NCBI GenBank assembly: GCA_977017645.1
Contig: OZ360223.1
Span: 126,914,001-126,978,000 of the forward strand
Direction: 5' to 3'
Origin: Torpedo marmorata
Lineage: Eukaryota
Length of the DNA: 64,000 bases
Of this stretch, positions 1 to 64,000 are shown in pieces. The notes under the pieces were generated by a model. That model made no database searches. It was not told where the DNA came from and saw nothing but the letters and a program-made list of their open reading frames with translations. The position numbers were made by a program, and so were the translations under genes. Each line of letters begins with the position of its first letter. Position 1 is the first letter of the stretch.

Positions 1-171
1 ACACTGGGCAATTATAGTCATGGATAATGCTCACAGCAAAGATACTGAACACATCAGGGATCTATTTAAAGAGGAAGCACATCTGAATGAGTGGGTCCCA
101 GCCCATGAAAGGAAGAGGCTCTACCTTTCTAGGTGAAAGTTTCACAGCATGTGATACAATTTCTGGAGCAA

Positions 172-357
172 TACACAAAATGCTGGAGGAACTCAGCGAT
201 TCAGGCAACCAATGGAAGCATTAGATTATCAAAATTTTGGGCTAAACACCCTTCATGAGATGTTGACTGTCTATTGCCTTCCACAGATGCTGCCTGATCT
301 GCTGAGTTCCTTCAGCATTTAGTCTGTTGTTCCAGTTTTCCAGTATCTGTAGTCTCT
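172..357. mobile_element. Penelope-LTR-derived fold-back mini-element
   Basis: Arms aaatgctggaggaactcagc ... gctgagttccttcagcattt are inverted copies; central degenerate hammerhead-like motif; same family recurs at ~1696, 32510 and 60340. Confidence 0.65.
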
Positions 358-394
358 ATCGTTTACATGCAATATCTGTCTTTGTTTGTGCCGT

Positions 395-690
395 AGAAGG
401 AGGCATCTTTGGCCCATTGAATCCATATTGGCAATCCCATTCCCCCTCAAATATCCCCTGTACCATATTCTCCCCGTATTCCCATCAACTCCCCCAGAGT
501 AATTTACACCGATCAATTAACCCACCAATCCGCACAGCTGTCGGATGTTGGAGGAAACTAGAGCACCCGGAGGAAACCCATGCGGTAACGGGGAGAACAT
601 GCAAACTCCACACAGACAGCACTAGGGGTCATGATTCAACCTGGGCCACTGGAGCTGAGAGGCAGTGGCTCTATTAAAGGTGCCACCCAC
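395..690 (-). mobile_element. tRNA-derived SINE (HE1/V-SINE-like), decayed
   Basis: Conserved core ggaggaaactagagcacccggaggaaacccatgcgg...ggggagaacatgcaaactccacacagacagc shared with other copies in the window. Confidence 0.7.
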
Positions 691-794
691 AAACAGGATT
701 TTGAGTTGTACATCAACAAAAAAAAATCAAAGTTTACTAATTAGCTGATGCCAATTTGGGCTGAAAGCCTTTGATGATGGGGAGACGAGGCCTT

Positions 795-1205
795 AGAATC
801 ATAGTCATAGAGCCATGCAGCACGGAACAGGCCTTTCGGCCCAACTCGTCCATGCCGACCAAGTTGGGATTCAGATGCAGACTACCTTCTCAGGAAAAAT
901 TTGCCCCTCAGATCCTTCTTAAATCTTTCCCCTCTCACCGTGAACCTGTGCCCTCTAGATCTAGAGCCATCCATTCTGGGAGAAAAAAAATGTGAGCATT
1001 CACTTTATTCATTCCTACTGTGATTTTATAAACCTCCATAAGGTCACCCCTTAGCCTCCTGTGCTTCAAGAGATAAAGACCCAGCCTATCCGACTTTTCC
1101 CTGTAACTTAAGCCCTCCAGTCCTGGCAACATCCTGGTGAATCTCCTCTGTACCCCTTCCAGTTTAATGACATCTTTCCCGTGTGACCAGAACTCCAAGT
1201 GTGGA
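795..1205 (-). mobile_element. CR1-clade LINE 3' fragment
   Basis: ORF 935-1252 contains LEGVQRRFTRMLPGLEGLSYREK..RRLRGDLMEVYKI (CR1 ORF2 C-terminus), followed by the CR1 tail. Confidence 0.85.
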
Positions 1206-1912
1206 GCATCCCAGCATGTGTGAATATATAGGAGAGCCGTTGGTTCAAACACAATGAAGATAAAGACAAAAATCCAAGAAGAGAAGAAAAACTTCCATTT
1301 GGGGAAGCAGAGACTTTAATAGAAGAAAACTTTGTGGAAAGTTAGCACTGGACAACTGGGAAATTCATTGTTGGTTATGAGATGGCACCACTCACTCGGT
1401 CTCTCTTATTCACTCACTCGCTGTTCCGTCATGCGCCCAGAATATTTCATTTTTACATTTACATCCACTTCTCATTTTACCTTAACCTATTATTGCATAA
1501 CCTGCTGGACCAAGGGTTGACTTGCCTGGATAGCATGCAAAACAAAGTTTTTCAGTGTATCTCAGTGCACATGACAATAAATAATTCAATTCAATTCGAG
1601 TCTGCTATTCAGTCCTTCAAGCTGTGGAGTGCAGATCATTATGAGAGTTTTTTGTCATATACATAAATACAATGTACTGTTGCACTGAAATTCTTGGGGG
1701 CACACGAGAGACTGCAGATGCTGGAATCTGGAGCAAAAAACAAGCTGCTGGAATCTGGAGCAAAAAACAAGCTGCTGGAGGAACTCAGCAGGTCAAGCAA
1801 CATCAGTGGAAGAAACAGAATGGTCAACATTTCGGGACAAGTCTTGATGAAGAGTGCAGCACACAAAAGTGCTGGACTCAGCAGGTCACGTAGCGTCCAT
1901 AGGAAGTAAAAG

Positions 1913-1952
1913 GCAGTCGACGTTTCGGGCCTGCGCCCTTCTTCAGGAGTGC
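1913..1952 (-). ncRNA. Minimal type I hammerhead ribozyme (Penelope-type)
   Basis: Minus strand gcactc-CTGAAGA-a-gggc-gcag-gccc-GAAA-CG-TC-gactgc: intact core, 4-bp stem II, stem I 5/6 paired, palindromic ACGT stem III. Confidence 0.7.
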
Positions 1953-2084
1953 TGAAAATCAGGCAGATGCCTGAATAAAAAGGTGGAGGAAGGGGGAGGA
2001 GCAGAGACTAGCAGGTAAGAGGTAATAAGTGGATACAGGAAGGAGGGTAGATGAGAAAGAAGTTGAGAAGTGATGGGGGAAGGG

Positions 2085-2328
2085 TGTGGTGGAACGAGGT
2101 ACTGCGGGTATGTCCGGGCATGTCCGGACATGTCCTCACTGGCTCACCGGGCTAACCTGTAGCCGCTCCCCATTACATCCCCTAATGAAGGCTGAGAGCC
2201 CTCGTCTCCTCCCCTATACCTGCCTTGGAAGTGAGCCAGCAGCATGTAGAGGCATGCTCAAACTTTCTGATCAATAAAGCCTTTGATCACTTTCTTCGTG
2301 TCTGTGAGTGGTCATTGATCGCGCCACA
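2085..2328 (+). repeat. 5' LTR (244 bp)
   Basis: Starts TGTGG, ends CCACA, contains AATAAA at 2273-2278, lies 27 bp upstream of the gag ATG. Confidence 0.85.
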
Positions 2329-2354
2329 ATTTATTGATCAGAATTTTAAGTGCC

Positions 2355-5300
2355 ATGGAGAAGGCAATTAGACTGGAGAAGCTGGAAACCGACCCCAAGG
2401 AACCAGAGGCCTCCGTAAAGTTCGATATGTGGCTACACTGCTTGAAGGCCTATCTAAGACGCCACGATATCACAACCGATCCTGATAAGTACGATCTGCT
2501 CTTCACAGCGGTGGGCCACAAAGCGTACCAAATTATCCGAGACTGCACCGAATATGAAGAGGCAATGGCTCTACTTCGACAACAATATGGAGCCCCGGCG
2601 AACGCCATGTATGCACGCTTCCAGCTGGGCTCCCGACGCGAGGGTCCTGGTGAGTCAGTAGACAAGTACGTGAGAGCCATGCGGGAGCTGGGACGAGCCT
2701 GCGGGTGTCAGGACGTAAGCGCGGCGCTCTACCAAGAGGAGCTCATCCGCGATGGGCTCATCTTGGGCTTCCGCTCCCAACACGTAAGAGAGCGACTCCT
2801 GGAGGAAGGAGATCGGTCCCTCCAGGTAGTGGTGCAGATGGCCTGAGCGAAGGAGACGGCCCAAAAGAACGCGGAGGCCTACTCAGCGGGCCACGCGGCC
2901 ACCAGGTGGGGAGAACGGGCGGCGCCATCTTGGGATTCGGGGCCCCTGACTGCAGCGGCCACCGCTGTCACCGCGAGGTGAAACTACTGCGGCCAAAGTA
3001 GACACCCGCGGAAGTACTGTCCGGCCCGTAGTGCAACCTGCTCAAACTGCCGGAGGAAGGGACATTATGCCAGGGTTTGTCGCTCCAAGCCCCACTCCAG
3101 CAGTGGCGCGTGCGGACCGCGACTCTCCTCGCCATCTTGGACTCACCCACTTCCGCCGTCATTTCCGGCTGCCGAAAACCAAGCTTCCGGTACAGGGGCG
3201 CAACAAAAGGGACTGACGTCACTTCCTGCTTCTTCTCCGGACTCGACCGCGTGCGATCCATGGGGGCGGCCATCTTCACGACCTCCCGGGTGGCCATCTT
3301 GGCGGCAGCCGCCCCAAAACAGCAGCAGCGACTCAGACAGTGAGCTGACGCTGGCGTCCATCGTGCTGGACCAAGGGAGACCACACCAGCTGGGGCGATC
3401 GATGATGGACGTTGAAGTAAACGGTCACTCCACTGGCTGCCTGTTCGACACAGGAAGCACTGAGAGCTTCATACACCTGGGCACTGCCGAGCGTTATTTC
3501 TTGACCGTGTCCCCAGCCAAGGGAAAGGTAGCACTAGCCTCCAAATCCCTCTCCGCGGAAATCCGTGGAAGCTGCACCGTGACCCTAACTGTGGGGGGCA
3601 CCAATTATAAGAATTTTAAACTGCTGGTAATGCCCCACCTCTGCGCACCCGTCATATTGGGGCTAGATTTCCAGTGACAGTTCAAAGAGGTGCTGATGCA
3701 GTTTGATGGGCCCCACCCCCCACTTACCGTCACTAATAACCAGGACCGGGAGGCCCCGCCCATTCCCCAGAGGAGGCCCAATCACTCGATTGAAAGCCGG
3801 GCTGGGTACCCGACCTGCGGACTAACCACCCTCCGGGTCCCTCCGCCCCCGCTGTTCCAAAACCTCACCCCGGACTGTAAACCCATTGCTACTAAGAGCA
3901 GGCGATACAGCCCCGGGGACATAAAATTCATTAAAACGGAGGTGGAGCGGCTGCGGGAGGAGGGCATTATAGAGCCAAGCAATAGTCCCTGGAGGGCGCA
4001 AGTGGTGGTGGTGAAGAGTGGGGAGAAACATCGGATGGTAATTGACTACAGTCAGACCATCAATCGGTTCACCTTACTGGATGCTTACCCTTTGCCCCGC
4101 ATATCGGAGATGGTAAATGAGATCGCCAAGTACAGGGTCTTTTCGACCATAGACCTAAAAGCGGCGTACCACCAAATCCCGATTCGCCCAAAAGACCAGC
4201 TGTACACGGCATTTGAAGCCAACGGCCGACTCTACCATTTCCTGCGAGTCCCATTCAGTCTCACGAATGGGGTGTCAGTGTTCCAAAGGGAAATGGACCG
4301 CATGGTGGATGACAATAAGCTGAAGGCTACGTTTCCATACTTGGACAATGTCACCATCTGCGGCCATGGCCAAAAGGAGCACGACGAGAACCTGCAGAGG
4401 TTCCTGGCCATTGCAAAGATACTCAACCTCACGTATAATGAGAAAAAGTGTGTCTTTAGCACCAAAAGGCTGGCAATCCTGGGGTACATGGTGGAGCATG
4501 GGGCTATCGCCCCCGACCCCGAGCATATGCGCCCCCTACTGGAATTACCCTTGCCACAGAACCCCAAGGCTTTAAAAAGGTGCCTGGGGCTCTTCTCCTA
4601 TTATGCCCAGTGGATCCCTAACTATATGGACAAGGCCCAACCTCTAGTGAGAACCACGACTTTTCCCCCGTCGGCGGAGGCCCGTAAGGCTTTCGAGGGC
4701 ATCAGAGGCAAGATTGCCAAGGCGGGAATGCACGCCATTGATGAATCCGTCTCTTTCCAAGTGGAAAGTGATGCCTCTGACTTCGCCCTGGCCGCCACGC
4801 TGAACCAAGCAGGCAGGCCAGTCGCATTTTTTTCCCGTACCCTCCAAGGCTCTGAACGCAGGCACTCCGCTATCGAGAAGGAGGCACAGGCTATAGTGGA
4901 GGCAGTGCACCACTGGAGGCACTACTTGGCCGGCAGACCATTCACTCTGCTGACGGACCAGAGAGCAGTCGCGTTCATGTTTAACAATAAACAGCGGGGT
5001 AAGATCAAAAATGACAAAATCATGAGGTGGAGAATTGAGCTGTCCACCTACAATTATGAAATATGGTACTGGCCGGGTAAGCTCAATGAGCCACCCGATG
5101 CCCTATCCAGGGGAACCTGCGCCAGGGTGCAAGTTGATCGCCTCCAGGCCCTCCACGATAGCCTCTGCCATCCCGGGGTCACTGGGCTCTACCATTTTGT
5201 GAGAGCCCGGAACCTTCCCTACTCAGTGGAGGAAGTAAGGGAGCTGACTCGCAATTGCCAGGTCTGTGCCGAATACAAGCCTCAATTTTATAGACCGGAT

Positions 5301-6134
5301 AGAGCCCAACTATTCAAAGCTACTCGTCGTTTTGAACGTCTCAGCATTGACTTCAAGGGGCCCCTCCCGTCCACGAATCTGAACTCCTACTTCCTGAACA
5401 TCGTGGACGAGTACTCACGTTTCCCATTCGCCATACCCTGCCCGGATATGACCACATCCACAGTCATTAAAGCACTCCGCTCAGTATTCACTCTATTCGG
5501 ATACCCTAGTTACGTTCATAGTGACCGGGGATCTGCTTTTATGAGTGAGGAGTTGCGGCAATACTTCCTTTCAAGCGGCATAGCTACAAGCAGAACCACC
5601 AGCTACAACCCCCGCGGGAACGGGCAGGTGGAAAGGGAGAATGGTACGATCTGGAGGGCAGTCCTTTTGGCCCTCAAGTCGAAAGGGATGCCCGTATCGC
5701 AGTGGCAAGAGGTCCTCCCAGATGCGCTGCATGCTACTAGATCCCTACACTGCACGGCCACCAATGCTACACCCCACGAAAAATTGTTCTCCTTCCCTAG
5801 GAGATCGGCGTCGGGAACCACGCTGCCAGTCTGGCTGACGACCCCAGGGCCGGTGCTTCTTCAGAAGCACGTTAGGACTCATAAGGCGGACCTGCATGCC
5901 AACCCCCAGTATGCGCTGGTAAGGTACCCGGACGGACCGTACGATACAGTGTCCATCCGGGATCTGGCGCGAGCTGGGGCCCCGGCACGGGAGGTGCACC
6001 CGATATCCCCAGGCAGCAACCAGTCGGCCCCAGGGATCACCCTGACAAATGAAAGGGGGATTCCACCCCCAAGACGGCCCACCGATTGTTCCCCTTCACT
6101 TGTGTGTCCCAATAAATTGTGGCGCGATCAATGA
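2355..6134 (+). pseudogene. Gypsy gag-pol polyprotein in one frame with three premature stops (2844, 2979, 3675)
   Basis: Gag with zinc knuckle CSNCRRKGHYARVC, protease LFDTGS, RT YLDN, RNase H ESDASD, integrase HHCC plus D-D-E (IDFKGP, HSDRG, QVERENG); ORFs 2334, 3363 and 3690 share one frame. Confidence 0.93.
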
Positions 6135-6227
6135 ACACTCACAGACACGAAGAAAGTGATCAAAGGCTAGCCCGGTGAGCCAGTGAGGACATGCCTGGAC
6201 ATACCCACAGTACCGCGTTCCACCACA
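6110..6227 (-). repeat. Inverted, internally deleted copy of the LTR
   Basis: Reverse complement equals 2085-~2154 (lacking one 10-bp tandem unit) joined to ~2279-2336, with about 4 substitutions. Confidence 0.92.
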
Positions 6228-7130
6228 AAGGGGCAGAGGGCTAAGAAGGGAAAAGGGGTGGGGAGCTGGAGGAAGGGAGTCAGGGGGTGAAGGAAAGAGA
6301 GAGACAAGGGGAGGGGGTTAACATAAATTTGAGAAGTCAACATTTATGCCGTCTAATTGGAGAGTGCCCAGATACAAAATATAAGATGTTGTTCCTTCAA
6401 TTTGCATGTGGCATTTTGGTGAAGGTTTCCAGCCCGAAACCTCTTCTCCCACTGATGCTGCTCAACCCGCTGAGTTCCTCCAGGAGATTGTTTTTTTGCA
6501 CTGAAATTCTTACTTGCTAAACCACGCAGCTACATAAGATACACCAACTACGATTGTATAAATTCAATTACCACAACGCATCATGAGATGGAAAAAGGGA
6601 TAATAAGTATAAAAGGATAGATAAATAAATATTCACAGTTGCAGTTAGAGTTTCCATGTGTTAAAAACAATCGCCTTCTTCTGGTTCTTTTGCCTTTTAT
6701 TAAAATTCAAATCCCTTAGATTATTTTGATTGTCGAAATGAAAGCACTACATCGTGAGCTGAAGGGCCTGTACTGTGCTGGAATGTTCTTTGTATAATGA
6801 TAGAATTATGTAGTGTAACATTTCAGCTGTTATTTTTAGGAGACACATCCAATTCACACAGATGTGATGGAAGGATCGTTCCCAGCTGTAATGTACAATT
6901 TTTCCCAAAGTATTAGGTTACAAAATGGAAGAAATGCTTCCTCATTAGTTTTATAAGGGACTGATGCAGCTATATAAACAGTGGACAAGATTCACAATGT
7001 TTCATTCTCGGAGAATAGATCTTGGGTCCTTATTCCCTGATAGTTTGTGCAACTCTCTGCAGTTTTTTGCTGCTTTATCCCAAGCAGTTCCTGTACCAAG
7101 GTGTGATGCATCCATACAGGATACTTTCCA

Positions 7131-7969
7131 TGCAAACAACAACCTTGCACTCAATGTCACCAAAACTAAGGAGCTGATTGTTGACTTCAGGAAATGAAAG
7201 CCAGAGGTATACAATCCAGTGATCATTGGGGGATCAGAGGTGGAGAGGGTGAGCAAATTTAAGTTCTTGGGAGTCACTATCTCGGAGGATCTGTCCTGGA
7301 CCCAACACACCAATGGCATCGTGAAGAAAGCACATCAGCGCCTCTACTTCCTCAGGAGTTTGTGGAGGTTTGATATGACACCAGAAACCCTGGCAAATTT
7401 CTACAGATGTGTGGTGGAAAGTGTGCTGACCGGCTGCATCACGGTCTGGTATGGGAACACCAATACCCATGAGCGTAAAGTCCTCCAAAAGATAGTGGAC
7501 ACAGCCCAGGACATCACAGGCAAAACCCTCCCTACTTTTGAGTACATCTACAGGGAACGCTGCCGTCAGAGCAGCAGCAATCATCAAAGACCCACACCAC
7601 CCAACACACGCTCTGTTCTCGCTGCTATCAGGAAAGAGGTATCTGTGCCACAAGACTCGCACCACCAGGTTCAGGAACAGCTGCTACCCCTCCACCATCT
7701 CACTCCTCAACGACAAACTCAGAGACTCATTTAAGGACTCTTACTTGTGCACTTTATTGATTTTCTTTTTTATTCTCTCTGTATTGCACAGTCAGTTTGT
7801 TTACATTCGTTATCTGTTTACAGTTCTTTATTTGTTTACATGTTTTACGCTGTGTACAGTTTTTTTTTGCACTACCAGTTAGTGGTAATTCTGCCGCGCC
7901 CGCAGGAAAAAGAATCTCAGGGTTGTATGTGATGTCATGTATGTACTCTGACAATAAATCTGAAATCTG
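7131..7969 (+). mobile_element. Rex1/Babar-type LINE, 5'-truncated
   Basis: NNLALNVTKTKELIVDFRK, FKFLGVTISEDLSW, KKAHQRLYFLR motifs; tail gacaataaatctgaaatctg. Confidence 0.85.
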
Positions 7970-8400
7970 GTGCATCTTTAAAAGTTGGTAAGAGATTTTG
8001 GGCACATGCCAAATTTCTTCTGATTTCTGAGAAAATAGAGTTGGCCGACATGGACGATTTGGGCTGAAGGGCCTTTTTGCCATGATGACTGGCTCCATGA
8101 ATCTATGCTACGGAGGTGAGAGAAGATTGTCTATGAGTGCTACAGTCTCCTGGGTAATGCCTATCTTTTCCTCAACGGTGGTTGGGAATTGAAGGTGAGC
8201 AATGGTGGTGGAGGGGTCACCAGACAATGAGCAGAGGAAACAAACTTGGCTGAATAACCCCTGGCAGAGTCGTTCAAAGCTTTATTTTGGTGCACCTACA
8301 CCAGCTGGGGAGGGAACTGAGCACTCGCCTGGTCTGTGAACCTCCAGGGGAACCCTTCACCCTTATTGCTTTAAGCAACTTCTTTTCCCTACTTACACAG

Positions 8401-8537
8401 TTGGCCACGGGCACAGTGAAGGCAAGCGCTTGAATGTGCCTAACTTCAGAGTATTTGTTCGAGACTGCCAGCAACACATCAATTTGATCAGGAATCGCTA
8501 CCCAAACCTGCCTCTTTTCTTTTTGGCAGAAGGCTTG
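8401..8537 (+). CDS. MGLL: Monoglyceride lipase-like paralog A, internal exon (137 nt) ending at the nucleophile elbow
   Basis: acag| ... |gtaagt; translates (V)GHGHSEGKRLNVPNFRVFVRDCQQHINLIRNRYPNLPLFFLAEGL, aligning with MGLL [22 protein letters not shown]...YPGLPVFLLGHSM. Confidence 0.93.
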
Positions 8538-9094
8538 GTAAGTGATCCATTGGAACATAACCCTAAAGAATATGATCTTCAAGATTAGTCATGTATTGCA
8601 AATATATAAGTCTATTTGTCTCAATTATACCTGGTACAGGGAGAAAGGTTCCTCTGTGAGCAGTTTAACAGATTATCTCTAACATTCATACAGTCAATTT
8701 AAGTAGAAGGGCAAGAGTTCAATTGTAGAGTGTAGAGTTAAATTTATTTGTCACAAATACCTAGTACAGTGAGAAGGGTTCTTCTGCGAGCAGACTAACA
8801 GATTATCTCCAACATTTATACAGCCATGTAAAGAGCACAATTTATAGAGCATAGGATTGCAATGAAAAGGAAGATCAATTAGCACCAAGCAAGGGCAGCA
8901 CGAGAGCACTGTTGTGGGGTTCATTCAGGAGCCTGACGGCTGCAGGGAAGAAACTGCCATTAAGTCTGTTGGTGCGCTAACAGTGCCACTCTTGTTCTTC
9001 TACTTTATATGGTGGTATGAATGTTAGAAATAACCTGTTGGACTGCTCACAGAAGAACCCTCCGCACTGTACCTGATAAAGTATCAAATAAATT

Positions 9095-9261
9095 TGCAGT
9101 GGAGGATAGTTTGGAAATGGGAAGTGAGATTTCCCATTGCAATCAGAGTGTAGGTGTTCTGTGAACTGGCCACTTCGTCTGAGCTTGGTCTCGCCAGTGT
9201 AGAGGTCACATCGGCTGCACTAAACCCGTGGTTGGAGGGGCTGCACCTGAAACCTTGCCTT
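9095..9261 (-). mobile_element. Penelope-like element fragment (GIY-YIG region)
   Basis: Minus strand gives degenerate CSRC.LYTGETKLRRSGQFTEH, typical of the PLE endonuclease. Confidence 0.6.
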
Positions 9262-9454
9262 ACTTCACTCTGCTTCCATCGGGAAAAAGGTACAGGAGCC
9301 TAAAGACGAGCACTCAACGGCACAAGGACAGCTTCTTCCCCGCTGCCATCAGATTCCTGAATAATCAATGAACCAAAGACACTGCCTTACTTTTCGTGCT
9401 CTATTGTTTATAATTTTTTTATAGTAATGTCGTAAGATGGTTAATATTAATGTT
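9262..9454 (+). mobile_element. Rex1/Babar LINE 3' end (continues at 13793-13893 after an L1 insertion)
   Basis: [35 protein letters not shown], nearly identical to the 3' end of the 29046-30547 copy; ttctga-repeat tail at ~13865-13893. Confidence 0.85.
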
Positions 9455-10992
9455 TTTTAAAAAATATTTTATTTAAAATTTTAAATCACACAATACATAA
9501 TATAAAAAGCAAAATTATCAAAATACATGTGATACATTTCCCCCCCTCCCTCCCCTCCCCAACCCTCCCAATCCCACTAATCTAATAAAAATATAAAATA
9601 AAATAAAAATAGAAAAGTAAAAATAGAAAAGGAGAAAAAGAAAGAAAAAGAGAAACAAAGTTAGGGGAATGCCAATTTCTAAACTACTTCTATTATGGAG
9701 GTCAGGTATGCCAGTAGACTCAATACCCAGAGATCCTCAAATTCTTAAACCAACAGCTCTCATATATGGGCTCCAAATTTTTAAGAAAAAATGATATTTA
9801 TTACGTAAATTATAAGTAATTTTTTCAAGTGGTATACATGAACGAAGTTCTGCATGCCATCTTTCTAATCCTAGATCTAAATCAGATTTCCAAGTAATAG
9901 CAATGCATTTCTTTGAAACAGCTAAAGCAATTCGCAAAAATTCTATTTGATACATGTTTAATTTCATCTTAATACTAAATTTTCTAATATCTCCGAACAA
10001 AAATATCATAGGATCCATTGGAAACGTAATTTTAAATACTTTATCTAAAAAACTTTTAACTTTCAACCAAAACTCATAAACTTTTGGACAAAACCATGTA
10101 GAATGTACAAAAGATCCTTCTTCTTTATTACATCCTAAAACATAAACCTGATAGTTTCGGATTAAATTTCTTTAATTTTTTAGGTGTTAAATATAATTGA
10201 TGAAAAAAATTATATTGAACTAATCTATATCTAACATTAATAATCTTTGTCATACTTAATTTAGATAATTCTTTCCAATGGTTTTCATCTATTCTTACAT
10301 TCAAATCCAATTCCCATTTTAATCTTGATTTATGCAATCCTACTTTAGGCATTTTCCTCTGAAACAATTTATACATTTGAGAAATAAATTTATTAACATC
10401 CCCATTAGTAACTAATAATTCTAATTCATCTTGTCTTGGCAAAATAAAAGCGTAACCTAATTTCTCAATCAAAAAAGCTCTAATTTGATAATAAGCAAAA
10501 AGTGTATTATCTAATATATTAAATTTATCTTTCATTCTTTGAAAAGTAATAAATTTTCCCGCTTCAAAACAATCATTACTTTTCTTAATTCCTTTTTGAA
10601 ACCAAATTTTAAATAATTGATTATTAACAGTAAATGGAATAAGTCCATTTTGATATAAAGGCATTCTTGAAGAAATCAATCCTTTTGCTCCTATTTCCTT
10701 ATCTGTCTTATACCATATTTCTAACAAATGTTTAAAAATAGGCGAATTTTTCTTTTTTGTTAATATTAATTTAGAATCCCATTTGTAAATACCGGTAATT
10801 TCTTCTTTGGAATCTTCTCCTATATTATTTAATTCTATTTTAATCCAAGCAGAAGATTTAGTTACCGTATATTTCGGCGTATAAGTCGACCCTTGAAACC
10901 CTCAAAAATGTCTCAAAAAACGGGGGTCGACTTATACGCCGGATATACTTTTGAGACCTTAAAATCAGCTCAAAATCGAGTTCACGCCGATC

Positions 10993-11140
10993 CGGCGTAT
11001 AAGTCGACCCCTGAAAACACGGTTCCGCGTATAAGTCGACCCCTGAAAACACGGTTCCGCGTATAAGTCGACCCCTGAAAACACGATTCCGCGTATAAGT
11101 CGACCCCTGAAAACATGATTCGGCGTATAAGTCGACCCCT
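10993..11140. repeat. Subterminal tandem array, 5 x 32 bp, containing the TIR core CGTATAAGTCGACC
   Basis: aagtcgac at 11001, 11033, 11065, 11097 and 11129. Confidence 0.9.
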
Positions 11141-11208
11141 GCAAAACCAAAAAAAAACCCGACTGCAACAAATTTTCATTGACATTTTAATTGAAAACAA
11201 CAAGACAT

Positions 11209-12558
11209 TTAGAACCCTTCAAAATCACTTTCGCTATCATCGTCTGAGGCAAAGATCTCGGCAAGCACATCCGGGGTCTCACTGTTTAAACAGTCATCGT
11301 ACGGGTCCCAGTCTGTATCTGATGAGGCGTCTTCAGCTTCGTCGTCAGTGTCCCACAATAAATCATCTTCCGTACCATCAATTGCACAAGAGATACCGCA
11401 CTTTTTAAACGATTTTATTATAGTCTCTACTTTCACTTTGTCCCATGCCTTGAGCACGAAGTCACACAGCACATCAAGCGATGCAGCACGCATTGCCCCG
11501 CCTTTTGTAAATGATTTTTCTGCACTCGACATCCATGTATTCCACTCTTCACGCACGTGGTCTTTGAATGGCTTGTTCAAGCAGACATCGAGAGGTTGCA
11601 ATATAGACGTCAAACCACCCGGGATAACCGCCATGTGAGTATTATGTTGTGCTAATGTACTTTTAGTCTTCTCAGTTAAGTGGCTACGAAACATATCCCA
11701 GACCAGCAAACTCCGTTCCTTGCGTAAACCGCCTGGCCGCCTGTTCCACACATTGTCTATCCATAGTTTTACACCATTTTCATCCATCCATCCTTTTTCA
11801 TGAAAATGTACAAAAATACCTGCAGGGAATTTTATTTTAGGTTTAAATTTGCGTTTGAAGATTACCATGGGTCTTAACTTTGTCCCGTCGGCCATGCACG
11901 ATAACACCACGGTAAACCTGGTCCTTTCATGTCCTGTACTCCTCATTTGAACAGTTTTCACACCTTTCCATTCCACTGTTCTATTGCCTATCATGTCAAA
12001 ATTCATGGGGGTTTCGTCCATGTTTCCAATATTTGCCAATGCAAACTTGTGTTTCTTCCGGTTACGTAAAATAAACTGGTGAAAACTTACAACTTTATGA
12101 TCAAGATCTTTTGGTAGTTTCTGAGCAATTTTAGTTTTTTGTCGTAATACCAGATTTTTCCTGTTCATAAAACGGTTGCACCAGCCTACTGAAGCTTCAA
12201 AATCATTACTGAGTTCTGGGTGCGACTTTGCCCAGTTCAGTGCAAATGTCCTTATTTTATTTCGGGTGACTATGTAGCAATCTTGCCTCTGTTCACGTAC
12301 CCATGCTGCTACATGATTTTCCAACTCTGGCCAACGAGTGATTCCTCTTCTCATGGAACATTGCCTTTTTGGTATTTTTCTTAAAGTCTCTTCTTTCTTC
12401 CTCCAATCTCTTACCAACTTCTCATATATACCAAATTTTCTTGCAGCAGCACAGTTGTTGGTTTTCTTTGCCATTTCTACTACTTTCAATTTAAAACTCG
12501 CCTCATACTTTCGTCGTTTCAATTGAGCCTTCAATGGAGCCTCCATGATAACAATCAC
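11209..12558 (-). CDS. pogo-type transposase (Brinker-like DBD, CENP-B HTH, DDE_1), 449 aa, uninterrupted
   Basis: RRKYEASFKLKVV, FEASVGWCNRFMNR, NMDETP, VWDMF and QPLDV with 35 residues between the 2nd and 3rd Asp; acidic tail. Confidence 0.95.
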   Translation of the reverse strand: MIVIMEAPLKAQLKRRKYEASFKLKVVEMAKKTNNCAAARKFGIYEKLVRDWRKKEETLRKIPKRQCSMRRGITRWPELENHVAAWVREQRQDCYIVTRNKIRTFALNWAKSHPELSNDFEASVGWCNRFMNRKNLVLRQKTKIAQKLPKDLDHKVVSFHQFILRNRKKHKFALANIGNMDETPMNFDMIGNRTVEWKGVKTVQMRSTGHERTRFTVVLSCMADGTKLRPMVIFKRKFKPKIKFPAGIFVHFHEKGWMDENGVKLWIDNVWNRRPGGLRKERSLLVWDMFRSHLTEKTKSTLAQHNTHMAVIPGGLTSILQPLDVCLNKPFKDHVREEWNTWMSSAEKSFTKGGAMRAASLDVLCDFVLKAWDKVKVETIIKSFKKCGISCAIDGTEDDLLWDTDDEAEDASSDTDWDPYDDCLNSETPDVLAEIFASDDDSESDFEGF

Positions 12559-12564
12559 CTCCAG

Positions 12565-12950
12565 CCAACGCCCAGCAGCTCAATGATCGCGATCGTTATG
12601 GGTCGACCTATACGCCGGTCACCGCCCAGCAGCTCAATGATCGCGATCGTTATGGGTCGATCTATACGCCAGTCAACGCCCAGCAGCTCAATGATCTCGA
12701 GCGGTGTGGGTCGATCTATACGTCATTCAACGGCCAGCAGCTCAATCATCGCGTTTTTTTAGGGGTCGACCTATACGCCGGTCAACGCCTAGCAGCTCAA
12801 TCATCGCGTTTTTTTAGGGGTCGACCTATACGCCGGTCAACGCCTAGCAGCTCAATCATTGCGTTTTTGTAGGGTCGACTTATACGCCGGTCAATGCGCA
12901 ACATCTCAGGCATCGAGATTTTTGGGGTCGACTTATACGCCGGATATACC
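12565..12950. repeat. Subterminal tandem array, 7 x 53-55 bp, containing GGTCGACYTATACGCC
   Basis: gtcga at 12602, 12656, 12710, 12765, 12820, 12874 and 12927. Confidence 0.88.
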
Positions 12951-13893
12951 ATAAAACCATTAAAATGAGGCTGAAAAAGGGGGGTCGACTTATCCGCCGG
13001 TCGACTTATACGCCGAAATATACGGTAAATCAAAAAATTCATTAACAAATTTTAATTGAGCTGCTTTATAATAATTTTGGAAATTAGGAAGTTGTAAACC
13101 ACCCATTTCATAATTCCAAGTGAATTTTTCCATACCTACTCTTGCTAGCTTTCCTTTCCATAAAAATTTTCTAATAATTGAATTTAAATCTTTAAAAAAT
13201 TTTTGAGGAATTCCATAAGGAATTGATTGAAAAAGATATTGAATTCTTGGAAAAACATTCATTTTAATACAGTTTACTCTTCCCATTAAAGTTATAGGTA
13301 AATCTTTCCAGTTTTCTAAATCTTTCTTTATTTTCACAAATAATGGTAAATAATTTAATTTATATAAATTAGTCAAATTTGTATCAACCTTTATTCCCAA
13401 ATATTTAATTCCTTCCTTAGCCCACTTAAATTGTGTAATTTCCTTACATCTACTATAATCCCCTTGTGATAATGCCATAATTTCACTTTTATCAGAATTA
13501 ATCTTATATCCAGATGTTTCCCCATATTCTCTCAATAACAAAGACAATTGTACTAAGGATGTAGTAGATTTCATCATATATATCAATACATCATCTGCAA
13601 ACAAGCTAATTTTATGTTCTTCCATTCCAACCTTAATACCAACTATTTTAGGATCTTTTCTAACTAATTCTGCCAAGGGTTCTATCGCCAAAATAAATAA
13701 TGCTGGTGACAAAGGACATCCTTGTCTAGTAGATCGAGTCAAAGGAAATTTTGAAGAAGTTTGTCCATTTGTAACTACCTTAGCTGATGGTTGTTAATAT
13801 GAATGTTAATTGCACTGTGATGCTGCCGCAAAACACCGAATTTCATGACTTGTTCATGACAATAAATTCTGATTCTGATTCTGCTTCTGATTC

Positions 13894-14232
13894 TTGTATG
13901 GGCTGTTGAGGCACCTGGATAGTGTTGAGGGAGCATGTGTAAGAACAGGTGTTGACAGATAGGGTCAGAGGTTAGGGAGGGATGAGAGGACCAGAGTGAT
14001 GCCTGCAGAAAGACAGTGGAAGGGGATGTGGAGAGGATGATGTGACATGTTGTGTCCAGCTGGTGGAAATGGGAGAGGATGATGTGCTGGACGCAGAAGC
14101 TGGTGGTGTGAAAGGTGAGGACAAGGGAAACTCTTTAGTTTGGAAGGATGGGGGTGAGAGCAGAGTCCGAGAAACAGAAGAAATGCGAGAGAGGACTCCA
14201 CCAACCACCGTAGAAGTGAAGCCACGTTTCCT
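13894..14232 (-). mobile_element. Penelope-like element fragment (continues at 27861-28150)
   Basis: PLE-like RT/EN linker sequence; joined to 27861 onward by the L1-A TSD; 27880-27990 minus reads degenerate TIAFSQFLYLHRIYSQEEAFRSRTSEMS. Confidence 0.65.
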
Positions 14233-15574
14233 TTTTAAAAATATTTTATTTAAAATTTTAAATCACACAATAATACATGTTTATAAAATACAAAATTATC
14301 AAAATACATGTGATATATTTTCACCCTCCCCTCCCTCCCTTCCCCCTCCCTAACCCACCCACCCCTACTACTCTAATAATATAGAAAGAAAAAAAAAGGA
14401 TAGAATTTGGAGAATGTCAATCTAAAAAAGAACAACTATACATTAATTTTATTGTGGAACACAGGTTCACCAGCCAGACCTGATATCGAGAGATCCTCAG
14501 ATCCTTAAACCCAGTCTTTATATATGGGCTCCATATTTTCAAAAAGAAATGATATTTGTTACATAAATTATGTAATTTTTTCAAGTGGTATACATGAACG
14601 AAGTTCTGCATGCCATCTTACTAACCCTAAATCTACATCAGATTTCCATGTAATAGCAATGCATTTCTTTGAAACAGCTAAAGCAATTCGCAGAAATTCT
14701 ATTTGATACATATTTAATCTCATTTTAATACTAATTCTTTTAATATCTCCAAACAAAAATGTCATGGGATTCATTGGGAGTGTAATTCTTAATACTTTGT
14801 CTCAAAACTTTTTAACTTTCAGCCAAAAAGCATGTATCCTTGGACAAAGCCACGTAGAATGTACAAAAGAGCCTTCCTCTCTATTACATCTAAAACATAA
14901 ATCTGATAGTCTTGAATTAAATTTCTTTAATTTCTTAGGCATTAAATATAATTGATGCAAAAAGTTATATTGCACTAACCTATATCTAACATTAATAATT
15001 TTCATCATACTTTGTTTACATATTTCTTTCCAATGTTCCTCATCTATTGTTACATTCAAATCTGATTCCCATTTTAATCTTGATATATGAATTTCTGGTT
15101 TAGGCATTTTTTTCTGTAACAATCTATACATTTGAGAAATAAATTTATTTATACCCCCATTAGTAACTAATGGCTCTAATTCATTTTGTCTTGGTAAAGT
15201 TAAACTATGACCCAACTTTTCTTTCTTTTTAAAATATTTTTATTGAGTTTCAATAATAAACATGTATACAGAGTAACAAGATTAAGAAAAACATTCAAAA
15301 AATCAGCTGGTATTCATACATATATATAAAAAAAACTAAGTAAATTGTCGGAACTAACATCTTAATATAGGTGAAAACTCTAGTTCCTTAATTATCTTTA
15401 AAAAATCACTTGAAAATAAAATAAAAAGAAAGAAAAAAAAAGACATAAAAAACAAACACTAATAACTAATCTATTCTAACCCCTCCCTCTAAGTAAGGTT
15501 ACCTTGATATTGTAAAAAAGGATATGGATCCTGTAGCGACCTCCAAGCATCGGACAGAGAGTCCCCGGGATATT

Positions 15575-18500
15575 CAGTTTTGTTAATTCTTCCAATCATG
15601 ATAGTATTCAATGAATGGCCCCCAGATCTTTAAAAATTGAAACTTTCTATCTTTAATATTATATCTAATTTTCTCCAAACTCAGAAAGGACATTACATCT
15701 AGTAACCACTGTCTATGTGTCGGTGATAACTCATCTTTCTATTTCAATAAAATTGCCCGTCTGGCAATCAACGTGGAAAAAGCTAAAACTTTTTCCTGTG
15801 ATGCAGACAAAGGTATGTTAAGTTCACGTGAAAAACCAAACAGAGCAATTATAGGACATGGTTCAATATTAATCTTAAAAATCAATGATAAAGATTTAAA
15901 ATATCCTTCCAAAATCTCTCCAAATTGGGGCATTCCCAAAACATATGTATCAGTGAAGCTTCAAAAATTTTACATCTCTCACACAATGGATCTATGTCAG
16001 AGTAAAAACGTGATAGTTTAAGTTTAGACATATGAATTCTATGCACCACTTTAAATTGTAATAAACAGCACAAAAAGATGAGGCGTTAATTAGATCAAGA
16101 GCATTGTACCAATCTTGATCTGAAAATGTAACATTCAAATCTCGTTCCCATTCATTCTTGATCCCCGTCATAGAAGCTACTCTGATTTCCAATAAATTAT
16201 TATGTATACATGATGTTAATCCATGTTGAAAAAAGAACCGTATATTAAAAAGTAAATCGAGAAAATTAGAACTTAAAATTCGAGGAAAATCTGAAATCTT
16301 AGACTGAACAAAATGTCTAATTTGTAAGTATCCAAAAAAAAAAGTCTGTTAGTAAGATTAAATTTATTGACCAATTGTTCGAAAGTGGCAAAACTATCTC
16401 GAATAAAAAGATCATTAAAACTATGAATTCCCAATCCATACCATTCCCTAAATCCATCACAGACGGCTGGAAAAGGTGATTATCTATAATAGGACTAGCC
16501 AGAGAAAAGCTATTAAATCCAAAAAAATTCTAAACTGTGCCCATATTCTCAACCTATATCTCAATACCGGATTATAAGTTATTTTAACAAATAAAAATGG
16601 TAAAAGGATCCTAAAATTGCTAACATAGATGTTTTTTTTGAAAACTTCAATTCCATTTCCACCCAGGATGGGTGATTCTGTAACTTATCAAAATGCAATA
16701 ACAAAAGCAAATTACGAATATTAATTGCCCAATAATAAAATCTAAAATCTAGAAGTGATAATCCTCCATTCCTTTTAATTTTTTGAAGATGGGATTTATT
16801 TATACGTGGATAAAGATATGAAGAAAGAATCGAATCCAATGAAATAAAAAAGGTTTTAGGAATAAAAATTGGTAAAGATTGGAAAAGATATAAAACTTAG
16901 GCAAAATATTAATTTTAATCAAATTAATATGGCCCATCATTGTAATTGATAAGGGTGACCAACCCGCTAATTGTAATTTAACCTTATTAACTAATACCCA
17001 AAAATTTTCTTTCAGTAAATTTTTATGGTTTTTTGTAATTGTTATTCCTAAATATTGGAATTGATTGTTCACTATTTTAAACGGAAAATGAGAATAACCA
17101 ATAAAAGGTCCTTTTAAGGGCAATAGTTCACTCTTTTGTAGGTTTAATTTATACCCTGAAAATTGACTAAATTGAGTAAATAGTGTTAATATATTTGGTA
17201 TAGAAACTTCAGGGTTTGAAATAAATAACAATAAATCGTCCACATAGAGAGATACTTTGTGTTCAATTCCGTTTCTAGTTATACCTTTAAATTCTCTACA
17301 ATGTCAAAGAGCAACAGCTAAAGGTTCTAATACTATATCAAAAAGCAAAGGACTTAACGGGCAACCTTGTCGTGTTCCTCTATTAAGCTGCAACATATCT
17401 GATTGTTGTAAATTAGATCAAACTGAGGCCATAGGACAAGAATATAGTAACTTAATCCATTTAATAAAATCAGAACCAAAATTAAATTTATCTAAAATAG
17501 CAAATAAATATTCCCACTCCACCCGATCAAATGCTTTTTCAGCATCTAGTGAAAGGACACATTCCGTCACCGGAGTAGAAGGTAAATATAAAATATTCAA
17601 CAATCTATTAACGTTATAATATGAATAACGATTTTTAATAAATCCAGTCTGATCTGAATTGATAATTAAAGGTAAAATATTTTCTAATCTATGTGCTAAT
17701 ACTTTAGACAAAATCTTCATATCCACATTAAGTAAAGAAATGGGTCTATAAGATGTGCATTCAGTTGATTCTTTACCCTTTTTAATAATTAAGGAAATAC
17801 TGGTCTCATTAAAAGATGTGGGAAGCTTACGCTCATTAAATGAGTCACCCAATACTACACTCAGATGAGGTGCAAGCTGTTTGGAGAAAGATTTATAAAA
17901 TTCCACAGGAAATCTGTCTGGCCCTGGAGATTTACCAGACTGTAGTGAGGAAATAGCGAGAGCTATATCCTCTTTAGAAAGAGGTTTCTCCAAGCTTGCA
18001 CGTTCATCCTGAGGTAGTACCGGAAGATTCAATCGATCCAAAAATTGTGACATCAAGTCATGATTATTATCAAATTCTGATTTATAGAGGTTAGAATAAA
18101 ATTCCTTAAAAGTCTCATTAATTTTGAGATAATCTGTTGTCATTTTTCCATCTTTCAACCTAATTTTATTTATTTGTTTTTTAGCAGAAATTCCTTTCAA
18201 TTGTCCAGCTAGTAACTTACTAGTTTTTTCTCCATGAATATAAAAGAGACTTCTACTTCTTAACAATTGTTGTTCAATGGGATAAGTAGATAGAAGATCA
18301 AATTTTGCTTTAAGCTCTACTCTTCTCTTATAAAAATCCGGATTTTTATTTTGAGAAAATTGAATGTCAATTTGTTTAATCTGGTTAATTAAATCAGATC
18401 TTTCCTTATTAGATTTCTTCTTAATATTAGCAGTATATGAAATAATTTGTCCTCTCAAATAAGCTTTCATAGTGTCCCAAACTATCAAATTAGACATCGT

Positions 18501-19330
18501 CGGAGAAGAGTTAGTAGCAAAAAATAACTGTATTTGCTTCTCCATAAAGTTTAAAAAATCTTGATTTTCAAGGAGAGTCGTATTAAATCTCCAATGTCTT
18601 TTTGTAAATGGGATATCATAGAAGTTCATAGATAAAATAACTGGAGCATGATCAGAAATCACTATTCCTTGATATTCGCATGATTTAGTCATAGAGATTA
18701 ATTGATTATCAATTAAAAAGTAATCTATCCTCATATATGAACGATGCACATTGGACAAAAAAGAATATTCTCTACTAGTGGGATTTAAAAAAACGCCAAA
18801 CATCTGTAATACCATAATTCGACATAAAAGAATGTAATAAAACTGCAGATTTCGAGAGAGTTGCTCATTTTAACGAAGAACGGTCTAAAACCTTATTCAA
18901 ACAGCAATTAAAATCACCTCCCAAAATCAATGAATACTGATTTAAATCAGGTAAAAAGGAAAAAAACTTTTCAAAAAATGCTGGATCATCGATGTTTGGA
19001 GCATAAACGTTCACCAATACCACCAGTTTATTATATAATTTACCTATTAAAATAATATCACGACCTTGTTTGTCCAATATACTATGATGTAATACAAATG
19101 GAATATTTTGATTAATTAATATCGAAACTCCTCTGATTTTTGCTTCAGAACAGGAATGGAAAAATTGACCCTTCCATCTCAACATTAATCTATCTTTATC
19201 GGAATTTTTAATGTGGGTTTCTTGAAAAAAGGCCACATCTGCCTTTAATTGTCTTAAATGTGCCATTATTCTACGCCATTTAATAGGGCCATTCAAACCT
19301 TTAATATTCCATGATACTATGTTGATTGGA
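15575..19330 (-). pseudogene. L1-B ORF2 (APE endonuclease-RT), frameshifted
   Basis: ORFs 18865-19296 (FFQETH, GGDFN), 17418-18815 (SDHAP, YRPISLLN, DAEKAFDRV), 16800-17243 and downstream fragments. Confidence 0.9.
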
Positions 19331-21128
19331 ACTATTCCAACTAAATAATTATTCCACAGTTACTAACCCGAGAGCTCCGCCAACCCCGGAGACCACCATT
19401 TTGGATCCATAAAGACATACATCAAAACCTTTTGGTAACCTTGTCCTACCCACTAAACTAATACACCCCCACTCCTGGCCCACCCCAAACTGAAGATCTC
19501 CCAACATGAGGGAGATCCGCTCACTAACTAAGATAAACCCCATAATACTTGGTTGTGATGGATAAGCTCAAGCCAACAAACTTAAAATAGTTAAAAGAAA
19601 TCCTAGTAAATTGTAAAAATCAAGGGTTTTTTAACACTTTCCCTCCCCGGAGAGAAGAAAGAAAAATAAAGGGGGGGGAGGGAATAAAAAAAGGGGAAAA
19701 AAAAGAAAAAAAAGGGGAAAAAAAGAAAAAAAAAAGGTGGGGGGATCCCAACTCCATACAAAAACTTATAAAAAGAACACCATAACAGCTAATCAATCCA
19801 ATACATGTATAGGAGTAATAGTTCCTTTCTAAAGTTTATATATGAACTTAAAGAAATAATCATTCCCTACAATCCAGTAACCAATCATTAATTCATTATA
19901 GTCTTTGTTAATATCAAACTAGCTTACTAATATATCCCCACACATAAAAGTCCAATACATATATAGTAAAGGATTTATAATACATTATATATATATATGC
20001 ATAAAAAATTAAGGGGAACCCCTCCCCAAGAAAAAGCACTTGATAATAACACTCATCTGCAAAAGACAGGAGTAAACCAAACTTAAAATTCCCCAGTTCT
20101 CTGTTATTATCACAGATCAATAAAAACAATTAATATTTAGTTCAAAACTTGTTTAAAAAAAACAACCCCCCAACCCCCAATCCACCTGAACATACAGAAG
20201 GAAAAAAAACCCTGTTTAAAAATAAAAGCTAAAAGCCCTCAGACACACCAAAATAGCAGTAGTCGGATATGGGAAAACATACTATACTGTGCCTGCAGCT
20301 TTCCCCCTGCAGATATCGACTCCCTTAAAGCTCATGCTGGTGGGACAAGAAGCTGACCCCAGAATAACAAGCACATATTCAGTGGGAGTGATGCCTAGGA
20401 AACCGACACCTCTTTGATGGAGAACAGACATTTCAACACAGGCTGGAGATCTGTCTAGGCAGCTTGATAAACTGCTCAGTAACCTTCCCTGTGGAGTCTA
20501 TCACACATGTATCATTGGTAATAGGTCGCTTCAATATTCCAGAAGTTATAACCTTATATATAAAAAAAAACCTACAAACCAATCCAAATTCACACAAAAC
20601 TCTTTCCAAATATCAGCCCACAGACCAGCACACAGAAAAAAAAGGAAAACAGAGATGGGGGAGGGAAAATAGTTTCCCAGGCAAAAACCTGCGACACCAC
20701 TTTCCCTCTTATTCTTTATAGTCTGCTCAGTTTTTAGAACAACCATGACACCATCATTATTCCCTCATAAGAATTTTAGCAGTCATAATAATTAAAATAC
20801 CTCCCCAACCACCATTTTCTATTCCCTTGAGAACAAAGAGATCTATATCAATATCCAAGCACCATTTTACATTGTTGTGTCTAAAATTTAAAATAAACCA
20901 AAACAAAACTTTTTAAAAAAATAAACCCAAGGAAATCAACACTAAAAGAAAATGAAAATCAATATCCCTTCTCTCTTAAAATTATGATTATAAAAATCAA
21001 AATTCAATTAGTTACCCTTTAGCCCCACAGTGGTACATCCCAGTAGTAAGATCATAATTCAAACAGAAAGAAATCCCTTAGACATCCCCCTGTTACAGAA
21101 TGGTATCACTCCCTTAGAAGCTAAAAAG

Positions 21129-21974
21129 TTAACCCATTCCAAGTACCAACTGGTCAGAGGAACCAGGCAAAATCTCAGAAAGTGCATTTCTTGCTTGCTC
21201 CTCGGAAATAAAAAATCTCTTCTGCCCATTTTTCAAAACAATTCGAAGACGCGCTGGATATTGCATAAATGGCCTCAGACCTTCATTATAGAAAATCTGC
21301 ATAACACCATGAAACTTTCTTCTCATCGCCAATACTTCTGGACATAAATCTTCTACCAATCTAATAGATTGGCCTTGATAATTCAAGTCCTTCTTTCGAC
21401 GAGCCACTTGAATGATTTGTTCCTTTTGATGATAATAATGACAGCAAACGATCACCACTCTTGGACGTTCTTCCGATGTCTTTTTGAAAGAAGGAATCCG
21501 ATATGCCCGATCCACTAGGAGCTCTCCAGTTATTGCTTCTTTCCCAACTAAATCGGTAAGTAGCTGAGCAAAGACTGTTATAGGAGAGAGCCCCTTCTCG
21601 ATGCCTTCTTTAACTCCCAAGATTCGAATATTCTGCCGCCTGCTACAGCCCTCCAGGTTGACCAAACGAGACGACAGATTGTTGTATTTTAAATCGAGAT
21701 TATTCATCTTATTTTCCAGCGAGTCTGTCGTAAGATGTACTAGTTGTTCAACTTCTTGTACACGTTTTTGCATCTGTGTTATTGCCTCTATTGATTGATC
21801 CAACTTTGCCTCCAACTTAGGCACAGCTGTCATTAATTTCTCGTATAACTCCTTATTCTCTGATTTAATCAGATTAGTAACCGTTACCAGAGAACAGGTA
21901 ATCTCCTCTTCGGATTCAGGGGCAGTTGTTGTTTCAGTAGCCACTTTTGTCTTCTTTGCCGCTTTCCGAGACAT
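21129..21974 (-). CDS. L1-B ORF1p (coiled coil + RRM + CTD), 281 aa, open
   Basis: LEGCSRRQNIRILGVKEG, VDRAYR, RPRVVIV and YPARLRI motifs of Transposase_22-type ORF1. Confidence 0.9.
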   Translation of the reverse strand: MSRKAAKKTKVATETTTAPESEEEITCSLVTVTNLIKSENKELYEKLMTAVPKLEAKLDQSIEAITQMQKRVQEVEQLVHLTTDSLENKMNNLDLKYNNLSSRLVNLEGCSRRQNIRILGVKEGIEKGLSPITVFAQLLTDLVGKEAITGELLVDRAYRIPSFKKTSEERPRVVIVCCHYYHQKEQIIQVARRKKDLNYQGQSIRLVEDLCPEVLAMRRKFHGVMQIFYNEGLRPFMQYPARLRIVLKNGQKRFFISEEQARNALSEILPGSSDQLVLGMG

Positions 21975-22249
21975 TTTTCTGATTATTTATCAATAATGTT
22001 ATTGAAAAAGACTCCCACCACAGTTAGGTTAGTGAATATCACAAAAGAAGTTAGGTCCGGAGGTGGAAAGTGTTAAATGTGGCAGAGCCGATGACTAACA
22101 CGGCTTAATCCATGTAGTCACCCAACCGGAAGTCATGACCCAACTTTTCAACTAAAAATGTTCTTATTTGATAATAAGCAAAAAGTGTATTATTTAATAC
22201 ATTAAACTTCTCTTTCATTCTTTGAAAAGTAATAAATTTACTAGCTTCA

Positions 22250-23004
22250 ACTCAAGTCAAGTCACCTTTATTTGTCGTTCATTACCATATACACAGTAAG
22301 ACAAGATAGCGTTTCTCCAGGACGATGGGCAGATGTACATAAATATCATAATACAATAGAAAAACTATAACATGCTAATACACATATATATCGAGGAATT
22401 GAGGAGCCTGATGGCTTGGGGGAAAAAACTGTTGCACAGTCTGGACGTGCGAGCCCAAGTGCTTCGGTACCTCCTTCCAGATGGCAAAGAGGAAAACAGT
22501 TTACCAAAGGGGTGTGATAAGTCCTTTACAATGTTTTTAGCCTTCCTCATGCATCGTGTGTTGTAAATGTCTGTCATGGTGGGGAGAGAGACTCAAATAA
22601 TTTTCTCCGCTGCCCTCACTATCCTCTGCAGGGTCTTTCGGTCCGAGGTGGTACAGTTTCCAAACCAAGCGGTGATGCAATTGCTCAGAATACTCTCAAT
22701 GCATCTCCTGTAGAATGTAGTAAGGATAGGGGGTGGGAGATGAACTTTCCTCAGTCTTCACAGGAAGTAAAGACGCTGCTGGGCTTTCTTGACTATGGAA
22801 CTGGTGTTTAGGGACCAGCTGAGACTCTCCGCCAAGTGCACTCCAAGAAACTTGGTACTCTTTACGACCTCAACGGTAGAGCCGTCCATGGTCAAAGGAG
22901 AATGATCCCCCCGGGCCCTTCTGAAGTCGACAACCAACTCTTTTGTTTTGTTCACGTTCAGCTGCAGTTTGTTGTTTCCGCACCATTCCATTAGCGACTG
23001 CACC
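22250..23004 (-). mobile_element. Rex1/Babar LINE, 5'-truncated, inserted in L1-A ORF2
   Basis: WCGNNKLQLNVNKTKELVVDFRR, KKAQQRLYFL; tail aataaaggtgacttgacttgag. Confidence 0.88.
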
Positions 23005-26000
23005 TCAACAATCATTTAATTTTTTAATCCATTTTTGAAACCAAATTTTAAACAATTGATTATCAATAGTAAATGGGATAAGTTTATTTTGATATAAAGG
23101 CATTTTACGAGAAATTACCCCTTTCCCTCCTATCTCCCTATCCACTTTATTCCATATTTCTAACAAATGTTTTAAAATAGGGGAATTTTTACCTCCCCTT
23201 AATAATAATTTAGAATTCCATTTATAAATAACTTCTTCTTCCGAATCCTCTCCTATATTATTTAATTCTATTCGAATCCAAGCAGAAGATTTTTCTAAAT
23301 CAAACATTTAATTAATAAATTTTAATTGAGCTGCCTTATAATAATTTTGAAAATTGGGAAGTTGTAAACCTCCAATTTCATAATTCCAAGTTAATTTCTC
23401 CATACCTACTCTGGCCGACTTTCCCTTCCACAAGAATTTCCTAATAATTAAATTTAAATCCTTAAAGAATTTTTGAGGAATTTCAAAAGGAATTGATTGA
23501 AAAAGATACTGAATTCTTGGAAAAACATTCATTTTGATACAATTTACCCTTCCTATTAAAGTTATAGGTAAATCTTTCCAACTCTCTAGATCTTTTTTAA
23601 TATTAGTAAATAATGGTAAATAATTTAATTTATATAAATTACCTAATTTTGTATCTATTTTTATTCCCAAATATTTAATTCTATCATTTGACCATTAAAT
23701 CGTGTAATTTCTTTACATTTATTATAATCTCCTTGTGTCAATGCCATAATTTCACTTTTATCAGAATTAATCTTATAACCAGATATTTCCCCATATTCTC
23801 TCAATAAAACAGTCAATTGTGTTAAAGAATTAATAGGTTTTGTCATGTAAATCAATACATCATCTGCAAATAAACTAATTTTATGTTCTTCTTTTCCAAC
23901 TTTTTAATATCTACAATCTTAATATCTTGTCTAATTAATTCTGCTAAAGGTTCTATTGCTAAAATAAAAAATGCTGGCGACAAAGTGCATCCTTGTCTAG
24001 TTGACCTAGTCAACAAAAACTTTGAAGAAATTTGTCCATTTGTCACCACTCTGGCAGAGGGTTCTTTATATATAGTTTTAATCCAATTAATAAATAATTC
24101 CACTCAAATCAATCAAAAGCCTTTTTGGCATCTAATGTTAATACTAGTGCTAATTCCTCTTTCTTTTGTGCCACATTTATTAAACTAATCAATCTGGCAA
24201 CATTATCCATTGAATATCTATTCTTAATAAAACCCGCTTGATCTGCATGAATTAAATCTGGTAAACATTTTGCCACTCTATTTGCTAAAATTTTTGCCAT
24301 TATCTTATAATCCACATTTAACAATGAAATTGGTCTATATGATTCTGTTTTCAACAAATCTCTATCTTTTTTAGGTATAACAGTTATTATTGCATTTGAA
24401 AATGTTTCCAGTAGAGAATGAGATTCCATTATTTCCTTTAACACCTCCATATATGGAGGTATCAATAAATCCTTAAATTCCTTATAAAATTCTGATGGGA
24501 AACCATCCTCCTCCGGAAACTTTCCACTTGTTAAAGAACTAAGAGCATCATTAACTTCTCTCATCGTAAACAATGCTTCTAAAAATTTTATACTTTGAGT
24601 ATTTAATCTAGGTAACTTAATTTTAGATAAAAATTCATTAATTTTAGAATCATCTTTATCGGTTTGAGATTTATATAAATTTAAATAGAATTCTCTAAAT
24701 GAATCATTTATTTCTTGAGGTTTATATGTTATTTTCTTTGAATTCTTTTTTATAGCACTTATAGTTCTGGAAATTTGTTCTTTCTTTAGTTGCCACGCTA
24801 ACACTTTATGTGCTCTTTCTCCCAGTTCATAATATCTTTGCTTAGTTCTTTCAATTAATTTTTCCATTTTATATGTTTGTAACATATTATAATGCAATTT
24901 CTTTTCAATTAAATTTTTCCTCTTTTCTTCTGTTCCTTTTTCTTGCAAATCCTTCTCCAAAAACTCAATCTTCCTCTCCAGATTATCCAATTCCTGAATA
25001 TATTCCTTCTTAACCTTTGCTGAATAATTTATTATTTGACCTCTTAAATAAGCCTTTAAAGCTTCCCAAATAATATTTTATTATTAATCGAATTAGAATT
25101 AATCTGTAAAAATTCTTGAATTTCTCTTCTTATATAGTTACAAAAATCCATTCTTTTCAATAAAGAAGAATTAAATCTCCATCTATATATGATTTTTTCT
25201 TTTTCTGGAATTATACATGACATTAAAAGAGGTGAATGATCAGAAATTATTCTAGCTTTATATTGCACTTGAATCACCCTATCTTCTAATTGTGATGACA
25301 ATAAAAACATGTCTATTCTAGAATAAAAATCATGTCTAAAAGAATAAAAAGAATAGTCTTTTTCTTTTGGATTCAACTTCCTCCAAATATCTATTAAATT
25401 CAAATCTTTCATCAAAGTAAGAATTCTTTTAGCAGTTTTAGTTCTGATAATTGATTTCGATGTTTATCCATTGTTGGATCTAAACAACAATTAAAATCTC
25501 CACCAATTAAAATATTGTTCTTTTCTTCTGACAAGTGCATAAAAGAATCTTGAATTAATTGTTCATCTTCCATATTTGGCACATATATATCCATAAGTGT
25601 CCACATTTCTGAATATATTTGATAATTTATTAAAACAAATCTTCCTGCAACATCTATAACCATAGATTGTATTTTAAAAGGTAACTTTTTATTAATTAAT
25701 ATAGCAACTCCTTTTGCTTTAGAATTAAATGAAGACGCTACCACTTGACCAACCCATTCTCTTTTCAACTTCTGATGTTCTATTTCTGTCAAATGTGTCT
25801 CTTGTTAAAAAGCTATATCAACTTTTAACTTTTTAATATATGCTAAAGTTTTCTTCCTTTTTAATCGGATTATTTAGCCCATTTATATTGATACTTACTA
25901 CATTTTTTGATTTACTATCTGCCATTTCTAATATTTAATAAATCTCTCTCTATCCGACCGACCGGTTCCCCCTTCCACATTTGTAACATATTTGACATCT

Positions 26001-28231
26001 CCCTAGAAAAGAAAGAAAAAGAGGAAATTTTAAAAAAATCCCACTATATTTAAAAAACAAAAAAAGAGAAAAAAAAAGAATATAATATATATATTAAAAA
26101 AATAATAATACTGGTATATTTATATCTGTACTACCACCCTCTATTGCTCGGGAAGTGGCCCTCACCACTAAGGTGACGTGTGGTTAGGTACGAAGGCAAA
26201 AAGTCCACCCCCCCCAACAGATTTTACATAACATTTGTTATCGTTTCTTCATCCCAATCCAGCTTCTTCCAGATCTCTGTTAACTTGATCATCGTCTATT
26301 TTGACCACATCTTCTTGTCCTGAAGTTATTTGAAATTTCTTTCTTGGAGGAAACAAATACCGAGTCGGTTCCATAATAACTTGAGGTTGCCCCATCAATT
26401 CTTGATCTTTCTTTAAATTCAGAAGTGAATTCGCATACTTCAAAGCTTCTTGATGATCAGTAAAAAAGAATGACTGATTCTCTCCAGACTCTACTTTCAA
26501 TGTCGCAGGATATCTAAATGAAAATTTATATCCTTTACTCCAAAAAATTGCTTTAGCTGAATTAAATTCTTTTCGTTTTTTAATTATTGCTGCGCTTAGA
26601 TCAGCATAAAAAAATACTCTATTTTTATTGATCGTCAATGGACTCAGGTTCTTTCTAGCATTTTGAACAGCTAATTTCAGTATCTTCTCTTTATCCTGGT
26701 AACGAAGAGATCTAATTAACACTGAACGTGGCTTTTGTCCAGGATATGGTTTCCTTCTGCTATCTCTATGAGCTCTATCTAATTCAAGTCCATTTGGAAA
26801 ATATTCACTACCCAAAGTTTTTGGAATTCAATTTTGAAAGAATTCAGTTGAATTTATCCCTTCATAATCTTCGGGCAATCCCACAATTTTAACATGATTT
26901 CTCTGATTATGGTTCTCCAATACATCTATTTTTTGTAAAAGTTCACTTCTTTGTTGCTCCCAACCTGTAAATGAGTCTTCCACTTTATCCACTCTATCTT
27001 TACAGTCCACCATTTCTTCATATTGTTCTTTAACATACTTTTCAATTTTCTGGACTTTCGATATTAATTTATCCACAGTATATGTATATTTTTTCATATC
27101 ATGTTTAATGCCTTTCATTTTTTCCTCAATTCCATTAAATCTATATTCCATGCGTTGATTCATTATTGACACTTGTTTTGTTAATTTATCCATAGCTTGA
27201 ATAAAAGTCACTGATATTTCTTGTTTACCTTGGTATTTAAGCTTCTTCTCCTTCACAATTCTTTATCCTCTCCCTCCATCTCTTCTGTTTCTCCCTCCAC
27301 TTCTTCATATATTTCTTTCTCTCTCCTTTTATCCTCTGATTCCGTTGATGATGACAATTCTTGTCCAGCATCATGTTGAAATGATTGAAGGACTCTTCTT
27401 TTGCCGTCAACCTTAGTTGACAGTTCCCGTTCTCTTCCATGCATGCGCGCCGTTTCGCGCATGCGCGGTCGTTCACTCTCCCGTTGTAGTTCCTTACTCT
27501 TCCTTCGAGTACCAGCGCCATCTTCCCCAGCTCCCCGGGAAGGTGGCGCTGGTGCTACAATTACATTGGCCGTCCTTGTCCGTATCGTCCTAGGAGGGAG
27601 AGAAACTTGATCCCGCAGCTCCGTCACTAAGGTAGGCCGATCTTCTTCTTGAATTAGACTTTCTTTAAACATTATTTTCTTTGACTTTTGTTCCTTCCCT
27701 TTTCTTATAGACATTCTTCAATAGTTAACAAACGATCTTAACTTCTTTAACAACCAAATAAAGTTTTTTTTATACAGTTTTTGATTAATTCTGTAGGGAG
27801 AGGTGTATTCCCACGTCTCCAACCTACGCCATCATGCCACGCCCCCCCCTCCTCCCCCGAGAAGCCATGTTTCCTGAAAAACAAGGACATTTCAGATGTC
27901 CTGGAACGGAAGGCCTCCTCTTGAGAGTAGATGCGGTGAAGATAGAGAAACTGGGAGAAGGCAATGGTGTCCTTGCAAGAGATAGGATGGGGAGAGGTGT
28001 AGTCATGGTAGTGGGAGTCAATGGCTTAATAGCAAATGTAAATGGTTTTTTTTTCTCCTGATAGGTCCATAAAAAGGAGAGAATCACTGGAAATTGTTCA
28101 TTGTGAATTAGAGAACAGATGGAAGTTAGTAGCGAAGTTGATCAAACTGAGTGAGTTTACGTTATCACTGCAGCCTCCATGTGAATTGCTATGATATGTG
28201 TAAGGCATTAAGGAGGGAAGCTACTTGGATG

Positions 28232-28845
28232 AGTGTTGAACTATGATCCAAATCCAGAGCTCCCTGAAAGTGGCCACGCAAGTAGATAGGGTGGTAAAGA
28301 AGGCGTAGGGTATACTTGTCTTCATTGGACAGGTCAGTGAATATAAGAGTAAGGGAGTCATGTTGCATCTGATTAAAACTCTGGTTAGGTTACTGTTTAC
28401 TTTCAGTACTATGTGTAATTCTGGTCAGGTATGAGTTATATGGAGAGGTTGGACAAACTTGGGCTGTTTTCTCTGGAGCATCGGAAGCTGAGGGAAGACC
28501 TGATAGAGGTTATAAAATTATGAGAGGCATTGATAGAGCAGATATTACCTTTTTTTCCCTGGGTAATAATGTCACATTCTAGAGGACATGTATTTAGGGT
28601 GAGATGGAATGTTTAAAGGAGATGTCCAGGGGAAGGTTTTCCCACAGAGAGTGGTGGATGCCTGGAACAGGCTGCCAGGGGCAGTGGTGGAAGCAGATAC
28701 TATAATAGTGTTGAAGAGGTTTCCAGATTGACACATGGATATGCTGGGAATGGAGGGTTATGAATCATGTCTGACAGAAAGAGGTTTAGTTTAATTTGGC
28801 ATCATGGTCAACACAGACATGGCGGGATGAAGGGCCTGTACTATT
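28232..28845 (+). mobile_element. CR1-clade LINE 3' fragment
   Basis: Degenerate LRGDLIEVYKIMRG and cacagagagtggtggatgcctggaac motifs, CR1 tail. Confidence 0.8.
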
Positions 28846-30835
28846 CTACCCTCTTCCACCCTCCATCCCTTACTACATTCTACAGGGGATGTATTGAGAG
28901 TATTCTGAGCAATTGCATCACCGCTTGGTTTGGAAACTGTACCATCTCAGACTGTAAGACCCTGCAGAGGATAGCGGGGTCAGCGGAGAAAATTATTGGT
29001 GTCTCTCTTCCCACCATGACGGACATCTACAACACACGATGCATGAAGAAGAAGAAGAATCAGAATTTATTGTCATGAACAAGTCATGAAATTCGGTGCT
29101 TTGCGGCAGCATCATAGTGCAATTAACATTCATATTAACCATTCTAACGACATTACTATATAAAATTATAAACAATAGTGCACTAGTGTCTTTGGTTCAT
29201 TGATTGTTCAGGAATCTGATGGCAGCGGGGAAGAAGCTGACCTTGTGCCGTTGAGTGCTCGTCTTTAGGCTCCTGTACCTTTTCCCCGATGGAAGCAGCG
29301 TGAAGAGGGCATGGCCTGGGTGGTGGGGGTCCTTGAGGATAGAGGCTGCTTTATTAAGACATCGCCTCATGTAGATGTCCTCGATGGAGTGAAGTTTGGT
29401 GCCCGTGATGTCACAAGCCGAGGTAACAACCTTCTGGAGTTTGCACTTGTCCTGGGAGTTGGCACCACCATACCAGGCAGTGATGCAACCAGCTAGAATG
29501 CTCTCCACGGTACACCTGTAGAAGTTCACAAGAGTCTTTGGCGACATACCGAATCTCCGCAATCGCCTCACAAAGTATAGCCGCTGACGAGCCTTCTTTG
29601 TGATTGCATCCACGTGGATGCTCCAGGACAGATCCTCGGAGATGTTGACACCCAGGAATTTGAAGTTCTTGACCCTCTCCACGACTGAGCCCTCGATGAG
29701 GACTGGGTTGTGTTCCCCTGACTTCCTCCTGAAGTCCACAATCATCTCCTTGGTTTTACTGACGTTGAGCTCGAGGTTGTTGTCATTACACCATTCAATG
29801 AGCTGATCTATCTCCCTCCTGTACGCTTCCTCATTGCCGTTTGTGATTCTGCCGACAACTGTGGTGTCATCGGCAAACTTGTATATGGCATTGGAATTGT
29901 GCCTGGCCTCACAGTCATGAGTGTATAGCGAGTAGAGCAGTGGGCTAAGCACACATCCTTGGGGTGCGCCTGTGTTGATAATCAGTGAGGAGGAGACGCT
30001 GTTTCCAATTCGTACTGACTGTGGTCTTCCGATGAGAAAGTCAAGGATCCAGTTGCAGAGTGGGGTACAGAGGCCTAGAGTTTGTAGCTTCTTGACCAGC
30101 ACTGAGGGAATAATGGTATTGAAGGCCGAGCTGTAGTCTATGAAGAGCAGCCGTATGTATGAATTGCTGTTTTCGAGGTGATCCAGAGCTGAGTGGAGAG
30201 CCAGCGATATTGCATCTGCTGTGGAGCGATTGTGACGATAGGCGAATTGCAGTGGGTCCAGGTCTTTGCTTAGGTATGTGTTAATTCTGGTCATGACCAG
30301 CCTCTCAAAACATTTCATCACCGTAGAAGTTAGTGCTACTGGGCGATAGTCGTTGAGGCAGCTCACACTACTCTTCTTGGGCACCGGGATGATTGATGCC
30401 CTTTTGAAGCAGGTGGGAACCTCTGACTGCCGCAATGAGAGGTTGAAAATGTCCGTGAACACTCCGGCTAGTTGGTTGGCGCAGATTTTCAATACCCTGC
30501 CAGGTACGCCGTCAGGGCCTGACGCCTTGCGAGGGTTCACCCTCTTGACAAATAACATTGTGAAGGACTTCTCACACCCCTCTTTTAAACTTTTCTCCCT
30601 TTTGCAATCTGGAAGGAGGTACCGAAGTATTCGGGCTCACACGTCCAGATTGTGCAACAGTTTTTTCCCCCAAGCCATCAGACTCCTCAATTTTTAGATA
30701 TATATGTATATTAACATGTTATAGTTTTTTTATTGTATTATGCTATTTATGTAAATTTGCTCATGGTCCTGGAGAAAAGCTATCTGTCTTTACTGTGTAT
30801 ATGGTAATGAACGACAAATAAAGGTGACTTGACTT
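28846..30835 (+). mobile_element. Rex1/Babar LINE 3' fragment split by an antisense Rex1 copy (28846-29045 and 30548-30835)
   Basis: FYRGCIESILSNCITAWFG...TRCMKK joins [19 protein letters not shown]; tail aataaaggtgacttgactt. Confidence 0.85.
29046..30547 (-). mobile_element. Rex1/Babar LINE, 5'-truncated, RT frame still open (453-aa ORF 29197-30558)
   Basis: [36 protein letters not shown] and KFADD; ttctga/ttc tail. Confidence 0.93.
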
Positions 30836-31023
30836 GGTTGCTGGTTTCTCATACTCCCACCAGTAGGAGCTTCACCTGGCAATGTGCCAATTTTTCCCAA
30901 GCCTGAGATTATCCCTGCAGGGAGCAGAAATCGAGGCTGGACTTTCCAGAATGTGTACCACTGAGCTGTGATATGATAGGCTCCACCTAATCGTGTTAAT
31001 GTCGTTCTGTCTGCTCATTTCAG

Positions 31024-31134
31024 GGAGGAGCCATTGCAATCTATGTGGGGAAAGAGAGGCCAAATGAGATTGCTGGGATGATTTTTATGGCACCTTTGGT
31101 CTTAGTGAATCCTGAATCAGCAACCCCAACAAAG
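31024..31134 (+). CDS. MGLL: MGLL-like paralog A, internal exon (111 nt)
   Basis: tttcag| ... |gtaaaa; [37 protein letters not shown] matches MGLL [37 protein letters not shown]. Confidence 0.95.
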
Positions 31135-31591
31135 GTAAAATGACTCCAGACGCTGCAAACTCCAAAGGTGTCGAAAGAATTCACTCCCACCCCATAGCTT
31201 TCACCAGGCTGACTAACTCTAATTTCTCAGAAGCCTGAGGAAATTCAACATGTCCCAAGGTCTCTTACCAACTTTTACAGATGCACCATAGAAAGAATCC
31301 TATCCAGGTGCATCACAGGTTGGGTTGGAAACAGCTCCACCTGAGACTGCAAGAAACCGCAGACAGTTGTGAAAGCAGTTCGGGTCATCAAACACACCAA
31401 CCTCCCCTCCATCAACTCTGTCTGCACCTTCCGCTGTCTCAGGAGAGCGTCCAACATATTAAAGGACCCATCCTACACGGTCACACTCTCTTCTCCCCCC
31501 TTCTGTCAGGGAGAAGATACATGAATTTGAAAACACTAACCTCCAGATTCACACTCTGAACTGGTGCACACATGTACCTAGAGATAGCTTC

Positions 31592-31841
31592 TTTTTAAAT
31601 TTAGGGATACAGCATGGTAACAGGCCCTTCCGACTCACAAGCCTGTGCCGACCAAATACATAAATTAACCTACTAAGCCCGTACATCTTTGGAACGTGGG
31701 AGGAAACCGGAGCACCCTGAGGAAACCCACACAGTCATGAGGGAGAACGTACAAACTCCTCATAAACAGCAGCAGATTCAAAGCCGGGTTGCTGGCGCTG
31801 TAATAGTATTGGGCTAACCGCTACGTTAACCATGCCGCCCC
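31592..31841 (-). mobile_element. tRNA-derived SINE (HE1/V-SINE-like)
   Basis: Same family as 51897-52150 on the opposite strand; A/B-box head at the high-coordinate end. Confidence 0.8.
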
Positions 31842-31934
31842 TTTAATTCAGAACCCTTTAAGGACAATCCTTGGGCGAATTGGAGCCAAACAAGGTTATA
31901 GACTTATCTGAACTTTTATGCTTTCTCATTCTAG

Positions 31935-32024
31935 TTGTGCATTGCCAGACTGATGTATCATCTGATGCCAAATTTATCCTTGGGATACATGGACCCCCGG
32001 TGGTTGTCAAGATCACAAAGAGAG
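31935..32024 (+). CDS. MGLL: MGLL-like paralog A, internal exon (90 nt, lid region)
   Basis: ctag| ... |gtgtgt; LCIARLMYHLMPNLSLGYMDPRWLSRSQRE matches MGLL [30 protein letters not shown]; phase 0 on both sides. Confidence 0.92.
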
Positions 32025-32509
32025 GTGTGTTCTACTTGGACAAAATAGATTCTATATGAAGACTTGTTTCAGTTAATAAATTGTTCAGGAGTGCAATGTC
32101 AATCGAATGTCCCTTACTGAATCTACTGCACTGATTCTATTGTCCAGGAGAAACCCCAAAATAATTCACCATCAGCTGCTCACACACACTGTGGGTAACA
32201 GCAGACCATAATGTTTTTAATTCCTGATCTCCACACCAGTAGTTACCACACACCCCCCCCCTCCCCCCTGTAACAATCTCTTCACCTTTTAAACATACGT
32301 TGCTTTTTGGGAATCTTTTGTGAAGATTTTTCTGTATTAATTTTTGGTCCGTTCACTTCAAAATTAAACCCTAAATTTGAGGGAAATTTATCTGGATTGC
32401 CCAGAGTCAGTAATTAACCTGTCAAATCATGACATTATTTGAGCACGTCAATTCAGAGATGTTTAATCAGAAAGAACCTTGAGCCAGTTTTATCCAGTTC
32501 TCATTGTAG

Positions 32510-32732
32510 TGCAGTACACAAAGTGCTGGAGAAACTCAGCAGGTCACGCAGCATCTATGGGAAGATAAAGGCAGTCGACGTTCCTGATTTTCAACATTCT
32601 TCATGAAGGGTTCAGGCCCGAAATGTTGACTGCCTTTTACTTCCTACGGATGCTGCGTGATCTGCTGAGTTTCTCCAGCAGTTTTGTACACTGCACTAGA
32701 TCCCAGCATCTGCAGATTCTCTTGTTTGCCTC
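32510..32732. mobile_element. Penelope-LTR-derived fold-back mini-element
   Basis: Long inverted arms (gtgcagtacacaaagtgctggagaaactcagcag...ctgctgagtttctccagcagttttgtacactgcac) around a degenerate hammerhead; cattgta repeated on both flanks. Confidence 0.7.
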
Positions 32733-33199
32733 CATTGTATTGGGTTAGGCCAGTCCATGAAGCTTGAGTGGACTTCCTCGCACCCTTTGGCCCTTGGAGT
32801 GTAGCCTGTGAACAAGATGCTCACAGCCCTTCCCATTACCAAGCTGGTGTTCCTACCCTATGAAGGTCTACAAGTGCTAAATTGTACCAATGCTATCACT
32901 ACCTCCTGTTGCAGCACAACCTGCAGCATGGATTGACTTGCCTGGACAGCACACAAAACAAAGCTTTCCACTGTATCGCGGTTCACGTGTCAAGAAGCAA
33001 TTCAATTCAATTTGATATCCACACTAAACTCTAGTTCTGTATGATATTTCCTGTAGCACATAAAACCCGGACACTTTAAGGACAATATTTATTTCCCCTG
33101 AAAATCATATGGGCACCCATGAGCTTTATCCACCAAGGCTGAATCTCTACCACAACTTTCTACTTTCAGCTTCCAGACCGTACTAATTCTTTGTCATTT

Positions 33200-33535
33200 A
33201 TTGCATTACAGAAGGCCACTCACCCCATTGTGTCCCATACATTCTATCCACCCTCTCCTTATCTCCTTGTTTCCTATAACTTATTCTCTTGCACAAACCC
33301 ATAGGCTCTCTTTAGATTCTTGTTGCTAGTAGTCTACGCTGATCTGCATTTTACAATCGGACGGTTAACCTGCCAGCACGTCTTTGGGATGCAGGAGGAA
33401 GCCAGAGCATTCCGAGGGAGACCCACAAGATCACAAAAAGAACACACAAACTCCACTCAGCCAGCAGCCAAGGTCAGGATCGAACCCAAGTCTCTGGAGC
33501 AGTGAGGCAGCAGCACTACCTACTGAGCCAGCATG
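33200..33535 (-). mobile_element. tRNA-derived SINE, older subfamily
   Basis: Degenerate core ggaggaagccagagca...acccac...aaactccac and B-box-like ggatcgaaccc; resembles 395-690. Confidence 0.6.
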
Positions 33536-33747
33536 ACAATCTATGGGTTGACCAATGCCTCTGCACTTACATGCAACTGCAGTGGAATTATGGCACATTT
33601 ATGTTGGCCACTGGTCTCAGGCCTCTGCCAAGCATTTTGGGGGAATAATAATGCAAACAACCTCTAATCTGGTTTGTTTTCAAATAATTCACACGATTGC
33701 TGAGATCTCCGTTGAAGCCTCAGTGTGATTTCTTTTTGTTCTTTCAG

Positions 33748-33963
33748 GTACTAAACTTTGTGAATGACCCTCTCAACTACCTTGGACCTTTTAGGGTGAA
33801 GTTTGTTGTTCAGATGATGGAGGCGGTGACCAATCTGGAAAATATATTCCCTACCATCACCTGGCCAGTGCTCATCTTACATGGAAACGCAGATAAACTC
33901 TGCGACATCAAGGGTTCCTTCCTCATGTATAACAAGTTGGGCAACTCAGACAAGACATTGAAG
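33748..33963 (+). CDS. MGLL: MGLL-like paralog A, internal exon (216 nt) with catalytic Asp
   Basis: ttcag| ... |gtgatt; VLNFVNDPL...PVLILHGNADKLCDIKGS...SDKTLK. Confidence 0.95.
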
Positions 33964-34211
33964 GTGATTAATTTTTCCACAAAGTGTTTGGTTTAAAGAG
34001 GATTCTCCTTGTCTCTCCATCAGGAATTTAATTAGTCCTTTGTGCATGATGGCTACAAAGCTACAAACCCAGTCAAGGACTGACGTTAGTGATCCAGTGC
34101 TTTGTTGCTAACAGTCAGCACCAGAGCCAATCAGCTTGACCCCTGCACTTTCCTCATTGACAATGGTCACCTGCCCTTTGTGTACAGAATCCATTCCTTT
34201 TCTTCCCCTTA

Positions 34212-34547
34212 GGAACGTAGAAGAATGAGGGGAGATTTGAGAGAAGTATACAAAATTATGAGGGGTAGAGACAGAGTAAATGTAGATAGGCTTTTTCCAC
34301 TGAGGCTAGGTGAGATACAAACCAGTGGACATGGGTTAAGGGTGAAAGGGGAAAAGTTTAGGGGGAACATTAGGGGGAACTTCTTCACACAGAGAGTGGT
34401 GGGAGTGTGGAACGAGCTGCCAGCTGAAGTAGTGAACGCGGGCTCAATTTAACACAAGAAAAATTTAGACAGGTACGTGGATGGGAGGGGTATGGAGGGC
34501 TATGGACTGGGTGCAGGTCAGTGGAACTTGGCAGATTAATAGTTCGG
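34212..34547 (+). mobile_element. CR1-clade LINE 3' end (tail resumes at ~39530-39600)
   Basis: MRGDLREVYKIMRG...FFTQRVVGVWNELP; tail split by the Gypsy insertion. Confidence 0.88.
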
Positions 34548-37500
34548 TTTTGTGTTTTGGAGAACCTCTGAGTATAGTCAGAGGTTTTAGTAGTTAACGT
34601 ACACCGTCAAACAAACAGAGACAAGGCACACATGACTTGATAGAGTTAGATCTAAGACTCATAGCACATGGTCCAAGCAATGGTCCAGTCACATTCTGAG
34701 GTGGTTCAGTCATAGCCGTACAGAACTTCCATTTTACCATATATGGTTATAGTGGACATTCCTTGGGTAGTAAATATGCAACAGACCATTTACATACAAC
34801 AATGAGGTTAATGACTTACTAATGAAGTTACTACTTTCCTCCCTTCTAGATCATGACTTCTATAACTCTTAAGTCATGTGTCTTCAAGAAAACATGTGAT
34901 CACACTTTTCAACTCGGTACAAGTGCATACAATAAATATTGTACCTTATCCTTTTAACAATATCAAAGATTTAGTTTCTGCTGTTTCAATTCCAAATCAA
35001 TTACCCAACGACTTGTGTATTATTGCTTATTACAGTACATTTTATTTTATGAGGGAGTGTACCGGTCATTTCAGACTTTACTTTAAATCTGTAATTATGA
35101 CATAACAGAACATACTTAGGCCTATCATTACACAGACTTATACAATACCATGAGCTTACGGTTCATAACGCTTTGGAGGTCGAACGACTCTGCCTGACCG
35201 TGTAACTACGAGTGGGATTTCTTTGTCGATTTGAGCTGGGAGTGATTGGTCACTAAGATCCGAATTAGGAGTCGAGTGTGAACTGAGTGTCGGTACTGAA
35301 TTTGGAGTCGAATGTGAATTGGGTGTCGGGACTGCATCATCATCTAAATCAACAAGTGTGTGCGGTTCAGACGGGTCATCTACAGATTCATTACTCCTAG
35401 AGTCATCTGGGATCAGATGATCTGCATGAACAAACCTTCTATTGTTTCCTGGTACTCTAACCAAATATGTGAGCGGTCCCTTTATTGATACTATAGTCCC
35501 AGGTAGCCATCTTTCCTTCCCTCCCCTCATGTTTCTGACTCTAACTGATTGATAAAGATCAAATGATCGCATTTTGGGATGCGCCCCGTCTCTTTGATCT
35601 TTGGTTGCGATTTGTTTCTTCTCTACTTTCTGTTTGAGACTGGGCTTCACTAAAGAAAGTTGAGTTCGCGGAGCGCGCTTGAGGAATAACTCTGCTGGAA
35701 TTTTTCCGGTGCTTGTGTGTGGTGTATTTCTGGAATGAAACAACGCGTTTGCTACCTTATGTTGGATGGGTAGCTTCTTGTCTGATTTTTCAAGCAGCCG
35801 CTTGAAAGTCTGAACATGCCTTTCGGCTAAAGCATTCCTGTCTGGGTGGTATGGAGGGCAAACGGTGTACTTGATGCCATTACCCTTGAGGAATGATGCA
35901 AACTCCTCAGATGTAAACTGCGGGCCATTATCACTAATTACCTGTAAGGGCAATCCAAAACGGGCAAATAGTGATCGCAGCGCCGTGATGGTAGCAGCTG
36001 ATGTAGTGCTACTCATCGGAAATGCTTCCAGCCACTTCGAATGGCTGTCTACTACAAGTAGAAATTGCTGACCTTTGACTTTGGAAAAGTCAATGTGAAT
36101 TCTCTGCCATGGATCCGTGGCCCAAGGCCAGAGCAGCAATGGTACTTGTTTAGGTGTGTTATGAGCTTCAACACACGTAGAACAAGTGCGCACTGTGTCT
36201 TCGATATCCTGGTCGATACCAGGCCACCAAATGAATGATCGTGCAAGAGCCTTCATTCGGCTCATGCCAGGGTGACATTCATGTAATTCCTTGAGTAGGT
36301 GCTGGCGCTGCACCTCTGGGATGACAACTCATCTACCCCATAGAATGCATCCATCTTCCAAGGACAACTCGTGTCGACGCGTGAAATATGGTTGCAGCGA
36401 TGCATCCTCGTTATGATTTGCCCATCCCGACAGGGTGTGTTCATACACCTTTGCAAGCACATGATCTTTTCTTGTTCGATCTGCAATTTGCTGTGCAGTT
36501 ACTGGTAGATGATCTACAGTAGTTTGATGCGCGTACACCTCATCTGGATGAGGAGTAGCAGTAGTCAGGGGTAACCTACTCAATAGGTCTGCATTTGCGT
36601 TGCGAGACGAAGATCGATATTCAATCTGATATCGATAGCCAGAGAGGAGCAAAGCCCATCTCTGCATGCGAGCAGCAGCCATAGGGGGAATCCCCGATTT
36701 CGGACCGAAATGGCTGATGGTCTGTAACGATAGTGAAATTTTTGCCATAAAGGTAGAGGTGAAACTTCCGCACGCCAAGCACAATCGCCAAGCCTTCCTT
36801 GTCTATTTGCGCATAGTTTTTCTCAGCAGCGCTCAGCGTTCTCGACGCATATGCAATTGGCTTTTCTGAGCCGTCATCCAGTTTGTGACTTAAGACAGCC
36901 CCTAGTCCATAGGGACTTGCATCCACACTCAAAACTAATGGTTTCAATGGATCATAATGGACTAGAACATGGTCACTAGCTAACATGTTTTTCGCACACT
37001 CAAATTCTTCTTCACATTTTGTGCACCATTTCCACTCTGCGGAGTGTTGCAGCAGCTCATAGAGCGGGTGTAGTTTTTAGCTCAGATTTGGAACGAATTT
37101 CCCATAGTAATTTATCATCCCGAGGAAATATTTCAGTTCAGAGACGTTCTCTGGTCTTCGCGCATTTTTGATCTCCTCTACTTTGTCCTGCAATGGCTTA
37201 ATGCCATCAGCAGTGAGAATGTGTCTGAGGTAACTGATAGTCGGCTTCAGAAATTGGCACTTCACACGAATGAGTCGCACATTATTTTTGTCCAGCCGGG
37301 CAAACAGCTCTGCTGGTACCTTCATGTGCTGGTCGTAGGTATCGGTCGCGATCAAAATGTCATCGACGTAGCAAAAAACATGCTCCATGCCTGACAAAAT
37401 CTTGTCCATAGTCGCTTGGAACAAGACTGGCGTAGTTTTCACTCCAAAGCACAAGTGTTTGGGTGCAAGCAAGCCTTGAGAGTGTTGATCACGAGGAGTT

Positions 37501-39529
37501 CAGCCGACTCCTCATCGAGAAGGAGCTGGTTAAACGCACCAGCTAGGTCAATGACCAAATACACTTTCGGCGTAGTACCATCTTGTGCAAGTTTCGCGAA
37601 CAAATCTTACGCATTGGGCAGCTTATAGCCATCATCCTCGATGACCTCATTCACGCCTTGTAATCACCACACACGCGAATATTCCCTTGAGACTTGGGAA
37701 CATGAACTGTGGGCGAGGCCCACTCACTATGTGCAACAGGGGTCAGTATGTCCTCATTTATGAGCCGCTCATACTCTTTATTTACGGTTTCCACCAGTGC
37801 ATAGGCCACGGGTCGCGCTTTCTGAAACGTCGGTTTTGCACCTGGCTTGCGTTTAATTGAAGCAGTAAACCCTTTTATGCCCGATCCTTCCTTCCCAAAC
37901 AATCTTTCATGCTTTCTTAGAACTGAGTCCAACTCAGACTGGGCAGAAGATGTGGCCACCCGTTTATGGTGTGATTTAGGGGTTGGCTTGGGCTGAGATT
38001 TGGTCTCATTACCCTGATCCCTAACCACCAAAATGTTCTCCCATTTCAATCTGATTTTGGTAAGCCAGTCTCTCCCAAAGAGAGCTGGACGATTTCCTTT
38101 CACAATCAACAATTCAAGCATGAATGTTTCACAATTTTCGTACCGCACTGGGACAGTTATCTTACCACGGAGTGGTACGATCTCCCCACAGTAGCTCCTA
38201 AGGATGATATTTGTTTCCTCTGTTGGAAACTCTGACAATTTTGCATAGTACACCGAGTCAGACAGGGTCGAACGGGAAGCTCCTGTATCTACTTCCATCT
38301 CAATACATGCATTTCCTACATTTACGTTAACCTTATACGGTACAAATGTACGGTAGCACTCACCCTTAAGCTGAAACAACTCAAATGCCTTATCCGTTTG
38401 TACACTCTCAGTCTTAGAGTCATCGTCGGAATCAGTTTCAACAAATCTTGTCTTCTCGTGGCCATGCTTTGAGGGGAAACACACCGAGCGAATATGTCTT
38501 CGCTTCTTGCATCCGTGGCACGTAGAGTCTTTGAATCGGCAGGTGTCAGCCCGATGTTTTCCCCCACAGCACTTGCACTGCATCCCCTTGTTGAATGAGT
38601 TATAAGGAAATTTTGACGTCTGCTTCTTCCTCACCTGGCCTAGCCGATGTGCATCTCTGTTGCTGGCCGCTTTCCCCATGTAGTCCTGGTTTGCTGCCCC
38701 CGCCATCTCGTCAGCGATGCCTTTAGCCCTTGCGTTGTCGAACGTCAACTCCCAAACCGAAAGAAGATGTCGCTGAGTACGGGACATTTTGGGATGTAGT
38801 CCTGAAACAAGTCTGTCTCAGAGTGCCTCCTTCAAAAAAAGATCCAAAGGAACAAGTTGAATCCAAATGTTTCAGTCTGACGACAAAATCTGCCATGGAC
38901 TCTCTCTCTCCCTGTTGTGCCGTCCAAAAATTATGCCTCTCTGCAATGACGATAGGTGCCATCTTAAAATGTTCAGTAAGCTGCTTCTTTAAGTCTGCAT
39001 ATTCCTTTCTGCAGGGCTGATCCGGACTGCACAGATTTTTCAGCAACTTGTATGCCGCCGGTCCCACACTTGCAAGAAATAAACTCGTTTTCTTGCCCTC
39101 AGCAATGGTATTGGCATTGAAAAAGGCATCCATGTGATCAGCATAGTCCTCAAAAGACTCCACAGCCTCATCAAAAACACCAACATTACCGAAAACTGCC
39201 ATCGTGGGTACTTTAAAAGTCCTCGTCGCCAATTTTGTGTTTTGGAGAACCTCTGAGTATAGTCAGAGGTTTTAGTAGTACACCGTCAAACGAACAGAGA
39301 CAAGGCACACATGACTTGATAGAGTTAGATCTAAGACTCAAGTGGTTTATTCACATAGCACATGGTCCAAGCAATGGTTCAGTCACATTCCAAGGTGGTT
39401 CAGTCATAGCTGTACAGAACTTCCATTTTACCATATATGGTTATAGTGGACATTCCTTGGGTACTAAATATGCAACAGACCATTTACATATAACAATGAG
39501 GTTAATGACTTACTAATGAGGTTACTACT
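34548..39529 (-). mobile_element. Gypsy/Ty3 LTR retrotransposon (Mag-like), full length, frameshifted
   Basis: Direct LTRs 34548-34835 and 39233-39529; PBS TGGCGACGAGGAC (39231-39219); PPT AGAAGGGAGGAA next to the 3' LTR; TSD (T)TCGG. Confidence 0.94.
35156..39202 (-). pseudogene. Gypsy gag-pol (gag, zinc knuckles, protease VDTGA, RT YVDD, RNase H, integrase)
   Basis: Collinear ORF fragments 38723-39232, 37651-38787, 37077-37472, 36621-36986, 36329-36784 and an open integrase 35156-36313 (HIDF, SDNGPQF, LAER). Confidence 0.93.
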
Positions 39530-39777
39530 TCGGCGCAGACTAGAAGGACCAAAGGGTCTGTTTTCTGTGCTGTGATGTCCTATAGTTCTATGGTTCTATG
39601 AACCATTTTCTTCTACATCATTTAATTATGCTGTTTAAGAGCAGAGTTTACATAAGGTTGAATGTAAAGAAGTTTATTAAAGATAACAAGACATCAACAT
39701 CTGACCCTAGAGGTTGACCAGGGGTAAATTGAGGAAGGAGAGAAAAACACAGGGAAAAATGTTGGAAGGAAACATCA

Positions 39778-40080
39778 AAGATAGAACACAGAACATTACA
39801 GCACAGTACAGGCCCTTCGGCCCACAATGTTGTGCCGACCTATGTCAACCTACTCCACAACAATCTAAACCTTCCCTACTTCACACCCATAACCCTCTAT
39901 TTTTCTTACATCCACGTGCCTATGTAAGAGTCTTTTGAATGTCCCTATTGTACCAGCCTCCACCACTATCGCCGGCAATGCATTCCAGGCACCCACTACT
40001 CTCTGTGTAACAAATTTACCTCTGACGTCTCACTTAAACTTTCCTCCCCTCACCTTGTACAGATGTCCTCTTGTATTTGT
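39778..40080 (-). mobile_element. CR1-clade LINE tail
   Basis: agaacattacagcacagtacaggcccttcggcccac tail; same family as 43826-44123. Confidence 0.75.
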
Positions 40081-43000
40081 TTTGTAAGTACATAAAGATG
40101 TCTTGTAAATACATAATGGTAAAAAGTATTACAAGGGAAAGGGTAGTTCCTGGTCAAGACCAATTGGCAGAGCTGTTAAGAGATTGAAAATACATCTGTG
40201 GTTGTAAATGAATATATTGGGGCAATAACAACTGGTGTTAACAGCATGAGGCAGAGTGAAGGATTGGAAATAATAAACAAAGAGGAGTGGAGGAGGGGCA
40301 TATTAAGGGGTTCAGTATCTTACGAAGTGGATAAAATTGTAGGACCTGATAAAAAATATAAAATGCATTCCAGACTTTAAAAAATAAAAGGAGTAAATAG
40401 TGCAAGTTCTGACTCTTTTGACTGCAGGTATAATGCTGGAGATTGCTGATGTGCTACCGTTGCTGAAGGAGGGAGAGAAGATGACTAATGGCAAACCAAT
40501 CAATCTGGTGCAAATAAAATATCGAGAGTCGGCACAGATCTTCATTTAGAGAAGCATGGGTTAATTGAGATCAGGAGTTGTTAAGGGAAGGTGGTGTCTG
40601 AATAACTTGATAACCAAGAGGTGGGAAAGGGGAATAACAGAGATAGCTCCAGGTTTGGGCAGTATGGACACCACTCTTTATGCTGAAAGTGATTCCGTCT
40701 GTCTGAGTCGCAGTCCAGAGACAAGGGGACATCAGCTGACACCAGGGAGGGAGAGAAAGGGACTGCACTCTGGTAAACGACCCTACGGAACTATTTCAAA
40801 AGACTAGGGAGCTCTCCAAGGTGTCCTGGATCTAGTGTTTGTGTTGCAGCCAACGCCTAGATCACAGCTTACTTGGCCATTTATCTCCTGTCTCTCTGTG
40901 TCAGTGCAGTAAAATGTTTCAAAGTGTAAATGGTTACATTTATTTGTCACATAATACTGAGAACAGTGAGATAGGTCCTTATGTGAGTAAACTAACAGGT
41001 TATCTCTAACATTCATACAGCCGAGTGAAGAACACAATTTACAGAGTATCAGATTGCAATGAAAAGGAAGATCAATTAGCACCAAGCAAGGGCAGCGTGA
41101 GAGAACTGTTGTGGGGTTCATTCAGGAGCCTGATGGCTGCAGGGAAGAAACTTGTATTTAAGCCTGTTGGTGCACACTTTCACACTCTTAAGCCTTCTCC
41201 TTGATGGAAATGGGAAGATAAATGTCTATCATTAAGTATATTATTGTGGTAGTCGTCTTTTAGTTGTTTTGTTAGTTCTATTTATTTTACAAAGTACCTG
41301 TTCATCTGCAAAGTCAGAATTTCAGTGCATATGTACATTACATTAAACTCATAGAACATAGAACATAGAAATCTACAAAACAGTACAGGCCCTTCGGCCC
41401 ACAGTGCTGTGCCGACCTAATAACCGACTCTACCAACTGCCTAGAATTTTCCTACTCTATAAACCCTCAATTCAATACTTAGATTGTCGATCTGTTACAG
41501 CCCCTAGCCCAGGCTGGAGAAGGTGGGACATGTTGATCACCTGAATTTAAAACCAAGCTGTGATATCTAGCTTGTTGAATAATGGATGTACTTTGTTCAG
41601 CGGTTCCTAGGGGAATGAGAACTGGGAGATAAACTCTCTCTTGTCCAGCCCAGAGCTAAGACTGCAGTTTCTCCCACCGCTTCACATCCAGGGAGTTTCA
41701 CACAGGTTCAGTTTTACATGGTCACATCAGGAGAACATAAGAAATAGATGCAGGGGTGGCTGTTTTTGCCCCTCAAGTATGCCCCACTCATCCTGATCAT
41801 GCACCTCTTTCAAAATCTGCTGTTTCCCTCAGTCCAAAAATCCACAGATCTCATTTGTGAATATTCTCGAGGATACCTGGGGGGTTAGGGTTGGGGTTAG
41901 GGTCCAAAAATTCACCCCCTCTTCCTGCCTCCTCCTTGTAAAGATGGTTCTTCTCACCTCAGACCTAAGTGGACAATTCCTTATCTTGAGACGCCGACCC
42001 TGGCTCCAGTCTCAGGTGGGTTGGAATTAAGTTAAAGATCAGCCTAAAATCCTTCACTGGCAGTATACCTCGAGATGATGAATGTCGGCCTTTATCCCTG
42101 GATTCACAACAAGGAAAGAGATTACAAAAGCAAAAACACAGCAGATTTTGGAAATCTAAAATGTGTTCTCCAGGAGGTAATGTGCACTAGCAATTAAGTT
42201 CAAAGTTATTGTCACATTTGCTAAAGTGCAGCAAGATAGTCTGTAAATTGTCAGGTTCATCAATTAAATCAATTAGTCAGTGATTTGGAAATTGGAGTTA
42301 CTGAAACCAGGAACTCCCTGTTGTCTTCTGTCAAGAAATATATGAAGTTACTGAAAGTTGTCAATGATGAAAATAATTGCTGCAGCAAGCTTCATTAACA
42401 GTGTTGTGGGAAAGAGCTCCCATCTCTGGGTTGAGATTGTGATTGGGGAGTTCAGTACCCACTGCCTGTCAAAGTGTTGCTAAGTGACTGTGAGTTATTG
42501 AATGACCAATGTGTCTGACGGTGAAGGCCTTTAGCCAAATGACTGCAGACAGTTCTTGCCCAGACTGGCAGGAATACTGGCCCCACACTGCAGCAGAGGG
42601 GAAGGTGTCAGGAGAGTGTTGGAGACCGCATGTCTAAATGATACCAGTCTGTGCCAATGAAAGGAGCAATTGTTGGAATAAAAGCCTGGAGTAAAATGAA
42701 AGGACAGACTACCCTTTGCACCATGCCTGCATGACCTCGGGACATCCCAGAGTGTCTCTCAGCCAATGACGCAGGTTCTTTTGATTATACTTTCCGCACA
42801 GCTCGAACCCACAAACAGCAACATTGTGAGAACTAGATACTTTTAGTAAAGTTGGTTGAGGGTGTAAAAACAAATAGAACTTCCTGGTTTTTCTTTGAGT
42901 AATGTTGGGGATCTTTCCTCATAGAATCCTATCATCAGAAACCTGTTCTGGACAGTTGAGGCCCTTTGGCCCATATTTAATGCCAGTTCCACTAAAGCCA

Positions 43001-43825
43001 TCTGTGTCCAGCTGTGAATTCCCTCAGAAGGCATAGATTGATTGTGTTTCCACATCTGCACTCTCCAATTTGATACTATTACAGAAGAAGGTCATTTGGC
43101 CCGTCATAACCACGCCAGTTCCTTTCTAGAGCAACTAACTTGTTTGACTTTTCCTCTGAGTGCTTGCAAATTTTTCTTAACCATGTACGAGCCGGTTTAC
43201 CTCATAGGCCAGGTGGATGCATCCTCCACCTCTCGACAGAAAGGGTGTACCAGATTCCAGAAACAAACTGCATAAACCTAACAGTCCCTCGTGTCATAAA
43301 AGACTCTCGTCAACCTGGCCATGCCCTCTTCTCACTGCTACCCAGGCAGAAGGTACAGAAGCCTGAAGACCAGCACCTCTATGTTCAAGAACATTTTATT
43401 TCCAACTGCTATCGGGCTCTTGAACCTCCCCGTACTACTCTATCCCTCACTAATTCAAGACCATTAAAGATCTATCTGCCCCACTTATACAACACCTTTA
43501 TTGTACTACGACCAAATGTTAATATTTATAATTTATTTTTATTTCTTTATTTTATTTTCTGTGATGTGTGTTTTACGTAACTGGGAAGCTCCATCAGTGA
43601 AAACTTGAATTGAATCTGTACATTGTACTTAAGTATTCATTTTTAGTTCTTAGCCCTCATTCTGAAACTGAAACCTCAAATTCTTGACCCCCTCCACCAA
43701 CAGGAAGGGCCTTCCAGTGTACTCTGTCTCCCCGCTGTTCACCTCTTTACATACTTACATCAGCTTCCCTTCCCTCCTCCAAAACACCCTCCAAGCCTCT
43801 CAAATCTGTGTAAATGCAGGTCTTT

Positions 43826-46230
43826 AGAACATAGAACATTACAGCACAGTACAGGCCCTTCGGCCCACGATGTTGTGCCGACCTATATCAACCTACTCAA
43901 AAAACGAAACCTTCCCTACCTCATAACCCTCTATTTTTCTTGCATCCATGTGCCTGTCTAAGAGTCTTTTAAATGTCCCCATTGTACCAACCTCCACCAT
44001 CACCACTGGCATTGCATTCCAGGCACACACTACTCTCTGTATAAAAAAAACTTACCCCTGACATCTCCCTTAAACTTTCCTCCCCTCACTTTGTACAGAT
44101 GTCCTGTGGTGTTTGCTACTCTTTTTTATTTATTTATTTTTTATTTTATTTAAATTTTCAAATCACAAAATACATAAAATAAAATGCATATATTTGAAAA
44201 TACATGTGATATACATTTTCTCCCCCCCTTCCCACCCTCCCCTCCCTAACCCCTATATCCCCCTACTCTAAAAAAAAAAATAGTAAAAGAGAAAAAGAAA
44301 AAAGAAAGATAGAAAAATAGAGTGAGGAGAAAACAAGCTTCAAACTAATTCTACCATAGAGGTTATTTTCGCCAGTGGATCCGATATCCAGAGAGTTTAA
44401 ATTGTTAAACCCATAATTCTCATATATGGGCCCCAAATTTTCAAGAAAAAATGATATTTGTTACGCAAATTATAGGTAATTTTTTCTAATGGTATACATG
44501 AACGTAATTCTGCATGCCATCTTTCTAAATTTAAATCTACATCTGACTTCCAAGTAATAGCTATACACTTTTTCGAAACTGCTAATACTATACGTAGAAA
44601 TTCTACTTGGTACATATTTAATCTATTTCTAATACTAAATTTTCTAATATCTCCAAATAAAAATAACATAGGATCCATCGTAAACACAACATTAAAAATT
44701 CTCTCTAAAAAATTCTTAACTTTCAACCAAAAGTCTTGAATTTTTGAACATAACCATGTACAGTGAACAAAAGAGCCTATTTCACTCTTACATCTAAAAC
44801 ACATATCGGATAATGCTGGATTAAATTTCTTCAATTTTTTAGTTGTTAAATATAATTGATGAAAGAAATTATATTGTACTAGTATATATCTAACATTAAT
44901 AACTTTAGTCATACTTAATTTACATAAGTCTTTCCAATGATTTTCATCTATATTAACATTTAAGTCTAGTTCCCATTTTAATCTAGATTTATGTAACCCT
45001 ACTTTAGACATCTTTCTCTGAAATAGTTTATACATTTGTGATATAAACTTATTAATATTAACTTTAGTAATTAACAATTCCAATTCATTTTGTCTTGGTG
45101 CTACTAATTCATTCCCTAATATCTCAGTCAAAAAGGCTTTAACTTGAAAATAAACTAACATTGTATTATCTAGTATATTAAATTTTTCTTTTAACCTTTG
45201 AAAAGTAACAAATCTACCAGCTTCAAAACAATCTTTCAAGGTCTTAATTCCCTTTTGAAACCATAATTTAAGTAACTGATTATCAATAGAGAATGGTATA
45301 AGCAAATTTTGGTATATTGGTGTATTTAAAGAAATTGATCCTTTCTGCCCTATTTCTTTATCTACCTGTGACCAAATTTCCAACAAATGTTTAATAATTG
45401 GTGAATTTTTCTTTTTAGCTAATAATAATTTAGAGTTCCACTTATAAATAATCTCTTCTTTATGTATTTAGATAAATTAACATGGAATTATGAGATGGGA
45501 GGACTGCAACTTCCTAATTTTCAGTATTACTATAAAGCAGCTCAATTAAAATTTATTAATGAATTTTTTGATTCAACTAAATCTTCTGCTTGGATTAATA
45601 TAGAATTGAATAATATAGGTGTTTGCTACTCTTGCTCCAGGAAAAAGGAGCTGGCTGTCCACCATAACAATGCCTCTCATAATCTTGTAGACCTCTATTA
45701 AGTCACCTTTCATCCTTCTTCGCTACAAAGAGAAAATCCCTTGCTCTGTTAACCTTGACTCATAAGACATGTTATCCAATCCAGGCAACATCCTGCTAAA
45801 TCTCCTCTGTACCCTCTCCATAGCTTCCACATCCTTCCTGTAATGAGGCGACCAGAACTGAACACAATATTCCAAATGTGGTCTAACCAGAGTTTTATAG
45901 AGCTGCAACATTACCTCTCAACTCTTGAACTCAATCTCCTGACTAATGAAGCCCAGCATTCTGTAAGCCTTCTTAACTACCCTATCAACCTGCGAAGCAA
46001 CCTTGAGATATGCATGGATTTGGACCCCAAGGTCCCTCTGTTCTTCCACAGTGTTAAGAATTTTACCATTAATTATGTAGTCTGCCATCAAGTTTGACCT
46101 TCAAAAATGTATCACCTCACACTTATCCGGATTGAACTCCATCTGCCACTTTTCCGCCCAACTCTGCATCCTATATCCTGTTGTAACCTATGACAACCTT
46201 TTACGCTATCCACAACCTTCGTGTCATCTG
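43826..46230 (-). mobile_element. CR1-clade LINE 3' portion split by L1-D
   Basis: MLQLYKTLVRPHLEYCVQFWSPHYRKDV (45723-45911); tail at 43826-44123; halves joined by the L1 TSD. Confidence 0.88.
44124..45617 (-). mobile_element. L1-clade LINE (L1-D), 5'-truncated with a 5' inversion (45462-45617)
   Basis: 16-bp TSD ggtgtttgctactctt (44108-44123, 45618-45633); 329-aa ORF2 C-terminus on - strand; immediately upstream ORF2 segment on + strand. Confidence 0.92.
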
Positions 46231-46379
46231 ACATATATCAGCAGCAGCAATTCCTACCACACAGGAATGACTTCTCTGTCTGTTTATGCGTTGGTAAAGA
46301 ATCTGAAGTTCTTTCCTTCTTTTTCCTTGGCCAGAAGCCTGTACCAATGAATCAGTCCTGAGGAATGAGTCTTAGAGTT

Positions 46380-46830
46380 AGCATGTCCATGTTGACCAAG
46401 TTTGCCATCTCAGTAAGTCCCATTTGCCTGCATTTAGCTCTTATTCAACCAAAGTTTTCCTATACATGTGGCAGTCTAAACGTCTTTGAAACACTGTAAT
46501 TGTACCCATCTCTATCACTTCCTCTGGCAGCTCGTTCCACACACCCACACCCTCTGTGTGAAAAAGTTGCCCTCAGGTCCCTTTTAAATCTCCCCCTTTG
46601 ACTTAAACCTAGTTTTAGACTCCAATATCCTGGTATATGTCTGTGACCATTCACTTTATCGATGGCCCACGTGTTGTTATAAACCTCCATACGGTTACCC
46701 CCTCAATTGCCTATGCTCCAGGGAGAAAAGTCCCAGCCTATCCAGCTTTTCCTTACAATTCAAGCCCATTAAATTCTGGTAACATTCTCATGAATCTTTT
46801 CTGCACCTTTTCCGGTTTAGTGACATTCTT
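46380..46830 (-). mobile_element. CR1-clade LINE 3' fragment
   Basis: Degenerate ttcacacagagg..gtggaacgagctgccagagg motif and CR1 tail. Confidence 0.75.
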
Positions 46831-46849
46831 TAGTGACATTCTTCCTGGA

Positions 46850-47760
46850 CAAGGCATATAAGATATTAGTGAGGCCAATTTTGGAGTATAGTGTGCACGT
46901 TTGGTCACCTAATTACAGGAAAGGTACTAATAAGATTGAAAGTGTCCAGAAATGATTTACAAGGATGTTGCCAGGATTTGAGGAACTGAGTTACAGGGAA
47001 AAGTTAAACAGGTTAGTACTTCATTCCTTAGAGGGTCAGAGTATGAGGGCAGATTGGATGGAGGTATACAAAATAATGATCGGTATAGAGTAAATACAAG
47101 CAGGCTGTTTCCACTGACGTTGGCTGAGACAAGAACTGGAGGACATGGGTTAAAGGTGAAAGGTGAAATGTTCAAAGGGAACATTAGGGGGAACTTCATG
47201 CAGAGAGTGGTGAGCGTGTGGAACGAGCTGCCAGCGAAAGTGATGAATGTGGGCTTGATTTTTGACATTTAAAATAAATTTGGACAGTTACATAGATGGG
47301 AGGGGTATGGAGGGCTATGGTCCGGATGCAGGTCAATGGTACTAGGCAGAATAATAGTTCGGTACAGCAGGCTCGGCGTCATGGGGGGGCATTCGCGGGC
47401 CATGCACCCCCAAATGAGTTATAGTGCCCCCCCCACCCACCCGCAGCACTAGCGTCACTAGGGGGTTGCAGACCGCACCAAAATGAATCACGTGGTTTAG
47501 TCTCCACGTACTATAAGCACGCGCGTTTGTCTGAAACACCGGAGGGAGGGGGAAGTGTGACGGCGCGGCGGACGGAGGCGGTCCATGGCAGGTATGGCAC
47601 CCGCTTCCCCCCCCCCACTGAGTGAGTCTCGAATGGCAGTTCGTGCCCCCCCGCAGTTACCCTAATGCCCCCCGATTAGATCTCTTCTGACGCCGACTCT
47701 GTGGTACAGACTAGAAGGGCCGAAGAGCCTGTTTCTGTGCTGCGATGTTCTATGGTTCTA
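46850..47760 (+). mobile_element. CR1-clade LINE 3' fragment with a hAT MITE in its tail
   Basis: LFPLTLAETRTGGHGLKVKG..QRVVSVWNELP; tail ...gttctatggttcta. Confidence 0.85.
47368..47701. mobile_element. Non-autonomous hAT-type element (MITE), 334 bp
   Basis: Imperfect 14-bp TIRs CAGGCTCGGCGTCA / TGACGCCGACTCTG and 8-bp TSD (c/t)ggtacag at 47360-47367 and 47702-47709. Confidence 0.85.
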
Positions 47761-47877
47761 AGGCGACCAGCACTGCGCACAGTATTCCAAACATGACCTT
47801 GTACGCTGTAAAATGCCATGCACACCATTAGCACCTATCTATCCACTTAACTGCCTTGTCACCTGAATTTCTTCCAG

Positions 47878-47994
47878 GTCTTCAAGGATGCTTTCCATCA
47901 ACTGCACAAGGAGACACCGAGAGTGGTTACTGAAGTCAACTTACTGATCAGAACATGGCTCAATGACAGGACACCAAGACAAGAAACAGACTAA
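47878..47994 (+). CDS. MGLL: MGLL-like paralog A, terminal coding exon with catalytic His
   Basis: ttccag|VFKDAFHQLHKETPRVVTEVNLLIRTWLNDRTPRQETD*; matches MGLL IYEGAYHVLHKELPEV. Confidence 0.94.
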   Translation, partial: VFKDAFHQLHKETPRVVTEVNLLIRTWLNDRTPRQETD

Positions 47995-48175
47995 TTTATA
48001 AACAAGCTAATTATGAAGGAACCCATCAAATCTATTTTGGAGTTAGGGGAGGGTGGGAGGGGGAATATTGATAAAAAATTATTTAAAGCCAGCTCATAGT
48101 AACAAAAATGTTTATTGAGAAAGTTACATTTAAGCAATTATCTCATCAGACTGTTTCCAGAAGAAAAAACAACAA

Positions 48176-48186
48176 ATTAAATTAAA
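48176..48186 (+). terminator. Candidate polyadenylation signal (two overlapping ATTAAA) for paralog A
   Basis: attaaattaaa about 180 nt after the stop, followed by a T-rich tract. Confidence 0.4.
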
Positions 48187-48302
48187 TTCTGTAAAAGGTA
48201 CTAATTTCCTTCTTTTTCCATCCATTGATCCAGTGAATGACCAAAAACATCTCCCTGTCTCTCTGTCAGCTGGTTCCCTGGTACCCAGGGTCATCTCTTC
48301 TT

Positions 48303-49292
48303 TTTTTTCTCGAATATTTTATATTTTCATTTTTCACAAAAAGGAATTGACAATATCAACACAATCATACAATTTCCAATTATGTACAACATTATTATTA
48401 AATTTCCCCTCCCTCTGCCCCAACTAAAAAGAAAAAACAAAACCTAAAAACAAAAATAAAACATATAAATAAAAAGAAAAGGAAACTAAACGTACCGTCA
48501 GTGCTTACATTGCTTTTTCCACCTTTTTGGGGACGTCACACCATTAATTTTTTATACATTGCATTATACTGTACCTTGGAGTTTGAGTTATACCTGGGCC
48601 CCAATGTACTCCAGGTATGGTTGCCACACCTTAACAAATGTGTCATATTTGTTCCTGATATTATACGTGATCTTCTCCATGGGAATACAGCTGTGCATTT
48701 CTGCTGACCATCGAGTGATGAGAAGGGGGGAATCGGACTTCCAAGTTATTGCTATACATTTCTTTGCCACGGACAAAGCAACCTTTACAAATTGAATTTG
48801 AAATTTAGATAATTTGTAGCTTATGTCCATTAGATTTCCTAAAAGATACAACTCCGGGTCCAGAGGAAAGTTTACCCCTGTAATTCTGGTTAGTGTGTTA
48901 GATATATCATACCAAAAGGGGCGTTCCTTTACGCGGGACCAGGTGGAGTGAAGAAAGGTTCTAATTTCTACACCACATCTGAAACACATTTCCGATATTT
49001 CGGGTTTTGATTTGTGTAACTTTTGTGGTGTAAGATATAATTGATATAAGAAATTATACTGTATCAGTCTGTATCTGGCATTAATAACCGCCGTCATACT
49101 ATGCCTACACCAGTCTGACCAGCAACATTCCTGAATTGTTGTACCCAGGTCTGACTCCCACCTCTCCCTCGATCTATGTATACCTGGCTTAGGGCTTTCA
49201 TTCTAGATGTGAATTTGAGTGAATTTCCCAGTCGAAGTATCTTCTCCACCTCATTGCTTATAGGAGGGGTCATTGTAGGGCCCCACCTTTCT
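48303..49292 (-). mobile_element. L1-clade LINE (L1-E), 5'-truncated
   Basis: RYRLIQYNFLYQLYLTP, CFRC, EKITYNIR motifs; direct repeat cccagggtcatctcttctt at 48284-48302 and 49293-49311. Confidence 0.9.
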
Positions 49293-49599
49293 CCCAGGGT
49301 CATCTCTTCTTACCCCAATCTAAGGGACAACACCACTGCCAAGGGGGCCCTCTGGATTACAATGAGATGTGGACAAGGGCAAGGGTAGATTATATTCCAA
49401 AGAACATGTCCACACATCTAAGGCACTTGGGAGCTACACTGCTGGCACAGTATGTACCCCAAGTACCGAGCTCCCTCAAACTCTGCTAAGAACTGTGCAG
49501 ACAAAGCCAAGGTTTCAGCATCTCCACGGGAATGCAAACAGAATCATGAAAGGTACCAACTGAGATATCATTAAACACTCCAGCAGGAATCTCAACTTG

Positions 49600-50685
49600 T
49601 TCCCTAAAGATGCTTGTGACTTTAACTGGAACTGGATTCTGGACTTCCTAACGGAAGACGACAGTCTGTCTGGGTCGGTAGCAGAACGTCAAGCACCATC
49701 ACGCTGAGCACTGGCGCACCTCAGTGCTGTGTGCTCAGCCCGCTCCTGTTCACGCTACAGACTGCATCACCAGATCCAGCTCCAATGGAGTAATCAAGTT
49801 TGCAGATAACACAACAGTAGTTGGCCTCATCAGCAACAACGATGAGTCGCACTACAGAGAAGCGGTGGAAAATCTCGTGATTTGATGCGAGAGTAACAAT
49901 CTGAGACTTAACATGGACAAGATGAAGGAGATGATCGTGGACTTCAGGAGGACCAGGAATAACCACCCTCCACTACACATCAATAACTCTAGTGGAGAGA
50001 GTAGAGAGCACCAAGTTCCTTGGAGTTCACTTAACTAGTGACCTATCGTGGACACACAACTTCTCCTCACTTGTCAGGAAGGCGCAACAGCGACTGCACT
50101 TCCTGAGAAGACTGAAGTGGGCAAGGCTACCGGCCACCATCTTGTCAACCTTCTACAGGAGCTCTATTGAGAGCGTCCTGGCTGGCTGCATCACAGTGTG
50201 GTACGGTTGCTGCAGAGAAATGGATCAGAGGTCAATCCACAGGACCATTAGAGTGGTAGAGAGGATCACTGGAGTCTCCCTCCCCCACATCGATGTGATC
50301 TACCAGGATCATTATCTGAAGAGTGCACGCAAAATCGTTGAGGATCCCTACCACCCCACACACAGCATCTTTCAGCTATTCCTGTCAGGAAAGAGATACA
50401 GGAGAATCAGAGCCAGCACCACCAGGCTGAGAAACAGCTTCTTCCCACGGGCAGTGGGAATGTTGAACGACCAAAGGAACTGCTCACACTAACCATTCGA
50501 CACTCTCATGTTTATGAAACAATATTTATTTATTTATTTGTATATATGAATACTTGTCCTGCATATGTATTGTTTGTCTGTACGTGTGTTATGTCTGGTT
50601 GTGTGTCTGCATGTTTTGCACTGAGGACCGGAGAACGCTGTTTCATTGGGTTGTTCTTGTGCATGATAATAAACTTGACTTGACT
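49600..50685 (+). mobile_element. Rex1/Babar LINE, 5'-truncated
   Basis: KFLGVHLTSDLSW, RKAQQRLHFLRRL, GKRYRRIRASTTRLRNSFFP; tail aataaacttgacttgactt. Confidence 0.88.
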
Positions 50686-51071
50686 TTAAAATCATTAACT
50701 TAATGGCAAAAGACCTGGTCTTATTTGTGCCACTGCGCATTTAAAAATGATATTAAATCGATCTGATGCAATAGGATAGGTCTGATTCATGACAGGGTCT
50801 GTGTTCTCTGGTTATTGAACTGCAAGTGCGGGAACCCTTCATAATTTTGAACACTCTGTGTTAATCTGCTCTTACTCCAGCCAGTCCAGTCCAGTTTCTC
50901 GTCCTTTTAGTTCCTTGTGAGACGATGTTGCCTCATCTATTATTTCACCTATAAGAAGGGAGGGAAGGGTTGGACAATTGGCAACCAACAATTCAAAGTG
51001 AGTAAGAATTGGTGCCCTTGTATCATGATGGACATTGTATTGGAATACTCTCCTAAAACCCTGCAATTCAG

Positions 51072-51338
51072 AGGGCGACATGGTTAGCGAAGTGGTTAGT
51101 ACAATGGTTAGCGAAGTGGTTAGCGCTATTACAGCGCCAGCAATCAGGGTTCGAATCCGGTGCTGTCTGCAAGTAATTTGTACGTTTTCCCCGTGTCTGC
51201 GTGGGTTTCCTCTGGGTGCTCCGGTTTCCTCCCGCTCTTCAAAACTAACCGCGTAGTAGGTCAATTGGGTGTAATTGGGCGGCATGGGCTCCAGGGCCGA
51301 AACGGCCTCTTACCGTGCTGTCTAAATTTAAATTTAAA
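51072..51338 (+). mobile_element. tRNA-derived SINE (HE1/V-SINE-like)
   Basis: tggttagcgaagtgg (A box, locally duplicated), ggttcgaatcc (B box), conserved core, CR1-like tail. Confidence 0.82.
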
Positions 51339-51896
51339 GGAACTAATTCTGTGAGGTACGGTTCCAACCTCACAAAGTGGCTCCAATCTCCTACTCCTGA
51401 TGCCCCAGTCAGATTGGAAGGAACAAAAATAGGAAAGAAAGGCAAAAAAAGCAAAAATTGTGGAGAAATTTCTTCTTTATAAAAATAATATTGAAAAATC
51501 AAATATTAACAATTATTTGCTAATCAGCAATTGAACCCTTTAGGAAATCTAACATTCGACATTTGTTATTTACCTGATGGACAACCATTACATAATACAA
51601 ATGGACAAATAAATTTGATTGAATTCAAATTTACACTGAATAGAATTGTATGCTTATATCTTATTGTATGATCAGTTAATTAGTCCAAAAACTGTGGATG
51701 AGTCACAATCCATAAATAAGTCCATCACAAAGACTGAAAAAAATCACTGCATCGTACTTTGTATCCATTAGAATAGTTTGTGCAAATATACACATATTAG
51801 TGATTTTGGATTGTGGTTGGAATGGCTCCTTACATTGAGGTCAGGACATTAATTGCTTATAAGGACAGTAAAACAGAAAACCTGAGAGGTGTAATT

Positions 51897-52150
51897 GGGG
51901 CGGCACGGTTAGCGTAGCGGTTAGCGCAACGCTGTTACAGCGCCAGCAATCGGGACTGGGGTTCAAATCCCGCGCTGTCTGTAAGGAGTTTGTACGTTCT
52001 TCCCGTGTCTGTGTGGGTTCTCCCTGGGGGATCTGGTTTCCTCCCACCCTTCAAAGCGTACCGGGAGTGTAGGTCAATCAGGTGTAATTGGGCGGCATGG
52101 GCTCATGGGCCGAAAGGTCCTGTTACTGTGCTGTATGTCTTAATTTTAAA
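51897..52150 (+). mobile_element. tRNA-derived SINE (HE1/V-SINE-like)
   Basis: ggcggcacggttagcgtagcgg head, ggttcaaatcc B box, core gtctgtaaggagtttgtacgtt, A-rich end. Confidence 0.85.
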
Positions 52151-52669
52151 AAAAATTAAATAAAAAAAAAGTGATGTAAATAGAGGTTGGTGTTAATGAT
52201 GTAACGGGAAGATATATATGAGTAGGCTGCTTCACTGATAAACACATATACCAATCCCATGATGAAGGAAAGATGACACCTTCCACAACTGCTTTCAATA
52301 TGGTGCTATCAGGAGCCAAAGTATTTTTCAAAGGATATACATTAGATCTGAGTAAAAGTGAGGTGATATTGCCTCTCCAATCTGTTCCAACATTCAATAA
52401 TGTTACCCCTGATCTCAGCTTTGCTACAATTCTATTTTCCTGCAACTCATAGTTGTTCTGTGGTCACAAAGTCCAACAGGTGATCATTGGTCACAGTGTC
52501 TAAATGTGACATTGAGTGGATCTATGGTGTTATTTTAGAAAGACCACTGCCAAACAAAAATTCAGAGATGCTAGTGAAACACTTTGAGACAAGTTGGTGG
52601 TGAAAGGCATTATGTGTGAGCTACATTCAGAGAAACCTGAAGCAAATTCTTCACTGTGGAAGACACTAG

Positions 52670-54558
52670 CAGTGTGCCAGATGTCGAAGGGTATCAGGGA
52701 AAGGGAAGTGAGTCAGTTAATATTTCAAGGGAGAAAGTGCTCAGAAAGCTGAATGGTCTAAGGGTGGATAAATCTTCTGGACCAGATGGATTGCACCCTC
52801 GGTCCTGAAAGAAGTAGCAGTAGAGATTGTGGAGGCATTGGTAATGATCTTTCAAGAATCAATAGATTCTGGCGTGGTCCCGGAGGACTGGAAAATTGCA
52901 AATGTCACCCAACTATTCAAGAAGAGACTGGGCAGCAGAAAGGAAATTATAGGCCAGTTAGCCTGATGTCAGTGGTTGGGAAGATGTTGGAGTCGATTGT
53001 AAAGGATGAGGTTACAGAGTACTTGGAGGCACATGACAGGATAGGCCAAAGCCAGCATGGCTTCCTTAAGGGAAAATCTTGCTTGACAAACCCATTGGAA
53101 TTCTTTGAGGAAGTGACAAGCAAGCTGGATAAGGGAGATGCAGTGGATGTTGTGCATTTGGATTTTCAGAGGCCTTTGACAAGGCACATGAGGCTACTTA
53201 ACAAGATAAGAGCCCATGGTATAATAGGATACATACCAGCATTGGCTGATTAGCAAGAAGCAGAGAGTTTGAATAAAAGGATCACCAATCAGCACCGTAG
53301 CCTGAATACGACTGGGATTGTCTGATCTCGGAAGCGAAGCAGGCACAGGACTGGTCAGTACTTGGAGGGGAGACCGCCTAGGAACACCAGGTGCTGTAGG
53401 TTTCTGTGAGGGGCGCTGGAAAAAGTAGCGACCCTCTGTCTGCCTTACGGTAGACAAAAATTAAAGAATTTCATGTATGTTACATTCTAAATGTAGTATT
53501 ACGTGACAATAATGGAACCTTTACCTATATATTCTGATTGGTTGCCAGTTGCTAGTGGTGTTCCACAGGGGTCGGTGTTGGGGCCATTTCTTTTTGTGTT
53601 GTATATTAATGATTTCAATGATGGAATGAATGGCTTTGTGGCAAAGTTTGCAGATGATACAAAGGTAGGTGGAGGGGCAGGTTGAGTAGAGGAAACATGG
53701 AGGCTGCAGAAAGACTTGGACAGATTAGGAGAATTGTCAGAGAAGTGGCAAATGAAATAAAATGTCGGAAAGTGTACGGTCATGCACTTTGGTAGAAAAA
53801 AATAAACGGGCAGACTATTTTTAAATGGGGAGAAAATTGAAAATACCCAGATGCAAAGGGACCTGGGAGTCCTCATGCAGGATAGCCCAAAAGGTAAACT
53901 TGCATGTTGAGTTAGTAGTGAAAAAGGCAAATGCAATGCTGGCATTCATTTCAAGAGGAATAGAATATAAGTGCAGGGAGTGATGTTGAGGCTTTATAAG
54001 GCACTGGCGAGACCTCACGGAGTATTGTGAGCAGTTTTGGGCTTCTCATTTAAGAAAAGATGTGCTGACATTGGAGAGGATTCCAAAGGAGATTCACTAG
54101 GATAATTCCGGGAAAATGAGGAGCGTTTGACAGCTCTTGGCCTGTATTCATTGGAATTTAGAAGAATGAGAAGGGGATCTCATTGAAACATTTCAAATGT
54201 TGAAAGACATGGACAGAGTAGATGTAGTAAGGTTGCTTCCCATGGTGGGAGAGTCTAGGACAAGAGGGTACAACTTCAGGATTGAAGGACGCCTGCTTAG
54301 AACAGAGATGCGTACGCATTTCTTCAGCCAGAGGGTGGTAAATTTGTGGAATGTGTTGCCACAAGCAGTTGTGGAGGCTAGGTGATTGGGTGTATTTAAG
54401 ACAGAGATTGCTAGGTTCTTGATTAGCCGGGGCATCAAGGGTTATGGGGAGAAGGCTGGGCAGTGGGGCTGAGTGGAAAAATGGATCAGCTCATGATTAA
54501 ATGGTGGGGCAGACTCGATGGGCTGAAAAGCCTATTTCTTTTCCTATGTCTTATGGTC
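52670..54558 (+). mobile_element. CR1-clade LINE, RT region to tail, degraded
   Basis: NYRPVSLMSVVGKMLE, QHGFLKGKSCLTN, SGVPQGSVLGP, KFADDTK, FFSQRVVNLWN. Confidence 0.92.
53288..53526 (+). mobile_element. 5S rRNA-derived SINE (SINE3-type)
   Basis: 53290-53403 aligns with 5S rRNA (gtctgatctcggaagcgaagcagg..tggtcagtacttggaggggagaccgcctaggaacaccaggtgctgtagg), followed by a ~120-nt body and a LINE-like tail gtgacaataatggaacctttacc. Confidence 0.85.
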
Positions 54559-56592
54559 AAATGGTTTTAATGTTTGGCCAGTATCGAGGAGCAGCTGTGT
54601 GAGCAGGACCCCAACATGCATCAGATAAGACTGACCCAGAATGCCAACTTGGTTGGCATGGACGAGTTGGGCCGAAGGGTCTGTTCCGTGCTGTATGACT
54701 CTATCATGAGCTGGGCGGGATCATGTTGCCACTGAAAAAAATATCCTCGATGCTCCTCACCTGGAAGTAGATGGTGGGAGTAGGTTCTCGTAACATTTAA
54801 AAAATATTTCACTGAGCACTTGAAACACCAAAGTCGTAAAATGGGATAGGTATTGATCATCCAGAATGGGCAAATGTCTGTTCCCAGTATGGCTCCATGA
54901 CTCTTTGACTTCCTGGAGAAGTATGATGATCTCAACTTTCACCAGCTTCCACAAAGGCCTTATAATGTGAGAATCAGAAGAGATACCTCCCCCTGTTTCA
55001 GGAAAGCTGCTCACATATTAAAGGACCCATCCCATCCTGGTCAGCGCGAGATTCGAACCCCCCATCCCGATCGCTGTCTGTCAGAGGATACACGAGCTTG
55101 AAAGCACGAACCTCCAGATTCAAGGACAGTTTTTTTTTCCTTCTGTTATCAGACTCTTAAATGGACCTCTCACTGGTGAAAGATAATGCCCTTGAACTGA
55201 TTTAACTGTGTATTTCTCTATATCCTGCACTTTGTCTTTGTAACACTATTTTTGCACTCGTTCACTTACAATAACACGACACCCTGCATTTTATTCTTGC
55301 ACAACCTATTCGACTAGATGTAGGTTGACTTGCCTGGATAGCACGCAGACTAAAGCCCTTCAATATATCTCAGGTGACAATAAAGCATTCAGTTCAGATT
55401 CTTTCCTCAGCTGCTCTCTCCCCTGCAGGAGTGTGATGGGATTTGACCAGGACCTGTCATCAGTGTGTATCATTCCAGGTGCTGATGAGATTCTATTGAA
55501 AACTGCCGGGATATCCTGTCTTCGGTTTCACAATGCTAGCTGGATAGTAATTTTGCTCTAATAGAGATAGACATTTTATTTAAGCATTTTAGCTCCCACC
55601 AAATGTCCAGCCACTTCACAAAACCAATGCATTTCTTTTTATGTTCAATTAAATCACATCCCTGGTACTAAACACCAGTAGCAAACGTTCCGTCAAAGGA
55701 ATATGTCAGTGCTAACAGGATGTATGTCAAAACATCAGAGGAGCAGGAGACACACAAGGTCTGCAGATGCTGGAATCTGGAGTCAAAAACAAACTGCTGG
55801 AGGGACTCAGGGGTCAGGCAGCAGCTATGGAGGGGAATGGACCGTTGACATTTTGGATTGAAACCCTGCTTCAGGACTGAGAAAAGAGAGGGTGAATGAG
55901 CAGGGATAAAGAGGAGATGGGGAGTGATCAGTAGGTGAAAGGTGGACCATGAAGGGGTGAAAATGACAGAGATGGGGACAGCTGTGGGGAGCAGGAGGGT
56001 TGGAGTTGGGAGACAGAAAAAAAAAATATCTAAGGATAGAATAAATACAGTGCCCTCCATAATGTTTGGGACAAAGACACTTTTTTCCTTTATTTGCCCC
56101 TATGCTCCACAGTTTTAAATTTGTAATCAAACAATTCACGTGATTAAAGTGCACATTCCAGATTTTATTCAAGGTTATTTATATACATTTTGGTTTGACC
56201 ATGTAGATATTACAGCATTTTTTATACATAGTCCTCTCATTTCAGGGCACCATAATGTTTGGGACATTTGGCTTCACAGATGTTTGTGAGAACTTAGGTA
56301 TTCCAAGGAAGACCTCCACTGCTCATCATAATGAAGAAAAATCCCCAAAAGCATGTCCGGCAGATCAGAAACACTCTTCAGGAGGCAGGTGTGGATGACC
56401 CGGCTTTTCTTGGTTCAGTGTGAACGACCTGACCTGGATCCAAACACGGGTCATTCACACGCCAATTAAATGGGATCGCTGTGTAAAAGGAAGAATGACT
56501 ACTGGCTGCAGAAGACGTCATGAACAGAAATACAGAGGCTATACTGCAAGATGCAAACCATGGCAAAGGTGGTATGCTTTGGATCTTGAGCA

Positions 56593-56834
56593 GTAAAGGT
56601 AAAGGTTCCATTATTGGAACGTAATACTACATTTAGAATGTAACATACATGAAATTCTTTAATTTTTGTCTACCGTAAGGCAGACAGAGAGTCGCTACTT
56701 TGTCCAGCTCCCCTCACAGAAACCTACAGCACCTGGTGTTCCTTGGTGGTCTCCCCTCCAAGTACTGACCAGTCCTGTGCCTGCTTAGCTTCCGAGATCA
56801 GACAATCCCAGTCGTATTCAGGCTATTGGTGCTG
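56593..56834 (-). mobile_element. 5S rRNA-derived SINE (second copy)
   Basis: Reverse complement is closely similar to 53288-53526 over head, body and ACCTTT-repeat tail. Confidence 0.85.
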
Positions 56835-57752
56835 AACCCCTAAACAGGGGCTACATAGATCTAGACAGAGATGGGAGTCAGACTTGGATATAATAATTAA
56901 TGAGCAAAACTGGTCCAACTTATGTCGGGACAGTATGAAAAACACAATAAATGTGAGATACAGACTGGTGCAATACAATTTTTTGCACCAGTTGTATCTC
57001 ACGCCACAATAATTGAATAAATTTAAATCAGAAATATCAGATAAATGTTTTAGATGCAGCAAAGAAATAGGAACGTTTTTACATTTCACCTGGTCATGCC
57101 CCAAATTTAAACCTTTCTGGACAGACTTAGGGAAACTCTTAGAACAATTTACAGAAATTCAGTTCCCACAACGCCCAGAATTATTTCTATTGGGCAATAT
57201 CTCCGGCGTAAGACCTAAGATGAGGCTGTCAAAATTTCAAATAAAATTTGTGGAGATAGCATTGGCAGTGGCCAGGAAATGTATAGCTGTCCCATCTAGG
57301 TATGACAAGATGGCATGAGGAAATGTACAGTTGTGTTACCCTTGAGAAGGTTACCTATAATCTTAGAAATAGATATGATATATTTTTAAAGATTTGAACT
57401 CCATATTTACAACACATGGCTGTAAATCTATAACCAGGCCCCCCCTCGTCTCCAGGACCTATGTCCATTTCCTCTTCAGAAATCCGAGTATGCCAAGTAA
57501 TTTAAGCCTGCGGGGTGGACGACAAGTCTCCAACGTCTTCTTTCCTTTTCTATTTCAACCGTTTCTTATTCTATTCCTCTCTTTTTTTCTTTTGGGGGGA
57601 ATTGGGTGGGTGGGTTTTCCTTTGTTTGTAATTTTGTTGTTGTTTTTTAGTATAATAGTCAACAAACAAATATTATATTTGATGATGTATTATTTTTGTT
57701 ATTGATAATATGTTTGGCTTTAAAAAATACAAATAAAATATTCCAAAAAAAA
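56835..57752 (+). mobile_element. L1-clade LINE (L1-F), 5'-truncated
   Basis: RYRLVQYNFLHQLYLTP, CFRCSKEIGTFLHFTWSCP; aataaa plus A tail; imperfect TSD aggctatt(g/a)gtgc(t/a)g at 56820-56834 and 57753-57767. Confidence 0.88.
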
Positions 57753-59319
57753 AGGCTATTAGTGCAGTACCTTTACACCTCCACATTTTGCTCTTCCCAT
57801 CACTCTGATACAGGTCAGTCTTGGTCTCATCTGTCCACAAGACCTTTTTCTAGAATTCTGCAAGCTCTTTTAAATACTTCTTGGCAAACTGTAATCTGGC
57901 CATCCTTTCTGTGGCTAACTAGTGGTTTGCATCTTGCAATGTAGCCTCTGTATTTGCTTTCAGGAAGTCTTCTGCAGACAGTAGTCATTGACATATCCAC
58001 ACCTGCCTCCTGAAGAGAATTCTTCTGTCATCAGCAGTGGAGTTCTTCCTTGGAATACCAGTCCCTTTGTGATTACTGAGCTCACCAGTATGCTCTTTCT
58101 TCTTAATGATGTTCCAAACTGTTGATTTTGGTAATCTAAAGTTTGGGCGGTGTCTCTTACTGTTTTATTCTTGTTTTTCAGCTTCATAATGGCTTCTTTG
58201 ACTTTCATTGGCACAACTCTGGTCCTCATGTTTAAAATGGCAACTACAGACTCCAAAGGTGATCAAAAGCTTAGAAGCAAGTCCAGATCTCTTATACCTG
58301 CACCAATGAAGCAATTAAACATACCTGAGCAATCGCAAACACCTGTGAAGCCAAATGTCCCAAACATTATGGTGCCCTGAAATGGGGAGACAATGTATAA
58401 AAGGTGCTGTAATTTCTACATGGTCAAACCAAAATGTATATAAATAACCTTGAATAAAATCTGGAATGTGCACTTTAATTACATGTGAATTGTTTGATTA
58501 CAAATTTAAAACTGTGGAGCACAGGGGCAATTAAAGGAAAAATGTGTCTTTGTTCCAAACATTATGGAGGGCACTGTATATATTCACTATTGCAGTTAAT
58601 GCAAGTGACATTTCAATATTGCCGACATTTCAATATTGCCAGCAGATCTTTTGGTGGGTCTGGAGTAGTTTATAGTCATGGTTAGGGGAGTAGGGTAGGC
58701 TCAAGAGCCCAATAGCTGTTGGATTAAAAACTGTTCTTGAACCTAGAGGTGCCAGACGTCAGACCTCTGTTCCTTCTGCCTGAAGGGAGCAGAGGGATGA
58801 GGTTGTGACCAGGGCGATAGGGATCTTTTCGATGTTGGTTGCCTCACATAGATGGCTGCAGTTGATGGGAGGTCAGTTCCTGTGATGAACTTGGCTGTGT
58901 TTGCCGCTCTCTGCAGCCTTCTGCGTTCCTGGGCACTCAACTTTCCAAACCAGGTTGTGGTGCAACAAGTCAGTGTACTTCCCACAGAATGACAGACAGC
59001 TCTTTTCCCTCTTGTCACCCCTGTTGCTAACCTCCAGTAGATAAACTGGATCTTCAATTTAGTGGCATTTTTACTTCCTTCCTAAAAAGGTGTGATTAAA
59101 ATCTCGGTCCTCGGACACAGCACACTCAGTGTAGTTGATCTGAAGCTGAAGTGACAATGTTCAAAGTTGAGTCCACTCTTTCCCTCTGTCACACTCCTAA
59201 TCCCTCTATTATTCATTACAATGTGCATCAGGATTATCCCTAGGATTGGGATTATCACTGGGATTGGGATTCCCTCCCTGTATCCATTCCAAGGAACAGA
59301 ATGGAATGAAGAATTTTTT

Positions 59320-59552
59320 TTTTTTAAAGTTAGACATACAGCACGGTAACAGGCCATTTCGGCCCACTAGTCCGTGCTGCCCAATTTACACCTAATTAAC
59401 CTACATTTCGAACGGTGGGAGGAAACCTGAGCCATCGGGGAAAACCCATGCAGACAAGGGGAGAACATACAGACAGCGCGGGATTCGAACCCCAGTCCCG
59501 ATCGCTGGCGCTGTAAAGGCATTGCGCTAACCACTACGCCAACCGTGCCGTC
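59320..59552 (-). mobile_element. tRNA-derived SINE (HE1/V-SINE-like)
   Basis: Reverse-strand copy of the 51897-52150 family. Confidence 0.85.
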
Positions 59553-59652
59553 CAATGTTGACCAAGATTAAGAAGAGAGCTTCTCCACACATAGAAACAT
59601 TAGAAGCACAAGAAAGGGGATGCAATTGCTCTGATTTTTAAAAATGTTTTTT

Positions 59653-59658
59653 TTTATT
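59653..59658 (-). terminator. Candidate AATAAA polyadenylation signal for paralog B
   Basis: tttatt on + strand about 130 nt past the paralog B stop. Confidence 0.5.
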
Positions 59659-59786
59659 TTGTTAATTAAGTATCATGAAATTGATTTTACTCCTTTCTTC
59701 CTCTTCCCTCCCCTCCTCAAACATTCAACCCCGATATAAATTAAACTGATTCCTTCACAAACATTCTTATTTTCAGATTGAACACA

Positions 59787-59897
59787 TTATTTCGGCGGAG
59801 GCAACCTGTCATTCAACCACATTTCAATCAAGGCAAACACTTCCTTTACGACATCTGGCACCTCCTTGTGAAGCTGGTGAAAACATTCCTCGAAGAC
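59787..59897 (-). CDS. MGLL: MGLL-like paralog B, terminal coding exon with catalytic His
   Basis: Minus strand ttcag|VFEECFHQLHKEVPDVVKEVFALIEMWLNDRLPPPK*. Confidence 0.94.
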   Translation of the reverse strand, partial: VFEECFHQLHKEVPDVVKEVFALIEMWLNDRLPPPK

Positions 59898-60339
59898 CTG
59901 AACAGAATTCAGAAGAGACCACAGTGATCAAACAGAAATTCTACAACAGGAACACTGCAATAGTTCAGAAACAGCTCACTGATACCCCGCAGGCAATTAA
60001 TTATCATTCCTGAGATGGAAATACAAAATAGGGGTTCAGGTGAAGGGGTGTTTATGAAGGCAAGGAAAAGGCAATAGTTCAGGTTAAAGAAAGTTTCTTC
60101 CCCACAGTCATCAGGCTCGTGAAAGAACCCCACAACAGTGCTCTAATGCTGCCCCCGCCTGGTAAAAATTGATCATGAAATTGATCGATAATTGTGTCCT
60201 TGTTCTTCTACTTTATACTGGTGTAGGTGTGTCAGACCTATTAGACTGCTCACAGAAGAACCCTTTGCACTGTACTGGATATAATTTGATAAATAAACGT
60301 GAAATTCAAACTAACGACAGAGATAACGATAACTGAAGT

Positions 60340-60560
60340 AGCGAGAGCACAAAACTGCAGGTGCTGGAACCTTGAGCAAACAGTGAGCTCCTGGACGGAC
60401 TCAACAGGCCAGGCAGCATCCATGGAGGGTGACGGTCAGTCAATGCTTCAGGTCAGGACCCTCTATCGAAACTCAATGAAGGGTCCCCATCCGAAATGTA
60501 GACTGAATATTTCTCTCCACAGATGCTGCCTGACCCACAGAGTCCCTCCAGGAGCTCGTT
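60340..60560. mobile_element. Penelope-LTR-derived fold-back mini-element, decayed
   Basis: actgcaggtgctggaa...ggcagcatc / gatgctgcc...ctccaggagctc inverted arms. Confidence 0.6.
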
Positions 60561-60669
60561 GATAACCAAAGTGCATCTAGAAGAGGCAGAACATTCGAGA
60601 AAGCACTGCACCAGCAGGTAAACTCCGAGCAAAGAAAATAACAAAATTAAATTAAAAGTTCTCACACCT

Positions 60670-61190
60670 CCCTAATAACAAGGTAGATGAGCTGATGGCA
60701 CACCAAGAATGAAGTGGGTATGATCTGATTAATACAGAGACATGGCTCAAGGCAACCAAGACTAGGAACTGAATATTCAAGGCTTTTTGGAATTTTAGAA
60801 AGGTTGGCATAAAGGCAAAGAGGGTGGATAAGCTTTATTAAGTGTACAAAATCATGTGAGGAATAGGGAACACAGAGAATTTTTTGCCTCGAGCAGGGGA
60901 ATCAGTAACCAGAGGATGTAGGTTGAAGGTGAGGAGGGAGAGATTTAACAGGAACCCGAGGGGTAACTTTTTTTACACAGAGGGTGGAGGGTATATAGAA
61001 TGGGCTGCAGAGGAGGTGGTCAAGGCAGGTACTGTTGCAATGTTTGAGAAAAAAATTGGATACATGGATAGGATGGGTTTAGAGGGACATGGACCAAATG
61101 CAGGCAGGTGGGACTAGTGTTAGTAGGACATTTTGGTCGGTGTGGGAAAGTTGGGCTGAAGGGCCTGTTTCCACGCTCTATGACTCTAAA
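60670..61190 (+). mobile_element. CR1-clade LINE fragments
   Basis: Degenerate endonuclease start (TETWL) fused to the 3' end (RGCRLKVRRERFNRNPRGNFF) and tail. Confidence 0.7.
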
Positions 61191-61849
61191 GAAGGTTAAT
61201 GTCCCTGCTGGAGTGAGGGACCTTATTGGTTCATTCAAGATGTAGAATCAATTGTAAGAAAAATAGAGGGTTATGGGTGTGAGGTAGGGAAAAATTAGAT
61301 TGTTGTGGAATAGGTTTACATAGATTAGCATAGATGGGCTGCAGGGCTTGTACTGTGCTGGAAAATTCTATGTTCTATAATGTGTGGAGATTTAAAAAAT
61401 AGTAAGTTACTGGAATAAGTTCTACACAGGGCCTGAACAGTAGTTCTACTGCAGGACAGAACAGAAACCATGAAATAACGAGGACTGCGATACCACAGAT
61501 GATTTAAATTAATTATATATATATATATATAGATATATATAGAAGGTATGTGGAGGTAACATAACCCCATGGCTTGCTTCCAATCCCATCCCCCAAACCC
61601 CACCCACTTACTTGCCCTTCACCAAGGCAACTGGGTAACCCTTACTGATGGGGCCGTGGGTTAATGAGAATCTAAAATACAGCAGATGTTTGAGTTCTGA
61701 AATAAATCAGGAACCATCATAAACCATCAATAACACTTATCAGGTCAGGTGGCTCCCTCTTCCAGTTGTTTCAAAAGTCTTTGAATTAAATCATTAACTG
61801 TTTCTCTCTCCACAGATGCTGCCTGACCTGCTGAGTGCTCTGGCATTAA

Positions 61850-62114
61850 AAAAAAAAATTTAGACATACAGCACTGTAACAGGCCAATTCGGCACTATGA
61901 GTCCGTGCCGCCCAATTTACACCCCATTAACCTACACCCCAGCACATTTTTTTTGAAGGGGGGGAGGAAACTGGAGCCCCTGGAGAAAACCCATGCAGAC
62001 ACGGGGAGAACGTACAAACTCCTTACAGACAGCGCGGGATTCGAACCCAGGTCCGGTCCCGATCTCTGGCGCTGTAAAGGTGTTGCGCTAACCGCTACGC
62101 TAACCGTGCCGCCC
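61850..62114 (-). mobile_element. tRNA-derived SINE (HE1/V-SINE-like)
   Basis: Reverse-strand copy of the 51897-52150 family. Confidence 0.85.
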
Positions 62115-62591
62115 TTTGTCCGTTTTTATTTCAGATAGCCAGCATCATTTTTTTGATTTGCAAGGAATCTGATGGAACGAATTCTAAACGTATTGGTTGA
62201 AGAGGGACCAATGCGGTCATCAAAATCTGACTGAGTTTGGAGGCAAAGATTAAACGCAAACTTATCCTTTGTTATCTGGACAGGCACATATCCCTAACAA
62301 GTTTTATCAGCATGTGGGTGGGAAGAAGCATCCTGCGCTCCCGCTGCCCAATACGTGTGGTCCTGTGGATGTGACGTGTGTTGCAAGTGTGCGCAGGCTG
62401 GGAGTGGGTGACAGGGGAGTGGGATTGCACTGAGCAGCTGTCTGGCACCAACGATCAGTAGCAGAGCCCCTGATCCTGTGTCACTGACACCATGCACAGA
62501 CCTGGTTTGTGCCTCTGTGGCCATTTACCACGAGACAGGACGGCGAACTGGATCCTAATTTAACCAAGGCAGTTTTGGAAGCGTGAATCAC

Positions 62592-62807
62592 CTTCAGTGT
62601 CTTGTCGGTGCTGGCTACCATCTCGTACATGATGTATGAGCCCCTGATGTCGCATAGTTTATCTGCATCACCATGCAGTATCAGCACTGGCGTTGTGATG
62701 GTAGGCAGTACATTCTTCAGACCATTTATTGCATTTAACAGTACAGCAGCGAACCCCACCTTCATAGCTCCATGGTAGCAGAGAGGGTCTTCGTAATAGT
62801 TTGTCAC
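62592..62807 (-). CDS. MGLL: MGLL-like paralog B, penultimate coding exon (216 nt) with catalytic Asp
   Basis: Minus strand tgcag| ... |gtgatt; VTNYYEDPLCYHGAMKVGF...PVLILHGDADKLCDIRGS...TDKTLK. Confidence 0.95.
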
Positions 62808-63044
62808 CTGCAAACAACAAAATGTATTTCATTGTATACTTGGGGCTCAGTGGAAGTAAAGGCTGATCCTGCTCTATCCGTCTCCCACACTATCCCAATA
62901 AGCTTAAATGAATCTCAAAGAACAGCACCTCATCTTCCAACTGGCCACCTTGCAGCCTTCCAGATTCAACACTGAGTTTGCCAATTTCCAATATTGAGTT
63001 TGCAATTCCATTCACACCTTCTCTGCACCCATCTTTTGTATATT

Positions 63045-63690
63045 AAGTAACAGGAGCAGGAGTCAGCCATCTGGCCCATTGAGCCTGCTCCACCATTCAA
63101 TAAGAACATAGCAGATCTGACGTGGGCTCAACTCTACCTACCTGCCTGTTCCCCATAACCCTTAATTTCCGTACTGTGTCTTAAATACATTTAATATGGC
63201 AGCCTCTACTGCTTCCTTGGGCAGAGAATTCCACAGATTCACTCTTCTCTGGGAGAAGCAGTTCCTTCTCATCCCTGTCCTAAATCTACTCCCCTGAAAC
63301 TTGAGGCTGTATCCCCTTGTTCTAGTCTCACCTGCCAGTGGAAACAACCGCTTTGCTCCTCTCTTATCTATTCCTTTCATAATTTAATATGTTTTTGATG
63401 AGATCAACCACCACCCCCCCCCCCCTCCTTCTAAACACCAGTGAGTACAGTCTCATGCAACTCAACCTCTCATCATATTCTAACCCCTTCTTCTCCGGAA
63501 TCAACCTGGTGAGCCTCCTCTGCACCACCTCCAACCCAAGTATATCTCTCCTCAAGTAAGGAGACCAGAACTGCACGTAATACTCCAGAACCCTATAGTA
63601 CAGTTGCAGCAGAACCTCCCTGCTCTTAAATTCAATCCCTCTAACAATGAAGGCCAACAGTACATTTGCCTTCTTGATTACCTGCAAACT
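63045..63690 (-). mobile_element. CR1-clade LINE 3' portion
   Basis: KKANVLLAFIVRGIEFKSREVLLQLY, LEYYVQFWSPYLR, FSQRRVNLWNSLP. Confidence 0.88.
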
Positions 63691-64000
63691 AACACTTTGT
63701 CCCAATTCCCCCACTCTTTTCACCTTGCCTCAACATCCCTTTTGTCATTTAAACCCTCCTGTCTTCCACACTATCAGGAACATTCCTTTTGTTATGCCCG
63801 CCTCTAAAGACACCGCGCTGACTGACTGAGCGTTTCCAGCAGGGATTGATGTTGGGACTGTTACGTACTCAGACAGCAGCAATAGAAATTAGCCCAGACA
63901 GTGTTATATTTAAAATAATATTTTTAATTATTAATTAACTATAATATAACACCTTATCTAATTTATCTAAACTTATCTAACTTATCTACTTAACCCCCAA

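Follow-up and report, generated by a model that had tools for sequence, protein, structure and literature searches.

A Gypsy retrotransposon copy with inverted LTR ends and a clean target-site duplication, probably a one-off product of faulty self-primed reverse transcription

Ty3/Gypsy elements carry a long terminal repeat (LTR) with TG...CA ends followed by a primer-binding site (PBS), then protease (PR), reverse transcriptase (RT), RNase H (RH) and a DDE integrase (IN), and finally a polypurine tract (PPT) and a direct 3′ LTR, all within a 4–6 bp target-site duplication (TSD). The PBS of Tf1 pairs with an upstream segment of the LTR and not with a tRNA (excerpts of PMC4600332, PMC7175516 and PMC6317226), and primer cleavage falls between bases 11 and 12 (PMC7175516). 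Ginger1 and Ginger2/Tdd transposons place a Gypsy-like H2C2-DDE integrase between terminal inverted repeats (TIRs) beginning with TG, and encode a transposase only, without RT or RNase H. As defined in the excerpted text of PMC2836005, Ginger1 has a 4-bp CCGG/CCGT TSD, YPYY and OTU/Ulp1, and Ginger2 an RTATAY target; Ginger TIRs span 40–270 bp, and TDD-4 and TDD-5 make 5-bp TSDs. DIRS elements are RT-RH elements with non-identical inverted termini (PMC7192593, in part).

Here we analyzed a window of 64 kb, the whole stretch of DNA considered, in which a Gypsy element with the domain order PR, RT, RH, IN (Pfam scan) occupies positions 2085–6227. Self-alignment of the window confirmed, with small corrections, the original prediction that this element lies between inverted LTRs. 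The locus is probably a one-off copy, dead on arrival, of an ordinary Gypsy element with self-priming and direct LTRs, and it is filed as a defective derivative of Ty3/Gypsy, not as an intact member. The 5′ LTR (2085–2328, plus strand) is normal, as had been predicted: it measures 244 nt, runs from TGTGG to CCACA, and is followed by the PBS. It contains a TATA-like box at 2215 and three units of a 10-nt tandem repeat near 2110–2138, the latter absent from the original description. No second copy of the element was found within the 64-kb window by blastn or self-search, and an Rfam scan of 1500–7000 returned nothing at E ≤ 1.

The PBS (2330–2343, plus strand) is of the self-priming type, a feature missed originally and found here through LTR–PBS complementarity. 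It forms a perfect 14-nt complement of LTR positions 2265–2278, a match reached by 0/20,000 shuffles, and the primer/PBS fold has a z-score of −4.1. The threshold we took from the excerpted PMC6317226 is a complement of at least 10 nt located at most 5 nt from the LTR end; here the complement is 14 nt long and 1 nt away. The absence of TGG after the LTR, together with the 14-nt self-complement, rules out tRNA priming. The predicted self-primer (2265–2278, plus strand) includes an AATAAA at 2273 and would constitute the putative 5′ end of the transcript, with a predicted cleavage at 2278/2279. A primer helix is present in 5/5 relatives whose gag-upstream region was examined, with 10–17 perfect nt and fold z-scores of −3.2 to −6.2. 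Across the window element and these five relatives, 93% of alignment cells pair and 8/14 pairs are changed on both sides, a level that 0/500 shuffles reach and that slid controls (27–48%) fall short of. By analogy, the element would self-prime like Tf1, with the transcript start and cleavage site as putative positions. The likeness to Tf1/sushi elements lies in a PBS that pairs with LTR sequence upstream of it; the window element differs in its ~14-nt primer that includes AATAAA and in having no Chromo Pfam family listed for its 120 homologs. No description of self-priming in the YxDN-RT Gypsy clade turned up in a search that covered few subscription journals or Repbase reports, where it may be known, and nothing on priming was found in PMC6238403 or PMC12440569.

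The coding region begins with the N-terminal part of gag (2355–2846, plus strand), which has a premature stop at 2844 and no Pfam match. It is 28–38% identical to the gag of related loci L001, L002, L004, L008, L010 and L013, and no longer gag relatives were seen among 2436 candidates. A zinc-knuckle region and aspartyl protease follow (2982–3677, plus strand) between in-frame stops at 2979 and 3675; the protease matches Pfam Asp_protease_2 (E = 3.8e-11), and the knuckles are read from the translation. The frame at 3678–6134 (plus strand) encodes RT, RNase H and integrase by Pfam, with the YLDN RT motif, H2C2 and DDE intact, and the best PDB match of its product is Ty3 Gag-Pol (E = 3e-66). The order PR-RT-RH-IN with a DDE integrase is that of Ty3/Gypsy. 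The C-terminal module of the integrase has an 8-residue gap, and its tail is cut at 6109, without the clade's terminal RRSxR motif. As the original prediction stated, the integrase frame enters the inverted repeat: the ORF stops at 6134, inside an arm that starts at 6110 and supplies its last 7 codons. Because of the three internal stops between gag and IN (2844, 2979 and 3675), the missing PPT and the asymmetric arms, the copy would be unable to regenerate through RNA.

The inverted arm occupies 6110–6227 on the minus strand, and its reverse complement is identical to the 5′ LTR region at 114/118 nt. The alignment comprises blocks at 2085–2118 (31/34), 2129–2153 (25/25) and 2278–2336 (58/59), with blastn E-values of 4e-23 and 6e-15 within the window. 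The arm thus joins the start of U3 (2085–2153), short of one unit of the 10-nt tandem repeat, to 2278–2328 and 8 nt beyond the LTR. It lacks 124 nt of the LTR (2154–2277, the breakpoint being ambiguous by 1 nt) and has lost the TATA box and its own AATAAA. The position of the arm stands as first described; the deletion, given there as ~125 nt, measures 124 nt, and the 8 nt attributed to the PBS consist of one spacer base and 7/14 PBS bases. The two arms differ by four substitutions, two of which are CpG-type changes in the right arm, a pattern compatible with decay following insertion.

Both outer ends of the element are of the U3 type, as predicted: the outer end of the arm coincides exactly with the U3 terminus, and the TG...CA ends match in inverted orientation over 12 perfect nt. 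The last 5 nt, and 6 of the last 7, are the same at the U5 end and at the inverted U3 end. At the junction (6109/6110), the integrase tail is joined to the inverted PBS, and the fusion happens to provide a stop codon as well as an AATAAA at 6111. No PPT precedes the arm, purine runs in 5900–6109 reaching 10 nt at most, ~50 nt upstream of the junction; this check and the alignment bear out the replacement of the PPT and direct 3′ LTR by an inverted LTR, so the window copy lacks the right end of a Ty3/Gypsy element. Since the inner end bears PBS sequence, not a TSD, the arm is a 5′-type LTR, which rules out that the 3′ LTR was simply inverted. Each of the arm's three breakpoints falls on a landmark of reverse transcription, namely the U3 terminus, the self-primer end, and the interior of the PBS, and the deletion breakpoint at 2278/2279 is compatible with primer cleavage there. 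Under uniform breakage, the chance is 0.004 for the inner end to lie inside the PBS and 0.012 for the deletion to end at the primer 3′ end, both rough figures for landmarks picked post hoc. The arm has the appearance of a plus-strand strong-stop DNA attached in reverse to an integrase tail that was cut short.

The perfect 5-bp TSD that had been predicted, AAGGG, is found at 2080–2084 and 6228–6232 (both plus strand), a length within the Ty3/Gypsy range. The chance of a 5-mer match is 0.0076, estimated from random 5-mer pairs in two 100-nt flanks, and exceeds 1/1024 because the flanks are purine-rich; the TSD 5-mer itself occurs at 5/96 right-flank positions.

We compared the LTRs of 13 related loci, 44–61% identical to the window element, leaving out L014–L018 (35% identity, integrase only) as unrelated. 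At such identity, the 13 loci are not the element's own family. None of them (0/13) has an inverted LTR, and both relatives with two LTRs have direct ones (97% identical in L004, 89% in L008). L004 has a 5-bp TSD, and the flanks of L008 match at only 3/5 positions. L001 and L002 display the order IN-PPT-LTR-PBS-gag, and a PPT is also present in L004 and L008. The polyprotein is 63–75% identical to its best 22 matches, 16 of which are named from Hypanus, Scyliorhinus, Mobula or Hemitrygon. A YxDN RT motif is found in 81/120 homologs, and a terminal RRSxR-type motif, absent from the window element, is kept in 80/120. The Chromo family is listed for 0/120 homologs in precomputed domains, so the element is probably not a chromovirus. 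In a FastTree phylogeny built without named reference or Ginger sequences, the window protein nests among RT-bearing polyproteins with an intact C-terminal tail, and an Atlas lookup returned generic RT/RNase H clusters only. The clade is a metazoan Ty3/Gypsy lineage of rays, sharks, and marine invertebrates; the literature searched gave neither a published name for it nor a YLDN/YXDN description, and the candidate name 'Smug' had no match among the papers listed. The window element shares with this clade PR-RT-RH-IN in one frame, a TG...CA LTR, a 5-bp TSD (as in L004), the YxDN motif and the self-primer helix, whereas the window copy has an inverted partial 5′ LTR with PBS and lacks the PPT, direct 3′ LTR and RRSxR motif.

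The inverted ends invite comparison with Ginger, with which the element shares a Gypsy-like H2C2-DDE integrase flanked by inverted ends that begin with TG and whose TIR range includes the 118-nt arm. In contrast to Ginger, the window element keeps gag, PR, RT and RH, its arms are unequal with a PBS on one side, and its integrase probably lies much nearer to those of RT-bearing polyproteins. The window TSD is a purine-rich 5-mer unlike the 4-bp CCGG/CCGT target of Ginger1 or the RTATAY target of Ginger2, and YPYY and OTU/Ulp1 are absent from the element. Its RT, RH and PR, together with these TSD and domain differences, exclude it from Ginger. DIRS resembles the window element as an RT-RH element with non-identical inverted termini, but the latter has a TSD and a DDE integrase in place of a tyrosine recombinase. 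The three ORF pieces scanned contain an rve integrase and no DIRS recombinase family, and an internal complementary region is absent, with no internal stretch matching the terminal 40 nt of either side over more than 8 nt; both absences rule out DIRS.

How the arm arose can be traced tentatively through self-primed reverse transcription. About 14 nt at the transcript start pair with the PBS and would be cut off to prime minus-strand DNA. With the first ~14 nt of the transcript serving as the cleaved primer, minus-strand strong-stop DNA would end at ~2279. One such strong-stop DNA may have jumped wrongly into U3 (2153), with a loss of 124 nt that stops precisely where the primer ends. A PPT-primed plus strand would then have extended through the shortened LTR and part of the way into the primer, which was still attached, giving a plus-strand strong-stop DNA that starts at the U3 terminus and stops at PBS+7. 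The free PBS end of this DNA may have become attached backwards to the integrase tail of a second, normal template, either because it mis-primed on plus-sense RNA or because the plus strand switched templates, and the tail, PPT and 3′ LTR would thereby have been replaced. The resulting linear DNA would have had two U3 ends, both CCACA-3′ like a normal U5 end, and integrase would have inserted it with the observed 5-bp TSD, after which the copy would have decayed. The last step supposes that integrases accept two U3 ends. This scheme, likely in our judgment, draws on one locus from which we infer the intermediate steps. The aberrant reverse-transcription product inserted by integrase, one half of the original interpretation, is supported by the arm, which has the plus-strand strong-stop shape of a self-priming element; the other half, a Ginger-like family, found no support.

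Components of such a pathway have been described elsewhere. In about 50% of Tf1 cDNA, the PBS at the 3′ end stays single-stranded, and ends of this kind pair with microhomologies (PMC11042837, in part). HIV-1 aberrant strand-transfer proviruses, like the window copy, have junctions that fall where strong-stop DNA ends or within sequence derived from the primer; the deletion junction equals the strong-stop DNA end in 4/61 aberrant first transfers (395 sequences), and the words 'inverted' and 'inversion' do not occur in that paper (PMC12657518). Autointegration also makes inversions inside particles, but inversion circles are ruled out here, as they consume both ends and join at the LTR edge rather than 8 nt past it (excerpt of PMC7197481). 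A literature search found no precedent for an LTR retrotransposon with inverted LTRs, TSD and integrase beyond one guppy provirus.

That endogenous retrovirus, with one inverted LTR, was tentatively ascribed to recombination (PMC5210030, in part), and a rearrangement after integration is also conceivable here, though unlikely: the 3′ end would have been lost and patched by a template switch that copied a PBS and 5′ LTR backwards, from the copy itself or from another, and returned at CCACA. Post-integration repair could keep the TSD, since 5 terminal nt (6 of the last 7) are common to the U5 end and its inverted U3 counterpart, and the duplication would then persist automatically. The two internal breakpoints map to the 14-bp hairpin, and they could be hairpin-driven without RT, as the primer/PBS hairpin forms in single-stranded DNA too. 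Against this, three switches are needed that happen to give the exact plus-strand strong-stop shape, and a deletion at the primer 3′ end is not predicted.

It is improbable that the locus represents a true subfamily with inverted termini, moved by integrase in a Ginger-like cut-and-paste fashion or by an RNA cycle of unspecified type. The 12 perfect terminal nt at TG...CA ends, the clean TSD, the intact DDE triad, and the stop codon and AATAAA (6111) supplied by the junction would suit an active unit of that kind, but none of the 13 relatives is inverted. The junction-derived tail was found in 0/137 candidate proteins at E ≤ 10, a search with a short tail in which host proteins may be absent, and as a protein end in 0/16 further matches and 0/135 proteins compared. 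The element has no internal copy of its termini (longest match 8 nt) and three internal stops. As the arms are unequal and the right one lacks the promoter region, RNA copying would be unable to restore the full left LTR. The proposal of a Ginger-like family retaining RT finds no support, given relatives with a PPT and direct LTRs, a protein nesting among ordinary polyproteins with an intact tail, and no junction-tail protein found.

Two separate, opposite insertions joined by deletion or rearrangement, with a 5-bp match by chance, are very improbable. The low-complexity flanks raise the odds of such a match to the values given above, the U3 parts differ by the 10-nt unit and a few substitutions, and oppositely oriented LTRs have been proposed as the source of Ginger TIRs by Bao et al. 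(PMC2836005, in part). Two insertions would nonetheless need a chance TSD, two chance breakpoints on reverse-transcription landmarks, and a second hit in one rare G/A-rich tract. An assembly or read chimera, to which a single locus is open, is scarcely credible: fold-back or collapse artefacts yield near-identical copies, whereas these arms differ by 4 substitutions, the 10-nt unit and the 124-nt deletion, are TSD-bounded, and sit in a window with 0 N.

The reverse-transcription accident favored here suggests that a single faulty reverse transcription may leave an integrase gene flanked by inverted ends on which integrase can act, and that such a product may reach the germ line inside a clean TSD. 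The locus shows one way in which Gypsy elements could come to resemble DNA transposons. It is a long shot that the inverted-end form is not unique in this host and that integrase moved the unit again as DNA after the reverse-transcription error; if true, this would be a Gypsy element in transition to a Ginger-like transposon that still carries RT, having taken a one-step strong-stop fusion route unlike the two-insertion route of Bao et al. 2010 (PMC2836005, in part). The locus offers a searchable signature, a TSD-bounded inverted arm that begins at the U3 terminus and ends within the PBS, which LTR finders demanding direct repeats would overlook. It also preserves an indirect trace of the self-primer cut site in a widespread marine-animal YxDN Gypsy clade. 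No host function is evident for a single dead copy.

The left host flank (1900–2079, minus strand) consists of a G/A-rich tract and the terminal part of a host repeat with other copies in the window, and the right flank (6233–6430, minus strand) of a G/A-rich tract running into a degenerate ORF end; we take the repeats on both sides to be Penelope-like. Pfam found 0 families in three pieces of flank peptide, and alignments of the flanks to other window copies of the repeat were equaled by 181/300 and 6/300 shuffles. A hammerhead-like motif in the left flank folds no better than shuffles (z −0.18). Base composition is what supports colinearity of the two host flanks: the purine fraction is 0.79–0.83 at 1960–2084 and 0.85–0.87 at 6228–6320, and equally G/A-rich plus-strand 50-nt bins number 4/1279 in the window, two of which adjoin the element. 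The right-flank peptide has a short similarity to 62908–62994.

The Gypsy element spans positions 2085–6227 and is flanked by two copies of one 5-mer (2080–2084 and 6228–6232). Its left LTR (244 nt from 2085) has the ends TGTGG...CCACA. The right end is an inverted arm, the reverse complement of which (6110–6227) corresponds to 2085–2118 + 2129–2153 + 2278–2336 with 114 of 118 positions identical; of the four mismatches, two are CpG-type changes on the right-arm side. Missing from this arm are one 10-nt repeat unit present in the left LTR and 124 nt (2154–2277) that include a TATA-like box and most of AATAAA. The original prediction of a left LTR, an inverted and shortened right arm with PBS bases inside, and a 5-bp TSD is thus borne out. 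The TSD has the same length as in the related locus L004, and the chance of a random match between the flanking 5-mers is 0.0076, such 5-bp matches being commoner than usual here because the flanks are purine-rich.

Pfam places protease, RT, RNase H, and integrase in Gypsy order, with the catalytic residues present and three in-frame stops inside the gag-to-IN frame. The RT active site reads YLDN in place of YxDD (4338–4349, RT residue 221); YxDN occurs in 81/120 homologs, and the term YLDN/YxDN matched no paper in the literature search. Of the 22 best protein matches, 16 carry names from rays and catsharks, so the window resembles cartilaginous-fish DNA. An RRSxR-type motif ends 80 of 120 homologous proteins at a median of 85 residues past the last conserved block (range 48–132; 83–113 in 14 of the closest), the remaining 40 being fragments, mis-spliced models, or proteins with other tails. 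The window protein has 47 residues up to the junction (6109/6110), without this motif, and the last codons of its pol ORF (3678–6134), supplied by the inverted arm, form a tail found in none of the proteins searched. In a FastTree phylogeny of RH-IN (46 rows: 41 of 118 usable homologs, two loci, outgroup, and window), rooted on one distant outgroup and holding no named clade or Ginger reference, the window protein lies inside the tail-bearing proteins (support 0.95 and 0.88), and the group of the L001 protein is its sister (0.99). The element is a defective derivative of a Gypsy element.

Self-priming was not part of the original prediction. The PBS, 14 nt long (2330–2343) and following the LTR, is a perfect complement of LTR positions 2265–2278, a match reached by 0 of 20,000 shuffles, and the primer/PBS region folds at z −4.1. 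Scanning GTDB contigs yielded 18 loci; 13 at 44–61% identity were kept, and five (integrase only, 35%) were left out. The 13 are probably animal DNA within bacterial bins, judging from tandem repeats and content. Six of them match gag, and the upstream region was read in five, the gag of L013 starting at the locus edge. The primer helix (window 2265–2343) is present in all five relatives read upstream of gag (L001, L002, L004, L008, and L010), with 10–17 nt of perfect pairing and z −3.2 to −6.2. When the six sequences are aligned, 93% of cells are paired, against 27–48% in slid-register controls, and both sides have changed in 8 of 14 helix pairs. This pairing was reached by 0 of 500 shuffles, which ignore relatedness; with the closely related L004 and L008 counted as one, the alignment holds ~5 independent sequences. 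The putative self-priming helix is conserved in this clade, which is probably not chromodomain-bearing. In Tf1, RNase H cleaves behind the first 11 bases, the ones that pair with the PBS (PMC7175516, also PMC4600332); by analogy, the primer cut is predicted at 2278/2279. The primer ends in TAAA, followed by GCC, in five of six sequences, and therefore overlaps a polyadenylation-like signal.

Direct LTRs are seen in L004 (97.0% over 201 nt, 5-bp TSD) and L008 (88.8% over 197 nt, flanks matching at 3/5), each with a PPT ahead of the 3′ copy. IN, PPT, LTR, PBS, and gag lie in one sense in L001 and L002, and in L005, L006, and L012 IN is followed by a PPT and the start of an L004-type LTR, in sense. 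A purine tract follows IN in L003, L011, and L013, which hold no 5′ LTR for comparison; L007, L009, and L010 end before the post-IN region. L013 contains a 212-nt inverted pair within the element, not at its ends. L001 and L002 each comprise an entire element on a circularly permuted contig of ~4 kb that carries just one LTR and is assigned to a bacterial bin; such contigs would be one-LTR circles or else collapsed repeats. Many top protein matches likewise lie on ~4 kb contigs. Among the bins of L003–L013, several, titled Ekhidna, Rubritalea, and Leptonemataceae, contain contigs rich in repeats and bearing Gypsy elements, probably contaminating DNA from animal hosts.

On its outer side the inverted arm ends precisely at base 1 of U3, the point at which plus-strand DNA starts after the PPT. 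On its inner side it reaches 7 nt into the PBS, the stopping point of plus-strand DNA once part of the primer, still attached, has been copied. The deletion within the arm has its downstream breakpoint at the self-primer end, where minus-strand strong-stop DNA must stop. If breaks fell uniformly, the coincidences at the two inner points would have probabilities of roughly 0.012 and 0.004, figures calculated after the fact. Homology at the deletion jump is weak (1 nt exact, 7/13 in register downstream, and a 4-nt match 7 nt further on). Because these ends and this breakpoint fall on reverse-transcription landmarks, the arm is best read as whole plus-strand strong-stop DNA; a flipped 3′ LTR is ruled out as its source, since the inner side carries PBS, not TSD. 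About half of Tf1 cDNA has a 3′ end at which the PBS stays single-stranded, and these ends anneal to microhomologies (PMC11042837); the junction lies at the strong-stop end in 4 of 61 aberrant first transfers of HIV proviruses (PMC12657518).

We propose an origin by faulty reverse transcription, in which two templates would have shared one particle, one copied normally and the other after a faulty jump. From the latter, a short strong-stop DNA would have been fused by its PBS end, with opposite polarity, to the integrase tail of the normally copied template, and the product, then with two U3 ends, would have integrated. Had the 124-nt deletion arisen later, one template would be enough. Both U3 ends share terminal CCACA with the normal U5 end, and integrases can accept two U3 ends. 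Renewal via RNA should be impossible for this copy: a transcript starting at 2265 would lack a PPT; minus-strand strong-stop DNA and the 3′ arm are of one sense, leaving the first jump partnerless; and 2154–2264 exists only upstream of the transcript start. The locus is real and unusual, and well explained by a one-off origin.

Formation of the inverted arm by a template switch after integration is unlikely, even if a return at the shared 5 nt could preserve the TSD and the same primer/PBS hairpin could guide the breakpoints; in the guppy, a provirus in which one LTR is inverted was tentatively ascribed to recombination (PMC5210030). Aberrant reverse transcription had been paired in the original prediction with a Ginger-like family; a mobile inverted-repeat family is unsupported by the related loci and proteins compared and is very unlikely, and no inverted LTR was found among the 13 related loci, some of which reach the LTR region. 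Fusion of two opposite insertions by deletion is still less probable, as it requires the TSD by chance and both flanks belong to a G/A-rich tract of a rare kind, just four of 1279 bins being as rich and two of those adjoining the element; colinearity of the two host flanks was not recovered by alignment. Least probable is an assembly chimera, since the arms have diverged from each other.

Measured against the description of Ginger (PMC2836005), the element is alike in its ends, but membership failed on the presence of RT, the 5-bp purine-rich target, and the missing YPYY and OTU/Ulp1. DIRS membership also failed; in DIRS (PMC7192593), an internal complementary region resolves the RNA cycle, whereas the window element has none. 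The literature outside Repbase and most subscription journals yielded no Gypsy copy inserted by integrase with U3 at both ends, and no name for this Gypsy clade.

The host site (1700–2084 and 6233–6430, minus strand) resembles a repeat 3′ end, with an ORF end, a pyrimidine tract, and hammerhead-like motifs. This repeat looks Penelope-type, a name that Pfam and Rfam did not confirm on the flanks. A second, unrelated Gypsy-like element at ~34550–39530 (minus strand), 26–31% identical to this pol, has direct LTRs of ~290 nt (90% identity) apparently starting AGT, not TG. Two overlapping long inverted-repeat pairs at 53298–56825 (232 nt at 96%) and 56039–58585 (165 + 104 nt at 91–94%) are probably DNA transposons, the latter, with CAGTG ends, presumably Tc1/mariner-like. 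A LINE-like RT C-terminal fragment at 7198–7734 matches Pfam ALKBH8_N (E 2.8e-12) and has several other copies in the window, and short tandem arrays at 10873–11154 and 12561–12928 (32-nt and 54-nt units) have a common GTCGAC-containing motif.

Follow-up and report, generated by a model that had tools for sequence, protein, structure and literature searches.

Alpha/beta-hydrolases that lack the catalytic Ser are already known, ABHD5 being one example. MAGL is the main enzyme degrading the endocannabinoid 2-AG and a drug target, and in the accessible sections of the paper describing this the S122A mutant appears only as an inactive control (PMC13129045). According to the accessible part of a study of human MGL, S122A had no 2-AG activity, took the open form by NMR and was fully bound by a reversible inhibitor at 1:1, and the D239A/N and H269A mutants shifted towards a closed lid; the simulations in the same study, by contrast, favour closed S122A (PMC7595040). 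Two further precedents, both taken from partial texts, are ABHD5, which arose by duplication with loss of the catalytic Ser and activates PNPLA lipases (bioRxiv 10.1101/2025.05.06.652485), and ABHD17, whose N-terminal Cys cluster is palmitoylated and targets membranes (PMC4755737). Neither a natural Ser-less MGLL nor MGLL paralogs or an MGLL expansion in elasmobranchs was found described in the open-access PMC and bioRxiv literature.

We analysed a window of 64,000 nucleotides from the electric ray Torpedo marmorata (contig OZ360223.1, forward-strand positions 126,914,001 to 126,978,000), which carries five of the seven coding exons of such a gene, here called g2. In our reading g2 belongs to a pseudoenzyme branch of a well-studied lipase that is real, conserved and apparently undescribed, and g2 is likely a conserved non-cutting protein.

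Gene structure and the nucleophile site

g2 is a Ser-less MGLL paralog on the + strand, with seven in-frame exons and a 933 nt open frame encoding 310 aa. The first two exons precede the window (contig ~126899305-126899459 and ~126910159-126910265), and both were intact; broken upstream exons had been named as a possible refutation in an earlier, sequence-only reading of the window. Exon 3 (8401..8537, ending ...LFFLAEGL) matches human MGLL 79-121 and Pfam Hydrolase_4, and it closes at 8523-8537 with TTG GCA GAA GGC TTG, followed by the donor gtaagt (to 8543). Beyond a 22.5 kb GT-AG intron (8538..31023), the acceptor tttcag leads into GGA GGA GCC at the start of exon 4 (31024..31134; GGAIAIYV...). 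Exon 5 (31935..32024) belongs to the cap region, exon 6 (33748..33963) contains ADKLCD from 33889 with the catalytic Asp codon (human Asp239) at 33892-33894, and the last coding exon (47878..47994) contains FHQLH from 47893 with the catalytic His codon (human His269) at 47896-47898, followed by the stop. The five in-window exons have AG/GT ends and a stop-free joined translation, all 12 splice ends of the gene are intact, and no stops, frameshifts or broken splice sites of a pseudogene were seen in g2. The sequence-only reading had reported this exon end with GGC at 8532-8534, the in-phase splice to 31024, five stop-free GT-AG exons and the kept Asp and His, and the letters and joined translation agreed with it on each point; a sawfish RefSeq model has the same join.

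Because the motif exon matches human MGLL 79-121, directly before Ser122, the GGC (Gly) codon at 8532..8534 (+) is the nucleophile codon, as sequence and alignment both indicate. The resulting A-E-G-L-G departs from the G/A-x-S-x-G motif of active MAGL. Asp239, His269, Glu53, His54, Tyr58 and the HGAGEH oxyanion loop were all kept in the alignment to human MGLL, and the changes near the glycerol pocket were H121E, Y194F and a His at position 57, a residue that is Arg in most orthologs. Homology, Pfam Hydrolase_4 and a tree position within the elasmobranch MGLLs place g2 in the MGLL gene family. The earlier statement that four consecutive residues differ from MGLL was correct against human and bony-fish MGLL and failed against elasmobranchs: elasmobranchs usually have Ala at -2, and the Ser-keeping neighbour likewise carries Leu at +1, so only the His-to-Glu and Ser-to-Gly changes are particular to g2.

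A sequence error, a mis-spliced model or a Ser restored in RNA would also produce this picture, and we consider such an artefact very improbable. In its favour, the read contigs described below span exons 4-6, not the GGC codon or the 8537-31024 junction. However, the Ser codons of the three paralogs are TCC, TCT and TCC (not the AGC that had been expected at 8532), and GGC is two base changes away, so a single misread base cannot explain the Gly, which is present in sawfish too. We found neither an exon nor an alternative splice that would restore the motif: tblastn detected no second motif exon in the window, the 22.5 kb intron included, and G-x-S-x-G resulted from 0/5 in-frame, stop-free donor/acceptor pairs near the junction. 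Neither A-to-I nor C-to-U editing can turn GGC into a Ser codon. The route from TCN to GGC plausibly passed through Ala.

Searching the genome itself placed four MGLL-like genes within ~330 kb of one contig, and a search for the motif returned just four paralogous copies and one local inverted duplicate. Of these, g1 (+) keeps the Ser in SHSLGG at the same locus, and g3 (59787..62807, -), convergent to g2 and with its last two exons at 62807-62592 and 59897-59787, keeps it in AHSMGG; their proteins are 93% and 95% identical, respectively, to those of Narcine bancroftii. The fourth gene, g4 (+; motif exon region at contig 127134769-127135108), has decayed: it carries a deletion of 22 bases as well as other frameshifts. 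In its FSM motif and its HD.G loop it is similar to the SFSMGG subfamily of stingrays, and the inverted duplicate of its motif exon lies ~150 bases upstream. At human position 93, g3 has a Ser, whereas a conserved Phe occupies this site in bony MGLLs and in the Narcine ortholog. The window also contains long open frames at 2982-6131 (+; 231 and 818 aa) and 35159-38817 (-; 388 and 390 aa), which by their motifs we take to be LTR-retrotransposon gag/pol, and a 456-aa open frame within an intron at 11212-12579 (-), presumably transposase-like by its motifs. Intronic fragments at 9465-10791, 12993-13793, 17421-18869, 21132-21986, 24112-25077, 29200-30636 and 44142-45467 appear to us LINE-like.

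Serine loss in sharks and rays

We surveyed the nucleophile site in 121 proteins (the best 120 of 407 matches plus the query). Nine were Ser-less, namely two Pristis isoforms (Gly), six shark proteins (Ala) and one Pristiophorus protein (Cys), and the Ser was kept in 70/70 rows outside cartilaginous fishes (66 named, 4 unnamed). Among the matches listed, the closest database protein was a Pristis pectinata 'monoglyceride lipase-like' protein with AQGLGG (Gly), whose model lacks the His exon and reads into the preceding intron; g2's own protein was absent from the matches listed in the protein-database searches, and the motif exon alone, used as a homolog query, gave no match (8 candidates). 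With cluster members added, the Ser-to-Ala change extends over three shark orders and nine species (Cetorhinus, Carcharodon, Mustelus, two Scyliorhinus, Stegostoma, two Chiloscyllium and Hemiscyllium), all in the subfamily of g2. The sequence-only reading had asked whether the Ser loss is common to other rays and sharks; it is, with Gly in the sawfish ortholog, although the shark Ala subfamily had gone unnoticed there. Ser-less relatives are rare elsewhere, since 144 of 149 wider cluster representatives had Ser, the others being 3 Ala, 1 Gly and 1 Asp (probably misaligned). The distant Ala/Gly MGLL-like representatives include one from the crinoid Anneissia japonica. At least six MGLL paralogs occur in Pristiophorus japonicus, among them the Cys-bearing one, whose nucleophile motif reads SLCMGG; according to the accessible part of the source, the human S122C mutant loses efficiency 18,000-fold (PMC7595040). 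The retrieved database records all label the Ser-less proteins 'monoglyceride lipase-like', an annotation that hides the Ser loss.

Quick trees, with SH-aLRT support only and with most bony-fish rows and short isoforms left out, placed g2 and the Pristis protein as sisters (97-99) and grouped this pair with the Ser-keeping ray g1 genes (95-99). On the sequence evidence, the Ser loss in this lineage predates the split of electric ray and sawfish. The Ala sharks grouped with the Ser-keeping Heterodontus, and the Ser-keeping Pristiophorus and Heptranchias proteins fell near the subfamily base with weaker support. Topology tests were run with the motif masked, on a Ser-less group defined by the trait and tested after the first tree. 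A single clade of all Ser-less proteins was rejected (p-AU 0.0003, 0.003 and 0.0004; 0.016 without exon 3; 0.032 on exon 3 alone), which favours two independent losses, in rays and in sharks. A clade of the Ser-less proteins plus Heterodontus was not rejected on all columns (0.136) or on exon 3 (0.24) and was rejected without exon 3 (0.037); one old loss followed by reversal or gene conversion is a possible reading of the sequences. No residue was unique to both Ser-less groups, and the three states they share occur in Ser-keeping relatives too.

Splicing and constraint

One public run matched g2; its RNA nature is a guess and not on record. Its read contigs mapped to window 30950-34050, that is, to exons 4-6. 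The first contig matched exon 4 with 0 differences and continued into exon 5 over a GT..AG joint, and the second contained the exon 5-exon 6 joint at GT..AG with 2 differences; both extended past the mapped exons, and the overhangs of 163 and 169 letters are compatible in length with exons 3 and 7. In this run, g2 is thus spliced across three exons, and the two joints, with the run's RNA nature guessed, bear against the lack of expression that had been named as a possible refutation. The coding differences between run and window were G31967A (Met to Ile) and A33793C (silent).

Codon models were fitted to the genome's own paralogs, so the g2 branch includes time before the Ser loss. On that branch dN/dS was 0.575 (255 codons, three paralogs; p=0.12 vs 1), 0.51 (284 codons, three paralogs; p=0.057) and, with g4 added as a fourth paralog, 0.49 (p=0.024), giving a range of 0.49-0.58 compared with 0.41-0.57 for the Ser-keeping sister g1. 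The dN/dS check that had been proposed thus came out below 1 with weak significance (p=0.02-0.12), and a value of 1 was rejected with four paralogs but not with three. A comparison of sites conserved in 40 bony MGLLs with the remainder was the stronger line of evidence. Differences between g2 and sawfish fell at 12/104 conserved sites and 48/154 other sites (p=0.00027), and the five pairs of Ala sharks compared were alike in this (p=0.0002-0.03). Along the g2 branch dS is ~0.26, of which 59% falls after the sawfish split by tree branch lengths, corresponding to 0.15 changes per site. When neutral decay was simulated over 0.15 changes per site, 40/4000 copies stayed stop-free, and 0/4000 escaped stops, frameshifts and splice hits together, given an assumed indel rate of 0.05 per substitution. 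These results support constraint on the g2 protein, as far as sequence comparison can speak to it.

These data also bear on the reading that in rays selection on a redundant duplicate has relaxed and the gene is slowly vanishing, with true maintenance only in the shark Ala lineage. The dN/dS of ~0.5 with its weak significance is in keeping with this, as are the sawfish model without its last exon, the already broken neighbour g4 and the greater number of active-site changes in g2 than in sharks. No g2-type copy was seen for Narcine, Mobula, Hypanus, Hemitrygon, Rhinoraja or Amblyraja among the annotated proteins in the best 120 of 407 matches and their cluster members; g2 may therefore be dispensable or unannotated in these six other ray genera. 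Against slow decay, the frame and 12 splice ends are intact despite a loss older than the electric ray/sawfish split, the g2-sawfish differences avoid conserved sites, the g2 dN/dS matches that of g1, and spliced contigs are present. We regard decay as unlikely. The earlier proposal of a maintained non-catalytic paralog instead gains support from the intact upstream exons, the spliced contigs, the sawfish Ser loss and the constraint.

Proposed function and known systems

The structure prediction that had been suggested as a check was available for the Cetorhinus ortholog, not for g2 itself, and it gave the alpha/beta-hydrolase fold with the MAGL cap (pLDDT 86.8; TM 0.91 and rmsd 2.0 to human MAGL 3jw8), from an alignment of mostly active MGLLs. 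The shark ortholog aligns gap-free to human MGLL over 289 residues. At its N-terminus (MPTGGCWCCGVRHPRR), g2 has a Cys cluster and a basic patch. At least three N-terminal Cys occur in 7/10 full Ser-less rows, and at least two occur in only 2/40 bony MGLLs. The cluster is common to most of the g2 subfamily, Ser-keeping paralogs included, and is thus not part of the Ser loss; from its sequence, it is likely a membrane anchor new to the elasmobranch lineage. In two of the three elasmobranch MGLL subfamilies, most members gained an N-terminal Cys cluster and basic residues.

With its Ser replaced by Gly, g2 likely cannot hydrolyse esters, and by analogy with human S122A it likely lacks monoacylglycerol hydrolysis; binding of monoacylglycerol or 2-AG is plausible on the same analogy. 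As human S122A is inactive yet folded and ligand-binding, g2 is best read as a non-catalytic lipid binder, and we lean, at somewhat better than even confidence, towards a predicted membrane-tethered, non-hydrolysing binder of monoacylglycerol-type lipids beside active paralogs. The Ser-to-Gly change would have removed catalysis, a presumably intact pocket would still take ligand, as the 1:1 inhibitor complex of human S122A suggests, and S-acylation of the N-terminal Cys cluster, together with the basic patch, would anchor the protein at the membrane, where it may buffer or pass on monoacylglycerols, 2-AG or ether monoglycerides. A binder needs an open lid too, and since Asp and His keep the lid of human MGL open, this may be why g2 has retained them. 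Speaking against the binder are the changes near the glycerol pocket, the weak dN/dS signal, the lack of g2-type copies among the proteins listed for the six other ray genera, the sawfish model without its His exon and the presence of the Cys cluster in Ser-keeping paralogs.

The kept residues could also mean that g2 is still an enzyme, with water or some other substrate activated by the His-Asp pair alone, without Ser, or that it performs a non-hydrolytic reaction; we judge this improbable. Dyad-based chemistry does occur in some alpha/beta-hydrolase-fold enzymes, and the Asp is kept in 10/10 Ser-less rows and the His in 9/9 with the last exon, along with the oxyanion loop. However, lid gating already accounts for the kept Asp and His, and human S122A performs no 2-AG hydrolysis in the accessible part of the source (PMC7595040). 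The Glu beside the site was considered as a substitute nucleophile and discarded, because this residue varies (Glu in g2, Gln in sawfish, His in sharks).

Protein-protein regulation by a maintained pseudoenzyme, as an ABHD5-like co-activator or as a decoy, either for an active lipase or for an MGLL paralog, with lipid binding secondary, is a further alternative, which we hold to be rather doubtful. The ABHD5 precedent of a Ser-less duplicate activating PNPLA lipases (bioRxiv 10.1101/2025.05.06.652485, partial text) speaks for it, as does the presence of a Ser-keeping paralog alongside in 7/9 Ala-bearing shark species, in sawfish and in the Torpedo genome. However, no new residue is restricted to the Ser-less groups, and the tandem position is a trace of duplication, not of interaction.

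Returning to the lipid binder, a tentative extension, to which we give a low probability, is that the same membrane-anchored MGLL subfamily twice became a dead monoglyceride receptor or carrier, independently in sharks and in rays, that either keeps 2-AG away from the active lipases or carries 1-O-alkylglycerols. The latter are the ether monoglycerides of elasmobranch lipid stores and have no ester to cut, so that the Ser would be superfluous in a carrier; the papers listed from open-access PMC and bioRxiv gave no support for this ether-lipid idea. S122A is the usual dead control for MAGL, and that at least 11 elasmobranch species have kept a natural S122A/G form implies a useful non-catalytic job for the MAGL scaffold. 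The Ser-less elasmobranch proteins offer a route to that job, as monoglyceride or ether-lipid binder or as lipase regulator, and repeated loss within one subfamily would make a clean test case for pseudoenzyme origin.

Neuroligins and NDRG proteins likewise have the alpha/beta-hydrolase fold, carry Gly or Ala in place of the nucleophile and play non-enzymatic roles, but they belong to other families, are far older and serve in adhesion or as scaffolds. ABHD17 depalmitoylases share the N-terminal Cys cluster with g2, whereas they are active enzymes of another family and palmitoylation of g2 is predicted (PMC4755737, partial text). Like g2, ABHD5/CGI-58 is an alpha/beta-hydrolase duplicate that lost the catalytic Ser while the gene was kept; unlike g2, it derives from ABHD4 and has known PNPLA/PLIN partners, and the nearest relative of g2 in PDB, Pfam and tree is MGLL. 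Vertebrate MGLL/MAGL (PDB 3jw8, 3hju) shares the Hydrolase_4 family, Asp239, His269 and the HGAGEH loop with g2, and its fold and gap-free alignment with the shark ortholog, but it has Ser122 where the elasmobranch forms have Gly (rays) or Ala (sharks), and these forms add the N-terminal Cys cluster, with g2 being one of several tandem paralogs. The replacement made in the human MAGL S122A laboratory mutant (PMC7595040) is natural in the shark members and kept over three orders, whereas the ray form changes His121 as well.
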